A DNA stretch of 64,000 bases from Leptospira biflexa (GTDB lineage: Bacteria > Spirochaetota > Leptospiria > Turneriellales > DYLW01). Below the pieces are notes generated by a model, which worked only from the letters and a program-made list of their open reading frames with translations, was not told where the DNA came from and did no database searches. Shown one piece after another: positions 1-64,000 of this stretch; the first letter of the stretch is position 1; every line of letters starts with the position of its first letter. The translations under genes and the position numbers were made by a program. The stretch is from positions 13,563-77,562 of the forward strand of contig DYLW01000001.1 of assembly GCA_020721865.1 (NCBI GenBank), written 5' to 3'.

Positions 1-1
1 T

Positions 2-1231
2 GAAACAATAACCCAAGATAAGTGGGGTGCCTGGTTTTCCGTTTACATTCCAATAAAAAAAGGATCCAAGACCATTGCCATATTGGGTCTGGATCTGGAT
101 GCAAATTCAGAATATAATCTGTTAAATGAATACCGCTATATTCTGTTTTTTCTGGGTGGGATGATTATTCTTCTGACCAATGGAATATCCTTTCTCTTCA
201 CCCGTAAAATCATAAGGCCACTAAAAAAACTGGAAAAATCCACACACCAGATTGCCTCCGGAAACTATGATCTTGATATACCCGTTCACTCCCAGGACGA
301 AATTGGGCATCTGGCCCGGAGTTTTACCCGGATGGTAGACGTTGTCCGGAAAAATCAAGACGATTTGGAAACCCAGGTACAAAACCGGACCGTTGAGTTG
401 GAAGAATCACTGAATCAGCTCCGGTATCTCAAGCAAAAACAAGATGTGGATTATTTTTTAGCCGGGATGCTCGTGCTACCTTTGAGCAAAGATATGAATA
501 TCAATTCAGCCATCAAAACCGAATGGTTTATTGAGCAGAAGAAAAAGATTTATTACAGAAATCACCAGAGCCAGGCGGGAGGGGATTCCATTATAACCGC
601 TTCCCTCCTATTCCGGGACAGAGGGCATTGTGTCTTTTTTATCAACACAGACGCCATGGGAAAATCCCTGCAGGGAGCCGGGGGTAGCGTGGTCATTGGT
701 TCCATTGTGAATGCGTATCTTACCCCCATTGCTCCGGAAAAAGAAGTGTTAAATCTGGTGCCGGAAAAATGGCTTCAGGAGATATTTATCAATATTCAAC
801 GGGTTTTTGAGTCATTCCAAGGCAATATGTATGTCTCCTGTATCATGGGACTGGTGAATGAAGAAACCGGAAAGATGACATACATTAACGCTGACCATCC
901 TGCCCCCATCCTTTTCCGAGATAAAACCACCGGCATTATGGAACAGAACGTCATCATGAAAAAATTTGGAATGGCGGATCAGGGGAATCCGGGATTGAAT
1001 ATCTTTTATCTGAATCCGGGGGACATTGTCTTCATTGGATCAGATGGAAAGGATGATCTTCTGAAAGATGGCCGAAGGTTGGAAATGGACAATACCGTAT
1101 TTCAGAATTTAATCCGCACACATAATGGGAATCTCAACAATATACGGGAATCCATAAGCAACAACTATGAATTATCCGATGATATTTCTGTATTAAAAAT
1201 ATCTTTCAAAAATGACAGCACATTTTTATAA
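2..1231 (+). CDS. Sensor PP2C/SpoIIE-type Ser/Thr phosphatase with HAMP domain (RsbU-like); 5' end lies outside the window
   Basis: The frame is open from nt 2 up to the TTG at 83 used by the ORF track. The extra residues (..DKWGAWFSVYIPIKKGSKTIAILGLDLD) look like the end of a Cache-type sensor. They are followed by a TM helix (YILFFLGGMIILLTNGISFLF), HAMP (RPLKKLEKSTHQIASGNYDLDIP..DEIGHLARSFTRMV) and SpoIIE/PP2C blocks (GGDSII, NTDAMGKSLQGAGGS, FIGSDGKDD, DDISVLKI). Confidence 0.85.
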   Translation, partial: ETITQDKWGAWFSVYIPIKKGSKTIAILGLDLDANSEYNLLNEYRYILFFLGGMIILLTNGISFLFTRKIIRPLKKLEKSTHQIASGNYDLDIPVHSQDEIGHLARSFTRMVDVVRKNQDDLETQVQNRTVELEESLNQLRYLKQKQDVDYFLAGMLVLPLSKDMNINSAIKTEWFIEQKKKIYYRNHQSQAGGDSIITASLLFRDRGHCVFFINTDAMGKSLQGAGGSVVIGSIVNAYLTPIAPEKEVLNLVPEKWLQEIFINIQRVFESFQGNMYVSCIMGLVNEETGKMTYINADHPAPILFRDKTTGIMEQNVIMKKFGMADQGNPGLNIFYLNPGDIVFIGSDGKDDLLKDGRRLEMDNTVFQNLIRTHNGNLNNIRESISNNYELSDDISVLKISFKNDSTFL

Positions 1232-2385
1232 AGGTACATACTGCCCGTAAAAAGGAACATATTTTTTCCAGGGGTATGATTGCATTCCTGGAATAATGTT
1301 GCGGACAACGCCGGAAAGGAATCCCCAGAATCTTCTGAAAAAAAACGGGGATCCCTCATGGGGAAAAGAAAATACTGAATTCTGGTTTGTTTCCCCAGAA
1401 TAGAATCCAGTATAATGCGATAAATCCTCATGTCTCTTTCCTTCATACTGTTCATGATGATATAAAGAGTATCGATATTTTTATTCCCAGCAAGTCGCAG
1501 AATTTCGTGTGCGAGATTTTCCATGGAAGCCGGGTTATGGGCTGCATCGTAGATAATCAGGGGATCTCTTCTGAGTATTTCCAGCCGCCCCGGAATATCC
1601 GGCGGGATTTCCTCCGGGGAAAATCCAAACAGTTTCAGAAACACCCATCGGGAAAAGCTGTAATTTCTCTGCAGATACGTTTTTTCCTGATCCCAGAGAG
1701 ATTCTGGAAAATAATGCACCGGACTGCCCGCATCCTGGGCTGCTTTGTCTATAACGCCGCGTGCCTCATCCTTTTGCGGAACGGAGAATACCGGAGTCCC
1801 GCTTTTGATGATTCCCGCCTTTTCCCATGCTATTTTCTCCAGTGTATCCCCCAGTATCGTTTCATGATCCATGGCAATCGATGTGAGAACCACTGCGGCA
1901 GGTTGAACAACATTAGTGGAATCCAAGCGCCCCCCTAATCCTGTTTCCAATACCGCCCAACCGGCATTTTTTTCCCGGAAATATTCCAACGCAGAAAGGG
2001 TAAAAAAATCAAAGTAGCTCATCTTGGACAAATCGTAAAACATCCGGAAATATCTGAAAAATTTGTATAATTCTCTTTCTGGAATATTTACTCCATTTAG
2101 CTGTATTCTTTCACATGGATGAATCAAATGGGGGGACGTATACAGACCGCAGGAATGTCCCTCCCGTTGTATCATTCTGTACAGATACGTGGCCACCGAT
2201 CCTTTCCCCAGCGTTCCCGCTATATGGATATAGGAAGTCGCAGAAGGAAAGAGAGTCCTCTCCTTTACCAGGGATTTCAGAGGTTCCGGAGAATAGCCAT
2301 TTTGCAGAGTAAACCTGCGACTTGCTTCATAATTGGAATGGGAAAAAAAATCATGGATAACGGGATAATAAGATTTTTCTTTCAA
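1165..2385 (-). CDS. folC: Folylpolyglutamate synthase / dihydrofolate synthase
   Basis: Mur-ligase/FolC P-loop HIAGTLGKGSV, TSPHLIHPCERIQLNG, and a C-terminal GSMYLY block. The only in-frame start upstream of the P-loop is TTG at 2385, which overlaps the upstream stop (TTGA). Confidence 0.85.
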   Translation of the reverse strand: MKEKSYYPVIHDFFSHSNYEASRRFTLQNGYSPEPLKSLVKERTLFPSATSYIHIAGTLGKGSVATYLYRMIQREGHSCGLYTSPHLIHPCERIQLNGVNIPERELYKFFRYFRMFYDLSKMSYFDFFTLSALEYFREKNAGWAVLETGLGGRLDSTNVVQPAAVVLTSIAMDHETILGDTLEKIAWEKAGIIKSGTPVFSVPQKDEARGVIDKAAQDAGSPVHYFPESLWDQEKTYLQRNYSFSRWVFLKLFGFSPEEIPPDIPGRLEILRRDPLIIYDAAHNPASMENLAHEILRLAGNKNIDTLYIIMNSMKERDMRIYRIILDSILGKQTRIQYFLFPMRDPRFFSEDSGDSFPALSATLFQECNHTPGKNMFLFTGSMYLYKNVLSFLKDIFNTEISSDNS

Positions 2386-4097
2386 TTGTCTTTCATGCTT
2401 TTTTCAAGCTTTTTTAATTCAGCCATCCATTTTTTCAGTTCTTCTGGATTTTTTCTGCTCTCACGTATTTTTTGCAGAATGAACTGAAGCTTTCCCATCT
2501 TTTCCGCATTATCTTTTAATGTTTCATCCTGTTCCGGATTGTACGGATAGATAAAAAACTGATAATGGTTTGTACTGCTGAAAAGACCGCTTTTGGGATC
2601 TCTGGAACGGATATGAAGAAAATACCGCCCCGCTTTGAGATTTGCCGGAATCGTAATTTTCCCTTTTTCATGCTCGATGATGGCCGATGGGTTCTCTTTG
2701 GGTGCAGAACTGATGGACGCATAATAATTCACATTATCCAGATTGTTGATAAAGAATTCCATATTTCCTGATTTAATGGTACGGGGAGAAATTTCGTTTA
2801 ATAGAAAAATATAGGGTTCAGCGGGAGAATACTTCCAGTAAATGGGAATTCGGTACACCCAGCTTCTCTGGTTCCCATCCACCGCTTGGACAATAAAATA
2901 ATACATACCGCCTTTTAGATTATCTTTTTTGAATTCATTTCCGGGAATTTTTTTTATGTCGTCCAGCGGGTCAGCATATTTATTACCCGTCAAAAGATAA
3001 CGATATCCAAAATTCGGGCTGGAGGATTCCCAACGCATGACCAGCTCCGGAGAATTCCCCGTCATACGAATAAGCCAGTCGAATGCGGAAAGATAGGGCT
3101 GGGAAAGATCCCAGGATTCTGTGTACAAAAAATTAATATCAGAAAGCACGTTAAAGAAAAGTCCATCCTTTCTGAGAAGAGGCACAAAATAAAATCCGGT
3201 CATCATCCGCCGGCTCTGGAATTCTATTTTTGGTACCTGAGCGGAAAAATCATCAAAATCAATCCGGAATACAGAGCTTAATTTCCGCGAGGGGATGAAG
3301 ACAATGATTTTTTTTTCATAGCGAACCGGAATAATGTCATCTGCATACAGGAATTCCTTGGAATACATTACCTTCTGTGCCTGCACGTTTTTCCCGGCAA
3401 TGAAAAATTTATATAAATTTCCATAGACATCAAAGGCCATTAAATACATGTTTTTATTCATCTGAATAAACTGGGGTCTCTTCACAAAAAATGGAAGATT
3501 ATACCTCTGGTATTTTCCGTCCCGCCACACGTTCCAGTAAATACTTCCGGCACTCCGGTACAAAAGATGTACTTTTTTTTCTGACCATTGAAGGAAAATC
3601 CGGTCGATGGGAAATTCGCTGTTAAGAATATCCTGGTTCTGGTTCAGCTTCCAGATGGACACAACATGATTGAAATTCCGAATGGAATAGATCAGGGCAA
3701 CGGGATTCCCATCGGAGTCTACCCGCACATCTAAATCACTGATCTCAAATTTCAGAAAATCTTTTTTCTCATATATAATATCCCCGGTAGAATTAAAAAC
3801 AATGAAAACAATCTCCCGCTGGTCATGAAAGGATACCACCACCAAATCCCCATCCGCGAGAGCAAAATGTTTGATAATATCCGGAGGTTTACGGAAACGG
3901 TAAATTTCTTTGGATGTATATTTCTTATTCTTTTCTTTGACGGATAGCAAAACTGTTTTTTTCTTGAGGACAATGGTTTTTTCCAGCCAGATTTTTGTGT
4001 GGGTATCAATCAATTCCACATCCCGCATGGGTTCAAACGCAAAACCAGATTTCCAAACCACCACCAAAAGAATTAATGATATCCAAATTTTTTTCAT
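2382..4097 (-). CDS. Secreted protein of unknown function: repeated beta-blade region, two PGxYY-type beta-sandwich modules and a C-terminal coiled coil
   Basis: ATG at 4097 gives a clean signal peptide (MKKIWISLILLVVVWKSGFA). Blade-like repeats include IVFIVFNSTGDIIY, HVVSIWKLN and VHLLYRSAGSIYWNVWRDG. Sandwich motifs are KGGMYYFIVQAVDGNQRSW and KAGRYFLHIRSRDPKSG. The tail is charged (KNPEELKKWMAELKKLEK). The protein looks paralogous to the upstream 877-aa gene. Confidence 0.6.
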   Translation of the reverse strand: MKKIWISLILLVVVWKSGFAFEPMRDVELIDTHTKIWLEKTIVLKKKTVLLSVKEKNKKYTSKEIYRFRKPPDIIKHFALADGDLVVVSFHDQREIVFIVFNSTGDIIYEKKDFLKFEISDLDVRVDSDGNPVALIYSIRNFNHVVSIWKLNQNQDILNSEFPIDRIFLQWSEKKVHLLYRSAGSIYWNVWRDGKYQRYNLPFFVKRPQFIQMNKNMYLMAFDVYGNLYKFFIAGKNVQAQKVMYSKEFLYADDIIPVRYEKKIIVFIPSRKLSSVFRIDFDDFSAQVPKIEFQSRRMMTGFYFVPLLRKDGLFFNVLSDINFLYTESWDLSQPYLSAFDWLIRMTGNSPELVMRWESSSPNFGYRYLLTGNKYADPLDDIKKIPGNEFKKDNLKGGMYYFIVQAVDGNQRSWVYRIPIYWKYSPAEPYIFLLNEISPRTIKSGNMEFFINNLDNVNYYASISSAPKENPSAIIEHEKGKITIPANLKAGRYFLHIRSRDPKSGLFSSTNHYQFFIYPYNPEQDETLKDNAEKMGKLQFILQKIRESRKNPEELKKWMAELKKLEKSMKDN

Positions 4098-4102
4098 AAG
4101 TA

Positions 4103-6736
4103 TCAAATCTTAAAAAACCTGCTCAAAATGTAAAAAAGTCTCCTCCTCACAAGAAACACAATTCCCAGAAATCCCAATAAGCCACCCCATATAACCAGGT
4201 TGGACGGGAAAGCGGATTTTTTTCCAACAATTAATCGATAGGAAGCGTAGTAACCTGCCTCTGTCAAGGGTTTGTCATTCAGAATCATTCGAACATTTAT
4301 ATAGTATTCTCCCGGCTTCAGGTTATACAGATACTCCTCCTGCCCATGAGAATTCACTTCCAGCCCCGGTAACCTCTGGCGGTCAGAGATTTCCCAGGAA
4401 AACCCATGCATTGCATACTGGTACTCCGCTGGGGCAAAAAACCGGACTTCATAATACCCGTTTCCCGGATTCACCAGAATGCTGGGAAGAGGTTTTACCG
4501 CTGGTGGCTTTTCCAGATGGGGAATTGTGGAATAAATCTCGCCGGATTCCCCGGTATCTTTCTGTATTTCTGCTGGAGGCTCCGGTTCTTCCTGTGGAAT
4601 GACATTGGTTATTTCTTCCGCACGGGAAAAGTAGATATGTTTAACAGAGGCTTTTCCTTTGTCCGCATACTGGACACCCACAGAAGCCACATAAACCTCT
4701 CCTTTAGGAAGGTTCTCAATATTCCGGGAAAACCTTAGGTTCCCCTCGCTGGATGTTGTTGGGACAATAAACTTATCCTGATACGGATCCGATGGATTTT
4801 TTCCAAGAGAAAGAAAAACCCCGGAAATTTTCTTCCCTTCGCCCTGGGACGGAATAGAAAAATCCAACTGGTTGTTTCTCACTTCCCCATCAGTAATGTT
4901 GGAAAAAATATCAAAAACAGAACCGGAGTTTTCCGGATCAATAATCACGGTAAAATTCCCATAGGCGGAACGGTTCCCGGCAATATCCTCTGCCTGAATT
5001 CGGAAATAGTAAGTGCCGGGTTCCACATTATTGAAAATCGCCTGATTTTTTTCTGTGTTTTTTTCCAGTTTGGTGGTAATATATGGCAAAAAAGAATAAT
5101 GATACCGGGTAACCTCAATATCGTCCTTGGATAAAAAGTTGAAAACCACCGTCCTGGCTTTGCTTCCCACTCTTTCTTTATGCGTGGGGGAAGAGATATC
5201 TGGAACTCCCGGAGGACCTGAATCGATAATAAAATTATAATGGGATGTTTCTGATTCATTCCCCGCTTTATCCATATACCGCAGATGCAGATAGTATATT
5301 CCTGGCTCCATGTAATCAATGGACAGCCCGGTCTTTGTCCCCGGCAGGTTATACAAATCCGGATTGGTCCCGGCAGATTTATCCACCAGATAAGCGTAGC
5401 CCTGGACTCCGGACGGATCTTTGGGAGCTTTCCATGAAAATGAAGCAGAATTACGGGAAACCGCTTTTTTTTCCGGATGCGTCCGGGAGGAAATCACCAG
5501 TTTTTCTGCTTCTGTATCCGCACGCTGGCGGTATAAAACGCCACCAGAGAGGTAATATAAATCCACGTTGGCGGAAGAAGATAAAAGGTATGGTTTTTTG
5601 GCATCAAACCGGGATTCCGATATCTGGTGATTCACCCCCACCAGTTCATTCATTGGTCTGTCCAGAAAAATCCCAAAAATCTGGGGTGGATTTTTCCGGT
5701 GATCCGACCAGGCAACAATTCTTCCGGATTTTTTGGAATACGCAATCTGTGGATTGTAACAACTCGCATTGGTGGCAGAAATTTTCCTAACCGGAGAGTT
5801 GAACGATTGATAAAATATCTCCCAGTTTTTTTCTGGATTGGCCTGCCATACCCAGTGGACGGTGTTGCCAAACACGGCGGCACGGGGAGAAAAATTATGA
5901 TAATCACGGGAAGTGATCTTCTGGATATCTGATCTATCGGAACCGGATATTTTAAAATAATGAATATTATCCTTGAAACTGTCCTGTCCCCTACTCTGGT
6001 AAAACACATGCATATCGTTTCCGGAAACACTCACGGACGGGAAAAATGCCCCCCGCCCGATAAAATGAATATCCTTCACGAGCATCTGAAAATCTGTGAA
6101 ACGGCCGTTTTTAAGTTTGGCACGGTAAAAAGTGAAAACATTGGCGGAATTTTCTTTCTGAAAAAACAGATAGATATTTCCAGAATAATCGGTTTCCAAC
6201 TGTGGTAGTACCAGTACCCCATCCAAATCCAGACGCTTTACACCGGATTCTGGATTGGCCAAGGTTTCCATCCCGTTTTCCGTATATTTATACTCAATAA
6301 TGGTTTTCCCGCTGGAAAAATCTGTTTTCTGCCATACAAGGACGGTTTTATTCCCCGCCACGGCAATATCCGCATTCACGGGAAACAACGCGGGCGAGGG
6401 CTTCAGATCCACGGTATGGGCAACCACAGACACAGCTCGTCCATTGCGGAAGGAAAGAATACACAAATCAATCTTTGCGGGAGCATTCGGAGAAAAGGCT
6501 CCCCGTATTTTCTGTGTAACCAGAGCCAGAGAGCCACTTTGTTTGTCGGTGTCCAGTTTATAGTCATGGGCCCCACCATCCATGGCCACCGGTGGATACC
6601 ATCCAGGAACCCCCCAGAGAAGCTGCGGACAAAAAAAGGCCAATAAGAAAGAAATTATCCCAAGAACATGCAAAGATGACAAAAATTTATTATTCATTCC
6701 CAGTGTATACATCGAACTAAAATCCCTTTTTATCAA
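4103..6736 (-). CDS. Large cell-surface protein of unknown function: propeller-like repeats, three or more PGxYY..AGN beta-sandwich modules and a C-terminal TM helix plus RRR
   Basis: The start is uncertain (TTG 6736, ATG 6712 or ATG 6697; the last gives MNNKFLSSLHVLGIISFLLAFF). Blade motifs include TVLVWQKTD, IYLFFQKE, MHVFYQSRG, VHWVWQANPEKNWEIFYQS and RIVAWSDHRKNPPQIFGIFL. Sandwich modules are EPGIYYLHLRYMDKAGNES, EPGTYYFRIQAEDIAGNRS and KPGEYYINVRM. The protein ends NLVIWGGLLGFLGIVFLVRRRLFYILSRFFKI. Confidence 0.65.
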   Translation of the reverse strand: MIKRDFSSMYTLGMNNKFLSSLHVLGIISFLLAFFCPQLLWGVPGWYPPVAMDGGAHDYKLDTDKQSGSLALVTQKIRGAFSPNAPAKIDLCILSFRNGRAVSVVAHTVDLKPSPALFPVNADIAVAGNKTVLVWQKTDFSSGKTIIEYKYTENGMETLANPESGVKRLDLDGVLVLPQLETDYSGNIYLFFQKENSANVFTFYRAKLKNGRFTDFQMLVKDIHFIGRGAFFPSVSVSGNDMHVFYQSRGQDSFKDNIHYFKISGSDRSDIQKITSRDYHNFSPRAAVFGNTVHWVWQANPEKNWEIFYQSFNSPVRKISATNASCYNPQIAYSKKSGRIVAWSDHRKNPPQIFGIFLDRPMNELVGVNHQISESRFDAKKPYLLSSSANVDLYYLSGGVLYRQRADTEAEKLVISSRTHPEKKAVSRNSASFSWKAPKDPSGVQGYAYLVDKSAGTNPDLYNLPGTKTGLSIDYMEPGIYYLHLRYMDKAGNESETSHYNFIIDSGPPGVPDISSPTHKERVGSKARTVVFNFLSKDDIEVTRYHYSFLPYITTKLEKNTEKNQAIFNNVEPGTYYFRIQAEDIAGNRSAYGNFTVIIDPENSGSVFDIFSNITDGEVRNNQLDFSIPSQGEGKKISGVFLSLGKNPSDPYQDKFIVPTTSSEGNLRFSRNIENLPKGEVYVASVGVQYADKGKASVKHIYFSRAEEITNVIPQEEPEPPAEIQKDTGESGEIYSTIPHLEKPPAVKPLPSILVNPGNGYYEVRFFAPAEYQYAMHGFSWEISDRQRLPGLEVNSHGQEEYLYNLKPGEYYINVRMILNDKPLTEAGYYASYRLIVGKKSAFPSNLVIWGGLLGFLGIVFLVRRRLFYILSRFFKI

Positions 6737-6887
6737 TATATTTTTGAAAATCCTCCGGCGAGAAAATATAAAATTATGGACAGATCACGACAGGAAAAAG
6801 CTTTACGGCACATACGGCCTTATTAAAATAACCTTATATTAATCTATTTTCGGGAGAGAAGCCATTCTTTGCCAAAAGGGGACCATC

Positions 6888-8522
6888 TTGAGATTGCGAA
6901 TACCTTTATTTACTCTCACTTTCCTCACCTATTTTCTTAATTCTGCGAATATCCGGGGGGTGGAATTAAAACCCATTGTTTCCACAGGAAAAAACTCTTC
7001 CCAATATGTTTTGCAGACCCGGCATTTCAATGTCCACTTTGATTCCCGGGGAGGAAAAATCCTCCGACTGGAACACCGCGACAGCGTGAATAAACTAAAG
7101 GATTCCATCAATCTGGCGGAGGATCCTTTTGAATTCACCGCCTATTTTAATCCGGAAAACCAGAAGGATATGAGAAACGCCGAGTTTACATTGGAACCAC
7201 GTCCGTCCAAGGATTACCAAGAGCTGTACGCCGGCACGGAATTATCGGATGGGAAAAAAGCCCGGCTCAAAGTGGGTAAGATATTTCGCTTTTATGATGA
7301 ATACCATTACTGGCAGTTTTCGCTGGAGTTCGTCAATACCGGCAGGGAAGACATCCAAATACCGGAGGTATACTTTCTCCCCATACTGGGCATTGGTCCG
7401 GTGGAACAGTCCCCGGATGCGAATTCCCGGACACAACAGTCGTTTTACGCATTTTATTTTGCCAATGGAAAGTTTGAAACCCTGAGAACATCCTCCGGCT
7501 CATCCAGTTTTCTGGGGCTGGGTTGCTCCGGGTCAGACGATAGTTCCAAAACCATCCGGGACAGTGTGGATTTTTTTGGAAAAAGCTCCCGTTTCATGAA
7601 CATGACCATCCAGCCGATGGAGAAGAACAACGGCCTTTATTATTTCCCGAAATCGGCCAATTCTCCGCAACAATTGCATTTATCCCAGAAAGGGTTTTCC
7701 CTTAAGCCCGGGGAAAAAAAGGAATACCATTTCTGGGTTTATTCCGGCCCCAAGGTAAAGGACTATGTGGATCTTTCCACAAAAGATTTCCAGAAGATCC
7801 CGGCCCTGTCCAAAATCCATGATGATCTATACAAAGCGTTTGACTTTGGATTCACCGGCCCCATCCGGGATCTGATTGTGGTAATCACGGAGCTTTTGTA
7901 TAAGCTCATTCCCAACTATGGAGTGGGTATTATTCTTTTTGCCATTTTATTCAAGGCGATTTTCTGGCCACTGAACCAGAAACAGGCAGAATCCATGAAA
8001 AAAATGCAGATCCTCCAGCCCAAGCTGAAAGAAATCAATGAGAAATATAAGGATAATCCTCAGGAAAAACAGAAAAGAACAATGGCTCTGTATAAGGATA
8101 ATAAGGTCAATCCACTGGGCGGCTGTTTGCCCATTCTGATCCAGATTCCCATTTTTATTGCTTTATATACCGCGTATTCAGACTCCTATGAACTCTGGAG
8201 ATCTCCTTTCATCTCCGGATGGATTGATGATCTCTCCCAGCCGGATACCGTGTACCGTTTTCCGGAGGCCATGTTTTTGATTGGGGGATTGTCCTTGAAT
8301 ATTTTGCCCATAGTCATGACTCTTACCCAATTTCTTCAAACAAAATTCACTACCGTTTCCACCGATGAAAGCCAGCAGAAAGTGATGATGTTTATGCCGT
8401 TTATTCTTTTATTCATATTCTGGACAATGCCCTCCGGTGTTGTTCTCTACTGGACAGTCACGAATATTCTTTCCGTGGTCCAGCAGTTGTACACAAACGC
8501 AAAAACCAAAATTGATTCTTAA
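6888..8522 (+). CDS. yidC: Membrane protein insertase YidC
   Basis: N-terminal anchor, then a long periplasmic domain. The conserved insertase core follows (GVGIILFAILFKAIFWPLNQKQAESMKKMQILQPKLKEINEKYKDNPQEKQKRTMALYKDNKVNPLGGCLPILIQIPIFIALY). TTG start. Confidence 0.9.
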   Translation: MRLRIPLFTLTFLTYFLNSANIRGVELKPIVSTGKNSSQYVLQTRHFNVHFDSRGGKILRLEHRDSVNKLKDSINLAEDPFEFTAYFNPENQKDMRNAEFTLEPRPSKDYQELYAGTELSDGKKARLKVGKIFRFYDEYHYWQFSLEFVNTGREDIQIPEVYFLPILGIGPVEQSPDANSRTQQSFYAFYFANGKFETLRTSSGSSSFLGLGCSGSDDSSKTIRDSVDFFGKSSRFMNMTIQPMEKNNGLYYFPKSANSPQQLHLSQKGFSLKPGEKKEYHFWVYSGPKVKDYVDLSTKDFQKIPALSKIHDDLYKAFDFGFTGPIRDLIVVITELLYKLIPNYGVGIILFAILFKAIFWPLNQKQAESMKKMQILQPKLKEINEKYKDNPQEKQKRTMALYKDNKVNPLGGCLPILIQIPIFIALYTAYSDSYELWRSPFISGWIDDLSQPDTVYRFPEAMFLIGGLSLNILPIVMTLTQFLQTKFTTVSTDESQQKVMMFMPFILLFIFWTMPSGVVLYWTVTNILSVVQQLYTNAKTKIDS

Positions 8523-8532
8523 CGGAGATAAT

Positions 8533-9402
8533 ATGCAGATACTTGAAACCCATGCAAACAATGAAAAAGAAGCGATCCAACTGAGTTCGGAGTACCTGGG
8601 AATATCCAAAGATGAGCTGGAACTCCAGATATTCCAGAAAGCATCCGGGGGCTTCCTGGGTCTGGGTAACAAAATACCCGGAATTTACCATATTTACGCA
8701 GTGGAAGGAAAAACACCGGTGGATGTTGTCATCAAAGGGGTGATTTCCACTATTCTGCACAAAATGGGGTACAAAGCCAAATTTGTGCGTTTTGAAACCC
8801 AGGAAGACGGCAAGCTGTATGTGGAAATATCCTCCCCCCACGCCGGATTTATTATTGGGAAACGAGGCAAAACTCTGGAAGCAATTCAGTTCCTGGCCAA
8901 TCTGATTGTGGAAAAATTTATCCACCGCCAACCCAAAATTCTTCTGGATCTGGAAAATTACCGGGCACGCCGGGCAGAGCACTTGGCGGAACTGGCTAAA
9001 AAACTGGCCTCCCAGGTGATGAAAACGGGAAAAAGCCGGCTTCTGGATCCACTGAATCCATACGAGCGGCGGATTATCCACTTGGCATTGCAAGACAGCG
9101 AGAGTGTGGAAACCAAATCCGAGGGCAACGGTGTGTATAAAAGAATCCGGATTACCAAGAAGAAAACAGCCACCGGAGCATCTCCGGAAGTCTATGATAT
9201 GGAATCCGATATTCCGGATGATTTTTCCGAAGAATACCAGGATGACAACCAGAACACCGCCATTCTGGTGGAAACTGATTCTAAATCCAATTATGAAAAA
9301 GAACAGGAAGAGGAACACCGGGTGTTATCCAGAGAAGAACCTGTGGATTCCCGGAACGGGAACACCATGATTCTGGAAACCCAGACCAAAAAAAATCGCT
9401 AA
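8533..9402 (+). CDS. jag: RNA-binding protein Jag/KhpB (Jag_N, KH, R3H) with a long acidic C-terminal tail
   Basis: Jag_N (EAIQLSSEYLGISKDELELQI), KH (FIIGKRGKTLEAIQFLAN) and R3H (LNPYERRIIHLAL). ATG 8533 is preceded by GGAG. The ORF-track start at 8437 lies inside yidC. Confidence 0.85.
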   Translation: MQILETHANNEKEAIQLSSEYLGISKDELELQIFQKASGGFLGLGNKIPGIYHIYAVEGKTPVDVVIKGVISTILHKMGYKAKFVRFETQEDGKLYVEISSPHAGFIIGKRGKTLEAIQFLANLIVEKFIHRQPKILLDLENYRARRAEHLAELAKKLASQVMKTGKSRLLDPLNPYERRIIHLALQDSESVETKSEGNGVYKRIRITKKKTATGASPEVYDMESDIPDDFSEEYQDDNQNTAILVETDSKSNYEKEQEEEHRVLSREEPVDSRNGNTMILETQTKKNR

Positions 9403-9408
9403 TTATAA

Positions 9409-10848
9409 ATGGCTCATCCGGTTTGTGCGGTGGCCACTCCTCCCGGAAGAAGTGCGATAGCGATTATCCGGGCAAGCGGAAGCGGGGTTTTGGAAAAAAC
9501 CGCCTCCGTTTTTTTCCGTTCCGGCAAAAATATCAATCTCAGAGAATTTCCGCGTAAAGCAGTTTACGGAAATATCATAGATATACGATCCGGGAACGTC
9601 CATGTGGATGATGTGATAGTTCTTCCCTTCCTGTCCCCGGATTCTTATACGGGGGAGGACTCCGTGGAAATCCATTGCCATGGGAATCCGGTTATTATTG
9701 AATGGATTCTGGGAATTCTGTACTCCTTGGGGATGGAGCCGGCCCGTCCAGGAGAATTCACCAAACGGGCATATCTCTCCGGAAAGATGAATCTGGACTC
9801 GGCGGAGGCTGTCCACGACATTATAGAAGCCCGGGGAAAATACGAGCTCCAGAACGCCATTGCCCGGCGGAATGGGCAATACCGCACCCGGCTCTGGAAA
9901 ATACGCTCTCTTTTGCTGAATTTTCAGGCAGATGTCACTGCGGAGCTGGATTTTCTGGAAGAAAATTTGGAATTCCAGAGCCAAACAACAAAGAAAGAAA
10001 CCATCCGCAACGTCATGGAGGAAATCCGTATTTCTCTGGACACTGCGGAAAAAATGGATATTTACCGGGCAGGTCTATCCATCACGATAATGGGAACCCC
10101 CAATACCGGAAAATCCTCTCTGCTCAACTATCTTTCCGGATATGAAAAGGCCATTGTCACGGACATTCCCGGCACCACCCGGGACGCTGTGGAAACCTCC
10201 ACAGTGTGGGCCGGTATTCCGGTTACGCTCACGGATACGGCGGGATTACGGGACAATCCAGGTGATGCCATTGAACAAAAAGGAATGGAGATTACCTTGG
10301 AAATGTCATCCCGGAGCGATATTGTTTTTATAATGATGGACGCATCCCTGCCTCCGGAGGAATCCATTCCATCCACCCGAACCCAGGTCTCCCGGATTCC
10401 GGAGACCGGGAACATACAGTCTATCTGGATTTTATTGAACAAATGGGATATTGTCCATCCGGAGTGGGAGAGAAGAAAAACTCTTGCGAATATCGCAGAG
10501 GAAATGGGAATGGAGATGGGAAAAACCCGGGTTATTCCCATCTCCGTAAAAACCCGGTACAATCTTGTGGAGTTAACCCAGCAAGTGGAAAAGGAAATAT
10601 CTTCCCTGCATGTCCATGAAGAAGGGATGATGCTTTCCGCATGGCAAAGAGAAGATTTACGAAAAATTTTGGAAGAATTAAATTCTATTGACCAGATTCT
10701 AACGGTGAGCCCGGAGGGAAACCGTAATCTGGAAATTGTCACCGCATCCATGGATGCTGTGATGGGCTATCTGGGGGAAATCCTGGGGGAAATCACCACG
10801 GAAGATTTGCTGGGACGGATTTTCTCCCGTTTTTGCGTGGGAAAATAG
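9409..10848 (+). CDS. mnmE: tRNA modification GTPase MnmE
   Basis: N-terminal AVATPPGRSAIAIIRASG, G-domain motifs GTPNTGKSSLLN and DTAGLR, and the characteristic C-terminal FCVGK. Confidence 0.9.
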   Translation: MAHPVCAVATPPGRSAIAIIRASGSGVLEKTASVFFRSGKNINLREFPRKAVYGNIIDIRSGNVHVDDVIVLPFLSPDSYTGEDSVEIHCHGNPVIIEWILGILYSLGMEPARPGEFTKRAYLSGKMNLDSAEAVHDIIEARGKYELQNAIARRNGQYRTRLWKIRSLLLNFQADVTAELDFLEENLEFQSQTTKKETIRNVMEEIRISLDTAEKMDIYRAGLSITIMGTPNTGKSSLLNYLSGYEKAIVTDIPGTTRDAVETSTVWAGIPVTLTDTAGLRDNPGDAIEQKGMEITLEMSSRSDIVFIMMDASLPPEESIPSTRTQVSRIPETGNIQSIWILLNKWDIVHPEWERRKTLANIAEEMGMEMGKTRVIPISVKTRYNLVELTQQVEKEISSLHVHEEGMMLSAWQREDLRKILEELNSIDQILTVSPEGNRNLEIVTASMDAVMGYLGEILGEITTEDLLGRIFSRFCVGK

Positions 10849-10923
10849 CCAGACAGAAAGTTTAGATTGAAAGTTTGCGGATTTAAGACGAAGATTGGAT
10901 ATTAAAGAAACGGAGAATATTTC

Positions 10924-12027
10924 ATGAAAAAAGAAAATGCTTTAAAAATTCTGACCATCGCTTCCGCTGTACTGCTGGCGTTCAGCCTGACCTATATTTT
11001 TGCGGACAAAATCCAGGTGATTACGGTTTTTCACGATAATGAGCGGAGCGAAAAAAACATCGCCATGAAGGAGACACCTTCCCCGGAAAACAAATCGGCC
11101 ATTGTAAATTCTCCGGAGACTATGCCGGTTTTATCCCAACCTGACTTCTACCGGGGAATTTACTTAATGAATGCAACCGTTCTGAATACCAAAAAAGTGG
11201 ATGCATTCATCGCCAAAGCAAAATTATACCAGGTGAACGTTTTTGTGATTGATACCCAGACATACCAGTTCCATGAAAAAGCCATCCCGCCAGCAACGAT
11301 CCGGAAGATAAAAGCTGCCGGCATCTGGCCGGTGGCCAGGGTAGTGGTATTTAACCGTGGTTTTGACCACTATCCTGTTCCCCATTCCCTCAAACAGAGC
11401 CGCATTGATATTGCTAAACGAGCTATTCAGGCCGGGTTTCAGGAAATCCAGTTTGACTATATCCGGTTTGCGGATAACGGACATCTGGGACATGTGGGAT
11501 TACAGGAACGTTACGGAGTGGTGGAAGGTTTCCTGAAAGAAGCGAAAACGCAGTTAAAACCGATGAATGTGGTTATCTCTGCGGATATTTTTGGGAGAAT
11601 TCCATTAAATAAACAAGACCGCATTGGGCAAAAGATGGAGGGACTGGCTCCCATTGTGGACATTATTGCTCCCATGGCCTATCCATCCCATTATACCTGG
11701 TCCAAAAAATATTATACAGATCCCTACTACACCGTTTTCACCACTTCCGAACAGGGAAAAAAGCGGGCGGGAGAGAATGCCAAAATTGTTTCCTGGATTC
11801 AGGGGTTCCGGCTAAAATGGGAGCACCGGGTTGTGAAAATGGGCCTGGTGGATTATATTGTTGCCCAGATCAAGGCCAGTGAGGATGCGGGCATAAAAGG
11901 CTTTATGGTTTGGAATGCTTCCCAGCAGTATGAGCCCACCTGGAAAGCCATGGATATTTATTATAATAAAAAGAAAAATACCCCCGTGAGTATGGAGAAA
12001 TCCAAATCCCCGGTTCCCGGAACCTGA
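10924..12027 (+). CDS. Membrane-anchored putative glycoside hydrolase-like TIM-barrel protein (DUF4015-like)
   Basis: N-terminal TM helix. YRGIYLMNATV..VNVFVIDTQ..WPVARVVVF..AGFQEIQFDYIRF matches my memory of the DUF4015 pattern. GGAG lies upstream of the ATG. Confidence 0.6.
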   Translation: MKKENALKILTIASAVLLAFSLTYIFADKIQVITVFHDNERSEKNIAMKETPSPENKSAIVNSPETMPVLSQPDFYRGIYLMNATVLNTKKVDAFIAKAKLYQVNVFVIDTQTYQFHEKAIPPATIRKIKAAGIWPVARVVVFNRGFDHYPVPHSLKQSRIDIAKRAIQAGFQEIQFDYIRFADNGHLGHVGLQERYGVVEGFLKEAKTQLKPMNVVISADIFGRIPLNKQDRIGQKMEGLAPIVDIIAPMAYPSHYTWSKKYYTDPYYTVFTTSEQGKKRAGENAKIVSWIQGFRLKWEHRVVKMGLVDYIVAQIKASEDAGIKGFMVWNASQQYEPTWKAMDIYYNKKKNTPVSMEKSKSPVPGT

Positions 12028-12071
12028 AGGGAAAGTGGTTTACGCCGTCAGAAAAGATAAAACTTTCGTTC

Positions 12072-13589
12072 ATGCAGGAAAGCGAACTGACGCAAATACG
12101 GCTCCATAAGCTGGAGCAGATCCGGGAAACCGGGGTGAACCCCTACCCCAATTATTTTCATAAAGAAAAAAACATCCGGGAAATTCTGGACATGTTCCCG
12201 GAAAACCCAAATCACGAGAACCCACCGGAACCGGTGGAGGTGAGCACAGCGGGCAGAATTACAGCCATGCGTGCCATGGGGAAGGCTTCCTTCCTCCAGA
12301 TTCGGGATTTAACCGGCACCATCCAATTGTATGGGAATGATAAAACTCTGGAAAGCAATGAATACGCGATTTTTCAACTGACCGATCTGGGTGACATTGT
12401 GGGAATATCCGGAGAGATCTTTGTCACCAAAACCGGAGAACCCAGTATCCGTCTGAAAAAGTTTTCTCTTCTGGCAAAAAATATTGAACCCCTGCCGGTG
12501 GTAAAGGAAAAGGACGGGATGGTCTATGACGCCTTTTCCGATGTGGAATCCCGCTACCGCAGGCGGTATGTGGATTTTCTGGTAAATCCGGAAGTCCGGC
12601 ATGATTTCATTACCCGGAGCCGCATTATCCGGGAAATCCGGAATTATCTGGACCATGCCGGGTTTATGGAAGTGGAAACCCCCATGATGCAGTCCATTGC
12701 CTCCGGTGCCGCCGCGAAACCCTTTGTGACCCACCATAATACTCTGGATATGGATCTGTATCTGCGGATTGCTCCGGAGCTTTATCTTAAAAGAATGATT
12801 GTGGGTGGATTTGAAAAAATATTTGAACTGAACCGCAACTTCCGCAACGAAGGCATCAGTACAAAACACAACCCGGAATTCACCATGATGGAAATTTACC
12901 AGGCGTATGCAGACTACCGGGACATGATGCGTTTAACCGAGGAACTCTTCCTGCATGTGGCCATGAAAATCTACGGCACTTCCAAAATTCCCTACCAGGG
13001 AACCATCATCGACCTGACACCACCTTGGGAACGGGTGGAATATCTGGAAATTATCAAAGAAAAATCCGGGATAGATTTTGCCAAAATTCTGGCATCCCCG
13101 GAGCCCATGGGAAAGGCATCCCAGGAAGCGGAGAAAGTGGGTATTTCTGCCAAGGGATGTTCCACTGTATGGGAAATTGTGGATGAGGTTTTCTCCCAAA
13201 AGGTGGAGCCAGAATTAATCCAACCGATTTTCATCACCCATTTTCCTCTGGAAATTTCTCCACTTTCCAAGGAAGATCCCGAACGTCCCGGTTTTGTGGA
13301 GCGTTTTGAGCCCTATATTACCGGACGGGAAATGGGAAACGCCTTTTCTGAGCTGAATGATCCTCTGGAGCAGGAAAAACGCTTTTCCATCCAGTTGCAG
13401 ATGAAAGAAGATGGCCAGCAGGAGACAATGGAAATGGATGAAGATTTTATTTCTGCTCTGAAGGTGGGGATGCCTCCCACCGGTGGGCTGGGCATTGGCA
13501 TTGACCGGATGGTAATGCTGTTCACCAACGCCGCCACCATCAAAGATGTGATTGCATTTCCTCTGCTCAGAAAAAAGGATCCATCATGA
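12072..13589 (+). CDS. lysS: Lysine--tRNA ligase, class II
   Basis: OB-fold N-domain followed by class II motifs (RRRYVDFL, FMEVETPMMQ, FELNRNFRNEGIS, GGLGIGIDRMVMLFT). Confidence 0.92.
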   Translation: MQESELTQIRLHKLEQIRETGVNPYPNYFHKEKNIREILDMFPENPNHENPPEPVEVSTAGRITAMRAMGKASFLQIRDLTGTIQLYGNDKTLESNEYAIFQLTDLGDIVGISGEIFVTKTGEPSIRLKKFSLLAKNIEPLPVVKEKDGMVYDAFSDVESRYRRRYVDFLVNPEVRHDFITRSRIIREIRNYLDHAGFMEVETPMMQSIASGAAAKPFVTHHNTLDMDLYLRIAPELYLKRMIVGGFEKIFELNRNFRNEGISTKHNPEFTMMEIYQAYADYRDMMRLTEELFLHVAMKIYGTSKIPYQGTIIDLTPPWERVEYLEIIKEKSGIDFAKILASPEPMGKASQEAEKVGISAKGCSTVWEIVDEVFSQKVEPELIQPIFITHFPLEISPLSKEDPERPGFVERFEPYITGREMGNAFSELNDPLEQEKRFSIQLQMKEDGQQETMEMDEDFISALKVGMPPTGGLGIGIDRMVMLFTNAATIKDVIAFPLLRKKDPS

Positions 13590-14656
13590 AGCCATCGGTA
13601 ATACCATTCAAGCCATCGCGGAAAAAAATTGACATACTGGACCAGACCCGGCTACCGGGGAAAACCCACTGGGTGGAGTGCAAAACCGCAAGAGATGTAT
13701 CCCGCTCCATCACAAAAATGCATGTACGGGGAGCACCCGCCATTGGCGTTACAGCGGCCTATGGATTTTATCTGGAAATTTATTCATTACTGAAGAATGG
13801 GAAAAAGATTACCAAATCCACCGGAAAGGATACAAAACATTTCCTGGATTCATCCCGCCCCACCGCCGTCAATCTGAGCTGGGCAACGTCCCGCATGCTT
13901 CATGAAATGGAGAACTTTTTTTCGGAAAATTCCATACTGCCGGAAAACATCACAGATAACAATAAAATCCAGAATCAATTTTTAACCAAAATATGGAAAA
14001 CAGCGGAGGAAATCCATCTGGATGACGCCGCTCGATGTCTGGCCATGGGGAGCAACACGGCGGATCTTATTATCAAAACAATCCCCAAAGAAAAACTGAA
14101 TATATTGACCCACTGCAACACCGGATCTCTGGCCACAGGTGGCATTGGTACAGCTCTGGGAGCCATCCGGGTTTTGCATAATAGAAATAAAATCAATCGG
14201 GTTTACGCAGATGAAACCCGTCCGTTTAACCAGGGTGCCCGTCTCACCGCCTATGAGTTAGTGAAGGAAAAAATCCCGGCCACGCTGGTGGTGGACTCCA
14301 TGGCGGCGTATCTTATGCAGAAGGGAATGATTGACGCCGTTATTGTGGGATCAGACCGGATCACCCGCCGCGGAGATGTTGCCAATAAAATCGGGACATA
14401 TATGCTCTCTGTTGCGGCCAAAGCCCATAACATTCCTTTTTATGTGGTGGCTCCGCTTTCCACCTATGATGATTCCATTGAATTCGGGAAGGAAATCCCC
14501 ATTGAGAAAAGAGATGAGAAAGAGGTAACCCATATTGGAGGCAAACAAATTGCGGCGGAAATTCCTGTTTTGAACTACAGCTTTGATGTCACCCCTTATG
14601 AAAATATTACGTCCATAGTGACAGAGAAAGGGATTTTTGAACCATCGGGTTCATGA
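13586..14656 (+). CDS. mtnA: S-methyl-5-thioribose-1-phosphate isomerase (eIF-2B alpha/beta/delta-like family)
   Basis: LDQTRLPG, MHVRGAPAIGVTAAYG, TRPFNQGARLTAYEL and VGSDRITRRGDVANKIGTY. ATGA start/stop overlap with lysS. Confidence 0.85.
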   Translation: MKPSVIPFKPSRKKIDILDQTRLPGKTHWVECKTARDVSRSITKMHVRGAPAIGVTAAYGFYLEIYSLLKNGKKITKSTGKDTKHFLDSSRPTAVNLSWATSRMLHEMENFFSENSILPENITDNNKIQNQFLTKIWKTAEEIHLDDAARCLAMGSNTADLIIKTIPKEKLNILTHCNTGSLATGGIGTALGAIRVLHNRNKINRVYADETRPFNQGARLTAYELVKEKIPATLVVDSMAAYLMQKGMIDAVIVGSDRITRRGDVANKIGTYMLSVAAKAHNIPFYVVAPLSTYDDSIEFGKEIPIEKRDEKEVTHIGGKQIAAEIPVLNYSFDVTPYENITSIVTEKGIFEPSGS

Positions 14657-15561
14657 TGAAAATACAATTCGCTTTTTTTCTTTTTATTCTTCTGCCTGTT
14701 TATCTGGTTCACCCTTCTGAACTGGCCAATCTGAAAACCGTTTCCATTATTGAACCCGGACTGGCCGGAGTGGAAATCAACCAGAAAGCCCATTATCTCC
14801 GGGGGGGGAACTGGCTGTTTCTGCGGGAATATGGGCTGGTTCTTTCTGTTACCAAATCCACGGAGTTTGGGATCACAGCCCCGCAGATTGAAATGGTGCA
14901 GGGCGAAATCAGATATAACAGAATTGGTGATGTTTCTTTTTATGTGAACCATGCCACCGGAATCCTATCCCGTTATCTTCTGATAAATTTTTTTACAGAG
15001 ATCAACACCGGAAGCGGGCCGGCTTTTGATGACATCCAGAATAATCCACTGGAAGCTTATGGTTATAATGAATACCGGCTGGGATTTATTACGTTTAAAA
15101 ATTTCCGGTATTTTTCCCTGCATGGTAATCTTTTTTATAATTTTCGCTCCCAAGGTGAAAGCAATCTGAGCGAAGGAATCACCCTGAATCTTGCCATGAA
15201 AGATACGTATAACCGGGCATTTGGGTTCAATCCCAGCAGAAAGGAAAACTTTTTTTATAAGGGTAACTTTGTGAATGACAATCTGGAATACGGTCTGGGC
15301 ATTAATACCATTCTGTTTTATCCATTTGTTCCTTTCTGGGAGATCACCCTATCCCATGATTTTTACGGAAAGGATTCTCCGAACCATTATAAACAATCTG
15401 GTCCGGGTGCGGGAATCGTTAGTCTGGTCACCGCTGCCGGTGGAAAAATCTTTTTTTCTGAAAACAATTTCGCAGTAAAATTCTCCCTGCTTGTGCCCAT
15501 CGGCGGGCTTTATGATCTGTCTCCGGTGGGGTTTTCTCTGGGAGTCCGTCTGGATTTTTAA
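14653..15561 (+). CDS. Putative outer-membrane beta-barrel protein, function unknown
   Basis: Signal peptide (MMKIQFAFFLFILLPVYLV), alternating-hydrophobicity strands and a terminal ..GVRLDF. It overlaps the mtnA stop by 4 nt and contains a G8 tract. Confidence 0.5.
   Translation: MMKIQFAFFLFILLPVYLVHPSELANLKTVSIIEPGLAGVEINQKAHYLRGGNWLFLREYGLVLSVTKSTEFGITAPQIEMVQGEIRYNRIGDVSFYVNHATGILSRYLLINFFTEINTGSGPAFDDIQNNPLEAYGYNEYRLGFITFKNFRYFSLHGNLFYNFRSQGESNLSEGITLNLAMKDTYNRAFGFNPSRKENFFYKGNFVNDNLEYGLGINTILFYPFVPFWEITLSHDFYGKDSPNHYKQSGPGAGIVSLVTAAGGKIFFSENNFAVKFSLLVPIGGLYDLSPVGFSLGVRLDF
14801..14808 (+). repeat. Homopolymeric G8 tract inside the putative OMP gene
   Basis: Read directly: ..ctcc gggggggg aactgg.., encoding R-G-G. 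Confidence 0.9.
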
Positions 15562-16292
15562 AGATCATCCATCAGCATATCTTCATCGGATTGCGGGAAG
15601 GCCTGCTCCATGAAAATATCGGTGAGGATTTGGAATCTTTCATCCGGTTCTTTCCCTTCCTGCTGGAGTTGGAGGCGGTAACGCAGGATTAAATTTGCCA
15701 CTGTTCCATCTTCCAGAGTATGCTCAATGCGATTCCTGTTCAGAAAGCGGACACACCAGTTAATGTTATAATTCACGTAATCTCCAATAATATCCAGAGA
15801 GAGCATACTGGGTTCCATCTTTCGCAAAACTTCATTCAGATACAGAGCCTTTTTTATGGATGCCGGATTTTCTTTCATGCCAGAATGAAATTGCATGGAC
15901 ATGTTCTCATATAAATTCAGCCTGGGCTGATAATAAATCATGATATCCATGAGATATTCCGGGAAAACATTCATCACTTCCATCACATCAATGGGAAGAT
16001 CCTTTTCCTGAAAATAGGAAAAAATTCTACGTAGATTTTCTTTCACAGGAACGGGATCAATCAGAGGAATGTATAAGTATTTCACCTCAGCGGCAAAACG
16101 GGAATTTTTGGGAACATAGTATTCTATGGTGACCGGCTCAATATAATAATTATCCCGATCGGTTTCCACCAGATTCTCTGGATGCTCCGGAATAGCTTTT
16201 AAACGTTTGATACTTTCCGTATACACAGTCTGGGGTGCAGAACCGGAAAGAGACCGGAGTAACGTATTGGATATTCCTTCATAACTGGCCAC
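15558..16292 (-). CDS. Hypothetical cytoplasmic protein with an acidic C-terminus
   Basis: Long ORF with coding-like composition and no domain I recognise. It ends ..QSDEDMLMDDL. Its stop shares a TTAA with the convergent gene. Confidence 0.5.
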   Translation of the reverse strand: MASYEGISNTLLRSLSGSAPQTVYTESIKRLKAIPEHPENLVETDRDNYYIEPVTIEYYVPKNSRFAAEVKYLYIPLIDPVPVKENLRRIFSYFQEKDLPIDVMEVMNVFPEYLMDIMIYYQPRLNLYENMSMQFHSGMKENPASIKKALYLNEVLRKMEPSMLSLDIIGDYVNYNINWCVRFLNRNRIEHTLEDGTVANLILRYRLQLQQEGKEPDERFQILTDIFMEQAFPQSDEDMLMDDL

Positions 16293-16382
16293 AGTATATT
16301 ATCGGTTTGGGGGAGTCAGAAAAAAACCCCGGGGACAATATTATAGTTGCAGCGGCATCTTTAAAATGGTTAGCAGATACCG

Positions 16383-16694
16383 GTGTTTATGGAAAACGCA
16401 AAAAGCGTACGCTATGTTGTAACCGGAAGAGTCCAAGGGGTGGGTTTCCGAGCTTTTACCCGGGACATTGCCCTTTCTTTGGAACTGAACGGATGGGTCA
16501 GAAACCTAAGTGACGGATCTGTGGAAATTATGGCCCATGGCCCCACTGACAAAATCCATGCTTTTGAGGAGAAAATCCGGGTGGGACCATCGTTTGCCCG
16601 GGTGCTCCATATTGTTGTGGAAGAGAACCCCGCCGGCCAGAATCATATACAGAAAGGATTTCATATTGAACGCACTGCTTCCCATTCTTCTTGA
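16383..16694 (+). CDS. acyP: Acylphosphatase
   Basis: Signature VTGRVQGVGFRAFT and ..NGWVRNLSDGSVEIMAHG. The size is typical at about 100 aa. Confidence 0.85.
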   Translation: MFMENAKSVRYVVTGRVQGVGFRAFTRDIALSLELNGWVRNLSDGSVEIMAHGPTDKIHAFEEKIRVGPSFARVLHIVVEENPAGQNHIQKGFHIERTASHSS

Positions 16695-17958
16695 CTTATC
16701 TATTCTAATTCTCCTGGGGATTTTATATCCATTTTCATTGTTCTCATCGTCTCTGAGAAAAAATCTGCGAATGCCCCGGAATCTGACGGCAAGCCAGAAG
16801 AAAATTCTCCGGACGCTGGACAGAAGCCGGCAACGGGTTTTGTGGTTTCATGCTTCCTCTGTGGGAGAATATGAGCAGGGCAGAATTCTTGCCCAGAGGT
16901 GGAAAGAAAAAAATCCCGATGTGTTCCTCGTCTTCAGTGTTTTTTCCTTGAGCGGCTATTCCCAGAGAAAAGCGGACAGACTTCCGGATTTGTTTTTTTC
17001 CCTTCCGTTTGATTTTTCCTGGACGATGGGTCATCTGGCCGATGTGATCCGCCCAGAAAAGGTATTCTACGCCCGTTATGATGTCTGGCCAAACATGGCA
17101 CTGGCTCTCTTCCGCAGAAATATCCCCCAGTATATTTTCTCCGCCCAGATATCCCCCCGCTCACTGCGACTGAAAAAGCCCTTTGATTTTTTCTATAAAA
17201 ATATTTATGGAAAAATTAACCACATTTTCACCGTGGATACGGAGAATATGGAACGCTTCCAAAGGCTGTCTCCGTCGGTTTCTGTGGCCGGAGATACCCG
17301 GTTTGATGCCATAGAAGCCAGAATCCGGGACAATTCCATCGCCTCGCGGAAAGAACTTATTCAAAAAATAAAATCCTGTGCCGTTTCCCGGAAAATTCTG
17401 GTGGCCGGTTCCTCCTACCTGGATTCGGAAAAAATCATCATCCAAGCGTGGGAAAATCCTTCCATCCGGGATCAATTTATGGCCATTCTTTTTCCCCACC
17501 ATATCAACCCGGCCCATCTGGAAAAAATCAAAGAAATGATAAACGAAGCCGGCCTCTCTGCTGAACTATTGTCCCAAATGGAATTAAATCAGTATAAAGG
17601 ATGCCGGAAGAATAATATAATTATTGTGGATAAAATGGGATTGCTAACCCAAGGCTACTCCATGGCAGATCTGGCCTATGTGGGCGGAGGATTTGAAGGT
17701 TCTGTTCATACGGTGATTGAGCCGGTTTTCTTTGGCATACCCGTCATCACCGGTCCTCATATAGCAAATTCCACGGAAGCGGTGGAACTTGCGAAAATGG
17801 AATTAATACATCCATTGAGCGGGACAAACCCGGAGGATTTTATAACGGCCATGAAAGTCTGTCTGGATAAAAAGAAATGGATCAACCCCAGAATGCGGGA
17901 ATATTTCAACAGCAAGAAAAACGCAGTAAAATCAATTCTGAAATACTTTCAGGTATGA
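16666..17958 (+). CDS. waaA: 3-deoxy-D-manno-octulosonic acid (Kdo) transferase
   Basis: N-terminal membrane helix (LNALLPILLDLSILILLGILYPF), WFHASSVGE, and the C-terminal GGSF-like block VGGGFEGSVHTVIEPVFFGIPVITGP. The ATG at 16510 would overlap most of acyP. TTG 16666 (or ATT 16663) sits just before the helix, so the start is inferred. Confidence 0.8.
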   Translation: MNALLPILLDLSILILLGILYPFSLFSSSLRKNLRMPRNLTASQKKILRTLDRSRQRVLWFHASSVGEYEQGRILAQRWKEKNPDVFLVFSVFSLSGYSQRKADRLPDLFFSLPFDFSWTMGHLADVIRPEKVFYARYDVWPNMALALFRRNIPQYIFSAQISPRSLRLKKPFDFFYKNIYGKINHIFTVDTENMERFQRLSPSVSVAGDTRFDAIEARIRDNSIASRKELIQKIKSCAVSRKILVAGSSYLDSEKIIIQAWENPSIRDQFMAILFPHHINPAHLEKIKEMINEAGLSAELLSQMELNQYKGCRKNNIIIVDKMGLLTQGYSMADLAYVGGGFEGSVHTVIEPVFFGIPVITGPHIANSTEAVELAKMELIHPLSGTNPEDFITAMKVCLDKKKWINPRMREYFNSKKNAVKSILKYFQV

Positions 17959-17965
17959 TTGTCCA

Positions 17966-18874
17966 TTAGAAAAATCTCCGCCAGAAGGAATCCAGCTTCA
18001 GCCTCTTGCGGATTTCCGGAATCTTTTCGCAGGCGGTATCATAGCCTCTTTGAACAAATTCATCATGGGCATTATAATCCGCCCAGTGCAGTCCGGATAA
18101 ATCGGGTGAAATGACCATATCTGTTTTTCCGCACTGTGCACGGCGGATACGGTAGGATTCAATATCCACTGTACGGATCAGCACATCAATCGAGTTTAGA
18201 ATGGGATCTGTGTTGAAATCCGGCCCGGATAAATCCACTGTAATGATATTTTTGGGATTCAGCTCCCGTGCAGCTTCAATCCCCATTTTATCCAAAACCC
18301 CACCATCCACATATTTCTTTCCATCCACGGATTGAGGAGGAAGCATGAAGGGCATGGCAGCGGATGCCATCACACTGTTTTTCATGGGACCACGCAGGAA
18401 AGTCTTAGCTTCCCCCCGGTCAATATCCACAGCAACCGCTCCAAAGGGGATACGGGATTCCTCTATATTAATTCCTGGAATGAAAGGGCTTAAAAAATTT
18501 TCATATTCTTCCTGGGAAACCAGAGATTTCTTGGTGGCCATTTTTCCCAGCATTTCTGTCTGAAAAAATATTTTATTGAATCGCTTGATAATGGTTTTCT
18601 TCTGGTCATTCAGCATGGTAGTCCACTGGCCAATGGGAGTTTCCAGAAAAGCCTCTGCCGTGATCAGCTTTTTCAGCCTTTTTTCCACAAAATCGCTTTC
18701 CGGAACCACGGAATAAATGGACCCCACAATAGCTCCCATGGATACCCCCAGAATCATATCTATGGGAATTTTTTCCATTTCAAAACAACGCAATACCCCA
18801 ATATGGGCAAATCCCCGGGCCGCACCGGCTCCCAGAGTCAGAATGGTTTGGGGGCTTTTTCTGCCAGATTTCAT
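17966..18874 (-). CDS. Patatin-like phospholipase (RssA/NTE-type)
   Basis: Oxyanion GAGAARG, nucleophile elbow GVSMG and a DGG catalytic Asp block (YVDGGVLD). Confidence 0.85.
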   Translation of the reverse strand: MKSGRKSPQTILTLGAGAARGFAHIGVLRCFEMEKIPIDMILGVSMGAIVGSIYSVVPESDFVEKRLKKLITAEAFLETPIGQWTTMLNDQKKTIIKRFNKIFFQTEMLGKMATKKSLVSQEEYENFLSPFIPGINIEESRIPFGAVAVDIDRGEAKTFLRGPMKNSVMASAAMPFMLPPQSVDGKKYVDGGVLDKMGIEAARELNPKNIITVDLSGPDFNTDPILNSIDVLIRTVDIESYRIRRAQCGKTDMVISPDLSGLHWADYNAHDEFVQRGYDTACEKIPEIRKRLKLDSFWRRFF

Positions 18875-18934
18875 AATTCCATGGCTTTTGGATTGACAAT
18901 GTGTAAAGTATTTCTTTCTTTCGATGGCAAGGCT

Positions 18935-20245
18935 ATGAAATATTTTTTATCCGGTTTACGTGCTCTCCTATTCTCTTTAGTGATCCCCTATGGTTCTTCA
19001 GATTCCGCAGAGATTTCCTGGATAACCGGCCTTTCTCTGATTCAGGAGAATTCTCTGTATTTCTCCGGGATTGAGACAGGAGTTATCGTATCGGATGCAA
19101 AAGAACAGAATGAGATCACTCTGGTATTCCCGCTGGTTTTTTATGACAGGGACAATCATTACCTTCTGGGAACCTATGGGTATTCCTTTGCGGAAATATC
19201 CCAACCGGAAAAAGAAGAGGGAACCTCTGCAATGATATCCCAGATGGATCATCCTCTCAACTTGGTTTATTTCCTGGAATCCTTCCGCATATCCGCAAAC
19301 CCGGTGAGTTTGGATTACAGAAATCAATATATTAAAAATGATCCCTTATCTCAAATAACCTGGAACCATTCTTTGTATAGAAATGAGCTACCATATTTTT
19401 CCAGACAGATGGTGTTACAATCTCCGGGATTTTCCCTGATGAGCAATTCCCTTCCGGAATCTAACCGATTTGTGGCAAACGGTGAGGCAGATTTTTTTTC
19501 CGGTGCCAAAGCCGGGATTTTGTCCGGAACATCGGTGGACGTCTATGGCTGGTATTTTCATGAAATTGAAAAATACGGCGGTGCCTTTGAGGCCAGTACG
19601 GAAGGGTGGGATTTTTCCGGATTTTCCACTGGTGTTTTTGCCGGAGTTTCTGTCCAATCGGACACGGAGAAAAGCATCCTGCAAAACAGAAATTCCGCCG
19701 GCGTTCGCTTCCGGTTCTGGAATACAGAGAGCAGAATGGGATATCTGAATGAAACCAGAAATTCCCCCGGAAATGTACCGCTGGCATACCCCTCTTTTCT
19801 GGCAGAATTGGGAGAACAAAATCCGGATATAGAAAAAAACAACGGATACGTCCATGGAATGACTCTCCAGTTTTTCTGGATCAATGACCTACCCTTTATT
19901 ACCGACCTTTTGGATTTACTGGTTAACCAGATCCAGTTTTCCCCGGTTCGGAAAAAGGAGCTGGAGATTGTTCTGGATACGTATTTTGATGAACAAATAA
20001 CGTCCACTCCCCGGGTGCAACTTTCCCATTATGGAAATTCTTTTTCCTGGCATCTGGGTTATACGGAAAATAAACTCTCCTCATACCGCCGGATGCTCCG
20101 GGATGAAAATAATTCTTTTATATTTTTCCGCTTTGACAAGCCCATCGTCCGGGACTTTTTATACTTCCATTGGGAGACCTACAACGTTGTTTTCCAAAAT
20201 ACCGGAAATTTCCATTCTTATCTGTACCTGCGTGCCGTGCTCTAA
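18935..20245 (+). CDS. Secreted / outer-membrane protein of unknown function
   Basis: ATG 18935 gives the signal-like MKYFLSGLRALLFSLVIPYG. The ORF-track start 18803 overlaps the divergent patatin gene. The composition is aromatic-rich and beta-strand-like. Confidence 0.55.
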   Translation: MKYFLSGLRALLFSLVIPYGSSDSAEISWITGLSLIQENSLYFSGIETGVIVSDAKEQNEITLVFPLVFYDRDNHYLLGTYGYSFAEISQPEKEEGTSAMISQMDHPLNLVYFLESFRISANPVSLDYRNQYIKNDPLSQITWNHSLYRNELPYFSRQMVLQSPGFSLMSNSLPESNRFVANGEADFFSGAKAGILSGTSVDVYGWYFHEIEKYGGAFEASTEGWDFSGFSTGVFAGVSVQSDTEKSILQNRNSAGVRFRFWNTESRMGYLNETRNSPGNVPLAYPSFLAELGEQNPDIEKNNGYVHGMTLQFFWINDLPFITDLLDLLVNQIQFSPVRKKELEIVLDTYFDEQITSTPRVQLSHYGNSFSWHLGYTENKLSSYRRMLRDENNSFIFFRFDKPIVRDFLYFHWETYNVVFQNTGNFHSYLYLRAVL

Positions 20246-20352
20246 AAACACAAATCAACATTTCTCAATGAACGGTTTAACTCCCGGCGATAGTGTTGCC
20301 GACCACGGGAATCCTTACCTAACCGGCGATATTTTGATGGGAGAATCTATAC

Positions 20353-20940
20353 TTACAAATCGTCGTTTACTTCCACGACCGGAGGTTCCACGTCCAAGAA
20401 TAGAGAAGACAACTCCTGTGCCTTCCAGATTCCTTTGTTATTGCGAACCATCTTTATCGGACGGGGACTGAATCCATACACCTTGATGAATACTTTCAGG
20501 TTGCCGGATGCCTCATCACCGCTGTATTTGGTGCGGCTGATAACAAAACGTATGGGCTCCGAATATGCGTATCCATTCTGTGGTGACGTCCCCTGGATAT
20601 ATGCTTTGGGCCAGTATTTTCTCTGGCGAAAACGATCAAGGTGGTAATTAAAATAACTTGGCAGGGGCTGCAATTCTTTGTATACATCTCCTTGGGTGAG
20701 GTTTTCTCTGTCCAGAGCCACCGTCATACACTTGAGTCCTTCATTTTCATCCTCCGCAAAAACGAGCATGGCAAGCACCATCATAGCTGCTCCACCCTCT
20801 GGCGTGCTTGCCAGTTTATTCCGAATATCCTCAAACTCTTTGACGTTTTTGGGTACTTTTTGTATTTCGATTGTTTTTGCCTGAGCAAATAACCCTTTGG
20901 CCACAACAACAACTAAGAGAATAGAAAATAATTTTTTCAT
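20353..20940 (-). CDS. Secreted protein of unknown function, downstream of the hydrogenase genes
   Basis: Signal peptide MKKLFSILLVVVVAKGLFAQA and AGGAG 5 nt upstream of the ATG. No recognisable catalytic motif. Confidence 0.55.
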   Translation of the reverse strand: MKKLFSILLVVVVAKGLFAQAKTIEIQKVPKNVKEFEDIRNKLASTPEGGAAMMVLAMLVFAEDENEGLKCMTVALDRENLTQGDVYKELQPLPSYFNYHLDRFRQRKYWPKAYIQGTSPQNGYAYSEPIRFVISRTKYSGDEASGNLKVFIKVYGFSPRPIKMVRNNKGIWKAQELSSLFLDVEPPVVEVNDDL

Positions 20941-21020
20941 GACTACTCCTTGCGGTATCCCGCAGGGATAGGGTATTCAAGCCGTACAGATATGCAAGTA
21001 CATTTCCGTTTTTATATTTT

Positions 21021-22316
21021 TCAATGCACAGAGCAGGATATGCAAGGGTCATAGGCCCGCACCAGCATTTCGCACTGGCGGATCATCCGGTCTTCCGTGA
21101 AATCCTGGGCAACCATTTCCGCGACATAGGAGCGTAGATCATAATGGATATTCGCATTATTCTGGGTTGTGGGGATAACGCAGTTTGCCCGGCGAATAGT
21201 TCCTCTGGAATCAATTTCATAATCATGATAAAGGATTCCACGCGGAACCTCCACCGCTCCAATACCCACACCTTCCCGGGGAACAACCGGCTGGAGATAA
21301 TCTTCCTGGCGGATTTTATTGTAATGTGCCAGATCATGGAAAAAATCCAAAAGTTCCTGGTAAACATGGACCACCTCCACCACCTGGGCAATATTATTCA
21401 TAAATGGATTATGATTCACGGGAGACAAACCCAACCTTTGTGCAGTTTCTTTGGCGACTTTATTCAGGTGGGAATAATTATTATTCACTCTGGCCAGTGA
21501 GCCGGCGGCGAAGGATTCCCGGCTGAGCTTTGCGAATTTACTGGTGGAAAAATCCACCACATATTCATTGGTCAACTCCAGATAATCTTTTTCATTTTTG
21601 AGAACTCCGTCTGTGGAAACAACATTGCCTCCAATCCAGGGAAACGGGTCCAATCTGTCCTCCCCTCCCTTGAGAGAGACAAATTCCGTTTCTCTGATAA
21701 AACCCGGCATTTTAAGGGAGGCAAAGATATCCACCATTTTTTGGAGCTGTTCCTTCCCCTCTTCCAGCCGGGTAATCATAGCTTCAACTTCCATTCGCCG
21801 GGGAACCCGGGAAACCCCTCCCGGCTGCAGGGTGACAGGATGCGTAGTCCTCCCCGCTACCAGATCGCAGATATCATTGGCCAGCTTCTTAAAGAATAGT
21901 GCCAGACGCACCGTTTCCGGATTTTTGGCCAGGATGGGAATTACACTTTCTTCATTAAAAAAATCCGGAGCTACCAGAAAAAAAAGATGCAGGATGTGGC
22001 TTGTGATGGTCTCTCCGTGTTTGGCCGCCAGCCGGAGTTTCTGGGCAAGAGGAGGTGGTTCAAACCCAAAGGCTTTTTCCACCGCACGCACCGAAGCCAG
22101 TGCATGACCAATGGAACAGATTCCGCAGATTCGGGATGTCAACAGAGGAGCGGTTTCATAACTTTTTCCCACCAGCATAGCCTCAAAAAATCGGGGGGTT
22201 TCCACCACCATCCATCGGGCATCTTCCAGTTTCCCATCCCGCACGCGAATCATAATATCCCCATGGCCTTCCACCCGGGTGAGATGCTTGATATCTGCAT
22301 TTACTGTTATCTTCAT
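21021..22316 (-). CDS. [NiFe] hydrogenase large (alpha) subunit, cytosolic group 3 (3b/sulfhydrogenase-like)
   Basis: N-terminal Ni-binding motif RICGICSIGH and C-terminal DPCISCSVH followed directly by TGA. About 430 aa, as in soluble group 3 enzymes. Confidence 0.9.
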   Translation of the reverse strand: MKITVNADIKHLTRVEGHGDIMIRVRDGKLEDARWMVVETPRFFEAMLVGKSYETAPLLTSRICGICSIGHALASVRAVEKAFGFEPPPLAQKLRLAAKHGETITSHILHLFFLVAPDFFNEESVIPILAKNPETVRLALFFKKLANDICDLVAGRTTHPVTLQPGGVSRVPRRMEVEAMITRLEEGKEQLQKMVDIFASLKMPGFIRETEFVSLKGGEDRLDPFPWIGGNVVSTDGVLKNEKDYLELTNEYVVDFSTSKFAKLSRESFAAGSLARVNNNYSHLNKVAKETAQRLGLSPVNHNPFMNNIAQVVEVVHVYQELLDFFHDLAHYNKIRQEDYLQPVVPREGVGIGAVEVPRGILYHDYEIDSRGTIRRANCVIPTTQNNANIHYDLRSYVAEMVAQDFTEDRMIRQCEMLVRAYDPCISCSVH

Positions 22317-22325
22317 ATATATCTC

Positions 22326-23087
22326 CTATTCCGTCGCATTCAGGGAATGAAGAGAATGGAATAAATTCAATTTTTCCATAATATCCTCATCCGTAAATCC
22401 CATCCGATAAAAAACATTTTTCAACTCCGGCCAGTTTGTCTCATCCGCCGGCCCCCGGCAGCCATAGCAGGGCAGTTTTCCACCCGGGCATGGAGCATCA
22501 CAACCCGCACGGGTTACCGGTCCAAAGCACATCTTCCCCTCATCCAGAAGACAGTGATTCATGTTCCGTTTACATTCAATGCACACGGGATATTTTTCAA
22601 AATGAAACTCCGCCGATGTGACAAGATGTACCACAATCTTTTCCACTTCCTTTTTGGAAACCGGACAGCCGGGTATGGATAGATCCACCGGAATCACTTC
22701 GTGGATGGCCTTTACGGGCAGAGACTCTTTGGGCTGGTTTCCGTAAACGATGTAATTGTTCTCTGCTACGCTCCGCAAATTGGCCGATTTATTCACACCC
22801 CCAAATACCGCACAGGTACCCAGAGCCACCACGACGGAAGCTTGTGCCCGGATTTTCTCCAAGCGGTCAATCTGGTCCTGGCGGGAAGCCGAACCTTCAA
22901 TAAACGCAATATCATAGTCCTGTCTGTGGCTGGAGGATATTTCCCGAAAATTGACAATCTCTACCAGGTTTAAAAAATCGGCCAGGGTTTCTTCTTTATT
23001 TGCCATTTGGAGCTGGCAACCCTCACAGCAGGTAAAATCAAAAAAGGCCACTTTGGGCTTTGCGGTTTCTATTCCAAGATACTGCAT
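22326..23087 (-). CDS. [NiFe] hydrogenase small (delta) subunit
   Basis: Proximal-cluster motifs FDFTCCEGC, GTCAVFGG and IPGCP, plus distal Cys clusters (CIECKRNMNHC, GCDAPCPGGKLPCYGCRG). No Tat signal, so the enzyme is cytoplasmic. Confidence 0.9.
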   Translation of the reverse strand: MQYLGIETAKPKVAFFDFTCCEGCQLQMANKEETLADFLNLVEIVNFREISSSHRQDYDIAFIEGSASRQDQIDRLEKIRAQASVVVALGTCAVFGGVNKSANLRSVAENNYIVYGNQPKESLPVKAIHEVIPVDLSIPGCPVSKKEVEKIVVHLVTSAEFHFEKYPVCIECKRNMNHCLLDEGKMCFGPVTRAGCDAPCPGGKLPCYGCRGPADETNWPELKNVFYRMGFTDEDIMEKLNLFHSLHSLNATE

Positions 23088-23099
23088 AATTTCTCCTTG

Positions 23100-24002
23100 T
23101 TAAATGGCTTCCTTCAGATTCATGACCGTCCAATAATCCATCACTGGACCGTCCACACAGGTAAAGGTGGAACCCACCATGCACCGGCAGCATTTTCCCA
23201 TGCCACAGTGCATTCTCCGCTCCAAATCCACATACATTCTATTCATGGGGATTCCCTTTTCGCTTAAATCCGCACAAACATATTTAAACATCACAGGCGG
23301 GCCGCAGACCACAGCATAAGTATTCTGGACATCCATCTCCTTATCCTTGAGCAAATCTGTGATCATTCCGGTCTTGCCTGACCAGCCTGGAGACTTTTCT
23401 TCCGATATTATTTCAATTTCACAATCGTATATTTTTTCCCATTCTTTAAACTGGTATTCAAATAAAATCTGACTGGGGGTTTTCACTCCGTACAGGATGT
23501 AAATTTTTCCATATTGAGAGCGGTGTTCATTAATCCAGAAAATGGGGCCACGCAGAGGGACAATGCCCAATCCTCCGGCAATCAGCAAAATGTCCTTCCC
23601 GGTCATTTTCTCCATGGGGAAATGGGTGCCAAAGGGGCCCCGGATTCCCACCGTAGAGCCGATCTTCGCATTATGGAGAACCCCGGTCACCTTGCCGGCT
23701 TTCCGGATACATAGCTCAATCTGCCCCACAAAAGCTGTGGAAGCAGAGAGGGATATGGGAACTTCTCCAAATCCGGGAACTTCCACCATCACAAACTGGC
23801 CAGGAAGAAAATGGAATACCTTGGCCTCTTCCTCATGGATAAACTGGAGCCGGAACAGTTTTTCATGTTCGGTAAGAGCCACAATATTGGTTATTTGGAC
23901 TTCATAGACCTTATCCGTTTTCATCAGCGATGCTTTTCTGTTGAAATCCGGCATCATATTCAAGGACGGAGTTAGATTAATATCTTCCACCGGTATTTTC
24001 AT
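23100..24002 (-). CDS. Hydrogenase gamma subunit: FAD/NAD(P)-binding oxidoreductase with a C-terminal 2Fe-2S cluster (PyrK-like)
   Basis: Ferredoxin-reductase fold blocks ([27 protein letters not shown]) and a Cys cluster ([25 protein letters not shown]). The start at 24002 forms an ATGA overlap with the beta-subunit stop. The ORF-track start 24104 lies inside the upstream gene. Confidence 0.85.
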
Positions 24003-25054
24003 TTTTCCCTCCGCATTATATGTTCTTTGTTCAGATCCGCAATAATTTCCGCCGGATTGATCCCCACCGGACATGCGTCCCCGCAGCGGTTGCAGCCCAC
24101 ACATTTGGGCTCATCATAGCTTTCCACAAAACCCCGGTGCTGGTGGTAAAAGCGGTATTTTAACCTTTTTTCCGGATCCGGCCGAAAATTATGGCCACCG
24201 GCCACCTCCGCGAAATCGACCAGATTACAGGAATAGAGAGCTCTTTTTTTACTGGCGGTACGGAGCGATGGATCAATTTCTTCGGTCACGGTGTAACAAT
24301 AACAGGTGGGACAAACCATAGCACAACTCCCGCAGCTCAGGCATAAAGAACCCCATTTTTTCCAGACATCGGATTCAAATTCCAGATCCATCAGATTGGA
24401 AAGATCACTGATATCCACTTTTGTTGTAAAAGATTCCCGGATTCTGGACTTAATCCTTTTATAATCTTCCTGATCTTCCTCTGTTACTTCCTGTATTTCA
24501 AAACCGGAAAGAATCTCCATCGCTTTGGATGAATTGATTTTCATAAAATATTTTTCCCCCATATCCGTGAGAAAAATATCAAAGCCATGGCTCACATTAT
24601 CCGATCCCACTGACCGGCAGAAGCAATCCTCTAAGGCCTCATGATCCAGACCAATGATAAATGTATTTTTCCTTCTGGCAATATAATACGGATTGGGGAA
24701 ATGCCCATGCATCAATACTTTGTCCAGCTTGAGCAGAGCATCCACATCGCAGGAGCGGGCACCAAAAATTACCCTGGGATGAATGGTATATTCAATCTGC
24801 TGGCTCCATTGGCTTTTGCTGAAGTCAAACCGGGACAGAGTTTCTTCATAGGGGATGAAAAAATTCTTTATGGATGAATAACTTTTTGTATAATTAAAGT
24901 CTATTTCATCATAATCCCAAACCTGGTCAAACTGGTAAACCGGTTTCTTATTTTTATCATAATCTTTAATGACCGGAGCAATCAGAGTATTATCCTTCAT
25001 GACTTCTGTCAAAAACTTTTTGAAATCGTGCTTATACATGGTCTTGTATATCAT
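23999..25054 (-). CDS. Hydrogenase beta subunit: 4Fe-4S dicluster protein (HydB/AsrA-like)
   Basis: Two ferredoxin-type motifs, [16 protein letters not shown] and [12 protein letters not shown]. First gene of the beta-gamma-delta-alpha set; AAGGAA lies 7 nt upstream of the ATG. Confidence 0.85.
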
Positions 25055-25178
25055 AGTGATTCCTTATAAAAATAATAAAATTATAAATATTCTAATATTT
25101 TACCATTTATAATTTCTAATGCTTTTGTCAAGATTTTTCACAAACCCAGGAAAAATATTGACGCCCTGACGAAAAATT

Positions 25179-25766
25179 GTGCATTGCACCATAGTGAAGG
25201 TCATTAAGCGATACTCCAACCGCCGTATGTACGATGCAGAGACTTCCCGTACCATTAATCTGGATCAGGTGGCCTCCATCATTCGTTCCGGGGAAGATAT
25301 CACCGTGATTGACCAGAATGGTCAGGATATAACCAGCCATGTGCTCAGCCAGACATTTCTGAAACTCCAGGACAGCACCAAAGAACCGCTTTTCAACTTC
25401 ATCCTCAAGGCTTTGATCCGGGAAAGCAACCAGGATTTTATCTCGCTGGTCAAGAAGCTTATCTTCGCGGGCATCGGGATTACCTATCTCACCGGAGAAG
25501 AAAGAAGCAATATCATCAACCTGATCCTGAACAATGAAAGAAATCTGAATAAATCCGGAGCAGCTCTGGAAAAACTCAGCGTGACTGGCCAGTCAGAAGT
25601 GGAAAAGATTTGGGATGTTTTTGTAAAAAAACTGGATGATTTTTCCGGCCAAGTCAATACCACCATCCAGAGTACCATAGACACCATAGAAAAGCAGGAA
25701 CATTTTTCCCGAATTGAAAAAAAAATTAAGGAACTTGCTTCCACAGTGGAAAAGATCAATAAATAA
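25179..25766 (+). CDS. PhaR/PhaF-like polyhydroxyalkanoate-synthesis regulator (PHB_acc_N DNA-binding domain plus coiled coil)
   Basis: IKRYSNRRMYDAETSRTINLDQVASIIRSGEDITVIDQNGQDITSHVLSQ matches the PhaR N-terminal domain pattern. GTG start (25179 or 25194). Confidence 0.7.
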   Translation: MHCTIVKVIKRYSNRRMYDAETSRTINLDQVASIIRSGEDITVIDQNGQDITSHVLSQTFLKLQDSTKEPLFNFILKALIRESNQDFISLVKKLIFAGIGITYLTGEERSNIINLILNNERNLNKSGAALEKLSVTGQSEVEKIWDVFVKKLDDFSGQVNTTIQSTIDTIEKQEHFSRIEKKIKELASTVEKINK

Positions 25767-25793
25767 GATATTTCTTCCGAAGATTAATTTACA

Positions 25794-26561
25794 ATGAAAA
25801 ACCCTTTTTATCGGGGAGAAAAAAAGAATTATAAAAATGCCGGGGCGTTTTCGCAAAAGGTGGAACAATTAAAATCCTTTGCCACCATCCTTTCTCCGGT
25901 GGTAGCCTTTCTGGGAGTTATTCTCTTGTTTTTTTCCATACAGGATCCGGATAATATAAAAGAAATAGATAATCTTCTGGACCAGAAAAAATACCAGGAG
26001 GCATTCCTTCTTTCCCAATCCTCCCTGTCCACAAATCCCGGAAACATGGAAATCTTTTTTCGGACGGCTTATGCCGAATATTTTATGGAAGATTCCAAGG
26101 AAAATCCCCATCCCGTTTATTTCCAGCGTTTCCTCCGGAAAGATCTCATGAGTCTGCAATCCGGAATTCTGCTCCAGAAACTTCTGGCCGATGGGCGGGG
26201 AACCCGGGGATATTTTAATCTGTTCTGTGAATCCATGCGACGGGGAATTTTTGAGGATGCCCGGATGAAAAGTGTATTTTTGAGTGAATTTACGGATGGC
26301 AGGGATTTTTACATCCAGGACAGGTTCTGCCTGGAAATGGCCTTCCGTAAGCAGATCCCATTTCTGGCTCCCCATATATTCCATACCATACAATCCTGTC
26401 CAATTCTGGATACCCACGCAAAACCAATGGGAAATTTAGCAAGGGGCACCCTGGTATTGTTCCGCAATAATCCGGATGACCTCACCGCAAGAATACTGCT
26501 CCGCAGCGGAGAAACAGTATTTGTTGCAACCTCCTGCATAGCCCCCCACCATCAGCCTTAA
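25794..26561 (+). CDS. Membrane-anchored hypothetical protein
   Basis: One TM helix (FATILSPVVAFLGVILLFF), a helical middle region and a possible small beta domain at the C-terminus. No recognised motif. Confidence 0.5.
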   Translation: MKNPFYRGEKKNYKNAGAFSQKVEQLKSFATILSPVVAFLGVILLFFSIQDPDNIKEIDNLLDQKKYQEAFLLSQSSLSTNPGNMEIFFRTAYAEYFMEDSKENPHPVYFQRFLRKDLMSLQSGILLQKLLADGRGTRGYFNLFCESMRRGIFEDARMKSVFLSEFTDGRDFYIQDRFCLEMAFRKQIPFLAPHIFHTIQSCPILDTHAKPMGNLARGTLVLFRNNPDDLTARILLRSGETVFVATSCIAPHHQP

Positions 26562-27271
26562 GGAAGTGCCGTCGATTTTTTGGATCCCTCCCCTTCCGTC
26601 TTTCCCATAACACTCCAGGGGTTTTTTTCAATCTGTTTGGATAACCTCTCCAGAGATTCCGTGGTTTTTCTCACATTGGTCAGAATGACCGGGATTTCCA
26701 CAGAAGAGGAATCCAGAATATGGTTCACCTTGACAATGGAGGAATTGAGATTCAGCAACAGCATTTTAACAGAATTTTTATTCACATCCGCCATATTGGA
26801 GAAAGAGGCTATCAATTCGCTCACATTGGCCACGGCGGAGGATATATGGTTAATCATCTCATCCAGATTGACAATATTTCCCGCATAAAGAGTATCCCCG
26901 TTCTGCAGAAGGTATTTTCTTTCCGTGGATGGAATAATCTCCATAATAGTATCCCCAATCACATTCTGGTTGGAAATATTCAGACGGGTTCCCCTGTATA
27001 GCTGCAGTCCGGGGTCCACTGAAATGATGGCCTTGAAATAAATATCATCCCCGTATATGGGAATAACATCCATTACTTCCCCCACGGTATAATTTTTCAA
27101 CTTAACTGCGGTCCCCTTTTTCACCCCGCCCAATTTTTCCATACGTACCAGATAGGATACCCGGTTATCCAATAAATGGTATCCGAATAAAAACGTTATA
27201 GTACCAATGGCAAGGATCAGACCCACCACAACAAATAACCCGGTAAAAATATCATCTTTATTTACTTTCAT
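26558..27271 (-). CDS. MCE/MlaD-family protein
   Basis: N-terminal TM helix (IFTGLFVVVGLILAIGTITFLFGY) and an MCE beta-barrel block (GGVKKGTAVKLKNYTVGEVMDV..ISVDPGLQLYRGTRLNISNQNVIGDTIMEIIP), then a helical C-terminal region. Confidence 0.8.
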   Translation of the reverse strand: MKVNKDDIFTGLFVVVGLILAIGTITFLFGYHLLDNRVSYLVRMEKLGGVKKGTAVKLKNYTVGEVMDVIPIYGDDIYFKAIISVDPGLQLYRGTRLNISNQNVIGDTIMEIIPSTERKYLLQNGDTLYAGNIVNLDEMINHISSAVANVSELIASFSNMADVNKNSVKMLLLNLNSSIVKVNHILDSSSVEIPVILTNVRKTTESLERLSKQIEKNPWSVMGKTEGEGSKKSTALP

Positions 27272-28049
27272 CTTCTTCCTGCCTGAAATTCATGGGTCCG
27301 CTTAAAGGATGCCGGAGATACTGGTCCACATAGGCATTGGACGTGTACAGTGAATTTCCATCAAATACTATTTTTCCGTCATACAGCATCAAAAACCTAT
27401 TTCCATATCCCGATACAACGGTCGGCATATAGGTGGATATTATAAATGATATATTATCTTTTACAATATCTTTTTCTGCAATTTCCAGAAAATGGGCAAG
27501 GGATAACGGGCAGTGCCCATCGAACGCATTATCCGCCAGAATCAATGCGGGTTTCATAATGAGAGCCCGTGCAAAAACCACCCTGAGGATTTCGCTGGCA
27601 ATCAGTTTCTGCGGACGATCATTTTCTCTTTTCTTCAAGCCATACTGGCGGATCAGACTGTCCGCTTTTTCCTGCATTTCCTCTTCCAACATCCGGGTGT
27701 GATAGCGTAAGGGCAGAAGGATATTCTCTCTCACAGAGAGATTATTGATCAGCCCGGAACGTCCGGTCACATAACCAATATTTTTTCTGAATTCTTCCAG
27801 TTCTTCCTTTCCAGCTTCGGAAACAGACCGATTGGCCAGTATGACATTGCCGGTGTCCGGTTTTATTTTTCCGGTAATTAATGGGAGGATAAAATCCTTT
27901 CCGCTTTTTTCCGGTCCAAAGATTACCAGGTTTTTTCCGCTTTCCAGATCAAAGGAGATATCCTCCACCTTTTCCATTTTTGTTTCATCGTTGTAGGAAA
28001 CTCCGGTCAGACTCAGAATAATCCCATCATTTATATTTTTATCCATCAT
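27258..28049 (-). CDS. ABC-ATPase-like protein with degenerate catalytic motifs (MlaF-like position)
   Basis: ABC fold is recognisable, but Walker A is GPEKSGKD, the signature is LIASE and Walker B is LILADN. ATG 28049 forms ATGA with the trkH stop; ATG 28058 is the alternative. The ORF-track start 28211 lies inside trkH. Confidence 0.7.
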   Translation of the reverse strand: MMDKNINDGIILSLTGVSYNDETKMEKVEDISFDLESGKNLVIFGPEKSGKDFILPLITGKIKPDTGNVILANRSVSEAGKEELEEFRKNIGYVTGRSGLINNLSVRENILLPLRYHTRMLEEEMQEKADSLIRQYGLKKRENDRPQKLIASEILRVVFARALIMKPALILADNAFDGHCPLSLAHFLEIAEKDIVKDNISFIISTYMPTVVSGYGNRFLMLYDGKIVFDGNSLYTSNAYVDQYLRHPLSGPMNFRQEEDESK

Positions 28050-29521
28050 TTTATCCATAAACGGGGCAGACCCAATGCCAGGATGGGGAGTAATTCCAGA
28101 CGCCCCAACAGCATATAGAAAGATAAAATCCATTTGGCGTAATCCGGCAGAGCGGAATAATTCTGGGACGGCCCCACTTCCCCAAATCCAGGGCCAATAT
28201 TGCTGATGCAAGCCACCACCACTGAGGCAATTGTCTCAAAATTTTTCCCTGTGAGAGAAAGAAGAATAATCCCCAGGATATAAAGCAGAATATAAATAAT
28301 CACAAAAGAATTAATGGACTCCACAGTTTCTCTGGGAATCCTCATTTCCCCAAAACGAATAGTATACACCCTGGATGGATGGACAATCTGCCCAATCTGC
28401 CGAATGGCTTCTCTGGTCAGGGTCATCACCCGGATAACCTTAATACCTCCGGCGGTGGAACCCGCTGACCCGCCTATAAACATTAAAAAGAGAAGAATAA
28501 ATTTGGAAAAAGTTGGCCATTTATCAAAGTCTTCCGTGCCATATCCGGTGGTGGAAACAATGCTCAATGTGGCAAAAGAGGAATGCCGGATTATCTCCCC
28601 CAAGGAATTATAAATTTTATTTGCATATAAATCCAAAGCTATTGACAGTATGGCAAATGTAACAATGGAAAAATAAAAGCGGAATTCATAGTTTTCCCAA
28701 TATGCCCGGAAATTTCCTTTCAGTCCCTCATAATGAAGGGCAAAATTACCGCCGGCAATAAACATGAACAGGATAATCACCACTTCATAGTACAGAGCCA
28801 TGGGATGGTGAACCTTCGCGTAATGGCCAATGGAAGCATTCAGAGGAGAAAATCCCCCTGTGCCCATTGTACCAAAAGTATGGGTGGCGGATTCAAAAAT
28901 ATTCATTCCCCCTAAAAACAGAAGAAGAAATAATACAATGGTAAGAATTGTATATACATAGTATAAAATCCTGGCGGTTTCTCCAATCCGGGGGACAATC
29001 TTATCTGTGGAAGGACCGGGTGCTTCCGCAGAAAACAATTCCGTCCCTCCCCGCCCCAATGCCGGTAAGATGGCGACAGAAAGAACAACAATTCCCATCC
29101 CTCCCAACCAGTGGGTGAATGATCTCCATAGAAGAGTGGTATGTCCCAGAACTTCAATATTGGACAAAATGGAAGCTCCGGTAGTGGTAAATCCGCTCAT
29201 GCTTTCAAAATACGCATCCGTGAAGGATGGAATATCTCCGGATATATATAGCGGGAGGGCTCCAAAGAAGGCAAGGATGATCCACCCCAGCCCGGATGTG
29301 GCAAACGCCTCCCGGAATGTGATATTTTGTTTTTCCACTTTTCCGGCAGCCAATATCAGAAAAAAACCCACGAAGGCGGCAATAACGCCTGGGGTAAGGA
29401 AGAAAACACCCTGGTTTTCCAAAGGATAAATAATATATCCAACGAAAGCAAATACAAAAAAGAACCCGGACAATAAAAAAATAAGCCTTCCCAGAATGGA
29501 TGTAAGTATCGCGTAGTTCAT
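28046..29521 (-). CDS. trkH: Trk-type K+ uptake membrane subunit TrkH
   Basis: About 490 aa polytopic protein with the repeated selectivity-filter-like motifs MSGFTTTGAS, GTMGTGGFS, STTGYGT and GGSAGSTAGGIKV. Confidence 0.9.
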   Translation of the reverse strand: MNYAILTSILGRLIFLLSGFFFVFAFVGYIIYPLENQGVFFLTPGVIAAFVGFFLILAAGKVEKQNITFREAFATSGLGWIILAFFGALPLYISGDIPSFTDAYFESMSGFTTTGASILSNIEVLGHTTLLWRSFTHWLGGMGIVVLSVAILPALGRGGTELFSAEAPGPSTDKIVPRIGETARILYYVYTILTIVLFLLLFLGGMNIFESATHTFGTMGTGGFSPLNASIGHYAKVHHPMALYYEVVIILFMFIAGGNFALHYEGLKGNFRAYWENYEFRFYFSIVTFAILSIALDLYANKIYNSLGEIIRHSSFATLSIVSTTGYGTEDFDKWPTFSKFILLFLMFIGGSAGSTAGGIKVIRVMTLTREAIRQIGQIVHPSRVYTIRFGEMRIPRETVESINSFVIIYILLYILGIILLSLTGKNFETIASVVVACISNIGPGFGEVGPSQNYSALPDYAKWILSFYMLLGRLELLPILALGLPRLWIK

Positions 29522-29523
29522 AG

Positions 29524-30993
29524 TTAAAATATATCGTTTATTTTATCAATCAGGTTTCGCCTGGCAAAAATAATAATATGGTCATTGGCTTCCAGAACAG
29601 TGTTGCCTTTTGCGGGTACCATCTCTCCATTTCTAAATATTCCCACAATAATTGATTCCCGTGGCAATTCACACTCAGAGATAGGCTTACCCAGAGCCCG
29701 CCCGTTTTCCTGGAGAATGAATTCCATCAATTCAATATCATCCCCAATAGCGGAAATAACATCAAATACATTGTAATGGAAAATACGCAGTAATTTCTCC
29801 ACCAGAAGATGTTTGGGAACAATGGCTGCATCCACCGCCAGATACGGCATCAACTGGACAAATTGGGTGTCCTGGATAATGGCAATGGTTCGGGCTCCGG
29901 TTTTTTCCTTTACCATCAGGCTGCTCAGAATATTATTTTTCTCATCATTGGAAGCAGCAATAAAAATACAGTTTTCATCCAAACCCTCATCTTTCAGGAT
30001 ATCCATCCGGTCAAAATCAATGTTTAAAACCTGGATTTTTTCCCGGTAATAATCCGTAATATAATATGATCTTCGTTTATCTTTTATCAGAAGGTACACT
30101 GTTTTCCCAGAATATTTCTCAACCAGGCGTTCTGCCAGCCGCTCAGAAAAAATACCCCCGCCCAGAATAAAAATATGTTTGAAACTTTTTTTTATTTCCG
30201 GGTCAAAGATTTCCCCCACCCCATCAAAGGAATCTTTTTTACCACTGATGTACAGCAGATCTCCCGTTTTTATCACGTAGTCACCACGGGGAATCACTGT
30301 TTTGTCGATGGTCCTTTCCACTTCCACCCGATCACCCCGGAACAGGGAAAAAAAACCGGGCTTTTTCTCCTCGACAACCATATTCGTGGTCACTGCCGCC
30401 ACCAGAAGATCTTCAAATTTTTTCACATGCTGCAACCCCACCAGCCGTTTTCCGGAGAGGAGAGAATTTTCTTTTACTCTGTACACATTTATCTGGAGCC
30501 TTCCCTCATGGAGAGGAATGGTATCGATTGTCCCCGGATTCTCAATTAAGTTTTCAATTTCCCTGGTGGCAATAGCTGTCTGGTTAAATAAAAGGTCAAT
30601 CCCATTGTCTTTCCAGTAATTTTTACTGATGGGAGAATCTTCGTATTCCCGGTAAAAACTCCTGTATACTCTGGCTATAGTGGTGGGGCAGCCATGGGCT
30701 CGGGCCATCTGGCAGGCCAGAATATTAACCTCATCATAGTTGGTCACGGCAATGAGCATATCATCGCGAGTAAACTGCAATTTGGAAAGAAGAGACGGAT
30801 CGCAGCCATGGCCATGGATAAAGGAGGCATCCACACTTTTCGCCTGTTCCCGGATGGTCTCATCTTCATCCACTAATATCACATTAAAACCCTCATCACT
30901 CAGTCTGCCAACCAGATACATCCCAATCTGGCCTGCTCCGATGACAATGATTCTCTTGGGGGGAGAGTTTCTGATCTTATTGCCAGAGTCCAT
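29524..30993 (-). CDS. trkA: Trk system NAD-binding subunit TrkA (tandem RCK domains)
   Basis: Two Rossmann RCK_N units (IIVIGAGQIGMYLVGRL; IFILGGGIFSERLAERL), each followed by an RCK_C-like segment. Confidence 0.9.
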   Translation of the reverse strand: MDSGNKIRNSPPKRIIVIGAGQIGMYLVGRLSDEGFNVILVDEDETIREQAKSVDASFIHGHGCDPSLLSKLQFTRDDMLIAVTNYDEVNILACQMARAHGCPTTIARVYRSFYREYEDSPISKNYWKDNGIDLLFNQTAIATREIENLIENPGTIDTIPLHEGRLQINVYRVKENSLLSGKRLVGLQHVKKFEDLLVAAVTTNMVVEEKKPGFFSLFRGDRVEVERTIDKTVIPRGDYVIKTGDLLYISGKKDSFDGVGEIFDPEIKKSFKHIFILGGGIFSERLAERLVEKYSGKTVYLLIKDKRRSYYITDYYREKIQVLNIDFDRMDILKDEGLDENCIFIAASNDEKNNILSSLMVKEKTGARTIAIIQDTQFVQLMPYLAVDAAIVPKHLLVEKLLRIFHYNVFDVISAIGDDIELMEFILQENGRALGKPISECELPRESIIVGIFRNGEMVPAKGNTVLEANDHIIIFARRNLIDKINDIF

Positions 30994-30996
30994 AGC

Positions 30997-31305
30997 CTAT
31001 TGAACATGCCTCCGCTGTAATTCCCGGGAAACATCTTCCCATGTTATCCCAATTTCAGCAAAAGCCACGGTCAAATGGTAAATAAGATCGGCCGCTTCCG
31101 ACACTGCCCGATTTTGTGAGTCCGGATAATTATTTTCCCGCAAATTTTTCGCATCCAGAATAAATTCCACACTTTCTTCACCCACCTTCTGGAGAATTTT
31201 ATCCACCCCTTTCTGAAAAAGCCGGGTAGTGTACGAGCCTTCCGGCATTTCCCGTTTTCTCTGGTGAATGATTTTTTCCAGAGTGATAACAAACAAGTCA
31301 TCCAT
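30997..31305 (-). CDS. hisE: Phosphoribosyl-ATP pyrophosphohydrolase (stand-alone HisE)
   Basis: SYTTRLFQKGVDKILQKVGEESVEFILD..SEAADLIYHLTVAFAEIGITWEDV is the typical HisE/MazG-type helix pair. About 100 aa. Confidence 0.85.
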   Translation of the reverse strand: MDDLFVITLEKIIHQRKREMPEGSYTTRLFQKGVDKILQKVGEESVEFILDAKNLRENNYPDSQNRAVSEAADLIYHLTVAFAEIGITWEDVSRELQRRHVQ

Positions 31306-31335
31306 AATCCATTGGCTTATTAAATCACATATTGT

Positions 31336-32448
31336 CTATCCATTATCATTGTTCTCCCGCATTATATTCAGAAGAATACCAAACATGGCACAATACACCA
31401 GAAGAGATGTCCCCCCATAGCTCATGAAGGGCATATTGATTCCCGTGGTGGGCACCAGTCCCATGGTAACGGCAATATTGATGGTTACCTGAAAAGCAAA
31501 AATCAAAATGATACCGCTACCCAGGAGCCGCCCAAAATTCTCTTCTATGGACGATATCAAATACAAGGAGTAGAGAATAATTCCCAGATAGGCTGCATAA
31601 AGAATAAAAATTCCGGCAAATCCCAGGTCTTCCGCAACCACAGACAGGATAAAATCGGTATGGCGGGCGGACAGATTATGCCGGCGGATTCCCTCTCCCA
31701 ATCCCTGCCCGAATACACCTCCGGCCTCAAAAGACTGGAAAGAGGCAATCAACTGGTATGCTCCTTCATAGCGATAACGGATGGGATCAATAAACGCTTT
31801 AATTCTATCCCAACGGTAGGGGACCTGCACCACTCCATAATAAATAACGGGAAAAGAGGTTATGATTGTTAAAAAAATATAAACCAGTGGGAAGTCTGTT
31901 AAAAAAAGCAAAGCCAGAATAACAATGCCAAAATGGAAAGCGGTACTGAAATCCGGTTCCAAAAAAATTAGTCCAACAGGAAGCATCGCTAACAGAAAAG
32001 TCAAGGCGGTTCGTTTAATCCCCTGAAAATTATTGTTAGAATACAGCCGTGTCAGAAGCACAACAACGGCAAAACGGGCCAGATCGGAAGGCTGTATGGA
32101 AATTATCCCCAGATTAATCCATCGGCTGGCCCCGCCCGCTTTTTTTCCCAACCCCGGAACAAAAACCAGAGTAAGCAGAAGAATCGAGATCATATAAATG
32201 GGCCAGGCAAACTCCTTCCATTTCATATAATGAACTCTGCTCAGAAAAAAAAGAAGCCCCAAACCCATCAAAGCAAACAATGCCTGTTTTTTCAGATAAT
32301 AATACGGATCCCCAAATTCCTGTCTGGCCAGAAAGGAAGAGGATGCAAGGAGAACATTCAATCCCAAAAACAGAAGGAATATAATGAAACCGAATAAAAT
32401 ATAATTACTCTTTTTTTCGGAATGCAATCTATCTGCAATATAATCCAT
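31336..32448 (-). CDS. SEDS-family peptidoglycan glycosyltransferase (RodA/FtsW)
   Basis: About 10-TM protein with SEDS blocks (INLGIISIQPSDLARF, HTDFILSVVAEDLGFAG, GINMPFMSYGGTSLL). No neighbouring pbp or mur gene helps decide between RodA and FtsW. Confidence 0.85.
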   Translation of the reverse strand: MDYIADRLHSEKKSNYILFGFIIFLLFLGLNVLLASSSFLARQEFGDPYYYLKKQALFALMGLGLLFFLSRVHYMKWKEFAWPIYMISILLLTLVFVPGLGKKAGGASRWINLGIISIQPSDLARFAVVVLLTRLYSNNNFQGIKRTALTFLLAMLPVGLIFLEPDFSTAFHFGIVILALLFLTDFPLVYIFLTIITSFPVIYYGVVQVPYRWDRIKAFIDPIRYRYEGAYQLIASFQSFEAGGVFGQGLGEGIRRHNLSARHTDFILSVVAEDLGFAGIFILYAAYLGIILYSLYLISSIEENFGRLLGSGIILIFAFQVTINIAVTMGLVPTTGINMPFMSYGGTSLLVYCAMFGILLNIMRENNDNG

Positions 32449-32456
32449 TTTTGCCT

Positions 32457-33539
32457 TCAGAACCCGCCCGCACTTTTCAGCTTGATTTCCTTTTCGGCCA
32501 GAAAAAGTGCTTGGAATAAATCATCCATATTCCCCGCCAATATTCCATCCAAATTATGGGAAGTAAAATGAATTCGGTGGTCAGTGAGCCGATTCTGGGG
32601 GAAATTATAGGTACGTATCTTTTCAGACCGGTCACCGGAACCAATCTGCATTTTCTTTTCTGCGGACATTTTCTCATGGGATTCCTCTTTGATTTTTTCC
32701 TGTAAACGGGCATTCAGTATCCGCAAAGCCTTTGCCTTATTTTTATGCTGGGATTTTTCATCCTGGCAGGAAACGACCAGACCAGTCGGGATATGCGTTA
32801 CCCGGACAGCAGAATCCGTTGTGTTCACAGACTGACCACCCGGACCGGAGGAGCGGTAGACATCAATCCGGAGTTCATTGGGTTCAATAACCATCTCTTG
32901 TTCATCCGCCTCCGGAACCACCGCAACGGTGACAGCGGAAGTATGGATTCTTCCTCCGGATTCTGTCTCCGGTATCCTCTGCACCCGATGAGTGCCTTTT
33001 TCAAAATGAAAATAATTATAGGCCTGCTCCCCCTTAACCAGAAACACGACCTCTTTAAAACCTTTTAAACCCGTCTCCTGGATGTCCATCACTTCATAGG
33101 GAATTTTATTGCTCTCCATAAACCGTGTATACATTTTGTATAAATCCGCCGCAAAAAGAGCTGCTTCTTCTCCACCGGTTCCTGCCCGGATTTCTACAAA
33201 AACATTTTTTCCGGAATCCGGATCCTGGGGAAGCATCAGGATTTTTATATCTTCTTCCAGATGTTCCATGCTCTGCTCCAGATGATCAATTTCTTCTAAA
33301 AGCATATTTTTCAGTTCGGAGTCCTTTTCCAGAGATATCTGGTCTTTGAGTGCTTTTTTTTGCTTTGCACTTTCCTGGATTTCGCGTATCTTCTCCACTA
33401 ATGGCTGCAATTGGTTTCGTTTGCGGGAAAGTTCAATCATCCGGTTGTTATCCCGCGATGTCTCCGGCATGGATAATTCGCTCACAATCTCATCATAAGC
33501 ATTCAGAATTTCATCGTATCTGCGCTCATCCTCGTGCAT
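32457..33539 (-). CDS. prfA: Peptide chain release factor 1
   Basis: GGQ motif (SGPGGQSVNTTDSAVR) and an RF1-type PxT tripeptide context (RIPETESGGRIHTSA). No frameshift site, which is as expected for RF1. Confidence 0.92.
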   Translation of the reverse strand: MHEDERRYDEILNAYDEIVSELSMPETSRDNNRMIELSRKRNQLQPLVEKIREIQESAKQKKALKDQISLEKDSELKNMLLEEIDHLEQSMEHLEEDIKILMLPQDPDSGKNVFVEIRAGTGGEEAALFAADLYKMYTRFMESNKIPYEVMDIQETGLKGFKEVVFLVKGEQAYNYFHFEKGTHRVQRIPETESGGRIHTSAVTVAVVPEADEQEMVIEPNELRIDVYRSSGPGGQSVNTTDSAVRVTHIPTGLVVSCQDEKSQHKNKAKALRILNARLQEKIKEESHEKMSAEKKMQIGSGDRSEKIRTYNFPQNRLTDHRIHFTSHNLDGILAGNMDDLFQALFLAEKEIKLKSAGGF

Positions 33540-33580
33540 TGGGCAATCTTAAGATAGGAAACGGGCAATCAATTCTTTTG

Positions 33581-35488
33581 CTACAGCCGGAAGAAGTCCA
33601 CCGCTTTTTTCAGTTCCTTTGCTTTCTCAACCAAAGTCATGGCGGTGGCGGAAAGCTCTTCTGATGCGGAGGCAGTAGTCCGGGTGGTGGTGTTCAATTG
33701 TTCCATCCCGATATTGACCTCACTGACACCATGAAGCTGCTCCCGGGAAGACGTTTTAATGGCCTCCACATTTACCGCCGTATCCCCGGAGGCAGGAATA
33801 ATGGCCATGATATCATTCCCAGTGGTTTCCGCCACGGACACACTGGAATGGGCCAGCTCGCTGATTTCTTTGGAGGCATGGGAAGCCTCATCGGCCAGTT
33901 TATTGATCTCATTGGCCACCACGGCAAACCCCTTCCCCATTTCTCCGGAACGGGCAGCTTCTATGGTAGCGTTCAGAGCCAGAAGATTGGTCTGCTCGGC
34001 TATGCTTTTAATAATGCCGATTTTTTCTGAAATTTTCAGAAGAGCATCCAGAGATCGTTTCACGGATTCCCCTCCGGCTTTTGCCAGATTGGAAGACCGT
34101 GCAGCCAGGGCATTGGTTTCGTTTGCTTTATCCAGATTGGATGAAATATTTTCCTCAATGTTAGATAAAGTGGCAGAAATCTCCTCCACACTGGCCGCCT
34201 GTTCGGAAGCACTCTGGGAAAGTCTCTGGCTGGTGGCCTCAATTTCCGATGAGAAGGACAACACCTCTTCCGTATTTTTTATTATGGAAGAAATAGTGTC
34301 CTTCAATATTTCCGCCGTTTTCAAGATTTTATTCACAATTTTTCCGATTTCATCATCATTGAATTGGACATCCAGAGTAAAAGACAAATCTCCGGAAGAT
34401 ATTGAATCGGCCACTTCCACGGCATGAGCCAGAGGCCGAAAGATCATTTTACGAAAAACAAACCGGATAATCAGAAAAACAAAAAGGACGGAGATTATTA
34501 ACAAAACCGGAATCAATACCAGAAGCAGATTCATTTCCCGCTGCCCATCAGAAAAATCCCGGAAAAAAATCCCATAACCAATGATCTTTTTTTCATAATC
34601 CTCTATTGGGAAAATGGAAATAAAATAATTTTCCACAATAGTATGGTTTACCCCGGAATTAAATAAATTGGCCTCTAATTTTTCCGCAATATTCAGAAAT
34701 AATTCCCTATTCGTGGAGGACACAAAAACCATATTTCCCAAAACTGGATTTTTTTCCGGATTCCGCAGTTGATCCGCTACGGAAAGAAATTCCTTTCTCA
34801 TAACCACACTCAGAGTTTCTTTTTCTGAATACTGGATTTTTTGGAAAATTCCATCAAAAGAACCCAACACTTCCACCGTGCCGATTATCTTATTCCCATC
34901 CACGATGGGGCATATCCCACGGATGGCAAATCCATCATTGCCTATTTCAATGCCCTTGATATCCCTCATCTTTCCGGAAGTAATATCCAGGATGGTCTGG
35001 CGAAATCCACGCAAATCATCGGAAATATCCATCCATTTCCCATTTTTTCTGATCTGCTTATCCCGCCACAGACGCACCAGGCTTCGGGCCGGGGGCAGAT
35101 GAAAATGAAGATTCAGCTTCTCCCCTTCCGAAGCCTCAAACTCATCCATATTTTTTTTCAGTGACTTCCGGAGCATCTCCCGGGCAGCCTGGGATTGGGG
35201 AGAGTTTTCATCATTAATATTTCCGGAATACGCCATTTTATACGCCGGAAGAACCGATCTTTCTGTGGAATAAAACAATGCCTGAAGATAACTGGAGTGT
35301 GCAGTCTGCTGGATAAAATGACGGATTTCTTCAATTTTGAGATTATTCAAAGCCTTTGCTTCATTGTCCAATCGTTTACCAATATGAATGAGAAGGAAAA
35401 AAGCGAACAAGGTAAACATGACCAAACTCAGGACAATCACAAAAACAAGGATTTTAATTTCAATGGATTTATTAAATAGTTTTTTCAT
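33581..35488 (-). CDS. Methyl-accepting chemotaxis protein with a Cache-type periplasmic sensor and HAMP
   Basis: ATG 35488 gives [19 protein letters not shown].. (TM1). Sensor block [32 protein letters not shown], then TM2, HAMP and the MCP hairpin ([32 protein letters not shown]). The ORF-track start 35644 runs into the divergent STAS gene. Confidence 0.9.
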
Positions 35489-35611
35489 TCTTGGCGATTT
35501 CCGTTCGACGGAATATAATGGCCATTCAATTGATAAAGCAAATTTTAATAAAATCAGGAGAATAGTGAAAATAAATTGACACCTTGTGCGGAAAAAATAA
35601 TCGTATGAACG

Positions 35612-35938
35612 ATGGAGATAAAAACAAGGGATCTGGGACAGCATAAGGTTCTCATTGTAACGGGAGACATTGATTTATATAATGTGGGTCAACTGAAAAA
35701 AGCCATTTTTAACCTGCTGGATGAAGAAGATATTGAGTCTCTGGTTGTGGACATGAGTGGTATTAATTACATGGACTCCTCCGGGGTGGGGGCTCTGGTG
35801 GCTGGACAGAAAAAAGTAAAATCCCAAGGCGGAAAATTCGCCCTGCTGAGTATCAGAGAAGACGTACTCAATATTCTGAAACTGGCCACTCTGGACCAGT
35901 TTTTTACCATATACGAAAACGAAACGGATATTAAATAA
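35612..35938 (+). CDS. STAS-domain anti-sigma-factor antagonist (SpoIIAA/RsbV-like)
   Basis: About 108 aa. [19 protein letters not shown] carries the conserved phosphorylatable Ser in the DSSG context. Confidence 0.85.
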
Positions 35939-35941
35939 CCA

Positions 35942-37012
35942 TTGACCGGTCATAAAATCACAGTTCAAAACATAGCCCTTGTTTTTGGCGGGGTTTCCGG
36001 AGAGCATGAGGTTTCTCTGGTGTCTGCCAGGTTTCTGGCAGAAAATATTATAAAGAATCATTATCAAGTCTATTATCTGTACATTGATAAATCCGGTGTC
36101 TGGCACCATGTAGCCACAATACCGGAAAGCCCGGAGGCAGCAGAAAAAAATCCGGTCTCTCTGAACCTGGCCGATGGGAGCATTACGGACGGAAAGAAGT
36201 TCACCTTTACACCGGACTTTTTTTTCCCGGCCATCCATGGAACCAACGGCGAAGACGGAACCCTGCAAGGACTTCTGGAAATTCTGGATAAACCATACGC
36301 AGGAAATGGGGTCTTTGCGTCCGCTGCCTGCATGGACAAGGGACACTTTCATCGGTTAATGGTGAATCAAGAAATTCCCCAAGTGGCTTATGCCATTCTG
36401 GACAAAAATAATCAGAATAAATATATCCTTCCCGATTTTCCCTTCCCCTGGTTTGTAAAGCCAGCCAATATGGGTAGCTCCGTGGGAGTTCATAAAATAA
36501 AAAACCCGGAAGAAGCTCTCCCCAAAATTCTGGATGCCTTCCAGTATGATGACCATTTGGTCATTGAGAGGGGGTATCGCGTCCGGGAGATTGAGTTTTC
36601 CATATTGGGAAATTATCCGGAGTACCGTGTTTCCATTGCCGGTGAAATTATCCCATCCCATGAGTTTTACTCCTACGAAGCCAAATACAAAGATCCAGGC
36701 GGGGCAAAGCTGGTTGTCCCCGCTCCCCTGTCCCCGGAAATCCTTCGGGCGATGCAGGACACAGCCAAGGACGCATTCCGGGCTGTCCGGGGCGATGGTT
36801 TTGCACGGGTGGATTTTTTTATCGATGCGGACACAGGGGATTATTATTTGAATGAAATTAATACTATCCCCGGTTTTACTCCCATCAGTATGTTCCCGCA
36901 ACTGTGGAACCATTCCGGATTGAAACCGGAGGATCTGGTGAACGACATCATTCTGCTGGGAATTCAAAAATGGGAACAGAAAAAAAACCTGAAAACAGAT
37001 TTTCAGAATTAA
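35942..37012 (+). CDS. ddl: D-alanine--D-alanine ligase
   Basis: FGGVSGEHEVSLVSA, HGTNGEDGTLQGLLE, ATP-grasp blocks (FVKPANMGSSVGV) and the C-terminal EINTIPGFT. TTG start 3 nt after the STAS stop. Confidence 0.92.
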   Translation: MTGHKITVQNIALVFGGVSGEHEVSLVSARFLAENIIKNHYQVYYLYIDKSGVWHHVATIPESPEAAEKNPVSLNLADGSITDGKKFTFTPDFFFPAIHGTNGEDGTLQGLLEILDKPYAGNGVFASAACMDKGHFHRLMVNQEIPQVAYAILDKNNQNKYILPDFPFPWFVKPANMGSSVGVHKIKNPEEALPKILDAFQYDDHLVIERGYRVREIEFSILGNYPEYRVSIAGEIIPSHEFYSYEAKYKDPGGAKLVVPAPLSPEILRAMQDTAKDAFRAVRGDGFARVDFFIDADTGDYYLNEINTIPGFTPISMFPQLWNHSGLKPEDLVNDIILLGIQKWEQKKNLKTDFQN

Positions 37013-37353
37013 AGTATACCCTGTCGTACCATTATTACCCATCGGCCAAAGAAAGTCATAAAGAAGGTCATTTTGATCTGTTTTTCTATCTGGATTCCTG
37101 GGATAACCTGCTCCACTACAAAGCCCCCACTGACCACTACCGGACGCTTATCCGATTCTGGAAGGGAAAACCCCACCGGGGGGTGTACCGGGATTACTCC
37201 GGTCCAATCTCTGGGCAGAGAGGACGGATCCGGGTGCTGCAAAAGGGCATTCTATCCTTTCCTGAAGAATTCCCTGAGGACTTTGCGGCATCCATTACAC
37301 CGGACGGTATCCGGATTCTTTGGGAAAAACCACAAATGGCTTTACCGAATTAA
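36970..37353 (+). CDS. Small LigD_N (3'-phosphoesterase-like) family protein; start uncertain
   Basis: HKEGHFDLFF..(30 aa)..KPHRGVYRDYSGPISGQRGRIRVLQKG resembles the HxDLxx ... HRxxYLxYEGxxSxxRGxV pattern of stand-alone LigD_N-domain proteins (from memory). The only ATG (36970) overlaps the ddl 3' end by 43 nt in another frame. Confidence 0.5.
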   Translation: MGTEKKPENRFSELKYTLSYHYYPSAKESHKEGHFDLFFYLDSWDNLLHYKAPTDHYRTLIRFWKGKPHRGVYRDYSGPISGQRGRIRVLQKGILSFPEEFPEDFAASITPDGIRILWEKPQMALPN

Positions 37354-37374
37354 ACCATAATACAGGATGGAATT

Positions 37375-39246
37375 ATGAAAAATCTCATCCAGAAAATCCG
37401 CATGATTCCGCTTACCATCCGGATTAAACTGATGGTAATTATCAGTATTCTTGTCTTTATCTCCCTGGGGACACTCACGTTTATATCCACCAGCATCTTT
37501 GAAGAAGATATGGAAAACATTATCAAACTGATGAACTCCAGAACATCCACGTTATTATCAGAAAAAATCCTCTCCGATATGGAAGAGCGGAAAAAAAGCG
37601 TTTTCTGGATGGACACCCTCCAGAAATCTCCCGCGTCCGGAAGTCCGGAAATCCGTCAACTGATTCGTAAAGCCTTCCAGGAGTTGCCTTCCACTGTAAT
37701 TCAGTTTTCCTGCCGGTATGCAAACGCAAAATGCACTCTGGGTTATTCCATGGAAAACAAGGAAAAAGTGGATGAGCTGGAAATAAATTCCACCGATTTA
37801 ATCCGCACGGTAATGCAAAAATATCTGTCCCAAAACCTGAATGGCCAGATACTGGTGAAGAATATTTCCCCGGATTATAAAAAACCTCTCATGATCATTG
37901 GCTTTCCTGTGGTTAAAAACAATACGCTGTCCGGGCTTCTGGTATCCGTAGTGGATGTCACCCACTTTTTGTCCATGTTTGATATCCGGAAAGGGCAAAC
38001 CGGCAAGAAAAATATTTACGATTCTTTTATGGTGGATCCACAGGGACAGATTTTAATCCATCCTCTGGAGAGTTATATTCTTTCACGGAAAAGCTTTGAT
38101 TCCCATCCGGCTGTTCGCAAAATGTTTACCTCTCAAACCAGGAATGGTTTAATCCGGTTTGAATATGAAAATGAAGATTTTTTTGGAGCCTATGCCAAAT
38201 TGTCCGGTTATAATCTGGGAGTTATCACCACCATCAAGGCGGACAAAGCTCTGGAGGGAGTGCAGATCGCCGTTATCCGCTCCATTCTGGTCTCCCTCCT
38301 TATCATGGCTTCTGCCATCCTATTTGTGTATTATTTCTCCAAAACCATATCCGAACCCATCCGCAATCTGCTTTCTGCCACCCGGGAAATTGAAAAAGGG
38401 AATTTTACCTACCGGGTAGAAACAGTCACCGCCGATGAAATTGGAGATTTGACGGATTCCTTTAACCACATGTCCCACGGCCTTTTGGAACGGGAACGGC
38501 TAAAAGGGGCCTTTGACCGATTTGTGAACAAAGATATTGCGGATGCCGTTCTGGCGGGAAACCTCCGGCTGGGAGGTGAAAGAAAAAAAGTGACCATTTT
38601 CTTTTCTGACATCCGGTCATTCACCGCCATCTCAGAAAAAATGGAACCGGAACAGGTGGTGGAATTTCTGAATCAGTATATGACCATGATGGTGGGTATC
38701 ATACACCGCCACAACGGAACGGTGGATAAATTTATCGGGGATGCAATTATGGCGGTCTGGGGAGCATCGGAGGATGATGTGAGCAATTGCCTGGATGCCG
38801 CTCTGGAAATGCGCTATGCCCTGATTGATTATAACAAGAACAGAACCAGGAGCCAGCCGGAAATTAAAATTGGGGCAGGGATTAACACCGGTAATGTGCT
38901 GGCCGGACAGATTGGCTCTGAAGACCGTCTGGAATATACCGTCATTGGGGATGCGGTGAACCTGGCATCCCGTATTGAGATGCTAAATAAACCTTTTGGC
39001 ACCGATGTTCTGATTTCAGAAAATACTTATAACGAAGTGAAAGGTAAATTCAAATGCATCTCCATGGAATCCATCACGGTAAAAGGAAAATCCAAACCCC
39101 AGAAGGTATTCTGTGTTCTGGGACGGGAGGGAGACACCAGAACACCGGGAAGTCTGGCCGCATTACGAAAACTGGCCGATATTAAAAAACCGGAAGGAAA
39201 AATTTCCACAGAAGAAGAAAAGAAATATGAAACTGTCAAAAAATGA
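37375..39246 (+). CDS. Class III adenylate/guanylate cyclase with TM, Cache-like sensor and HAMP
   Basis: TM1, an extracytoplasmic region (..FFGAYAKLSGYNLGVITTIKADKA), TM2 and HAMP (ISEPIRNLLSATREIEKGNFTYRV..DEIGDLTDSFNHM). Cyclase core: VTIFFSDIRSFTAISE, FIGDAIMAVWGA, GINTGNVLAGQIGS, YTVIGDAVNLASR. Confidence 0.9.
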   Translation: MKNLIQKIRMIPLTIRIKLMVIISILVFISLGTLTFISTSIFEEDMENIIKLMNSRTSTLLSEKILSDMEERKKSVFWMDTLQKSPASGSPEIRQLIRKAFQELPSTVIQFSCRYANAKCTLGYSMENKEKVDELEINSTDLIRTVMQKYLSQNLNGQILVKNISPDYKKPLMIIGFPVVKNNTLSGLLVSVVDVTHFLSMFDIRKGQTGKKNIYDSFMVDPQGQILIHPLESYILSRKSFDSHPAVRKMFTSQTRNGLIRFEYENEDFFGAYAKLSGYNLGVITTIKADKALEGVQIAVIRSILVSLLIMASAILFVYYFSKTISEPIRNLLSATREIEKGNFTYRVETVTADEIGDLTDSFNHMSHGLLERERLKGAFDRFVNKDIADAVLAGNLRLGGERKKVTIFFSDIRSFTAISEKMEPEQVVEFLNQYMTMMVGIIHRHNGTVDKFIGDAIMAVWGASEDDVSNCLDAALEMRYALIDYNKNRTRSQPEIKIGAGINTGNVLAGQIGSEDRLEYTVIGDAVNLASRIEMLNKPFGTDVLISENTYNEVKGKFKCISMESITVKGKSKPQKVFCVLGREGDTRTPGSLAALRKLADIKKPEGKISTEEEKKYETVKK

Positions 39247-40828
39247 TATTATTTTCACCGGAATCTCGCTGGTAGTCATTTTTACGTTGGTATTTTTGCT
39301 CTATGATAATATCAACTACCGCCAGCGGTCTTCCGCAGACGCCCAAGCCATTGGGACCGTTATCTATAAACACCACCGGGCGAAAAGAAAATTTATGGAC
39401 AGATTTATTTGGGAAAAGGTATCCCTCCTGACCCCGGTTTATCTGTTTGACTCCGTTATGACATTGCAGGAATCTTACACCATCATCCGCCTCTCCAGCG
39501 GAGCCCAGATTGCACTGGATCCGGAGACCCTTGTGGAAATTGATTTCATTGATGATAAAGTGGGTTTTAATCTGGAACGAGGTGGATTCCTGTCCCAGAA
39601 TTCGGGAGCGGAATTAACCATCCGGACGAAAGACAATACAAAAATAATCTTAGACAAGGGAGAATCCCGGATTTCCCAGGGAAACGGAGAAATGATGATT
39701 GCCGTCCAGAAAGGGAAAGCTTCTGTTATGCAGAATAACCAGAAAATCCACACGGTGGACCAAAACGAAATCCTGATGAAAAATAAAGAGGGTGGCTGGT
39801 CATCCCAAAAATTCAGCTATTCGCTGAAATCACCGGAAAATAATGGAGTACACTACCTGCCGGAAGACCAGGGAAAAAAGGAAGTCCGTTTCTCCTGGAC
39901 AGGCAACCCCCGCTATCTGTTAGTTTCTTCCCATCCTTTCATGAAATCCCCCAAAGTCCATTGGGTGAAAAACCAATCACAGATCACCCTGAATCTTCCG
40001 CCCGGAGTCTGGTACTGGAGTACATCTTCAGAAAATTCTTATAAAATTGATCCAAAAATAAAGATTTCCCCCATCGGCTCATTCATCATAAAAAAAGAGA
40101 AAAAAATTGAAGTGTTCCAACCAGCCAACAACACCGTCTTTGTCCAGTCCGGGAAAGGAAAGAAAGTTTCCTTTTCCTGGAAAAATACGGATGATGTGGA
40201 AATCTATCACTTTGTGCTTTCCCGAAATCCGGACTTTTCCAATCCGATATACCAGACGGATACCAGCAATACATCCCTGGTTCTGTCTGATCTTCCCGAA
40301 GGGAGATATTACTGGAGAGCGTCGGAAAAAAAACGGAATTCCCCCGTAGCAAAGGATACCGCATCCAGCTCCAGTCACAGTTATTCTTTTAAAATACGCA
40401 GATCCGAATCAGGGGAAAAAGACGGCCAGATAATCAATGCAAGCCCATTGGAAGCAGAAAAGATGGGAAAAGAAGATAAAACGGAGAAAAACAAGGTGGA
40501 GCTCCTGTATCCACCCAAAGAAAAACCCCTGTTCTCCGCAGAAAGTGTTTCCTTCCGGTGGGTAAAAAATCCCAAAGCGGTTTTGTATTCCGTAACCATA
40601 AAAAATGATCGCGGCAAAACCATACAAAATATTAAAACCAGAAAAAATTACATCCAAGATTACCGTATTCCGCAGCCTTTGAGGGGGAATAAAAAAATAA
40701 CGGTGGTGATTGAAGCAAAAGATAAAACAGGAAAAACCATTTCCACTTCCCACAGACAGTATACCATCCTCACCCTGCAGCCACCGTCAGAAAAAAGTAT
40801 TAGGGTATCTCTGCGGAAACCAAAATGA
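39227..40828 (+). CDS. Membrane-anchored FecR-domain protein with beta-sandwich (Fn3/PGxYYW) modules
   Basis: ATG 39227 gives MKLSKNDIIFTGISLVVIFTLVFLLY (anchor). FecR-like block (IALDPETLVEIDF..GGFLSQNSGAELTIRTKDNTKIILDKGESRIS), then modules with PPGVWYWSTSS and PEGRYYWRAS. It overlaps the cyclase 3' end by 20 nt. Confidence 0.7.
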   Translation: MKLSKNDIIFTGISLVVIFTLVFLLYDNINYRQRSSADAQAIGTVIYKHHRAKRKFMDRFIWEKVSLLTPVYLFDSVMTLQESYTIIRLSSGAQIALDPETLVEIDFIDDKVGFNLERGGFLSQNSGAELTIRTKDNTKIILDKGESRISQGNGEMMIAVQKGKASVMQNNQKIHTVDQNEILMKNKEGGWSSQKFSYSLKSPENNGVHYLPEDQGKKEVRFSWTGNPRYLLVSSHPFMKSPKVHWVKNQSQITLNLPPGVWYWSTSSENSYKIDPKIKISPIGSFIIKKEKKIEVFQPANNTVFVQSGKGKKVSFSWKNTDDVEIYHFVLSRNPDFSNPIYQTDTSNTSLVLSDLPEGRYYWRASEKKRNSPVAKDTASSSSHSYSFKIRRSESGEKDGQIINASPLEAEKMGKEDKTEKNKVELLYPPKEKPLFSAESVSFRWVKNPKAVLYSVTIKNDRGKTIQNIKTRKNYIQDYRIPQPLRGNKKITVVIEAKDKTGKTISTSHRQYTILTLQPPSEKSIRVSLRKPK

Positions 40829-40833
40829 AGCGG

Positions 40834-41817
40834 TTACGGAGAATGGGTATAAGTGGCAGAGTTTCCCAGAGAATCCGTTGCCCGGATAATGACCACTGCC
40901 TCTTTGGATAGCGGAATCGGGATTTTTCCTGGGGCGTAAATTGTTTTGATAACCCGGGCATTCCCATCCCGGATGTCCCCAGTGAGCGAGGAAGAATAAT
41001 CCTCAATATACACCACGATCCCTTCCGCCTGGATCTCCGTACGGATACGCGGAGGCAGGGTATCAACATAAAGAACGGTCTCCGTGAGGGCACCTTTATT
41101 CCCGTATTCATCTATGGAATAATACCGCAGCAGAAATTCCCCTTCCACATTTATAAATAAATTCTGGGAAAGGGTTGGCGTGGACAGCTCTTTGAATGAA
41201 TTTGTGCCTGCCGATTTTTTGGGACAAAAGCAATAATAAATTGTATTTGATTTGGAAATGGAGGATTTTGCTTCCAGCCGGATTACCGTATTGGCCATCA
41301 CCCAGAAGCCGTTCCTATAGGCAAATTTTGGCAGGATGTAAAGATTTGTTTTGGGGAGCATATACTGCCGGTACCGAGGATCAGACACCTTATCCAGCGG
41401 ATTATCTTTTTTATAGACTTCCTCCGGTGGTTTTTTTTTCACCGGTTTCTTTTTTATCTCCGGAGGACGAGGTGGTTCCGGTAATGGTATTGAAGCGGAC
41501 CATTTACTGTATGTCATCCCTTTTTCATTATTGCTCACCGAACGTATTTTTACCAGTTCATAGCCTTCGGTTATGGGTATAACGATAGATTCCTCATTGG
41601 CGATTATAATCAGGGGCTCCTTATCCGGATTCCGGGAATGCACCATGATTTCATAATAGTCCGCATGGGGTACTTTTTCCCATTGGATATAATAGCTGGA
41701 TTTTTCCTGAGCAGTCAAAAAAACCACAGAACAGGAAAAAAGAATTCCCAATAGAAGAAAGCTAAATTTCGCCATTCGGTTTTTAATGTAAACTCTTTTT
41801 TCCATTCGTGGTTTCAC
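40834..41817 (-). CDS. Secreted protein with an Fn3-like module, Pro/Lys-rich linker and CHB_HEX_C/Ig-like module
   Basis: Signal/anchor (FSFLLLGILFSCSVVFL), YYIQWEKVPHADYYEIMVHS (Fn3-like), linker PEPPRPPEIKKKPVKKKPPE, then EGEFLLRYYSIDEYGNKGALTETVLYVDTLPP. Confidence 0.55.
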   Translation of the reverse strand: MKPRMEKRVYIKNRMAKFSFLLLGILFSCSVVFLTAQEKSSYYIQWEKVPHADYYEIMVHSRNPDKEPLIIIANEESIVIPITEGYELVKIRSVSNNEKGMTYSKWSASIPLPEPPRPPEIKKKPVKKKPPEEVYKKDNPLDKVSDPRYRQYMLPKTNLYILPKFAYRNGFWVMANTVIRLEAKSSISKSNTIYYCFCPKKSAGTNSFKELSTPTLSQNLFINVEGEFLLRYYSIDEYGNKGALTETVLYVDTLPPRIRTEIQAEGIVVYIEDYSSSLTGDIRDGNARVIKTIYAPGKIPIPLSKEAVVIIRATDSLGNSATYTHSP

Positions 41818-41826
41818 TCGTCCTGA

Positions 41827-42747
41827 TTATTCTCCCGGATTGATCCTTTTGGCTCTGACCTCTACGGTGGCACGAGATGTCCGCAAATGTCCGGCGGCCA
41901 CCACCCGGTTCTGTCCCCTCTCGCTTAGTGCATAGACAATAAAAGCATCCACAAGCGGATTATTGGGGCGATACACCAATTTTAACGGACGGGACAGTTT
42001 ATAACTGCCGTCATGGACACTCTTTACGGATGGAGTAATAAACGGTTCCCCTTCCTTTCTGGCATAAGAGACCACGTTGATTTTCATCTTTTTTTCATCC
42101 ATTCCGGCACATACCATACCCATAAAACCAATACCACCCAAATTTATTTGAACCAAATCGGATACATTTTTATTATCCCTGGCAACCAGAGAATAGGATG
42201 CATATTCCAGATTTTTATTCTCTTCAAATACTTTTTCCCCGGCATCCAGCTTTCTCAATATGTGGTTTTTCATAAACAGGGCAGTGCCGGAATTATCATT
42301 TCTGATAATGGGAATCACCTTTAAATCCGGCCCACCAATTTCCCTATAATTTTTTATCTTCCCGGAGAACAATCCGGACAACTGCTCCAGAGTCACCTTA
42401 TCTAAGTTGTTTTTCTGGTGTACCACAATCGCAATCCCGTCATAGGCAATGGGCACATCCTCAAAATCCGGATTAGCCAAGTTTTCCAGTATGGTTCCTT
42501 CTATGTCATTGGACGTCATGGCAATATCCAGTTTCCCTTCCGATAGCAGGGATATCCCCAAACGAGAGCCACCACCACGGACATCCAGTTTCACTCCATT
42601 CTGCATCCTTGCATAGTCATCAGCCAAAATTTCCATTAGCGGCTGCATAGTTGTGGATCCTGCAATCTGTATCTGCTGTGTTTTTCCGCATGCGGAAAAA
42701 AACAATAGAAAGGCCATTCCCAACCCCGCCATTTTTAATTGTCTCAT
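41827..42747 (-). CDS. PstS-family (PBP_like_2) periplasmic binding lipoprotein, orphan
   Basis: Lipobox LLFFSAC. IQIAGSTTMQPLMEILADDY..VRGGGSRLGISLLSEGKLDIAMTSNDI is the phosphate-binding-protein fold pattern. There is no pstCAB nearby. Confidence 0.7.
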   Translation of the reverse strand: MRQLKMAGLGMAFLLFFSACGKTQQIQIAGSTTMQPLMEILADDYARMQNGVKLDVRGGGSRLGISLLSEGKLDIAMTSNDIEGTILENLANPDFEDVPIAYDGIAIVVHQKNNLDKVTLEQLSGLFSGKIKNYREIGGPDLKVIPIIRNDNSGTALFMKNHILRKLDAGEKVFEENKNLEYASYSLVARDNKNVSDLVQINLGGIGFMGMVCAGMDEKKMKINVVSYARKEGEPFITPSVKSVHDGSYKLSRPLKLVYRPNNPLVDAFIVYALSERGQNRVVAAGHLRTSRATVEVRAKRINPGE

Positions 42748-42815
42748 ACTCCCCCCTTTTAGAAATAAATCTTTGATATAATTGAAAACCCGGAATAAGC
42801 GTCAATTTCTATTTA

Positions 42816-43337
42816 TCAGCGGGCCAGTCGCACATCGACCAGTAAATCCCATAATGGTGCGTCCCCATTCTTAATGGCTTCTTTGAGGCGGGGAATGAAG
42901 GAATGGAATCCCGCAGAGATGTAGACAATGTCTTTTTCCGGATTATCCAGAATAATATTGGAGATATAGGGATCTTTGGGATTGTAAAAAATGGCCGATT
43001 GGTCTGAACTCATCTGTAGCCATATCCGATTGAGCAAATCCAGGGCAATTTTTTTTCTCTCTGCACCAATGGAAAAAATCACCCGGCATTTCTGGTCTCC
43101 GGAACGGTCACACTGTGGCTCTTTCAGATCTGCAATCTTTTTGCGGAACTCATTCAATTGATTCCTGCTCAAGGTCTCCGGATAAACAGATCTATAATAT
43201 TCTGCGTTGAAATTAATCCTGTTTTTTGGGGATGCAGGATCCATGAACACATGGACAACACGATCCTCCGCAAATAGGCCCCACCCCATTATCATTAAAA
43301 TCAGAATGATGATAATCCATTTATTCCTTCCATTCAT
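42816..43337 (-). CDS. Small secreted or membrane-anchored hypothetical protein
   Basis: N-terminal hydrophobic helix (WIIIILILMIMGWGLFA). First gene of the 43337->40834 minus-strand set. No recognised domain. Confidence 0.5.
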   Translation of the reverse strand: MNGRNKWIIIILILMIMGWGLFAEDRVVHVFMDPASPKNRINFNAEYYRSVYPETLSRNQLNEFRKKIADLKEPQCDRSGDQKCRVIFSIGAERKKIALDLLNRIWLQMSSDQSAIFYNPKDPYISNIILDNPEKDIVYISAGFHSFIPRLKEAIKNGDAPLWDLLVDVRLAR

Positions 43338-43480
43338 TGTTGTTTATCCGAATTGAGCCTTAAAAACTCAAGCACTTTTCTGGTTTTGCATGCACAACGG
43401 GCAAAACACAACTCCCGTCTTTGGCTTATTTAATCTGCATTTTCCCGGCCATAACTAACCCACGAAGAGACTGCCAACCG

Positions 43481-43515
43481 AAAAAGGGAAAAGATAATTT
43501 CCCATATCTTTTCCC
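43481..43515 (-). terminator. Rho-independent terminator of the CZB chemoreceptor gene
   Basis: Perfect 11-bp stem GGGAAAAGATA (43486-43496) / TATCTTTTCCC (43505-43515) with an 8-nt loop. On the minus strand it is followed by TTTTT (43485-43481). The hairpin begins 8 nt after the stop codon. Confidence 0.6.
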
Positions 43516-43523
43516 ATCAGTTT

Positions 43524-46331
43524 TCACTTATTATGCACTATGTCCTCTACCTCATCCAGCAAGGTTAACACAGAGTCGGAACTGTCTTCAAATACTTTCA
43601 TCATTTCCGGTATTTTTGTTTTGTCATTGGATTCCTGCAAGGCCACAATTTCTTTTATCTTTGTGTGCATAATTTCATGGACATTTTCCAGTTGCTTGAA
43701 CTGGGCAATCCCGGAATACTGATTCCCTTCCCCATACATCCATTTCCCCAGATCACATTCCCGGTGGGAAACAATCTGGCCTTTATCAATGGTGGATTCT
43801 CCCCGTAAAAATCCCCGCAGAGCCAGCCTCCAAGAAATGTGTGCCAGCTTGATGGGCAGAAAATCAAAGGATTCCTTATACAGGCGTTTATCTGTTTTAA
43901 AGAATACTATATCTCCCTGAATATACTCTGATTGACCGGAGACTTCTTCTGCGGTTGCAGCCAGCTCTTCGGATGCGGATGCGGACTGCTGGGTAACGGT
44001 ATCCAGATCCCCCATGGAAGTTTCAATGGTGGACACGCTTTCGCTCTGGAGCTGGCTGGCTGTGGCAATTTCCCGGACAAGCTGGGAGGTTTTCTGGATA
44101 CTGGGTACCAGCATATCCAGAAGATTTCCGGATTCCTCCGCTATCTTCACACTGTTTCCGGCCAGCCCACCAATTTCCTGGGCGGCTTTCTGGGAACGCT
44201 CGGCCAGCTTCCGTACTTCCGTGGCCACCACGGCAAAGCCTTTCCCATGCTCTCCGGCCCGTGCCGCTTCAATGGCCGCATTCAGAGCCAGCAGATTGGT
44301 CTGGTAGGCGATCTCTTCAATGATGGTGATTTTTTCTGCGATTTCCTTCATGGCGGATACGGTTTTATGGACTGCCTTGCCACCCTCGCCCGCTTCCTGG
44401 GCGGCTTTCATGGCCATTTCTTCCGTGATCCGTGAGTTATCCGTATTTAAGCGGATGGCCCCGGAAATATTTTCAAGGGATACCCGTGCATTGTCCACTG
44501 TGGATGACTGTTTGCTCGCTCCCTGGGCAATACTCTGGGCAGTGGAGCTCAATTCCTGGGAAGCACTTACCAGAGACTGGATATTGCGGGAAATATTTTT
44601 CATGATCTCCAGCAGTTTTTCCGATGTCTGGTTGGTCGCGTTCTGGATTTCCTCAAATTCCCCATGGTATTTTCCGGTAAATTTTTCCGTGAGATATCCT
44701 TCTGCTATGGCTTTCATTACTTTGGAAATCTTTGCCAGAATATTCTCCATGACATCCAGAAGAGTATTTACTCCCTGCCCCACAGCTTTGGTGAATCCAT
44801 GGGTCCCCTCTAATTCCATCCGTCGCGTTAAATCACCCTGGATAGCTCCAGAAATCACATTTTCAATATTTATCTCCGACTTCTTTTCCATGGTTAAATC
44901 CTTCCATTCCACAGCGGTCCCCAATCGGTTATTATTATCATCCACTACCGGGGTCATGGTCAGATCAAAAATAAATCCTGCCAGATTAATAGTGGTTCCA
45001 TAAGATCCGGTAAAATCTTTGATCAAATGATTCACCTTATCCGGATTTTTGTGGAACATATCAATGCTACGGCCAATCAACGAGTTGGCATCGAAACCGG
45101 GATACACAGTCCGAAGTTTTGCTTCCTTTTGTTTGAAAAAATTCCGGATGGATTTATTCATATATATGATTTTGTTCTCATTATCTGCGATAATAATATT
45201 GCTGGAGACATTATCCAGACCCACCTTGAGGCGGGCATTGGTGCCAACATTCTCTGCAATCTGTTCCTGCATGGATTTAATTCCACCAAAGAGACGCCCG
45301 TATTCATCTTCCGATGTAATGGTTATCTCGTTATCATAATTCCCTGCGGAGATTTTATCAAACAGAAGAATGGCCTTTTGTATATTTCGTGAAATTCCTG
45401 ATGCCACCAGAAATGCGATGAATATGCCCATACCCATAGCTATCGTAACAATAACCACCATGAAAGCAATCGTACTGGAAAGCTTATCCGCATAAAGACT
45501 GCGGTCCGTCATAATGGAAACCACCCCGATGGTCTTCCCCTTATAGTTTTTCAGAGAAGTGGTATACAGGGTGTATGGTTTCTGTTTGTATTCTTTTCTG
45601 GTATACTGGTCTTTTCCACTGAACGCCCGGTTAATGGTGTCCTGGGGAAGAAAGTCTTTATCCTCCAGAGTGGTGGCATAAGGCTTCATCTGGAAATCTT
45701 TCCCCACATCGTCAATCAGGTATAATATTACATCCACCGAATACTTCTTTTTAAAATCCAGAAGGGTGTCCACTTTCAGGGCGGTGCCAAATTCCACGGC
45801 ACCGATATGGACATTGTTAAACTGGACGGGTGCCACCCCCCGGATCCCAAATCCGAATACCCCGGTTTCCATTCCCCGGATGTGTTTTTTTTCCTGGTTG
45901 GCATCCACAATGGTCTTGCGAATATTGAACAGATCATCCCCATACTTTTCCAATTCATGAACCCGCAGAAAAGAAATTGCGGGGGGAAGATGAAACTGAA
46001 ACTGTCGCATATCATATCTTTTTTTCAAGGAAAGAAATGCCGGGTGCATCATCCGGGTGAGTCCATCTCTGTCCCGCCGGGCAAAGCTTTCCTTGACCGC
46101 AGGGATATGGGAGACAAAATCAGAGAGGGCTTCTGCCAGAAATCCCTGGTTGTCCACCATGTTGATAAAATTAAAATAGTAGCTTTTCAACTCCCGTTTT
46201 TCCGCTTCTTCGATGGTATTTCTTAAATTCCTGTAGAAAAAAAAGGACATTAAAACTACCACACCAAAAAAACCCGCTGCCAGCAACCCGGCAATCTTGA
46301 ACTTGATACTTTTTTTCATATTCCCCACCAT
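43524..46331 (-). CDS. Methyl-accepting chemotaxis protein: Cache sensor, HAMP, PAS, MCP signalling domain and C-terminal CZB zinc-binding domain
   Basis: Cache block [32 protein letters not shown]; PAS ([32 protein letters not shown]); MCP hairpin ([32 protein letters not shown]). The CZB motif is complete (HISW-x24-CDLGKW-x20-HEIMH). The start may be ATG 46319, which is preceded by GGTGGGG. Confidence 0.9.
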
Positions 46332-46437
46332 TCCATATTTTGAATCAGTCTAATTATTTAACCGACCATACGGCAAGATATTTTTTTCCCGGGGGAAAAA
46401 AAGGTGGATGCAATATCCATGGTTACTGCAAAAGACA

Positions 46438-47343
46438 ATGCTCATTTCCCGCTGTAAAAAAATATTTTATCTGGTTACTGTTCTTCTGCTGTGCCAGGCT
46501 CAGGCGGTAATTGCCTCATCGTATTTTTCCATGGCCGATGGGGGGGAAACCCCGGAAAATCAGATGAAATTCACGGATGGGAAGATTTCCGCTATGGTGG
46601 GGGAAAGTCTTTCGCTCTGGGAGAACCATTGGGCGGGGGTTTTTCTTCTGCCCGCCATTGAAATCGGCAATTTCCAGACGGGCCAGAGTTCCCCCCACCA
46701 GATGTGGCGGGGAAAAGCTGGCCTTTCCGCTCAATGGGATATCCCTATGAAAAGCCTTCCCTATCTGGAAACCGGCTTTGCCCATGAATCTGACCATGTC
46801 TCTGATGAAGAATCCTATAAGAAAAAATACTTTGTATCGGAAGGTAAATATCTGGACAACCGCAGCCTGCGGAGCTTTGAATATTTTTTTCTGGGCATCC
46901 CCCTCCGGCTTTATCCGGGACAAAAGTGGAAGACAGAGAGCATGGCCATCCTGCGAATTTTTACTCCGCCCGTGAATTCCCACGCTCCCTTTGCCCAGAA
47001 AGCAGGGTTTGCCTTTTCCGGATCATTGTCCTATTCCCCTGGAATCGATTTTTCTTTTTTTCTGAAACTATTGGCGGATAAAACCATCGGCGATTATACC
47101 CCATACATGGACTCGTATAAACCGGAGCTGGAACGAAACAATTTTTCCCGCTATGGCGTCCGGCTGGGTATGGACATTCGTTTGGCGAAGGTTATGGTTT
47201 CCCCCTCTTTGGGCTATTTTCACGGAACCGGCTATGGCATGGATTTTATGGAGAGGGTTTCCGGAGCGGTGTTCCAGATATCCGTGAACCGCATCCTTAC
47301 AGACGAAAGGAATCCAGATACTCCCCCAGATTTTCCAGAGTGA
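46438..47343 (+). CDS. Putative secreted / outer-membrane protein, function unknown
   Basis: ATG 46438 gives the signal-like MLISRCKKIFYLVTVLLLCQAQAVIA (ORF-track start 46408 is also possible). The composition is beta-rich. It contains a G7 tract, and its 3' end overlaps hisA by 47 nt. Confidence 0.5.
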   Translation: MLISRCKKIFYLVTVLLLCQAQAVIASSYFSMADGGETPENQMKFTDGKISAMVGESLSLWENHWAGVFLLPAIEIGNFQTGQSSPHQMWRGKAGLSAQWDIPMKSLPYLETGFAHESDHVSDEESYKKKYFVSEGKYLDNRSLRSFEYFFLGIPLRLYPGQKWKTESMAILRIFTPPVNSHAPFAQKAGFAFSGSLSYSPGIDFSFFLKLLADKTIGDYTPYMDSYKPELERNNFSRYGVRLGMDIRLAKVMVSPSLGYFHGTGYGMDFMERVSGAVFQISVNRILTDERNPDTPPDFPE

Positions 47344-48052
47344 TCCGGTCTTCATAAAAGGCCCTTCCCAGAATGGCACCGTATAATCCGGGGATTTTTT
47401 CCAGCTCCCGCAGATCCTCCAAGGAAGACACCCCACCGGAGGCTGTGAGGCGGATTTCCGGGAATGCTGCCAACACTTTTCTGTACAGGGGGAAATCTGG
47501 ACCGGAGAGCATACCGTCTTTACGGATCTGGGTGATCAGATAATCCTGTACCCCCAGAGCGATCATTTTCTCCAGGAAGGGAAACAGCATCATTCCCGCA
47601 CTTTCCTGCCAGCCGGAGATCCGGAGCTCTTCTCCCCAGACATCCAGAGTGAGAAGAATTCTACCGGGAAAGCGTTCCAGAATGCGGGCAAATTCCTCCG
47701 GATTTTTCACCGGCAAAGTCCCAATCATGAGATAGTCTTTATCGCCGTCCAATGCGTTTCCGGATGGATCAAAATATTTTTCGGCATCCGCCAGAGTACG
47801 GATCCCACCTCCCGCTTCCAGAATGCAATTGGTTTCCCTGCGGATTTTTCCAAAAAGCTCTGCATGTTCCGGGGTACCCCTTTTTGCTCCGGAGAGATCC
47901 ACCAGATGCAGCCGGCGGATTTTTTCCAGCGAGCAGAAACTCCGGGCAAGCTCCACCGGATTGTTGTGGTACACCACTTTGCGGGAATAGTCTCCCTGGC
48001 TCAGGCGAACCACCTCTTTATCAATGATGTCCAGTGCGGGTATGATAATCAA
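47297..48052 (-). CDS. hisA: ProFAR isomerase HisA
   Basis: MIIIPALDIIDKEVVRLSQGDY, HLVDLSGAK and the C-terminal GAILGRAFYE. (beta/alpha)8 HisA/HisF family with HisA-type N-terminus. Confidence 0.9.
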   Translation of the reverse strand: MIIIPALDIIDKEVVRLSQGDYSRKVVYHNNPVELARSFCSLEKIRRLHLVDLSGAKRGTPEHAELFGKIRRETNCILEAGGGIRTLADAEKYFDPSGNALDGDKDYLMIGTLPVKNPEEFARILERFPGRILLTLDVWGEELRISGWQESAGMMLFPFLEKMIALGVQDYLITQIRKDGMLSGPDFPLYRKVLAAFPEIRLTASGGVSSLEDLRELEKIPGLYGAILGRAFYEDRITLENLGEYLDSFRL

Positions 48053-48064
48053 TTGCCGACTCCT

Positions 48065-48679
48065 TTAGATTGTGTCCAGAAAATTCCGGAGCACCGCCAG
48101 GCCGTCTTTATGGGATTTTTCCGGATGGAACTGCGTGGCATATAAATTTTTTTCCGGGTGTTCCAGAATGGACGTAAAATTTCCGGCGTATTCGGCTACC
48201 GCACGGGTGAACGCATTTTCCCCGGCAAAACGGTAGCTGTGCACATAATAAAAAGAGGCCCCATCCGGGATATTTTCCATAAGCCGGGACTTTCCCCCGG
48301 AGCGGACAGTATTGTTCCATCCCATGTGCGGCGTGACCACAGAATCCGGAAAACGCTCCACCGCACCAGGGACAAATCCAAACCCTTTGTGATCTCCAAA
48401 CTCCGTGGAAGTATCAAACAGGATCTGGAAGCCGATGCACACACCCAGGATGGGTCTTTCTTTTGCGTGGAATTCCATCACCGCATCAACCATTCCCAGC
48501 CTTTTCAATTCTGACATGGCTTTCCCAAAGGCTCCATCGCCTGGTAAAAGCAGGGCATAGGCATCCGCGATGTCCCGATAATCCCCGGAGACCACGACAT
48601 CCTCCCCCAAGTATTCAAAGGCTTTCTGCAGGGAGCGTATGTTTCCCATTCCAAAATTAAGCTCCACAATTTTTCGCAT
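48065..48679 (-). CDS. hisH: Imidazole glycerol phosphate synthase, glutamine amidotransferase subunit HisH
   Basis: ATG 48679 gives MRKIVELNFGMGNIRSLQKAF. Catalytic GVCIGFQ and the ..QFHPEKS triad blocks are present. The ORF-track start lies inside hisB. Confidence 0.9.
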   Translation of the reverse strand: MRKIVELNFGMGNIRSLQKAFEYLGEDVVVSGDYRDIADAYALLLPGDGAFGKAMSELKRLGMVDAVMEFHAKERPILGVCIGFQILFDTSTEFGDHKGFGFVPGAVERFPDSVVTPHMGWNNTVRSGGKSRLMENIPDGASFYYVHSYRFAGENAFTRAVAEYAGNFTSILEHPEKNLYATQFHPEKSHKDGLAVLRNFLDTI

Positions 48680-48683
48680 GAAA

Positions 48684-49280
48684 TTAAATAATTCCTTTTG
48701 TGGACGGTATCTCATCCTTGCGTCGCGGGTCCTTTTCCAGCGATTTCCGCAGTGCCCATCCCACGGCCTTGAAGATGGATTCATGGATGTGGTGGTAATT
48801 CTGCCCGTAGTGTACCAGAATATGCAGATTCATGGCTACGTTCATGGCCAGCTTTTCCATGAATTCCAGAGTGAGCTCTGAATGATAATTTCCAAAAGGC
48901 TGCATGGTCCGCAAATCCGGGCCGGTATATTTGAAATACCCTCTTCCGGAAAGATCCAGAGCAGCCGTGGTGAGGGTTTCATCCATCGGCAGGGTACAAT
49001 CCCCATAACGGGTGATTCCTTTTTTGTCTCCCACCGCCTCCCGGATGGCAGAACCAAGGACGATGGCGGTATCCTCCACACTGTGGTGGGCATCAATATG
49101 CAGATCCCCTTGCAGATTAATTTCCATGTCTATGAGGGAGTACTTAGCCAGATGGCTCATCATGTGTGCAAAAAAACCGATGGGTATTTCTCCGGACAGT
49201 TTTCCACTTCCGTCCAGATTTATCTTCAGAGATATTTTTGTCTCTCTGGTTTCTCTTTTAATGCTGGATATTCTCTGCAT
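48684..49280 (-). CDS. hisB: Imidazoleglycerol-phosphate dehydratase HisB (monofunctional)
   Basis: ATG 49280 gives MQRISSIKRETRETKISLKINLDGSG. Metal-binding motifs HMMSHLAKYS, DAHHSVEDTAIVLG and GQNYHHIHESIFKAVG. Confidence 0.9.
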   Translation of the reverse strand: MQRISSIKRETRETKISLKINLDGSGKLSGEIPIGFFAHMMSHLAKYSLIDMEINLQGDLHIDAHHSVEDTAIVLGSAIREAVGDKKGITRYGDCTLPMDETLTTAALDLSGRGYFKYTGPDLRTMQPFGNYHSELTLEFMEKLAMNVAMNLHILVHYGQNYHHIHESIFKAVGWALRKSLEKDPRRKDEIPSTKGII

Positions 49281-49333
49281 TGTTTTGATTGATTTTTCCG
49301 GATGCTCCGTCAAACCAATTAATTATAAGGAAA

Positions 49334-50371
49334 TCACCACCAATTCAGAACATCCTCCGCAAAACCCAGAAAATTATTCACCGCCAGTTTTTTGCCATTA
49401 TCCAGAACCACGAATCCGTTAAACAACCCAAAAACCTGGTGCTGGATGGATTTGATGATGCCCAGATTCAGAGCACTATTTCTATCCACCAGCGGCGTGA
49501 AGTCCATTTCAAAACGGCCATCGCTGGAAGTAAATTTCCAGTGGGACATATAATTTTTTGTATCCATCCGGAAAAAAACCTCCTCCAGCTTATGGGCACG
49601 GGAATCATAAAAAATCATGTTTTCACTGGCTGGACTGCGGTCACTGAATCCATACCCGATATTCCAGCCAAAAGGTTTTTTCCCCAGCAAACCGGAAGCG
49701 GAACCCCAATACCAGCGATTCCGGTATGTCCAGTGTCCGCGTCCCCAGTCCAGCCCGCCAAAAGAATCCTCCGGGGCAAAAGGAAACTCCCGGCTGCCAA
49801 TCCGGATAGTCCCCGTAGCGGGCATGCAGTTAATTTTCTGATTATAATAAAACGCCTTTCTGTTTTCCTTCCAGGACGTAGCGATGACCATGGAATCCGC
49901 TTCCGGTTCCTGATACAGGGAGATTTCTCCAGTCAGACCATTTCCGTCTTTGCCGACAAAAAACGGAGCGTCCACATGGATGATATGTTTGTACCCTTCT
50001 TTGCGGAATGACAATGAGATTTTTTTGTTATTATATACAACATCCCCTTTTTCTGAAGTCGATGGAAATCCTGTCCTGCCCAAGGGGAGGATGCTCATTG
50101 CATCATACTGGGTAAATGTCCTTTCTTTAAAATCCAGCCAAGTCACGGCAAAAAGCCCGGTATAACCCAGATCGGCCATGGTGAAGGTGATCCCATATTC
50201 CCGGTTTTGGGAAAGAATATAATAATAGTCCCATTCTTTGATCCGGAATGCGGAAGCTTTTATTTTCCGCCGGTCATACCGCCAGAACGGACGGCGTGCC
50301 CAGCCTTCCCGGGTTATGCGTCCATTTCCATCCAGAAGATCCAGGGGGATTTTAATCTCATTTTGTGCCAT
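49334..50371 (-). CDS. DUF2804-family protein
   Basis: GWARRPFWRYDRRKIKASAFRIKEWDYYYI.. and the overall size match my memory of DUF2804. The function is unknown. Confidence 0.65.
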   Translation of the reverse strand: MAQNEIKIPLDLLDGNGRITREGWARRPFWRYDRRKIKASAFRIKEWDYYYILSQNREYGITFTMADLGYTGLFAVTWLDFKERTFTQYDAMSILPLGRTGFPSTSEKGDVVYNNKKISLSFRKEGYKHIIHVDAPFFVGKDGNGLTGEISLYQEPEADSMVIATSWKENRKAFYYNQKINCMPATGTIRIGSREFPFAPEDSFGGLDWGRGHWTYRNRWYWGSASGLLGKKPFGWNIGYGFSDRSPASENMIFYDSRAHKLEEVFFRMDTKNYMSHWKFTSSDGRFEMDFTPLVDRNSALNLGIIKSIQHQVFGLFNGFVVLDNGKKLAVNNFLGFAEDVLNWW

Positions 50372-50415
50372 GGGACGGTCCTTAATATGGGCTTCGTAAA
50401 GGGAAGAAATTTTTG

Positions 50416-53370
50416 TTAATACTCATAGCCAATACTGAATACCCCCTGCCATCGGGACATCCGCAATGACCGCCGGAGATCATAAGGGGTCCCCCAGTCA
50501 ATTTTGATAATCAAACCGGGCAGAAGTACCAGACGCCCTCCCAGTCCATAAGAGACTTTTAAATCTTTCAGAGAGCGGTCATCCGGATCGTATAAATCCC
50601 AGTGGCGGTAATCGTTGAATGCAGTGCCCATATCAATGAAAAATACCCCGCTGAAACCAGGAAAAAACCATCGGGTGGGGAAACCCATCACCAGAGCATC
50701 CAGAAACGGAAAGCGTATCTCATTTTTCATGAGAAGAGTATGCCGCCCGGAAAGACTCAGGAACGCGAAGGAACGAATGCTGTTATACCCGCCAATCTGG
50801 AACGGAAAATATTCCGCCTCCGGTCCGTTGATGCTGCCCGCATAAAAACGGAACGCATACACAAACCTTTCCCAGAAAAGCCAGTAATGCCGCACGTCCA
50901 GACTGTCCCGGTGGTACACATAGTCATGGCCGGTAAAATTCATACTCTGCTCGGAAATGAGCTGTACATGTGTCCCGGATAAGGGACCCATATAGGAATA
51001 GAGGACATTATTATACGCCATTCCCAGATTCAGGGCGTGGATATTTGTGAAAATATCTTCCCGCAGATAATCCTCGGGAACCAGGGGATAAAACATTTCC
51101 TCATAACGGGAAAACTCCCACTGGAGAGAAAATGTCAGAAAGGGATCCACCGGATAATCCGCTTGAGCATAAAACCCAAACCGATTGATGTAGTAGGACA
51201 AAAAATTTGGATTATAAAACAGATTATTTATGGAAGCTAAATCGGCAAAATTGAAAATGCTGTAATAGTTGGATGCCTTGAACGCCCCCACATGAAAATC
51301 GATTCTTTTCTTGAGATACACATAATCCAATGTGAAATTGATGCTTTCCCTCTGGGATAAAAAATCCAGATACAGACTCACTTTCTGATTTCCCAGATTA
51401 TCTGTGAAAGAAGATTGGAAAAAACCACCCAGGCCGTAGTAGTTGGAATACTGAAGCCCAAAGAAAAACCAGTCCGGAAGAAAATCCGCTTTGTACTCCT
51501 GAATCTCAAAGGACTGGGGGCCACCGGGAAAATGAGGAAATACCGGAGACAATAAAAATGTATTTTTCTCATAATCCGCATCCGTTGTGGAAACCACATC
51601 GTCTTCCTCCCGTGGTGCTGGATGCAGAAGAATATCATAGCTCTGGTAATGATAATAATTTGTCACAATCCGGCGGGCTTTATCATCCATACTGATTCCG
51701 GACACCCCGGAAGCGTAATCCGTCACCCGGTATACCTCCGGATCATCCATATCTTTCATGTATATATTGGGGATGCCTTCGTGATCGGAAATAAATAGAA
51801 TCCGATTATGTTTTCCCGGATAGAAAAAAACTGGATGGTTCTGGTTTCCCTTGAGGGAGAGTACCGCCTCCGGGCCGATGGGTTCTGCCCCGTCTAACTT
51901 GATCCGGAAAAGGTTGAAATCGGAGGAATCGGTTTTTCCTTCCGCATTCCGGTTGGATGAGAACAATAAAAATGTCCCGTCTTCGGATAAAACCGGAGTT
52001 TCATCCGCAAAGGCATCATTCGTAATCTGTTTCACTTTTCCGGATTTTACATCGGCCAGATAAATGTCATTCTGTCCGGCCAGAGTCCCGGAAAAAACCA
52101 CATAGGCTCCGTTTCTGGTCATATAGGGACGGGAGATACTCTCCACCGGCGGGATAATCTTTTTGATAATTTTTTTGTCTTTGATCCTAAGCAGATAAAT
52201 CACATCCCGCCCTTTTGTGGTGGCCGTAAACGCGAGGATTTGTCCATCGCCGGAAAAGGACAGGCGGTTGTCCAGAATATGCAGACCATAGAACTCCGCA
52301 TTGTTTCCGCCATGGATGAGTATTTTTTCCCGGGGTTTTTTCCGGGATTTTTCAGGTGAAAAGGAATCCTTCCTGTTCTCCTCCGGAATATCCCGCAGAA
52401 CAATGGCAGGATAAAAGTCCCGAATTGTCAGAAATGCGGCTTTTTTACCATCCGGAGAAATGGCCGGATGAAAATGGACAAACCCTGGTTCGCTGCGATG
52501 ATCCGTGATAAGCCTTCCGGTATCCATTGCGGTCTTATGGTGGATGTCGCGGAAATATTTACGCCGGAGCCATACATTCCACCGTTCGTTAAATTCCTCA
52601 ATGCTCATTCCAAAATTCACCCGGATAGTGTCCTCCAGACTCCGCTGGTCCCGGACATCTTTCAGAAGTTCCCCCAGCTTGACAGAGCCATATTCCATAT
52701 CAATGTACCATAGAATAGCTTGGCCCGCTTTATAATACATATAGCCATTCTGCACCCGGTAGGAAGTCAAATCCATCACCGATGGCAGGGTCCCGGTGAG
52801 AACAGCTTCCCGGACGGTGGACTCTGCCGTTTCATCCCAGCCCACAGAAAGATACTCTGCAAACCCTTCCATCACCCAGAGCGGAGGCTGACTACGGTAC
52901 GGCAGGGCAAAGGATCCGCCATAGGTTTCCCCAAAAAGGATGTCATACTGAAAAGCGTGGACGATTTCATGGGTGATCACATGGCGGAATTCCTTCCAAG
53001 AACCCATGAACGGAACCACCACCCGCGTCCGTATGGATTCCGTAAAACCGCCGGTACCCTCCCCCAGATTATAGGGAATCACATGGGTGGCCTGGAAATG
53101 GTTGTGGGATGGATATACAATGATGGAAACCGGAGCGGAAAGATGGTGCCCCAGTTTTTCTGAAATATACAGACTGGCTTCCTCCGCATAGATGGCCGCC
53201 ATTTTTCCCAGAACAACATTGTCCTGGGGATAGAAAATATAGAAATGCTCCGTTTTAATTACTTTGAAATTGATTTCCTCCCAGACCACCTTACGTGGCC
53301 CGGAATAAACCGGCATCATCCAGATCACGCCGGCAAGAATCGCTGTAATAATCCCGGACAGAAGTCTCAT
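50416..53370 (-). CDS. Outer-membrane fusion protein: MA-clan metallopeptidase, PD40 beta-propeller and Omp85/Bac_surface_Ag beta-barrel
   Basis: Signal/anchor, then HEIVHAFQ with EGFAEY about 30 aa downstream. At least 5 PD40 blades (HPAISPDGKKAAFL, LSFSGDGQILAFTA, PVLSEDGTFLLFSSNRN ...). Barrel blocks: GGYNSIRSF, LMKNEIRFPF, GVFFIDMGTAF, SYGLGGRLVL..IKIDWG, terminal FSIGYEY. Confidence 0.8.
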   Translation of the reverse strand: MRLLSGIITAILAGVIWMMPVYSGPRKVVWEEINFKVIKTEHFYIFYPQDNVVLGKMAAIYAEEASLYISEKLGHHLSAPVSIIVYPSHNHFQATHVIPYNLGEGTGGFTESIRTRVVVPFMGSWKEFRHVITHEIVHAFQYDILFGETYGGSFALPYRSQPPLWVMEGFAEYLSVGWDETAESTVREAVLTGTLPSVMDLTSYRVQNGYMYYKAGQAILWYIDMEYGSVKLGELLKDVRDQRSLEDTIRVNFGMSIEEFNERWNVWLRRKYFRDIHHKTAMDTGRLITDHRSEPGFVHFHPAISPDGKKAAFLTIRDFYPAIVLRDIPEENRKDSFSPEKSRKKPREKILIHGGNNAEFYGLHILDNRLSFSGDGQILAFTATTKGRDVIYLLRIKDKKIIKKIIPPVESISRPYMTRNGAYVVFSGTLAGQNDIYLADVKSGKVKQITNDAFADETPVLSEDGTFLLFSSNRNAEGKTDSSDFNLFRIKLDGAEPIGPEAVLSLKGNQNHPVFFYPGKHNRILFISDHEGIPNIYMKDMDDPEVYRVTDYASGVSGISMDDKARRIVTNYYHYQSYDILLHPAPREEDDVVSTTDADYEKNTFLLSPVFPHFPGGPQSFEIQEYKADFLPDWFFFGLQYSNYYGLGGFFQSSFTDNLGNQKVSLYLDFLSQRESINFTLDYVYLKKRIDFHVGAFKASNYYSIFNFADLASINNLFYNPNFLSYYINRFGFYAQADYPVDPFLTFSLQWEFSRYEEMFYPLVPEDYLREDIFTNIHALNLGMAYNNVLYSYMGPLSGTHVQLISEQSMNFTGHDYVYHRDSLDVRHYWLFWERFVYAFRFYAGSINGPEAEYFPFQIGGYNSIRSFAFLSLSGRHTLLMKNEIRFPFLDALVMGFPTRWFFPGFSGVFFIDMGTAFNDYRHWDLYDPDDRSLKDLKVSYGLGGRLVLLPGLIIKIDWGTPYDLRRSLRMSRWQGVFSIGYEY

Positions 53371-55065
53371 TTATTCAGATCGGCTTGCGTTGCAGTCATC
53401 TTCCAGGACATACTTCATCAGAATTTTTTCCTTTGTCAGATACATCCGGTATATGTCATATCCATTTGTGGGGTAAGAGCCCATCACTCGCACCCCTCTG
53501 TCTTCTGAATAGGAAACGGTGATATACTTGAAGGAATAATCGCTTTTAGAGCTGAATGGAACCATCGGCTCCATCTCATCCCCCCGCATACGGATGCTGT
53601 AAAGGCTTTCATTATACCCATAGGGACATTTATCATATTTCCTGAATATAATGAAGGTACCCTCCGGGCTTTGGAATATGGTGGGAAAAAGCTCGTTCAG
53701 AGAATTGGTCGCATTTTTTACCGCAAAAGGAGTGGGGAAATCCTCATATACGGATTCCCGGATGGAAACAAAAAGCTGGGTTCCCATCAGATTGGAATTA
53801 AACGTCCGGGAGGAAGCAAAAACCAGAATCTTCCCATCTCTGGATATGGCAGGATCCCTTTCCACGAAAGATGAATTCAGGGCGGTCAAGGGCTCTCCAT
53901 GCTCAAAGTGCTCTCCATCTGTGGAATGGGAACGGTATAGTTCCCCTTCCACAGAATAAATAATTTCCAGATAATCCTTTTCTTTGTTGTGAAAAAGAGC
54001 GAACCCCAGAACATTACCCTTGTGCATATCCTTGAGATTGGTAAAGCGGGGATTGTAAAAGATTTCCTTTTCCCCTTTCTGGTCAAAGACAGAATCCATC
54101 ACCACAATTTCCAGAAAACCGGTGCCTTTGTTTTTTTTATCCGATTCTGTCTGCTTGGCTTTTTTATACGCTTCGTCGCCAATCAACCCCTTTAAATCAT
54201 CCAGGCTTTCTTCCTTGACCTCGTCCGGATTTTTAGCAGCCGGAGTGGTCCGGTCCGCCAGGTAATAGTATTGCTTGCTTCCCGTTACCGGACTCTGGAT
54301 AAGATGATAATCTTTTCCCGGACCGTTGATAGCCCCAAAGCTTTTGAGCCTTGCCCCTTTTTTTATAGTAAATTGATATGTTTCCCCATTTAACAGATTT
54401 TTACGCTTCTCTTCTTCCAGGCGACGTTCTTCTTCTGATTTTTTTCTTCTTTCTTCTTCTGCCATCGCCCGTTTCTGCTCATTGGTTACAAAATCTGGTC
54501 CTGTTCCGGAAGTCCCATCTGTGTTTTTCCCATCCTTACCATTTTTTTGTCCGAATTTTTTTTCCCCATCCTTTCCGGTTCCAGAATTTTTCTGTTTATC
54601 CGTGTAACTTCCGGAGGATGCATCTTTATCATTTTCTGGATCATTTCCATTCTTTGTGCCAGAATTTTTTGGATCTGTATGTTTGGACACAGAGTCCGGG
54701 GTTTGTCCGGAATTATTTCCCTTCTGATCCTGTACCTTCCCGGAATCTTTCCCAACATCGGTAGAGTTTTTTTTATCTTTGGCGTCACTCCCAGATGTTT
54801 TTTGCCCGCCGGAATTTTTGCCGCCTGCTTCTCTGGCTTCTCTTTCTTTCCTTTCTCTTTCCCGCTTTTGTCTCAGATAATCCTCATAATAATAATCACC
54901 CCTGGTGGAGTCATCATAACTTTCGGAGTCATTATTCTTACTTCCGGAATCTATTCCGTCGTTGCCTTTTGCCGTGGTTTTGCATCCGGCAAGAGACAGA
55001 GAAGCAGCCACCACCATAACATAGACCGTACATCCCAACCAAACTGTGGATATTCTCTTTCTCAT
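53371..55065 (-). CDS. Lipoprotein with a long K/G/S/D/N-rich disordered region and a PD40-like C-terminal domain
   Basis: Lipobox LSLAGC. About 190 aa of low complexity is bracketed by charged helices (RQKRERERKEREAREA; EEERRKKSEEERRLEEEKRK). PD40-type motif ERDPAISRDGKILVFASSR. Its stop directly abuts the next ATG. Confidence 0.7.
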   Translation of the reverse strand: MRKRISTVWLGCTVYVMVVAASLSLAGCKTTAKGNDGIDSGSKNNDSESYDDSTRGDYYYEDYLRQKRERERKEREAREAGGKNSGGQKTSGSDAKDKKNSTDVGKDSGKVQDQKGNNSGQTPDSVSKHTDPKNSGTKNGNDPENDKDASSGSYTDKQKNSGTGKDGEKKFGQKNGKDGKNTDGTSGTGPDFVTNEQKRAMAEEERRKKSEEERRLEEEKRKNLLNGETYQFTIKKGARLKSFGAINGPGKDYHLIQSPVTGSKQYYYLADRTTPAAKNPDEVKEESLDDLKGLIGDEAYKKAKQTESDKKNKGTGFLEIVVMDSVFDQKGEKEIFYNPRFTNLKDMHKGNVLGFALFHNKEKDYLEIIYSVEGELYRSHSTDGEHFEHGEPLTALNSSFVERDPAISRDGKILVFASSRTFNSNLMGTQLFVSIRESVYEDFPTPFAVKNATNSLNELFPTIFQSPEGTFIIFRKYDKCPYGYNESLYSIRMRGDEMEPMVPFSSKSDYSFKYITVSYSEDRGVRVMGSYPTNGYDIYRMYLTKEKILMKYVLEDDCNASRSE

Positions 55066-55150
55066 AATTCACCCTCGGTTCATTAAAAATATGACCGGTA
55101 TAATGGCAAGGAAAAGACCGGCGGGAAATCCACCAGATTTATTGTAGGAT

Positions 55151-55513
55151 TTACTGAGCCGGCGATGGAGGTGTCGCTGTTCCGTTTTGTCCTTCCGATG
55201 CCGGAGCCGGAGGAGGGCTCACTTGATTTTCTGTGGACGCCGGATTTTGGTTGAGCTCTTTCTGGATATCCTTGATGCCCCCGGAAGCACTCCGGATGTA
55301 TGCCAGAGACATGGCCAGAAACAGGAAAACCCCAGCCAGAACGGCAGTCATTTTGGTGAGGACATCCGCAGAACTGGACCCAAAAACACTCTGGCTCCCC
55401 CCCCCAAACATACCCATACCGGCGGAACGGTTGGACTGCAGGAGCACAATCAGTACCAATAGAATGGACACAATAATAAAAAATATGATGAATATGGTTT
55501 CCAGTATCTGCAT
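55151..55513 (-). CDS. secG: Preprotein translocase subunit SecG with a Pro/Ala-rich C-terminal extension
   Basis: TM1 (IFIIFFIIVSILLVLIVLLQ), Gly-rich loop (GMGMFGGGSQSVFGSS) and TM2 (MTAVLAGVFLFLAMSLAYI). Confidence 0.85.
   Translation of the reverse strand: MQILETIFIIFFIIVSILLVLIVLLQSNRSAGMGMFGGGSQSVFGSSSADVLTKMTAVLAGVFLFLAMSLAYIRSASGGIKDIQKELNQNPASTENQVSPPPAPASEGQNGTATPPSPAQ
55397..55405 (-). repeat. Homopolymeric G9 tract (C9 on the plus strand) inside secG
   Basis: Read directly: ctggct ccccccccc aaaca. On the coding strand this is ATG TTT GGG GGG GGG AGC (MFGGGS). Confidence 0.9.
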
Positions 55514-55548
55514 GATCCATTTTTCGCATTCGCTTCAGGCTGTCTTCC

Positions 55549-55584
55549 TTTTTTTGGGGGAAAACCTTATCCCCCCGATTTTTT
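55549..55584 (+). other. Terminator-like GC hairpin flanked by T-runs in the secG/fumarase divergent spacer
   Basis: T7 (55549-55555), GGGGG (55556-55560), a 10-nt loop, CCCCCC (55571-55576), then GA and T6 (55579-55584). No plus-strand gene ends here. Confidence 0.3.
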
Positions 55585-55747
55585 CTCAGGAAATCCACCC
55601 CTCCCGAAAAATGTAAGTTCTCAATAATCAGGTAGGTGCTGTAGGCAATGCCGGCCTTGATTCTTATTAACATATCAGCGAAACAAGATGGAATTATACT
55701 TGCCGGACAAGGTGGCATTTTCAGTCTTGCCAAAGAGGAGCTATAAC

Positions 55748-56656
55748 ATGGGAAAAAACAGATTTGATGTTCTGAGCGGGAAAGTCCCCGACGATGTAAA
55801 AGAATTGTATGTGACATTAATTCGTGAAGCGTCCACCAATCTCCCCAAGGACATCACGGATAAATTGGAAAGACAGAAGCAGAAAGAACAGGATGGATCC
55901 CAGGCAAAGAAAGCTTTGGATATTATTATTAAAAACATTAACATGGCATACGAAAAGGAAACCCCCATCTGCCAGGATACGGGAACGGTAATTTTTCACG
56001 TACACTATCCGTTGGGATTTTCTACATTAAAATTTAAAAATGACATGTCTGAAGCAGTGCGGGAAGCCACCAGGAGAGGTTATCTGCGTCCGAATGCCGT
56101 GGATTCCATCACAGGAAAAAATTCAGGGGATAACACCGGGCTGGGTCTTCCATCCTTTTATTTCCATGAATGGGAAAAAGATTATGTGGAAGTGAAAACC
56201 ATGCTGAAAGGCGGTGGATCCGAAAACACTGGTATCCAGTATTCGCTGCCGGATACCCGTTTAGGTGCTGGACGGGATTTGAAAGGTATTAAAAAAGTAA
56301 TTCTGGATTCTGTAGTCAAAGCCCAAGGGCAAGGCTGTGCACCCGGGGTTCTTTGCGTTTGTATTGGTGGGGACCGGGGAGCCGGAGCCGTGGCAGCAAA
56401 AGAACAGGTATTCCGTGATCTGAATGATGTGAATCCTGACCCGGTGCTGGCGGAGCTGGAAAAGGAAATGTATGAAAAGGCCAACCAGTTAGGAGTGGGT
56501 CCCATGGGGTTTGGAGGAGAGACCTCGCTTCTGGGAGTCAAAATCACCAAATTGCACCGTCTGCCGGCATCCTTTTTTGTGAGCATTGTTTATATGTGCT
56601 GGGCAGCCCGGAAAAAAACCATGATTATCAAGGATAATCAGTATACCATTCAATAG
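55748..56656 (+). CDS. Fe-S hydro-lyase alpha subunit (class I fumarate hydratase / L-tartrate dehydratase type)
   Basis: ATG 55748 is preceded by GAGGAG. PICQDTGTVIFHV, GGGSEN and GCAPGVLCVCIGG are the typical alpha-subunit blocks with cluster cysteines. Confidence 0.85.
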   Translation: MGKNRFDVLSGKVPDDVKELYVTLIREASTNLPKDITDKLERQKQKEQDGSQAKKALDIIIKNINMAYEKETPICQDTGTVIFHVHYPLGFSTLKFKNDMSEAVREATRRGYLRPNAVDSITGKNSGDNTGLGLPSFYFHEWEKDYVEVKTMLKGGGSENTGIQYSLPDTRLGAGRDLKGIKKVILDSVVKAQGQGCAPGVLCVCIGGDRGAGAVAAKEQVFRDLNDVNPDPVLAELEKEMYEKANQLGVGPMGFGGETSLLGVKITKLHRLPASFFVSIVYMCWAARKKTMIIKDNQYTIQ

Positions 56657-56665
56657 GAGGATACT

Positions 56666-57295
56666 ATGGCACAGGTAATAAAACTTAATCCGCCCAATAT
56701 TTCAGAAGCAACCATCCGCAGCTTGAAAAAAGGAGATATTGTTTCCATAACCGGGACAATAATCACCGGCAGAGATGTTGCCCATAAATATCTGGAGGAT
56801 CATTTCATATCCAAAGACAAACCCACCGAATCGGAAATTCCGGTTCTGGAGGATCTGAAAAAATACACCCAAGGCGGGATTATTTACCACTGCGGGCCAG
56901 TAGTGGCAGAAAAAAACGGAGAGTATACGTTTCTGGCCGCCGGCCCCACCACGTCCATCCGCGAAGAGCCCTATGAATACGATGTGATGAAGCTTCTGGG
57001 ATTGCGGGGAGTCATTGGAAAGGGCGGCATGGGTCCCAAAACGCTCAAAGCCTGTGTGGATCTGGGCGGGGTCTATCTCCATGCCATTGGTGGTGCAGCC
57101 ACGTTAATTGCCCAGAATGTGAAAAAAGTGAAAGGGGTCATCAAAAAGGAATTTGGTACTCCAGAATCATTCTGGATCATTGAAGTGGAAGATTTTGAAA
57201 CCATTGTCACTATGGATTCCCACGGAGAGAGCCTGCATGATGTGATCCAGAAACAGAGTGAAAAGAAAATGCTGGAGCTTTTTGAAACACTTTGA
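56666..57295 (+). CDS. Fe-S hydro-lyase beta subunit (class I fumarate hydratase / tartrate dehydratase type)
   Basis: GDIVSITGTIITGRDVAHKYL, YHCGPV, GKGGMG and HAIGGAA blocks. AGGAGG lies upstream of the ATG. Confidence 0.85.
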   Translation: MAQVIKLNPPNISEATIRSLKKGDIVSITGTIITGRDVAHKYLEDHFISKDKPTESEIPVLEDLKKYTQGGIIYHCGPVVAEKNGEYTFLAAGPTTSIREEPYEYDVMKLLGLRGVIGKGGMGPKTLKACVDLGGVYLHAIGGAATLIAQNVKKVKGVIKKEFGTPESFWIIEVEDFETIVTMDSHGESLHDVIQKQSEKKMLELFETL

Positions 57296-58667
57296 GGGAT
57301 TCTCTCATACGGAAAAAGAAATTGAACAAATAAAAATCTGCATAGTTGGTACCGAGGTCATCAATGGTTTTGTCCTGGATACCAACTCCAGATTTTTTGC
57401 ATCCCGTCTCTACCAGATTGGGTATCGTGTTTCGGAAATACGCAAAATCCGGGATGATCCTGCCGATGTGCTTCGCTGCTGGGGGGAATTTTCATCGGAT
57501 AAAAAAACCCTGATCATCAACTCCGGAGGTCTGGGACCCACGGATGACGATCTGACTGTGGATCTGGCCGCCAAGTTCACCCAGGATGAAATCATTTTTC
57601 ATGATCCCACGGTTTCCCGCATCCGGCACTATCTCCAGTCCAGATACGCCAACGATCCGGAAAAACAATCGGAACGGTTTCTGGAACGTATTCTGAGACA
57701 GGCCCGCACATTAAAAAACGCACAAATTATCCGCAACCCCAAGGGATTCGCTCCCGGTTTATGGATTAAGAAAATTCCCTTCATCGCCCTGCCCGGCTTT
57801 CCCAAAGAAATTGAAGGGATGTGGGATGAGGTGGAGCAAATCATTGGGGATCTAAATATTCCCCGGTATGAAACCCATGTATTTCCCGTCTGGGGAATTC
57901 CGGAAAGTGAGCTGTATGACAAAATAACCATGCCGGAGGGGTTCATCCATGGCGTTCATGCCCTGTATTATGGTACAAAGTTATTTCTGCAATCGGAGAA
58001 ACCAGTGGCCGATCAACCGGAAATCCGGGAACAAAACGGCAAATATTCCGGCATAAAGAAAAATCAAACCATAGCCGATCTGGATAAACAATTAAAGAGC
58101 ACCTTCCCCGGATTGGTGACCAATAACCCTTTTGGGGAATTCATGGATTATTTAATGCGTAATCATCTGACCATCACCACCGCAGAAAGCTGTACCGGTG
58201 GATATATTGCCAATGAAATAACCAGCATTCCCGGTGCCTCCCGGGTTTTTCCGGGATCTCTGGTGGTGTACCATAACCTTTCCAAGGAAAAGCTCCTGGA
58301 TGTTCCTCCGGAAATTCTGGAAAAACAGGGAGCTGTGAGCGAAGAAACTGCTTTTTATATGAACCGGGGGCTGAAGACCAGATTTCCATCGGATTTCCGG
58401 GTGGCCGTGACCGGCATTGCCGGACCCGATGGGGGCACCAAAGAAAAACCGGTGGGTACGGTGTTCATTTCTATTGGTTTTGGGGACAATATTTACGTGG
58501 GCCGATTTTTATTCCCGTTTGGAAGGGATAATTTCAAAAAGGCTGTCCATTCGGCAGTTTTTCAGAATCTATATTTACGTTTCCTGTATTATACATCTGA
58601 TGAAGAATGGCTTTCTTCCACAAGCGGAGCCGGGTTTAAAAAAATCCCGGAATCTTTTGCTCCTTAG
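57258..58667 (+). CDS. cinA: CinA-family protein (MoCF-type N-domain plus C-terminal NMN amidohydrolase PncC domain)
   Basis: IVGTEVINGFVLDTNS.., SGGLGPTDDDLT and the C-terminal TTAESCTGGYIANEITSIPGAS. The start is uncertain: ATG 57258 overlaps the fumarase beta gene by 38 nt, and TTG 57282 is an alternative. Confidence 0.85.
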   Translation: MKRKCWSFLKHFEGFSHTEKEIEQIKICIVGTEVINGFVLDTNSRFFASRLYQIGYRVSEIRKIRDDPADVLRCWGEFSSDKKTLIINSGGLGPTDDDLTVDLAAKFTQDEIIFHDPTVSRIRHYLQSRYANDPEKQSERFLERILRQARTLKNAQIIRNPKGFAPGLWIKKIPFIALPGFPKEIEGMWDEVEQIIGDLNIPRYETHVFPVWGIPESELYDKITMPEGFIHGVHALYYGTKLFLQSEKPVADQPEIREQNGKYSGIKKNQTIADLDKQLKSTFPGLVTNNPFGEFMDYLMRNHLTITTAESCTGGYIANEITSIPGASRVFPGSLVVYHNLSKEKLLDVPPEILEKQGAVSEETAFYMNRGLKTRFPSDFRVAVTGIAGPDGGTKEKPVGTVFISIGFGDNIYVGRFLFPFGRDNFKKAVHSAVFQNLYLRFLYYTSDEEWLSSTSGAGFKKIPESFAP

Positions 58668-58718
58668 AAAAAAAGGTTTTCAACCTGAAAAACTATCCCA
58701 TCCTGCATCTGTCCAAAA

Positions 58719-59606
58719 ATGAAATCCTGGGTTATCATCATTTTCGTTTTATCTGTAGCCTGGATGGCAACAACCAGAGATGGAACACCTGCCAATATCA
58801 ATCTTTCCCCGGCGGAAAAAATAATCGGTAATAACGGGGTGATTACCACCTTAGCGATATCTCCCTCCGGGAAACTGATTGCTTACAGTTCAGACATCCG
58901 GGATGGGAAAGGAGACATTATTCTGTATAATCTCAGTACGCGTTCGGGAGAATACCTGACCTTTAATCCCGCGATTGACTCCCAGCCTGTTTTTTCACCG
59001 GACGAGAAATTTATTTATTATTTTTCCAAGAGAGATAATATTGGCGGGATTTTCCGGATTACACTGGAGAAACCTTATACGGTCATTAGAATTTCACCGG
59101 AACAATACTGGTGCGAATTCCCGGATGTTTCCAAAGATGGGAAAAAATTGGTATATTATTCTAAAAGAGATAATACATATCATCTTTACGAAATGGATTT
59201 GACCTCGAATACAGAGATGCGTTTAACGGACGATAATTTTTTTCACTTTGGAAGCCGTTACAGTTCGGATGGAAAATTCATTCTATATTACAGCAATGCA
59301 GAAGGAATATTTTCTGTTTTTTCCCTGAATAAAAAAACTAAGGAAAGAAAAAAAATAAATAAGCTTCCGGGGTTCAGTTTCCAACCTTCCCGGGATTTCC
59401 AGAATTCCTTTTATTTTGCTGTGAATAATCATTATCATGGGAATTATGATATTTTCCTCATTCCGTTCTCTGGAGAAGAAATACAAGCGACAAAATCTTT
59501 TGCGAATGATTTTTACCCCTTTGTGGATGAAAAAAACCGGATGCTTTATTTCATTTCCCAGAGAGAGGGCGAATATGGTATATACAGAAAAAAATTTTTA
59601 AAATAA
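58719..59606 (+). CDS. Secreted PD40 (TolB-like) beta-propeller protein without a TolB N-domain
   Basis: Signal peptide, then repeated blades (ISPSGKLIAYSSD, PVFSPDEKFIYYFSKRD, PDVSKDGKKLVYYSKRD, RYSSDGKFILYYSN, MLYFISQREGEYGIYR). Confidence 0.7.
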   Translation: MKSWVIIIFVLSVAWMATTRDGTPANINLSPAEKIIGNNGVITTLAISPSGKLIAYSSDIRDGKGDIILYNLSTRSGEYLTFNPAIDSQPVFSPDEKFIYYFSKRDNIGGIFRITLEKPYTVIRISPEQYWCEFPDVSKDGKKLVYYSKRDNTYHLYEMDLTSNTEMRLTDDNFFHFGSRYSSDGKFILYYSNAEGIFSVFSLNKKTKERKKINKLPGFSFQPSRDFQNSFYFAVNNHYHGNYDIFLIPFSGEEIQATKSFANDFYPFVDEKNRMLYFISQREGEYGIYRKKFLK

Positions 59607-59618
59607 CGGAGATTACCA

Positions 59619-62189
59619 ATGATACAGGGTGCACTGAAACTTGTTTTTGGCTCAAAATATGAAAGAGATATAAAAAAGATGAAACCGATTGTGGAGCGGG
59701 TTCGCTCCCATGAAGAAGCCATAAAAAAACTGAACGATTCCGCCCTTTTGGGAAAAACATCGGAATTTAAGGAAAGATATGGGAAAGGTGAATCTCTGGA
59801 TTCCCTCCTTCCGGAAGCATTTGCTGTCGTCCGGGAAGCATCGATCAGGACACTCAAGCTGAGACACTACGATGTCCAGATTATGGGGGGGATTGTTCTG
59901 CATTCCGGCTCCATTGCGGAAATGAAAACTGGAGAAGGGAAAACCCTTACCTCCACCCTGGCCATTTATCTGAATGCACTCACCGGTAAGGGCGTGCATG
60001 TGGTCACCGTCAATGATTATCTGGCAAAACGGGATGCCCAGTGGATGTCCCCCATTTATTCTTCTCTGGGGCTCACGGTAGGATCCATTGTCTCCAATAT
60101 GGATCACCGGGAGCGTCAGAGTTCCTATTCCAAAGACATAACCTATGGAACCAATAATGAATTCGGTTTTGATTACCTGCGGGATAATATGGTGGACCAC
60201 CGTTCGCAGATGGTACAGAGGGGGCATTATTTCGCTATTGTGGATGAAGTGGACTCCATTTTAATTGACGAAGCCAGAACTCCTCTCATCATCAGCGGCC
60301 CCACGGAAGAAAACACAGATATCTATCTAACCGTAAATAAAATCATCCCTCGATTAGAGGATAAAGTGGACTTTGAAATAGATGAAAAAGCCAGAAATAT
60401 TTTAATGACAGAAATGGGGGTTTCCAAAGCAGAAAAACTTCTGGGTCTGGAAAACCTGTATGATCCCAAGAATGTGGATAAAGTACACCATATCCACCAG
60501 GCACTCAAAGCACATTATCTTTTCGCAAGGGATAAGGATTATGTTGTCCAGAATAATGAAGTGATCATCGTGGATGAATTCACCGGACGGCTAATGGAAG
60601 GACGCCGTTATTCTGATGGACTGCACCAAGCTTTAGAGGCAAAAGAAAGAGTGGCCATTAAACAGGAAAACCAGACCCTGGCCACCATCACTTTCCAGAA
60701 CTACTTCCGTATGTATGAGAAACTTTCCGGAATGACGGGAACTGCGGATACAGAAGCGGTGGAATTCAAAAAAATCTATAATCTGGATGTTAAAGTTCTG
60801 CCCACCCATAATCCCATGATTCGGAAAGATAATCCGGATAAGGTTTACCGGACGGAAAAGGAGAAATTTAACGCTATTGCGGATCATGTAAAAGAATGCT
60901 ACCTGAAAGGACAGCCAGTGCTTTTAGGTACGGTTTCCATTGAGAATTCGGAAAAACTCGCCAAACTCCTGACCCAGAGGGGAATTCCTCACTCCATTCT
61001 AAACGCAAAATATCATGAAAAAGAAGCGGAAATCATTAAAGATGCCGGACAGAAACATAAGGTAACCATAGCCACCAACATGGCGGGGCGGGGTACAGAT
61101 ATTGTGTTAGGGGAAGGTGTCACGGATGTGGGAGGTCTGTTTGTTATCGGTTCCGAACGGCATGAAAGCCGGCGTATTGATAACCAGTTAAGAGGCCGCT
61201 CCGGAAGACAGGGGGATCCGGGGGCATCCACCTTTTATCTTTCGCTGGAAGATGATCTGATGCGCATCTTTGGTTCCGACCGGATTGGTCCCATTATGCA
61301 GAGACTGGGTATGCAGGAAGGGGAAGCCATTGAACACCGGATGGTTTCCAAAGCCATTGAAAGAGCCCAGAAAAGAGTGGAAAGCCATAACTTTGAGATC
61401 AGAAAACACCTTCTGGAATATGATGATGTTATGAACAAGCAGCGGGTTTTTATTTACGGCATCCGAAGCCGGATATTAACCCAGGAAACCATCCATGATA
61501 TGATCCAGGATTTTATCCGGGATATAATAGCAGAAAAAATAAACCTGTTTATCCCCGGCAAGAATGCAGCAAACTGGGATTTGGAAGGATTTTCTATCTG
61601 GTTTTCCGATATTTTCCAGAAAAACCTGTCCATAACAGAAGATACTCTCCATTCCATGAATCCCCAGGAAACCATGGATTTTTTTATCAACCATGGGCTG
61701 GAAGCATATAAAGCCAGGGAGGCAAGTGTCCCCCGTGGGACGTTCTCTATACTGGAAAGAATGGTTCTTCTGCAGGTATTGGATCAGAAATGGAAAGACC
61801 ATCTTTATGCCATGGACCATCTCAAAGAAGGCATCTGGACGATGGGTTATGCCCAGAAAGAACCTCTTGTGGAATACCGCATCCAAAGTTTTTCCCTTTT
61901 TGAGGAAATGGTGGCCATCATCAAAGAAGAGACTCTGGAATTTATTTTCCGGGCACAGATACGGGAGGAACTGGAAGAGGATGTTCCGGAAGAATTCCAT
62001 TTACAGGGAGAAGCCAATTATGTGCAAAGCGGGAGCCTGGGAGTAAGGGAAATCCAGCCATTGACATCACCCGTGACCATCCATAACGAGCGGTTCCAGC
62101 GAACAGGGAATCCCTCCGGGTCTTCTGTGGCCGCACAGAAAACCGCTGGTGGAGGTTCCCAGAGAAAAAGCACGCGAAGAAAAAGATAA
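59619..62189 (+). CDS. secA: Preprotein translocase ATPase SecA
   Basis: [10 protein letters not shown] (Walker A), [33 protein letters not shown] and [13 protein letters not shown]. The C-terminus is basic and lacks the Cys/His zinc motif. Confidence 0.95.
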
Positions 62190-62192
62190 AAA

Positions 62193-64000
62193 TTACAGGG
62201 AATCCAAAACGTTCCGGATTTCCTGGATTTCTTTTTCTGCCTGCTCTGCCTTTTGTCTTTCTGCATTCAAGAGTTCTTCCGGAGCATGGGTCGCAAAATC
62301 CGGGTTGTTCAGCTTCGCGTTTATTTTTTCCAGATAAGACTTTTTATTCTGGAATTCTTTATCCAGCTTGTTTTTTATTTTTTCCAGATCCACCAGATGG
62401 GCAATGTCCGCCACGACAAAACCATTCTTCAGGGTAATTTTATAACCCGTTTTCTGGATAGCTTCCCTGCTCCAGATAATTTTATCCGCTCCGGAAAGTT
62501 TCATAAGAGAATTCTGGAATTTCTCCAGAAAAATCAGTTCTTCCTCCACCGTATAAATATGTAGAGTGATTTTTTCTTTGGGCGGGATTCCCAGCTCTCC
62601 TTTCATATTCCGGGTTCGGTATATTATCTCCAGAAGCAGATCCACATGAATGGCCGATGTAAAATCCATATCCAAATATTGTTTCTCCGGCCAAGATGCA
62701 TTCATAATGGATTCATCCGGATACCAGTAAGAATGGAGTTCCTCCGTTATAAACGGCATCACTGGATGCAAAACCTTTAACATAGAAAGAAAAATGAAGT
62801 TGAGAATATGGAGAGTGGAACTTTCTTCTTCCGGGATATTTTTTTCTTTTTCTTCTGCAAGAGATAATTTTGCCAGCTCAATATAGTGGTCACATAAATA
62901 CTTCCAGGTAAAATCATAGGTCTCCCTTGCATAATCCCCAAAGCGGTATTGTCCAATGGCTTCCTGGACGTTATCCAGCATTGTATTGAAATGACTCAGA
63001 ATCCATAAATCTATCTCATTTAAGGAGTATTGCTTTTCCCGGATTTTATAATCCTCCGATTGGTTCATCCAGATAAAACGGGCGGTGTTCCATATTTTAT
63101 TGGCAAACGCAGAATAACCCTTGAGGCGGCTTTCATCATAGACGATGTCTTTTCCTTCCGGCATAATGCTCATCATAAAAAACCGGAATGCATCTGTCCC
63201 ATATTCCTGCATTTTTTCCAGAGGATCCACCACATTGCCCCTGGACTTGCTCATTTTTTTTCGTTCCGCATCCCGGACCAGACCATGGATAAAAACATCC
63301 TTGAACGGGATTTCTTTCTGAAAATGCAAACCAAACATGATCATTCTGGCCACCCAGAAGAAAATGATATCGAATCCGGTAACAAGAACGGAGGTGGGAT
63401 AAAACAAACCCAAATCAGGATTATTGTCTTCCCATTTTTCACCGGTGCTATCCTGGATTAACGTGGAAAATGGCCAGAGCCCGGAAGAGAACCAGGTATC
63501 CAGAACATCCTCATCCCTGCGGATATTTTTGGACCCACATTTTTCGCAAGCCAATGGGTTTTCTTCTTCTGTAACCATCACATGACCACAGTCATTGCAG
63601 TGGAAAGCCGGAATCCGATGTCCCCACCAGAGCTGCCGGGAAATACACCAGTCCTGGATATTCTCCATCCATTCAAAGTATGTATTTTCCCATCGGGAGG
63701 GGATAAATTTTATTTGTCCCTCTCTAACCGCGTCGATGGCTTTTCTTGCCAGTGGCTTGATATCCACAAACCACTGCAGGGATACAATCGGCTCCACCGC
63801 CGTATCACATCGGTAGCAATGCCCCACTCCGTGTTTGATTTCTTCTGTTTTTTCCAGAAATCCGGATTTCTCCAGCTCTTCCAGAATTTTTTTCCGAGCT
63901 TCTTCCCTGCTCAGGCCGACATACTGGAAACCCTTTTCGTTGATTTTCGCTTCATCGTCCATGATCCGGGTCACAGGAAGGTTATGCCTTTTTCCAATTT
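62193..64000 (-). CDS. valS: Valine--tRNA ligase, C-terminal ~600 aa (5' end outside the window)
   Basis: The frame is open to the window edge upstream of the ORF-track Met. KMSKSRGNVV motif, anticodon-binding domain and the C-terminal coiled coil typical of ValRS. Confidence 0.95.
   Translation of the reverse strand, partial: IGKRHNLPVTRIMDDEAKINEKGFQYVGLSREEARKKILEELEKSGFLEKTEEIKHGVGHCYRCDTAVEPIVSLQWFVDIKPLARKAIDAVREGQIKFIPSRWENTYFEWMENIQDWCISRQLWWGHRIPAFHCNDCGHVMVTEEENPLACEKCGSKNIRRDEDVLDTWFSSGLWPFSTLIQDSTGEKWEDNNPDLGLFYPTSVLVTGFDIIFFWVARMIMFGLHFQKEIPFKDVFIHGLVRDAERKKMSKSRGNVVDPLEKMQEYGTDAFRFFMMSIMPEGKDIVYDESRLKGYSAFANKIWNTARFIWMNQSEDYKIREKQYSLNEIDLWILSHFNTMLDNVQEAIGQYRFGDYARETYDFTWKYLCDHYIELAKLSLAEEKEKNIPEEESSTLHILNFIFLSMLKVLHPVMPFITEELHSYWYPDESIMNASWPEKQYLDMDFTSAIHVDLLLEIIYRTRNMKGELGIPPKEKITLHIYTVEEELIFLEKFQNSLMKLSGADKIIWSREAIQKTGYKITLKNGFVVADIAHLVDLEKIKNKLDKEFQNKKSYLEKINAKLNNPDFATHAPEELLNAERQKAEQAEKEIQEIRNVLDSL

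What the first reader, a model, noticed from the sequence alone, without database searches (positions are those of the whole stretch)
2382..6736. Two paralogous giant surface proteins translationally coupled to folC
Seen: the consecutive minus-strand genes (877 aa and about 571 aa) share an architecture. Each has a signal peptide, then a long run of short aromatic-rich beta blades. In the larger these include VLVWQKTD, MHVFYQSRG, VHWVWQANPEKNWEIFYQS and RIVAWSDHRKNPPQIFGIFL; in the smaller, HVVSIWKLN and VHLLYRSAGSIYWNVWRDG. Beta-sandwich modules with a PGxYY..D.AGN.S motif follow (EPGIYYLHLRYMDKAGNES, EPGTYYFRIQAEDIAGNRS, KGGMYYFIVQAVDGNQRS). The junctions are tight: stop at 4103 and next ATG at 4097, and the second stop overlaps the only possible folC start as TTGA (2382-2385). 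The larger protein ends with a TM helix plus an Arg cluster (GGLLGFLGIVFLVRRR). That is the general shape of C-terminal sorting signals (PEP-CTERM-like classes), but without a PEP motif and with a 12-residue tail. Obligate coupling of a folate enzyme to surface proteins is odd, and the proteins have no function I can assign.
Basis: partly seen in the sequence, partly recalled or inferred. Interest (0 to 1): 0.55.

Follow-up and report, generated by a model that had tools for sequence, protein, structure and literature searches.

The report
Conserved spirochaete envelope-protein pair before folC
Two uncharacterised secreted proteins, each an all-beta head followed by Ig-like modules, sit in a tightly packed operon with the folate enzyme FolC; this gene order is conserved across an uncultured Leptospira-related lineage, but the parts are all known kinds and nothing links the proteins to folate chemistry.

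Summary
The sequence features are real. Three minus-strand genes are packed head to tail:
- A: 869 aa from ATG 6712.
- B: 571 aa from ATG 4097, 5 nt after A's stop.
- folC: its TTG at 2385 overlaps B's TGA as TTGA.

A is predicted to have a signal peptide, a 6-7-bladed propeller distantly related to the BNR/sialidase superfamily, two Y_Y_Y/FN3-type Ig modules, three more beta-sandwiches, one transmembrane helix and a short basic tail. B has a signal peptide, an all-beta N-terminal region, the same tandem Ig pair and a C-terminal helical hairpin.

A and B are demonstrably homologous only in the tandem Ig region (hhalign E 7e-14). The N-terminal regions alone are not (E 0.098).

The helix-RRR tail occurs only in A orthologues, with no signature motif before it. 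It reads as a plain inner-membrane anchor, so the proteins are more likely periplasmic than surface-exposed.

The useful new fact is synteny. The order MBL hydrolase, A, B, folC recurs in most of about 18 Leptospirales/Turneriellaceae genomes, although FolC is only 30-39% identical between them.

Overlapping junctions are ordinary in this window. Verdict: an uncharacterised family built from known domains, of modest interest.

The parts
6713..6887 (.). Intergenic region between gene A and the divergent yidC. It presumably holds the operon promoter.
   Evidence: ORF map. A weak sigma-70-like match lies at 6875-6846, but the count of such sites is not above the shuffled expectation. The promoter role is inferred.
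4103..6712 (-). Gene A, 869 aa. The ORF stays open upstream to TTG 6736.
   Evidence: P0001 is 100% identical and 869 aa. An AAGGGA Shine-Dalgarno-like site lies 10 nt before ATG 6712.
6614..6712 (-). A: N-terminal signal peptide, about aa 1-33.
   Evidence: AF2 predicts a hydrophobic helix at aa 8-27. Small-residue cleavage-type sites just before the invariant G-W are aligned across the family. Cleavage is inferred.
5498..6613 (-). A: all-beta propeller of 6-7 blades with a recurring hydrophobic-[WYF]-Q blade motif. It is a divergent member of the BNR/sialidase superfamily.
   Evidence: AF2 pLDDT is 85-94 across this region. Foldseek matches M. viridifaciens sialidase, integrin alpha, SorCS2 and a YVTN propeller. 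The propeller profile finds 117 proteins at E<=1e-30, and 9 of 10 sampled hit Pfam BNR_2. Blade motifs are listed.
4937..5485 (-). A: tandem Ig-like modules (FN3 / Y_Y_Y / Big_13 type) with the PG-x-YY...D-x-AGN-x-S motif.
   Evidence: Pfam Y_Y_Y E 1.2e-8 and Big_13 E 6.5e-7. PDB profile hits to KIAA0319L PKD and chitinase A1 FN3 domains. Homologous to B's tandem Ig region.
4613..4915 (-). A: two further beta-sandwich domains.
   Evidence: AF2 secondary structure with pLDDT 63-83.
4517..4612 (-). A: Pro/Glu-rich disordered linker.
   Evidence: pLDDT below 50 at aa 701-732. This stretch varies in length and sequence across the family.
4223..4483 (-). A: membrane-proximal beta-sandwich carrying a third PG-x-YY motif (KPGEYYINVR).
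4106..4201 (-). A: transmembrane helix, RRR cluster and a conserved short cytoplasmic tail (LFYILSRFFKI).
   Evidence: AF2 helices at aa 838-854 and 856-868. The tail pattern, basic-basic-basic-[IL]-x-[FY]-[YF]-x-[SG]-[RK]-[FWY], is conserved in the family. It is unique to A orthologues.
4095..4105 (-). A/B junction: TGA at 4105-4103, a 5-nt spacer, then ATG at 4097-4095.
   Evidence: Orthologous junctions are ATGA overlaps (L002, L004) or TAAATG (L010).
2382..4097 (-). Gene B, 571 aa.
4038..4097 (-). B: signal peptide MKKIWISLILLVVVWKSGFA, with no lipobox Cys.
   Evidence: Read directly from the sequence. Cleavage is inferred.
3093..4037 (-). B: all-beta N-terminal region with blade-like four-strand repeats. 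No family could be assigned.
   Evidence: The AF2 model is weak (mean pLDDT 54; 60-83 over the first ~130 aa). No Pfam or NCBIfam hit. Not significantly similar to A's propeller.
2550..3092 (-). B: tandem Ig-like modules homologous to those of A.
   Evidence: hhalign 98.1%, E 7.4e-14. Y_Y_Y hits in 4 of 7 B-family members, best E 6.8e-6.
2391..2537 (-). B: C-terminal helical hairpin, charged and coiled-coil-like.
   Evidence: AF2 helices at aa 521-546 and 551-569 with pLDDT 73-90. Conserved across the B family.
2382..2385 (-). B/folC junction: TTGA, where the folC TTG start overlaps B's TGA stop.
   Evidence: The same TTGA occurs in L008, ATGA in L001, and gaps of 6 and 28 nt in L010 and L009.
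1165..2385 (-). folC (folylpolyglutamate / dihydrofolate synthase family), 406 aa.
   Evidence: TIGR01499 E 2.1e-77, 261 bits against a cut-off of 162.65. PDB FolC/FPGS hits at E 3e-37.

Best explanation
Genes A and B encode an uncharacterised pair of envelope proteins specific to the Leptospirales.

A is a type I inner-membrane protein. After a cleaved signal peptide, a BNR-superfamily beta-propeller 'head' sits on a stalk of five Ig-like/beta-sandwich domains with a flexible Pro/Glu hinge. One C-terminal transmembrane helix and a short, conserved basic-aromatic cytoplasmic tail hold it in the membrane. B is a soluble periplasmic relative with an all-beta head, the same tandem Ig pair and a C-terminal helical hairpin.

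I infer that the two act together in the periplasm as a non-enzymatic binding or scaffolding complex, with a glycan or envelope ligand held by the propeller and B joined to A through the shared Ig region or the hairpin. I also infer that they are made in matched amounts, because they are always adjacent with overlapping or near-overlapping junctions.

folC, and in most lineages an upstream cytoplasmic MBL-fold hydrolase, belong to the same ancient, tightly packed operon. The TTGA overlap most likely gives termination-reinitiation coupling of folC to B. That is an expression arrangement, not evidence of a shared biochemical pathway.

Shown here: gene structure, domain composition, family distribution and synteny. 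Inferred: localisation, A-B interaction, lack of enzymatic activity and translational coupling.
For: - **Architecture of A.** The AF2 model has pLDDT 80.5 with the domain order given above. Foldseek matches propeller-plus-Ig ectodomains: integrin alpha, SorCS2, sialidase with Ig/CBM, a YVTN+PKD S-layer protein and BT4673. Pfam Y_Y_Y and Big_13 pass their thresholds.
- **BNR relationship.** The propeller profile recovers thousands of relatives. Nine of 10 sampled match BNR_2, five of them above the gathering score. One Asp-box is kept in 16 of 21 A orthologues.
- **A-B relationship.** The tandem Ig regions are homologous. A and B are adjacent in every locus but one, usually with ATGA overlaps or gaps of 0-5 nt.
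- **Anchor.** The transmembrane helix plus basic tail is conserved in all A orthologues and found in no other ORF examined. No sortase-type neighbour was seen.
- **Operon.** MBL-A-B-folC, or a sub-part of it, occurs in about 18 species-level genomes including a Leptospiraceae MAG, while FolC identity is only 30-39%.
- **No internal signals.** Promoter-like and terminator-like sites do not exceed the shuffled expectation. No canonical alternative folC start exists.
- **Diderm host.** The window carries a Kdo transferase and an Omp85-family gene.
Against: - No experiment exists for any member. All homologues come from uncultured MAGs and are unnamed, 'hypothetical', or auto-named 'exo-alpha-sialidase'.
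- The B model is poor (pLDDT 54), so its head fold is not established.
- An A-B interaction was not tested; no multimer prediction was available.
- In L001/L014, A is on the opposite strand from B-folC, so A and B need not be co-translated.
- A's propeller keeps invariant polar residues (R, D, H, Q and Y positions), which could form a catalytic or binding site.
- Synteny held at 30-39% FolC identity could reflect a functional tie that I am discounting.
Confidence: 0.55

Rival explanations
1. A and B are surface-exposed proteins, such as adhesins. The helix-RRR tail of A is a C-terminal sorting signal, processed by a dedicated sortase-like enzyme as PEP-CTERM signals are by exosortase.
For: - The tail has the general shape of such signals: a hydrophobic helix followed by an Arg cluster.
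- The Ig modules resemble those of the Leptospira surface protein OmpL47, though below threshold (31.2 bits against 40).
Against: - No conserved signature motif precedes the helix.
- The tail runs 11 or more residues past the basic cluster and has its own conserved motif.
- It is found only in A orthologues among 778 ORFs of the related loci, and once in the 64-kb window.
- No exosortase, rhombosortase or sortase gene appears in any neighbourhood.
- Only about 0.3 Mb of these genomes was examined, so a distant partner cannot be excluded.
Confidence: 0.08
2. A is an active glycoside hydrolase of the sialidase (GH33-like) type, or another propeller hydrolase. It is tethered in the periplasm, and B is an inactive accessory paralogue.
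For: - The propeller belongs to the BNR/sialidase superfamily.
- Foldseek matches M. viridifaciens sialidase at E 1e-10.
- A more distant relative, P0106, is auto-annotated exo-alpha-sialidase.
- Several invariant Arg, Asp, Tyr and His residues lie in the propeller.
Against: - The window protein gives no BNR or BNR_2 hit at E<=0.1.
- The propeller profile matches no solved sialidase or glycosidase by sequence, even at E<=10.
- There is no FRIP-type motif and no invariant Glu among the invariant columns.
- The window protein has lost even the single Asp-box.
- Most BNR_2 proteins are not enzymes; this last point rests on general knowledge of the family.
Confidence: 0.1
3. MBL-A-B-FolC is one functional module. 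The FolC-like Mur-ligase-family enzyme and the MBL hydrolase would make or process a glutamylated or envelope-bound molecule that the A/B complex handles. Alternatively, A/B would serve folate or pterin acquisition.
For: - The four-gene order is kept across lineages whose FolC is only 30-39% identical.
- Stop/start overlaps recur at B/folC.
- FolC belongs to the Mur-ligase/PgsB superfamily, with weak PgsB and MurE hits.
Against: - The enzyme scores well above the folC family cut-off in every lineage tested (261-278 bits against 162.65), so ordinary FolC function is the default.
- One clade keeps MBL-A-B but has no folC after B, and the window lineage has A-B-folC without MBL. The parts are therefore separable.
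- MBL and FolC have no signal peptides.
Confidence: 0.1
4. A/B form a periplasmic ligand sensor, analogous to the propeller plus Y_Y_Y sensor domain of Bacteroides hybrid two-component systems. The signal would pass through the membrane helix to separate signalling proteins, for example membrane HAMP-SpoIIE phosphatases.
For: - The order propeller, Y_Y_Y, transmembrane helix matches the BT4663/BT4673 sensors. Foldseek hits 3ott_B, and a profile hit to 3v9f_A has E 0.03.
- A HAMP-SpoIIE gene lies next to the operon in the window, and SpoIIE genes lie near it in L002 and L004.
Against: - A has only about 14 cytoplasmic residues and no signalling domain.
- SpoIIE neighbours are absent in L001, L009, L010, L011 and L028.
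- Such genes are very numerous in Leptospirales (general knowledge), so the proximity may be chance.
Confidence: 0.08

Closest known systems
BNR/Asp-box beta-propeller proteins (Pfam BNR_2, sialidase clan), including non-catalytic members
   Same: A has an N-terminal all-beta propeller. Family relatives at E<=1e-30 hit BNR_2, one Asp-box is retained in most orthologues, and Foldseek matches bacterial sialidase.
   Different: The window protein itself does not reach any BNR profile and has lost the Asp-box. There is no GH33 catalytic signature. The blades carry their own hydrophobic-[WYF]-Q motif, and seven such repeats can be counted rather than the six blades typical of sialidases.
Periplasmic sensor domains of Bacteroides hybrid two-component systems (BT4663/BT4673: propellers + Y_Y_Y + TM)
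   Same: The order propeller, Y_Y_Y-type Ig module, single transmembrane helix. The Y_Y_Y profile is passed.
   Different: There is no cytoplasmic kinase, receiver or AraC part. The propeller is of a different repeat family. There are extra sandwich domains and a separately encoded soluble paralogue.
Integrin alpha subunits (architectural analogy only)
   Same: A propeller head, a stalk of Ig-like sandwiches, one transmembrane helix and a short conserved basic-aromatic cytoplasmic tail. These are the best whole-chain TM-scores in Foldseek (about 0.3).
   Different: There is no sequence relationship. The low TM-scores reflect only a shared domain order. The host is bacterial and the setting periplasmic.
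Leptospira OmpL47 (multi-beta-barrel-domain surface protein)
   Same: The PG-x-YY...D-x-AGN-x-S module resembles the OmpL47-type domain.
   Different: The domain model is below its cut-off (31.2 bits against 40). The full-length equivalog scores 13.8 bits against 250. OmpL47 has no propeller and no C-terminal transmembrane anchor of this kind.
PEP-CTERM / other C-terminal sorting signals
   Same: A hydrophobic helix followed by an Arg cluster near the C-terminus.
   Different: There is no signature motif, the tail continues beyond the basic cluster, it is unique to one protein family, and no cognate processing enzyme was seen.
Overlapping stop/start (ATGA, TTGA) operon junctions
   Same: The B/folC TTGA and the near-abutting A/B junction are the standard form of translationally coupled genes.
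   Different: Nothing differs. The only notable point is how long the B-folC adjacency has been kept.

Membership tests
BNR/sialidase-superfamily beta-propeller (Pfam BNR_2) | Significant match of the protein to the BNR_2 or BNR profile | tested here: not met
   The window protein gives no BNR hit at E<=0.1. Only 3 of 12 family members hit, at best E 0.02.
BNR/sialidase-superfamily beta-propeller (Pfam BNR_2) | Homology to bona fide BNR_2 proteins through intermediates | tested here: met
   The propeller profile finds 117 proteins at E<=1e-30. Nine of 10 sampled hit BNR_2, five of them above the 31.4-bit gathering score.
BNR/sialidase-superfamily beta-propeller (Pfam BNR_2) | Asp-box motif S-x-D-x-G-x-T-W in the blades | tested here: inconclusive
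   One relaxed Asp-box is kept in 16 of 21 orthologues. It is degenerate in the window protein (ISGSDRSD).
BNR/sialidase-superfamily beta-propeller (Pfam BNR_2) | Propeller fold | tested here: met
   AF2 pLDDT 85-94 over aa 40-400, all beta. Foldseek matches sialidase, integrin alpha and YVTN propellers. The model coordinates could not be inspected, so the blade count is inferred from strand and motif periodicity.
GH33 exo-alpha-sialidase (enzyme) | Catalytic set: FRIP motif and Arg triad, Tyr/Glu nucleophile pair, Asp acid/base | tested here: not met
   There is no FRIP motif and no invariant Glu among the invariant propeller columns. No sequence match to any solved sialidase at E<=10. The spatial arrangement of the invariant R, D and Y residues was not testable.
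Y_Y_Y / Big_13 Ig-like module | Profile match above the gathering score | tested here: met
   A: Y_Y_Y 35.2 bits against 26.6, and Big_13 30.2 against 27. The window's B protein has no hit, but 4 of 7 B-family members hit Y_Y_Y, best E 6.8e-6. B's Ig pair is homologous to A's.
PEP-CTERM-like C-terminal sorting signals | Conserved signature motif immediately before the transmembrane helix | tested here: not met
   The 12-sequence alignment shows no conserved motif in the 15 columns before the helix.
PEP-CTERM-like C-terminal sorting signals | The same tail shared by several unrelated proteins of the genome | tested here: not met
   Only A carries it in the 64-kb window. Only A orthologues carry it among 778 ORFs of 27 related loci plus the first 14 kb of the window. 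Whole genomes were not available.
PEP-CTERM-like C-terminal sorting signals | Cognate exosortase, archaeosortase or rhombosortase gene | tested here: inconclusive
   None appears among the Pfam-labelled neighbours in 10 neighbourhoods. The rest of the genomes were not searched.
FolC (TIGR01499) | Score above the curated cut-off, a P-loop, and a canonical N-terminal length | tested here: met
   261.2 bits against 162.65. GTLGKGS lies at aa 57-63. The alignment to 1o5z and 1w78 begins at equivalent residues.
Bacteroides HTCS periplasmic sensor | Cytoplasmic histidine kinase, receiver and DNA-binding domains after the transmembrane helix | tested here: not met
   Only about 14 residues follow the helix.
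OmpL47 (NF047441 / NF047446) | Score above the curated cut-offs | tested here: not met
   Equivalog 13.8 bits against 250, and domain 31.2 against 40.
Translationally coupled operon | Downstream start overlapping or abutting the upstream stop, with no alternative start | tested here: met
Translationally coupled operon | Downstream translation depends on upstream translation, and the genes share one transcript | not testable with these tools
   This needs RNA-seq or RT-PCR and reporter fusions.

The most novel reading that the evidence does not exclude
The conserved MBL-A-B-FolC cluster is a single functional system. A FolC-family ligase and an MBL hydrolase in the cytoplasm would be mechanistically tied to a trans-periplasmic propeller/Ig complex, for example through A's conserved cytoplasmic tail. 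That would link one-carbon or glutamyl-ligase chemistry to an envelope structure in Leptospirales.
Probability: 0.07. Interest if true: 0.6.

Novelty: new member of a known kind. Interest (0 to 1): 0.25.

Why it matters
The result defines an uncharacterised protein pair specific to the Leptospirales, and a four-gene cluster (MBL hydrolase, A, B, folC) that has stayed together across deep divergence.

The practical value is modest:
- It gives annotators a domain-level description for proteins now labelled 'hypothetical' or, misleadingly, 'exo-alpha-sialidase'.
- It corrects the idea of a new sorting signal.
- It flags a candidate periplasmic complex to test in spirochaete envelope biology.

It does not by itself open a long-standing question.

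Tried and rejected
- A third word-indexed protein search with the B alignment returned only the four close B homologues. It added nothing and used the last search of that kind.
The four-sequence run gave pLDDT 54, too poor to search by fold, so B's head fold stays unassigned.
- The whole-chain Foldseek search of A returns mostly generic propeller-plus-FN3/Ig ectodomains with TM-scores of 0.1-0.3. It is useful for architecture only, and the model could not be cropped or its coordinates inspected.
- The propeller profile against PDB sequences gave only spurious titin FN3 motif hits.
- The promoter/terminator scan of 900-7100 shows nothing above the shuffled expectation.
- A literature search for Leptospira + BNR + beta-propeller found nothing. 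The OmpL47 papers concern a different protein.
- I considered a lipoprotein reading of A's 'LLAFFC' in the window protein and rejected it, because the Cys is not conserved in the family.
- The upstream MBL partner was searched for in the window by tblastn and is absent.

Full report
**What is in the sequence**

On the minus strand there are three consecutive ORFs: 4103..6736 (A), 2382..4106 (B) and 1165..2385.

- **Gene A.** A is 877 aa from the first TTG. The database copy of the identical protein (P0001) starts at ATG 6712 and is 869 aa. That ATG has an AAGGGA site 10 nt upstream.
- **Gene B.** B most plausibly starts at ATG 4097 (MKKIW..., 571 aa, identical to P0015). That is 5 nt after A's TGA at 4105-4103.
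- **B/folC overlap.** B's TGA (2384-2382) overlaps a TTG at 2385-2383.
- **folC start.** That TTG is the only ATG/GTG/TTG between the upstream in-frame stop at 2406 and codon 64, which already lies past the P-loop GTLGKGS. With it, the N-terminus aligns residue for residue with solved FolC/FPGS structures.
- **folC identity.** The third gene is a FolC-family member by NCBI's curated criterion (TIGR01499, 261 bits against 162.65).

The physical observation is therefore correct.

The tight junctions are not special. The same window has other 4-nt overlaps, at 13586-13589 and 14653-14656, and many gaps of 0-10 nt. Promoter-like and terminator-like matches inside the operon do not exceed the shuffled expectation.

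**Origin**

The identical locus sits on a 262-kb contig of MAG GCA_975320645.1 and in a bioreactor metagenome. Relatives are MAGs labelled Spirochaetia, Turneriellaceae, Turneriella, Leptospirales, Leptospiria and Leptospiraceae. The window also carries yidC-jag-mnmE, a Kdo transferase, an Omp85-family protein and SecA. The host is therefore a diderm, LPS-type spirochaete.

**Protein A**

Pfam gives Y_Y_Y (E 1.2e-8) and Big_13 above threshold at aa 544-600, plus weak FN3/PKD-type hits. NCBIfam gives a sub-threshold OmpL47-type domain.

An AlphaFold2 model from a 12-sequence alignment has mean pLDDT 80.5. It predicts, in order:
- an N-terminal hydrophobic helix (aa 8-27);
- about 26 beta strands between aa 42 and 400, at pLDDT 85-94;
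- two Ig/FN3-like sandwiches (about aa 415-592);
- two more sandwiches (about aa 600-700);
- a disordered Pro/Glu-rich linker (aa 701-732);
- a last sandwich (aa 744-830);
- a helix at aa 838-854, followed by a second short helix to the C-terminus.

Foldseek against the PDB returns proteins with a propeller followed by Ig/FN3 domains. These include integrin alpha-V/alpha-IIb (best TM-scores, about 0.3), the SorCS2 VPS10 ectodomain, Micromonospora sialidase (E 1e-10), an archaeal YVTN-propeller+PKD S-layer fragment and the Bacteroides BT4673 sensor. This supports the architecture, not a specific family.

To place the propeller, I searched a propeller-only profile (A4) against 1.84 billion representatives. 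It found 8565 proteins at E<=1e-3 and 117 at E<=1e-30. Many of these show several matched stretches, which is repeat behaviour. Of ten sampled hits, nine match Pfam BNR_2, five above the gathering score, and several carry canonical BNR/Asp-box repeats.

Within the A family, one relaxed Asp-box is retained in 16 of 21 orthologues. In the window protein it has decayed to ISGSDRSD.

Three things argue against an active sialidase:
- the window protein reaches no BNR profile directly;
- it matches no solved glycosidase by sequence, even at E<=10;
- the invariant columns include no FRIP motif and no invariant Glu.

A blade motif, hydrophobic-[WYF]-Q, recurs seven times at 46-62-residue spacing.

**Protein B and the paralogy claim**

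B has no family hit of its own. Its orthologues were recognised next to A in distant genomes and align over their full length. Four of seven reach Y_Y_Y.

A whole-length profile-profile comparison of the A and B families gives 96.5%, E 8e-10. When I split the proteins, only the tandem Ig region is significant (98.1%, E 7.4e-14). The N-terminal regions compared alone give E 0.098.

The B model is weak (pLDDT 54), although it does show blade-like four-strand repeats and a confident C-terminal helical hairpin.

'Shared architecture' is therefore fair. 'Paralogous' is demonstrated only for the Ig pair.

**The C-terminal tail**

The transmembrane helix, basic cluster and following motif (consensus roughly R-[RK]-[RK]-[IL]-x-[FY]-[YF]-x-[SG]-[RK]-[FWY]) are conserved in all A orthologues, but nothing conserved precedes the helix.

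A pattern scan finds such a tail in one ORF of the 64-kb window. Among 778 ORFs of 27 related loci plus the first 14 kb of the window, it occurs only in A orthologues. The other pattern matches in that scan are unrelated, most of them a recurring membrane protein.

No exosortase, rhombosortase or sortase family appears in any of the annotated neighbourhoods.

In a diderm cell, a signal peptide plus a C-terminal transmembrane helix with a positive inside tail places the ectodomain in the periplasm, tethered to the inner membrane. This placement is an inference. B, with an SPase-I-type signal and no lipobox Cys, would be a soluble periplasmic protein. Surface exposure is unsupported.

**Synteny, the main new result**

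I called ORFs in 27 fetched loci and searched them with profiles of A and B and with the FolC and MBL sequences. One further locus was checked from its gene table.

- **Predominant order.** It is a cytoplasmic MBL-fold hydrolase, then A, B and folC. The hydrolase is 318 aa, has no signal peptide and is distantly RNase-Z-like.
- **Where it occurs.** This order is seen in L009/L013, L010, L016, L019-L025 and L028. In L022 an ORF-call gap of about 0.75 kb separates B and folC. L026 has A-B-folC.
- **Inverted case.** L001/L014 has B-folC, with an ATGA overlap, inverted next to MBL-A.
- **Window lineage.** WIN, L008 and L012 have A-B-folC without MBL.
- **Clade without folC.** L002/3, L004/15, L011, L017 and L018 have MBL-A-B but no folC after B.
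- **Junctions.** They are ATGA or TTGA overlaps, or gaps of 0-28 nt, with one 73-nt A/B gap in L009.
- **Divergence.** Between the window and the other lineages, FolC is 30-39% identical, A 26-34% and B 25-35%. MBL, measured against the L009 copy because the window has none, is 55-79% identical across loci.

The B-folC adjacency is therefore old and mostly retained, but not obligatory. A more distant A-like protein in other Spirochaetota (P0106) stands alone in a different context.

**Interpretation**

The best-supported reading is that A and B are a lineage-specific periplasmic pair. A is a membrane-tethered propeller head on an Ig-domain stalk. B is a soluble relative sharing the Ig pair and ending in a coiled-coil-like hairpin. 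They probably act together as a binding or scaffold complex.

The flanking cytoplasmic enzymes, MBL and FolC, share an ancient compact operon with the pair. The TTGA overlap, together with the lack of any alternative start or evident Shine-Dalgarno site, makes termination-reinitiation coupling of folC to B likely. That speaks to expression, not biochemistry.

I rate four rivals at about 0.1 or less each, for the reasons given in their entries:
- surface adhesins carrying a sorting signal;
- an active propeller hydrolase;
- a truly integrated MBL-A-B-FolC pathway;
- a sensor co-receptor.

None is excluded by experiment, because no member of either family has been studied.

**Verdict**

The proteins form an uncharacterised family built from known domain kinds. 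The C-terminal 'sorting signal' idea fails its tests. The folC coupling is an ordinary operon feature whose long conservation is the only mildly surprising point. Interest is about 0.25.

Noticed in passing
window 1165-1231: The 3' ends of folC (minus strand, ends at 1165) and the convergent HAMP+SpoIIE phosphatase gene (plus strand, ends at 1231) overlap by 67 nt. The same arrangement is seen in the 82%-identical relative L008.
   Followed up: partly
window 50416-53370 (-) and 53371-55065 (-): A 984-aa ORF combines Peptidase_MA_2, PD40 repeats and an Omp85-family barrel, an unusual fusion. A 564-aa ORF with no Pfam hit abuts it with a 0-nt gap.
   Followed up: no
L027 (RFJE01000402.1) and L012 (DYOA01000007.1): An MBL-A locus lies on a contig binned as 'Candidatus Hydrogenedentota'. 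The 82%-identical A-B-folC locus is labelled 'Leptospira biflexa' MAG. These are probably binning or label errors, or in the first case a transfer.
   Followed up: no
related loci L001-L028, gene immediately upstream of A: A highly conserved cytoplasmic MBL-fold hydrolase (318 aa, N-terminus xxFWGVRGS, 55-79% identical across lineages, distantly RNase-Z-like) immediately precedes A. In several gene calls its 3' end overlaps A's called start. It is absent from the window, where yidC lies upstream of A instead.
   Followed up: partly
window 5498-6613, A residues ~125-160: Blade 2 of the propeller (VLVWQ-x-T...GGT-x-I-x-Y) mimics the FN3 B-C strand motif. It draws spurious titin hits in sequence searches of the PDB.
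   Followed up: yes
L004 13038-14168 and L011 12446-13562: In the clade that lacks folC after B, the downstream genes in these two loci are a DksA/TraR-type zinc-finger protein and a roughly 240-aa protein with no NCBIfam match. In L004 they follow a 207-aa gene on the opposite strand.
   Followed up: no
window 33581-46331: This stretch holds several chemotaxis and signalling genes: two dCache_3 MCPs (one with a C-terminal CZB zinc-binding domain) and a Cache-HAMP adenylate/guanylate cyclase.
   Followed up: no

Follow-up and report, generated by a model that had tools for sequence, protein, structure and literature searches.

The window, meaning the whole stretch of 64,000 nucleotides that was analysed, encodes a protein which, judging from its sequence, appears to belong to the MlaF branch of ABC nucleotide-binding domains (NBDs) and to be catalytically dead. 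Its gene is followed by, and overlaps, a gene for an MlaD-like MCE protein (Table 1). The protein belongs to a previously undescribed family of Leptospira-related spirochetes, whose members lack the residues for ATP hydrolysis and are paired with an MCE (MlaD) protein at most loci. This suggests an Mla-type lipid transporter working without ATP.

Table 1. Features at the locus, with positions in the window.
Feature	Position	Strand	Basis or remark
trkA (context, probably outside the system)	29524-30993	-	Pfam, NCBIfam
trkH (context, probably outside the system)	28046-29521	-	Pfam, NCBIfam
ATGA overlap of trkH stop and MlaF-like start	28046..28049	-	sequence read
MlaF-like gene, 263-aa NBD protein	27258..28049	-	ORF list, sequence, Pfam
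Degenerate Walker A GPEKSGKD, residues 45-52	27894..27917	-	alignments
Q-loop position (G96 for Gln) and block of residues 99-117, GLINNLSVRENILLPLRYH	27699..27764	-	alignments, conservation
Degenerate signature LIASE, residues 149-153	27591..27605	-	alignments
Degenerate Walker B and D-loop	27510..27545	-	alignments
H-loop region IISTYMP, residues 203-209	27423..27443	-	alignments
MlaF-type C-terminal extension, residues 238-256, N.YV.QYL..PLSGPM	27282..27338	-	alignment to MlaF
MlaD-like MCE protein, 237 aa	26558..27271	-	Pfam MlaD
Convergent 255-aa gene, one TM helix	25794..26561	+	positionally conserved beside MlaD

The ABC NBD fold is present according to Pfam (ABC_tran, PF00005, 4.7e-21, 76 bits against a curated cut-off of 25), an AF2 model (pLDDT 90.9) and Foldseek, where the best match of that model is E. 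coli MlaF in MlaFEDB (6xbd_I, TM 0.88, rmsd 1.8 A). The best PDB sequence matches in phmmer are likewise MlaF structures (7d06, 6z5u and 6xbd/7cgn, with E from 7e-24 to 3e-19). Among NCBIfam models, those for PhnC, FtsE, DarD, DevA, LolD and LptB give 95-87 bits, slightly over the MlaF equivalog at 84.6 bits, a score far under the cut-off of 441 for that model. The MlaF C-terminus of E. coli and A. baumannii aligns with the protein through residue 256-257, including the G-P motif, and the tail residues N238, Q243, G251 and P252 are kept across the family. In MlaF this tail has been assigned a “handshake” role (PMC7790496).

The preliminary description had read every catalytic motif as degenerate and had proposed a non-hydrolysing pseudo-ATPase. 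Motif positions were set by HMMER alignment to MlaF structures and by MAFFT multiple alignments, and both bear out the degeneracy of Walker A, Q-loop, signature, Walker B and H-loop. A possible shift of the motifs was checked, and alignment to the MlaF profile restores no canonical Walker A/B or signature, which supports the pseudo-ATPase reading at the level of sequence. Walker A has Lys in place of the fourth Gly of GPSGTGKT and Asp in place of the final Ser/Thr, while its own Lys is kept. The signature LIASE stands where MlaF has LSGGM (canonical LSGGQ/M). Walker B reads LILAD173-N174, with Asn instead of the catalytic Glu, and in the D-loop, DGHC180P, the Asp is replaced by C180, a Cys that is invariant in the family. 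The H-loop His of MlaF aligns with T206 or Y207, and the surrounding SFIISTYMPT contains no His.

This degeneracy is common to all 92 non-identical members examined, so it is no chance trait of one sequence. Signature, catalytic Glu and H-loop His are missing in every member, and the sites take family forms of their own: G-x-E-x-S-G at Walker A, with Lys and Ser/Thr variable across the family, L-x-x-S-E at the signature and T-Y-x-P at the H-loop. The family has two clades, clade A, to which the window protein belongs, and a sister clade. All of clade A retains the Lys of Walker A and the Asp of Walker B. In Turneriella-type members the P-loop is fully canonical (GPEGSGKS) and the Gln of the Q-loop is present, and sister-clade proteins lack the Walker A Lys. 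No canonical partner NBD was found in the window or as a conserved neighbour at family loci.

In terms of conservation, residues 99-117 rank highest of all regions (0.83, with a protein mean of 0.54), followed by the Walker A block (0.78, consensus G.E.SG..). In ABC NBDs the coupling helix of the permease sits in a groove formed by the stretch that follows the Q-loop. Based on this general architecture and on the MlaFEDB structure paper, residues 99-117 are presumed to be that groove.

The family is discrete and comprises at least 92 distinct sequences from Leptospirales-type Spirochaetota. Members score at least 237 bits and other ABC proteins at most 173 bits, and a locus-based search gives the same gap. 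It was found in Leptospirales/Spirochaetota MAGs and in the cultured Turneriella parva DSM 21527 (WP_014803953.1). Its members are at present annotated only as “ATP-binding cassette domain-containing protein”, “MlaF” or “FtsE”, names that conceal the lost function. The gene is under strong purifying selection and is neither an oddity nor a pseudogene. Its dN/dS against the relative L007 is 0.057, compared with 0.093 for trkH and 0.099 for the MlaD-like gene, and is as low as or lower than that of trkH and trkA.

Both gene overlaps reported earlier are real and correctly placed. The start adopted here is the ATG at 28049-28047, with further in-frame ATGs at 28058 and 28046, and the 3' end of trkH reads ...CGT TTA TGG ATA AAA TGA at 28046. 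At the other end, the MlaD-like ORF starts at 27271 and contains the TAA of the MlaF-like gene (27260-27258), which gives an overlap of 14 nt between the two ORFs. This overlap, together with the pairing of the two genes at most family loci (exceptions are the L013-type loci and the singleton P0222), substantiates the earlier proposal that the ABC protein is coupled to an MCE protein.

The partner matches Pfam MlaD (1.1e-8, 35.6 bits against a curated cut-off of 25.1) and scores 34.6 on the NCBIfam MlaD equivalog, under the cut-off of 135. Against the PDB it gives weak matches to Mce/MlaD proteins. A hydrophobic stretch read from the sequence, FTGLFVVVGLILAIGTITFLF, marks an N-terminal TM helix at approximately residues 9-29. 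The MCE domain (residues 39-114, window 26930-27157) comes after this anchor, and the C-terminal part is helical with an NPW...ALP tail. MlaD splits into the same two clades as the MlaF-like protein, a co-divergence of the pair.

Searches with tblastn and HMMs, using E. coli and spirochaetal MlaE, found no MlaE in the whole 64-kb window, and there is no second MlaF-like gene in it either. No MlaE was seen within 8-36 kb at any of the clade-A loci (the window, L007, L026, L002/L008, L027, L108, L030, L034 and L114), and none of the best 120 of 1142 spirochaetal MlaE matches carries the name or a contig of a clade-A genome. The sister clade has the order MlaE, MlaF-like, MlaD at more than 30 loci, with a very conserved MlaE. 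The earlier statement that the system has no permease thus stands for these 64 kb, but only as a local statement, given the MlaE operons of the sister clade. The missing mlaE is no assembly artefact, since independent assemblies of relatives (L007, L025 and L026) share the same gene order. Family genes also scatter, as L013-type loci have MlaE and the MlaF-like protein without MlaD, and P0222 has the MlaF-like protein alone. The sister-clade operons, the scattered genes and the top conservation of the block after the Q-loop make it more likely that the permease of the clade-A pairs lies elsewhere, and it is probably encoded at another place in the genome.

The closest known counterpart is MlaF of MlaFEDB, the phospholipid ABC transporter of E. 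coli, A. baumannii and P. aeruginosa (PDB 6xbd, 7d06, 7ch8). The likeness covers the fold, the C-terminal extension and an NBD gene that an MlaD/MCE gene overlaps and is transcribed together with. The sister-clade order mlaE-mlaF-mlaD is moreover that of the “ancestral MlaEFD core” (PMC10665443). Unlike in MlaF, all of Walker A, Q-loop, signature, the Walker B catalytic Glu, D-loop and H-loop are degenerate, and unlike in MlaF systems the window has no mlaE in 64 kb, and MlaB, MlaC and MlaA were not seen. MceG/Mkl of the actinobacterial Mce systems (PDB 8fed) is another MlaF-like NBD that serves MCE proteins (Foldseek TM 0.85-0.87, phmmer E 6e-19). Its gene is distant from those for the permease and the MCE proteins, which provides a precedent for unlinked components. 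MceG, however, has canonical motifs and hydrolyses ATP, and in the spirochete system it is the permease that is unlinked and not the NBD.

Heterodimeric ABC transporters such as TAP1, CFTR NBD1 and TM287/288 also contain NBDs whose catalytic residues depart from the consensus and which have been kept in a structural or regulatory role. In these transporters a canonical partner still completes one hydrolysing site of consensus type. In the window protein, by contrast, one polypeptide carries degenerate forms of both Walker A/B and the signature; it is expected to form a homodimer, and such a homodimer would therefore form no consensus site. Envelope lipid systems based on MCE proteins can work without an ABC ATPase, as in PqiAB and LetAB, systems that rely on the membrane proteins PqiA and LetA and lack an NBD. 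The family described here differs from these in that it keeps the ABC architecture, including an inactivated NBD.

Taken jointly, these observations lead us to favour, with moderate confidence, a reading in which the protein would be a dead, MlaF-like structural subunit of an Mla-type complex whose permease is encoded elsewhere and whose placement beside trk is accidental. This complex, of Mla (MCE) type and specific to spirochaetes, would transport envelope lipids, and its conserved core would consist of the MlaF-like protein and the translationally coupled MlaD-like protein. A dimer of the MlaF-like protein may dock under an MlaE-type permease through the GLINNLSVRENILLPLRYH block and the C-terminal “handshake” tail, as a structural or assembly subunit and not as a motor. 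Lipids would then pass through MlaE and the MlaD ring without ATP hydrolysis, in an equilibrative or otherwise driven manner. The mlaE of this lineage would lie elsewhere in the genome, and the position behind trkA-trkH would be a lineage-specific accident of gene order with no functional link. As for the broader claim, that the whole family, MlaE-containing sister clade included, is a lipid transporter of ABC architecture working fully without ATP, we regard it as about evenly balanced.

The preliminary description had also considered a functional tie to Trk K+ uptake. The genes trkA and trkH lie upstream of the MlaF-like gene in the same gene string, which runs prfA-rodA/ftsW-hisE-trkA-trkH and on to the MlaF-like and MlaD-like genes, and is syntenic in L007 and L026. 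A permease-free module is conceivable in which the MlaF-like protein docks on TrkH/TrkA as an accessory of the SapD/TrkE type, linking K+ uptake to the MCE protein; we consider this very unlikely. It could draw on the ATGA overlap, on the 64 kb without MlaE and on the retention of trkA and trkH with the pair in L025 and L026, where the MlaF-like protein is only 57% identical. It also has a model in the E. coli ABC protein SapD (TrkE), which makes TrkH/TrkG dependent on ATP (Harms 2001, cited through PMC9898762). But the ATGA junction is not conserved among relatives (the genes are adjacent in L025 and separated by 9 nt in L026), and the neighbourhood syntenic in these relatives, from MCP, prfA, rodA, hisE, trkA and trkH through to PhaR and hydrogenase, has unrelated functions. 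As this entire neighbourhood is syntenic, the linkage counts as a single evolutionary event. Other clade-A pairs adjoin unrelated genes: they are found behind a MiaB-like gene, behind an aminotransferase or in another context. In all, clade A has the pair without adjacent MlaE in at least four different neighbourhoods. Hyp-PhaR neighbours downstream are common to several of the clade-A loci. The proposed tie to Trk is therefore weakened, and the linkage is derived and confined to one syntenic lineage. A SapD/TrkE-type assignment was rejected, with BLASTP giving 19% identity (E 0.017) to E. coli SapD versus 27% (E 3e-21) to E. coli MlaF. The window protein has no specific sequence kinship to SapD, whose NBD is of the Opp/Dpp type and has kept its motifs. 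The association of SapD with Trk is genetic, as it is required for TrkH/TrkG activity in E. coli, whereas here the association is one of gene adjacency. The sister clade, finally, is housed in MlaE operons. Equally improbable, in our view, is a clade with no MlaE-type permease at all, in which the dead NBD would be a cytoplasmic adaptor, in this lineage on TrkH/TrkA in the manner of SapD/TrkE, and the MCE ring would be coupled to a non-ABC membrane partner. The convergent 255-aa gene has no Pfam match and adjoins MlaD in several clade-A genomes, making it a possible accessory of the pair.

Nucleotide binding without hydrolysis is conceivable in clade A, which keeps the Lys and Asp and whose Turneriella-type members have the canonical P-loop and the Q-loop Gln. 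The MlaF-like protein might accordingly still be a nucleotide-dependent switch that gates the transporter, either binding ATP without hydrolysing it or supporting very slow hydrolysis by residues outside the canonical set, and the high rank of the P-loop region in conservation fits this. We hold it to be rather doubtful, as the P-loop Gly4, the Mg-binding Ser/Thr and the Q-loop Gln are Lys, Asp and Gly in the window protein, and no member has the signature, the catalytic Glu or the H-loop His. The sister clade has no P-loop Lys, yet is equally conserved in full operons, and therefore the common function of the family cannot need nucleotide. Degenerate motifs and a locally missing mlaE would also be expected of a relic, an mlaF turning into a pseudogene after the loss of mlaE, or of an assembly artefact that removed mlaE. 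This is extremely improbable and effectively refuted by the low dN/dS, by the unbroken reading frames of 92 distinct sequences, which have invariant residues peculiar to the family, by the confident AF2 model and by the identical gene order in independent assemblies from different samples.

Lipid homeostasis in the outer membrane depends centrally on Mla/MCE transporters, whose direction of transport and energetics are still under debate. The family offers a natural experiment in this respect, a whole lineage whose expected NBD homodimer forms no consensus ATP site and in which the NBD, the highly conserved MlaE of the sister clade and MlaD are all still under purifying selection. The question is directly testable, since Turneriella parva DSM 21527 is a cultured, genome-sequenced member. 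If the reading of a dead structural subunit is true, the family would reveal what the MlaE-MlaD machinery does without ATP hydrolysis, and what an NBD contributes beyond hydrolysis in terms of assembly, permease clamping and regulation.

The ABC-like ORF of the window encodes a folded, selected MlaF-type NBD in which no consensus ATP site can form. This NBD is coupled to an MCE protein, and its sister clade is found in complete MlaEFD-type operons. The preliminary description, which had proposed a pseudo-ATPase coupled to an MCE protein, was right in this respect: the motifs are degenerate in alignments and the MlaD-like gene is linked.

On the minus strand, a closely packed gene string runs from prfA to the MlaD-like ORF, followed downstream by a convergent 255-aa gene and then a PhaR-like gene. 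Reading the sequence confirmed that the trkH stop and the ABC-like start share an ATGA overlap (28049-28046), and that the ABC-like 3' end overlaps the MlaD start by 14 nt. Further in-frame ATGs for the ABC-like ORF are present at 28058 and 28046. Scanning 25.5-34 kb gave promoter-like sites at chance level only and no terminator between genes, and the promoter/terminator scan was uninformative at the trkH/ABC-like junction. No tRNA genes were found in the entire 64 kb.

Features of the window around the ABC-like gene; gene calls are from the ORF list and Pfam/NCBIfam.
Feature	Position	Strand	Remarks
Methyl-accepting chemotaxis protein gene	33581-35644	-	dCache_3 sensor domain; immediately upstream of prfA
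prfA	33539-32457	-	
FtsW/RodA-family gene	32448-31336	-	
hisE	31305-30997	-	
trkA	30993-29524	-	
trkH	29521-28046	-	
ABC-like ORF	28049-27258	-	
Cys180 of the ABC-like protein	27510-27512	-	D-loop
MlaD-like ORF	27271-26558	-	
C-terminal tail of the MlaD-like protein	26561-26623	-	residues about 217-237
Convergent 255-aa gene	25794-26561	+	one N-terminal TM helix; without Pfam match
NiFe-hydrogenase four-gene cluster	21021-25054	-	large subunit, small subunit (Oxidored_q6), FAD/NAD-binding subunit, 4Fe-4S subunit

In sequence, the solved structures that the ABC-like protein matches best are those of MlaF, from A. baumannii (7d06/6z5u, E 7e-24), E. coli and P. aeruginosa. Motifs were placed with HMMER alignments to MlaF structures and with independent MAFFT alignments to E. 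coli MlaF, and every position given in the preliminary description was reproduced. Compared with canonical MlaF, Walker A is GPEKSGKD (GPSGIGKT), the Q-loop has G96 (Gln), the signature is LIASE (LSGGM), Walker B is D173-N174 (D-E), the D-loop has C180 (Asp) and the H-loop, SFIISTYMPT, has no His. Since both approaches agree on these positions, the objection that a profile alignment might restore intact motifs fails. A heterodimer with a canonical MlaF, considered as a route to restored activity, was also rejected, as Walker motifs and signature are both degenerate and both composite sites would be defective. The Cys replacing the D-loop Asp is family-invariant (GQCP/GHCP/ALCP/GQCL). D-loops of NBD dimers face one another, so Cys180 might make a contact there that responds to redox state or binds metal.

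In terms of structure, the predicted fold is intact despite the degenerate motifs. The AlphaFold2 model has a mean pLDDT of 90.9 and a pTM of 0.87, and its closest structural match is MlaF in MlaFEDB (6xbd_I; TM 0.88, rmsd 1.8 A, 252 columns); 8fed, the MceG ATPase of actinobacterial Mce systems, is also among the matches. The match with 6xbd_I extends over the C-terminal extension, which in MlaF wraps round the neighbouring protomer (PMC7790496).

An initial homology search returned only four close relatives, with degenerate motifs in all. A metagenome scan used a 9-sequence alignment as query, and the family was bounded by profile searches with a clear score gap: members score at least 237 bits against at most 173 for the next ABC proteins in a 5.8-billion-protein collection, and at least 256 against at most 172 in the fetched loci. 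About 20 clusters at 50% identity head the list from a 1.84-billion representative library. By name, the sources are Spirochaetota, Spirochaetia, Leptospiraceae and Turneriella MAGs, together with cultured Turneriella parva, whose member (WP_014803953.1/AFM13451.1) is annotated “FtsE” or “ATP-binding cassette domain-containing protein”. The closest genome locus, L007, is 94% identical and belongs to a sulfidic-cave MAG labelled Leptospira biflexa.

The canonical signature and an aligned H-loop His are each found in 0 of 92 non-identical members, and the catalytic Glu is absent in nearly all of them; at Walker B, members of the P0207/P0032 type have E-E or Q-E. The ABC-like gene is under strong purifying selection, with a dN/dS against L007 of 0.057 (MlaD 0.099, trkH 0.093, trkA 0.133). 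Given this low value and the degeneracy conserved across the 92 members, readings as a pseudogene or relic were rejected, as was an assembly artefact, because the independently assembled relatives L007, L025 and L026 have the gene order of the window.

Further MlaF-like groups with partly degenerate motifs, having lost the signature and/or H-loop, were found in Fibrobacterota and Latescibacterota/Gemmatimonadota MAGs (P0077, P0103, P0081, P0054 and others, P0225-P0247). The decay of NBDs in MCE systems may thus extend beyond this family. In Desulfobacterales, MlaF-like NBDs are fused to GGDEF domains.

A neighbour-joining tree and a motif table split the family into two clades. Clade A, with the window protein and T. 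parva, retains the P-loop Lys (GPExSGK[DESN]) as well as the Walker B Asp, after which comes N, S, M or A; the gene arrangement in this clade is ABC-like-MlaD, with MlaE not adjacent. In clade B the P-loop Lys is lost (GxExSG[I/A/L/V/T]x), and Walker B reads h-h-h-h-E-H in most cases, with E-Y or E-F as further forms. Clade B forms MlaE-ABC-like-MlaD operons at more than 30 loci, two complete MAG chromosomes among them, with a highly conserved MlaE (53-80% identity; 1142 matches at E<1e-20). The MlaD partners divide into two matching clades, which points to co-evolution with the ABC-like protein. Clade-A MlaD has a conserved C-terminal tail, NPW...(A)ALP. In clade B, where MlaE is adjacent, MlaD is without this tail and terminates in HPVKFLFK.

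Five loci (L010, L011, L013, L014, L042) have MlaE and the ABC-like gene with no MlaD downstream; in L013 (9163-11376), a clade-B locus, a LipB-like gene stands in its place. One member, P0222, is solitary, without MlaE or MlaD close by. The genes of this system scatter freely from genome to genome. There is a precedent for unlinked components: in actinobacteria, MceG is encoded apart from the mce operons.

Judging by sequence, nucleotide binding cannot be a common requirement of the family, because clade B lost the P-loop Lys. ATP binding without hydrolysis is possible in clade A, especially in the Turneriella type, which keeps a GPEGSGKS P-loop and the Q-loop Gln. Residues invariant and specific to the family, in the P-loop (G-x-E-x-S-G), signature (S-E) and D-loop (Cys), suggest that the former ATP site was rebuilt for a structural role. 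As for the permease, no MlaE was found in the 64-kb window (MlaE of E. coli and of clade B as tblastn queries; HMM search of all six-frame ORFs) or within 8-10 kb at any other clade-A locus examined. That the clade-A pair works without one is a possible but unlikely reading. The most conserved block of the family, residues 99-117 (GLI.N..V.ENI.LPL.YH; conservation 0.83 vs a protein mean of 0.54), sits after the Q-loop, and in ABC NBDs this region forms the groove into which the coupling helix of the permease fits. The MlaE coupling helix has been described (PMC7790496). The block is equally conserved in both clades, and in canonical MlaF too. Furthermore, the cytoplasmic part of MlaD has only about 8 residues, so MlaD alone would offer the NBD no hold. 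These features favour a permease partner for clade A, with its MlaE rather probably encoded elsewhere in the genome. A spirochaetal MlaE profile had no known clade-A contig and no Turneriella among the best 120 of 1142 matches. The earlier statement of “no permease” thus holds for the 64 kb, but as a general claim it was probably over-read, given the groove conservation and the clade-B MlaE operons.

A functional tie to Trk K+ uptake, also raised in the preliminary description, has a precedent in SapD (TrkE), an ABC protein that makes TrkH/TrkG of E. coli ATP-dependent, according to work cited in PMC9898762. The order trkA-trkH-ABC-like-MlaD is also seen in L007 (94% identity), L025 and L026 (both 57%). 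However, synteny between L026 and the window spans the entire neighbourhood, with the MCP gene at one end and the hydrogenase at the other, so the linkage counts as one event. With prfA, rodA and hisE in the same string, co-directional packing in this lineage means little functionally, and the trkH/ABC-like overlap is not conserved in relatives. Upstream of the ABC-like gene, the Turneriella type has a MiaB-like radical-SAM gene, L114 an aminotransferase and L002/L008 other genes; downstream, clade-A loci share a convergent hypothetical gene and then PhaR. The trk genes therefore appear to have been juxtaposed secondarily. In sequence the ABC-like protein is closer to MlaF (27% identity, E 3e-21) than to SapD (19%, E 0.017), and SapD orthology was rejected. 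The Trk tie was probably over-read.

The 255-aa gene keeps its position directly after MlaD in L007, L026 and L002/L008 (profile E 1.6e-7), and in L114 a gene with a weak SH3_3 match occupies the equivalent place. A PhaR-like gene comes next in the window, L026 and L114. The 255-aa gene may be an accessory of the ABC-like-MlaD pair. The hydrogenase cluster appears to encode a soluble enzyme of the bidirectional or sulfhydrogenase type; both this cluster and the chemotaxis protein gene are syntenic in L026.

Lastly, MlaEFD is regarded as the core of Mla systems, ancestral and widespread (PMC10665443), and a lineage with a dead MlaF is described neither there nor in other searchable literature. 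The ABC-like protein resembles MlaF in fold, C-terminal tail and MlaD linkage, but differs in its degenerate ATPase motifs and in missing the NCBIfam equivalog score; the family is therefore filed as a pseudo-ATPase branch of MlaF. The ABC-like protein would dimerise via the C-terminal tail and dock beneath MlaE, where it would either clamp the MlaE-MlaD complex structurally or help in its assembly. The rebuilt ATP site might, speculatively, form a nucleotide-free dimer interface. Lipid flux via the MlaE-MlaD complex would then not be powered by ATP hydrolysis.
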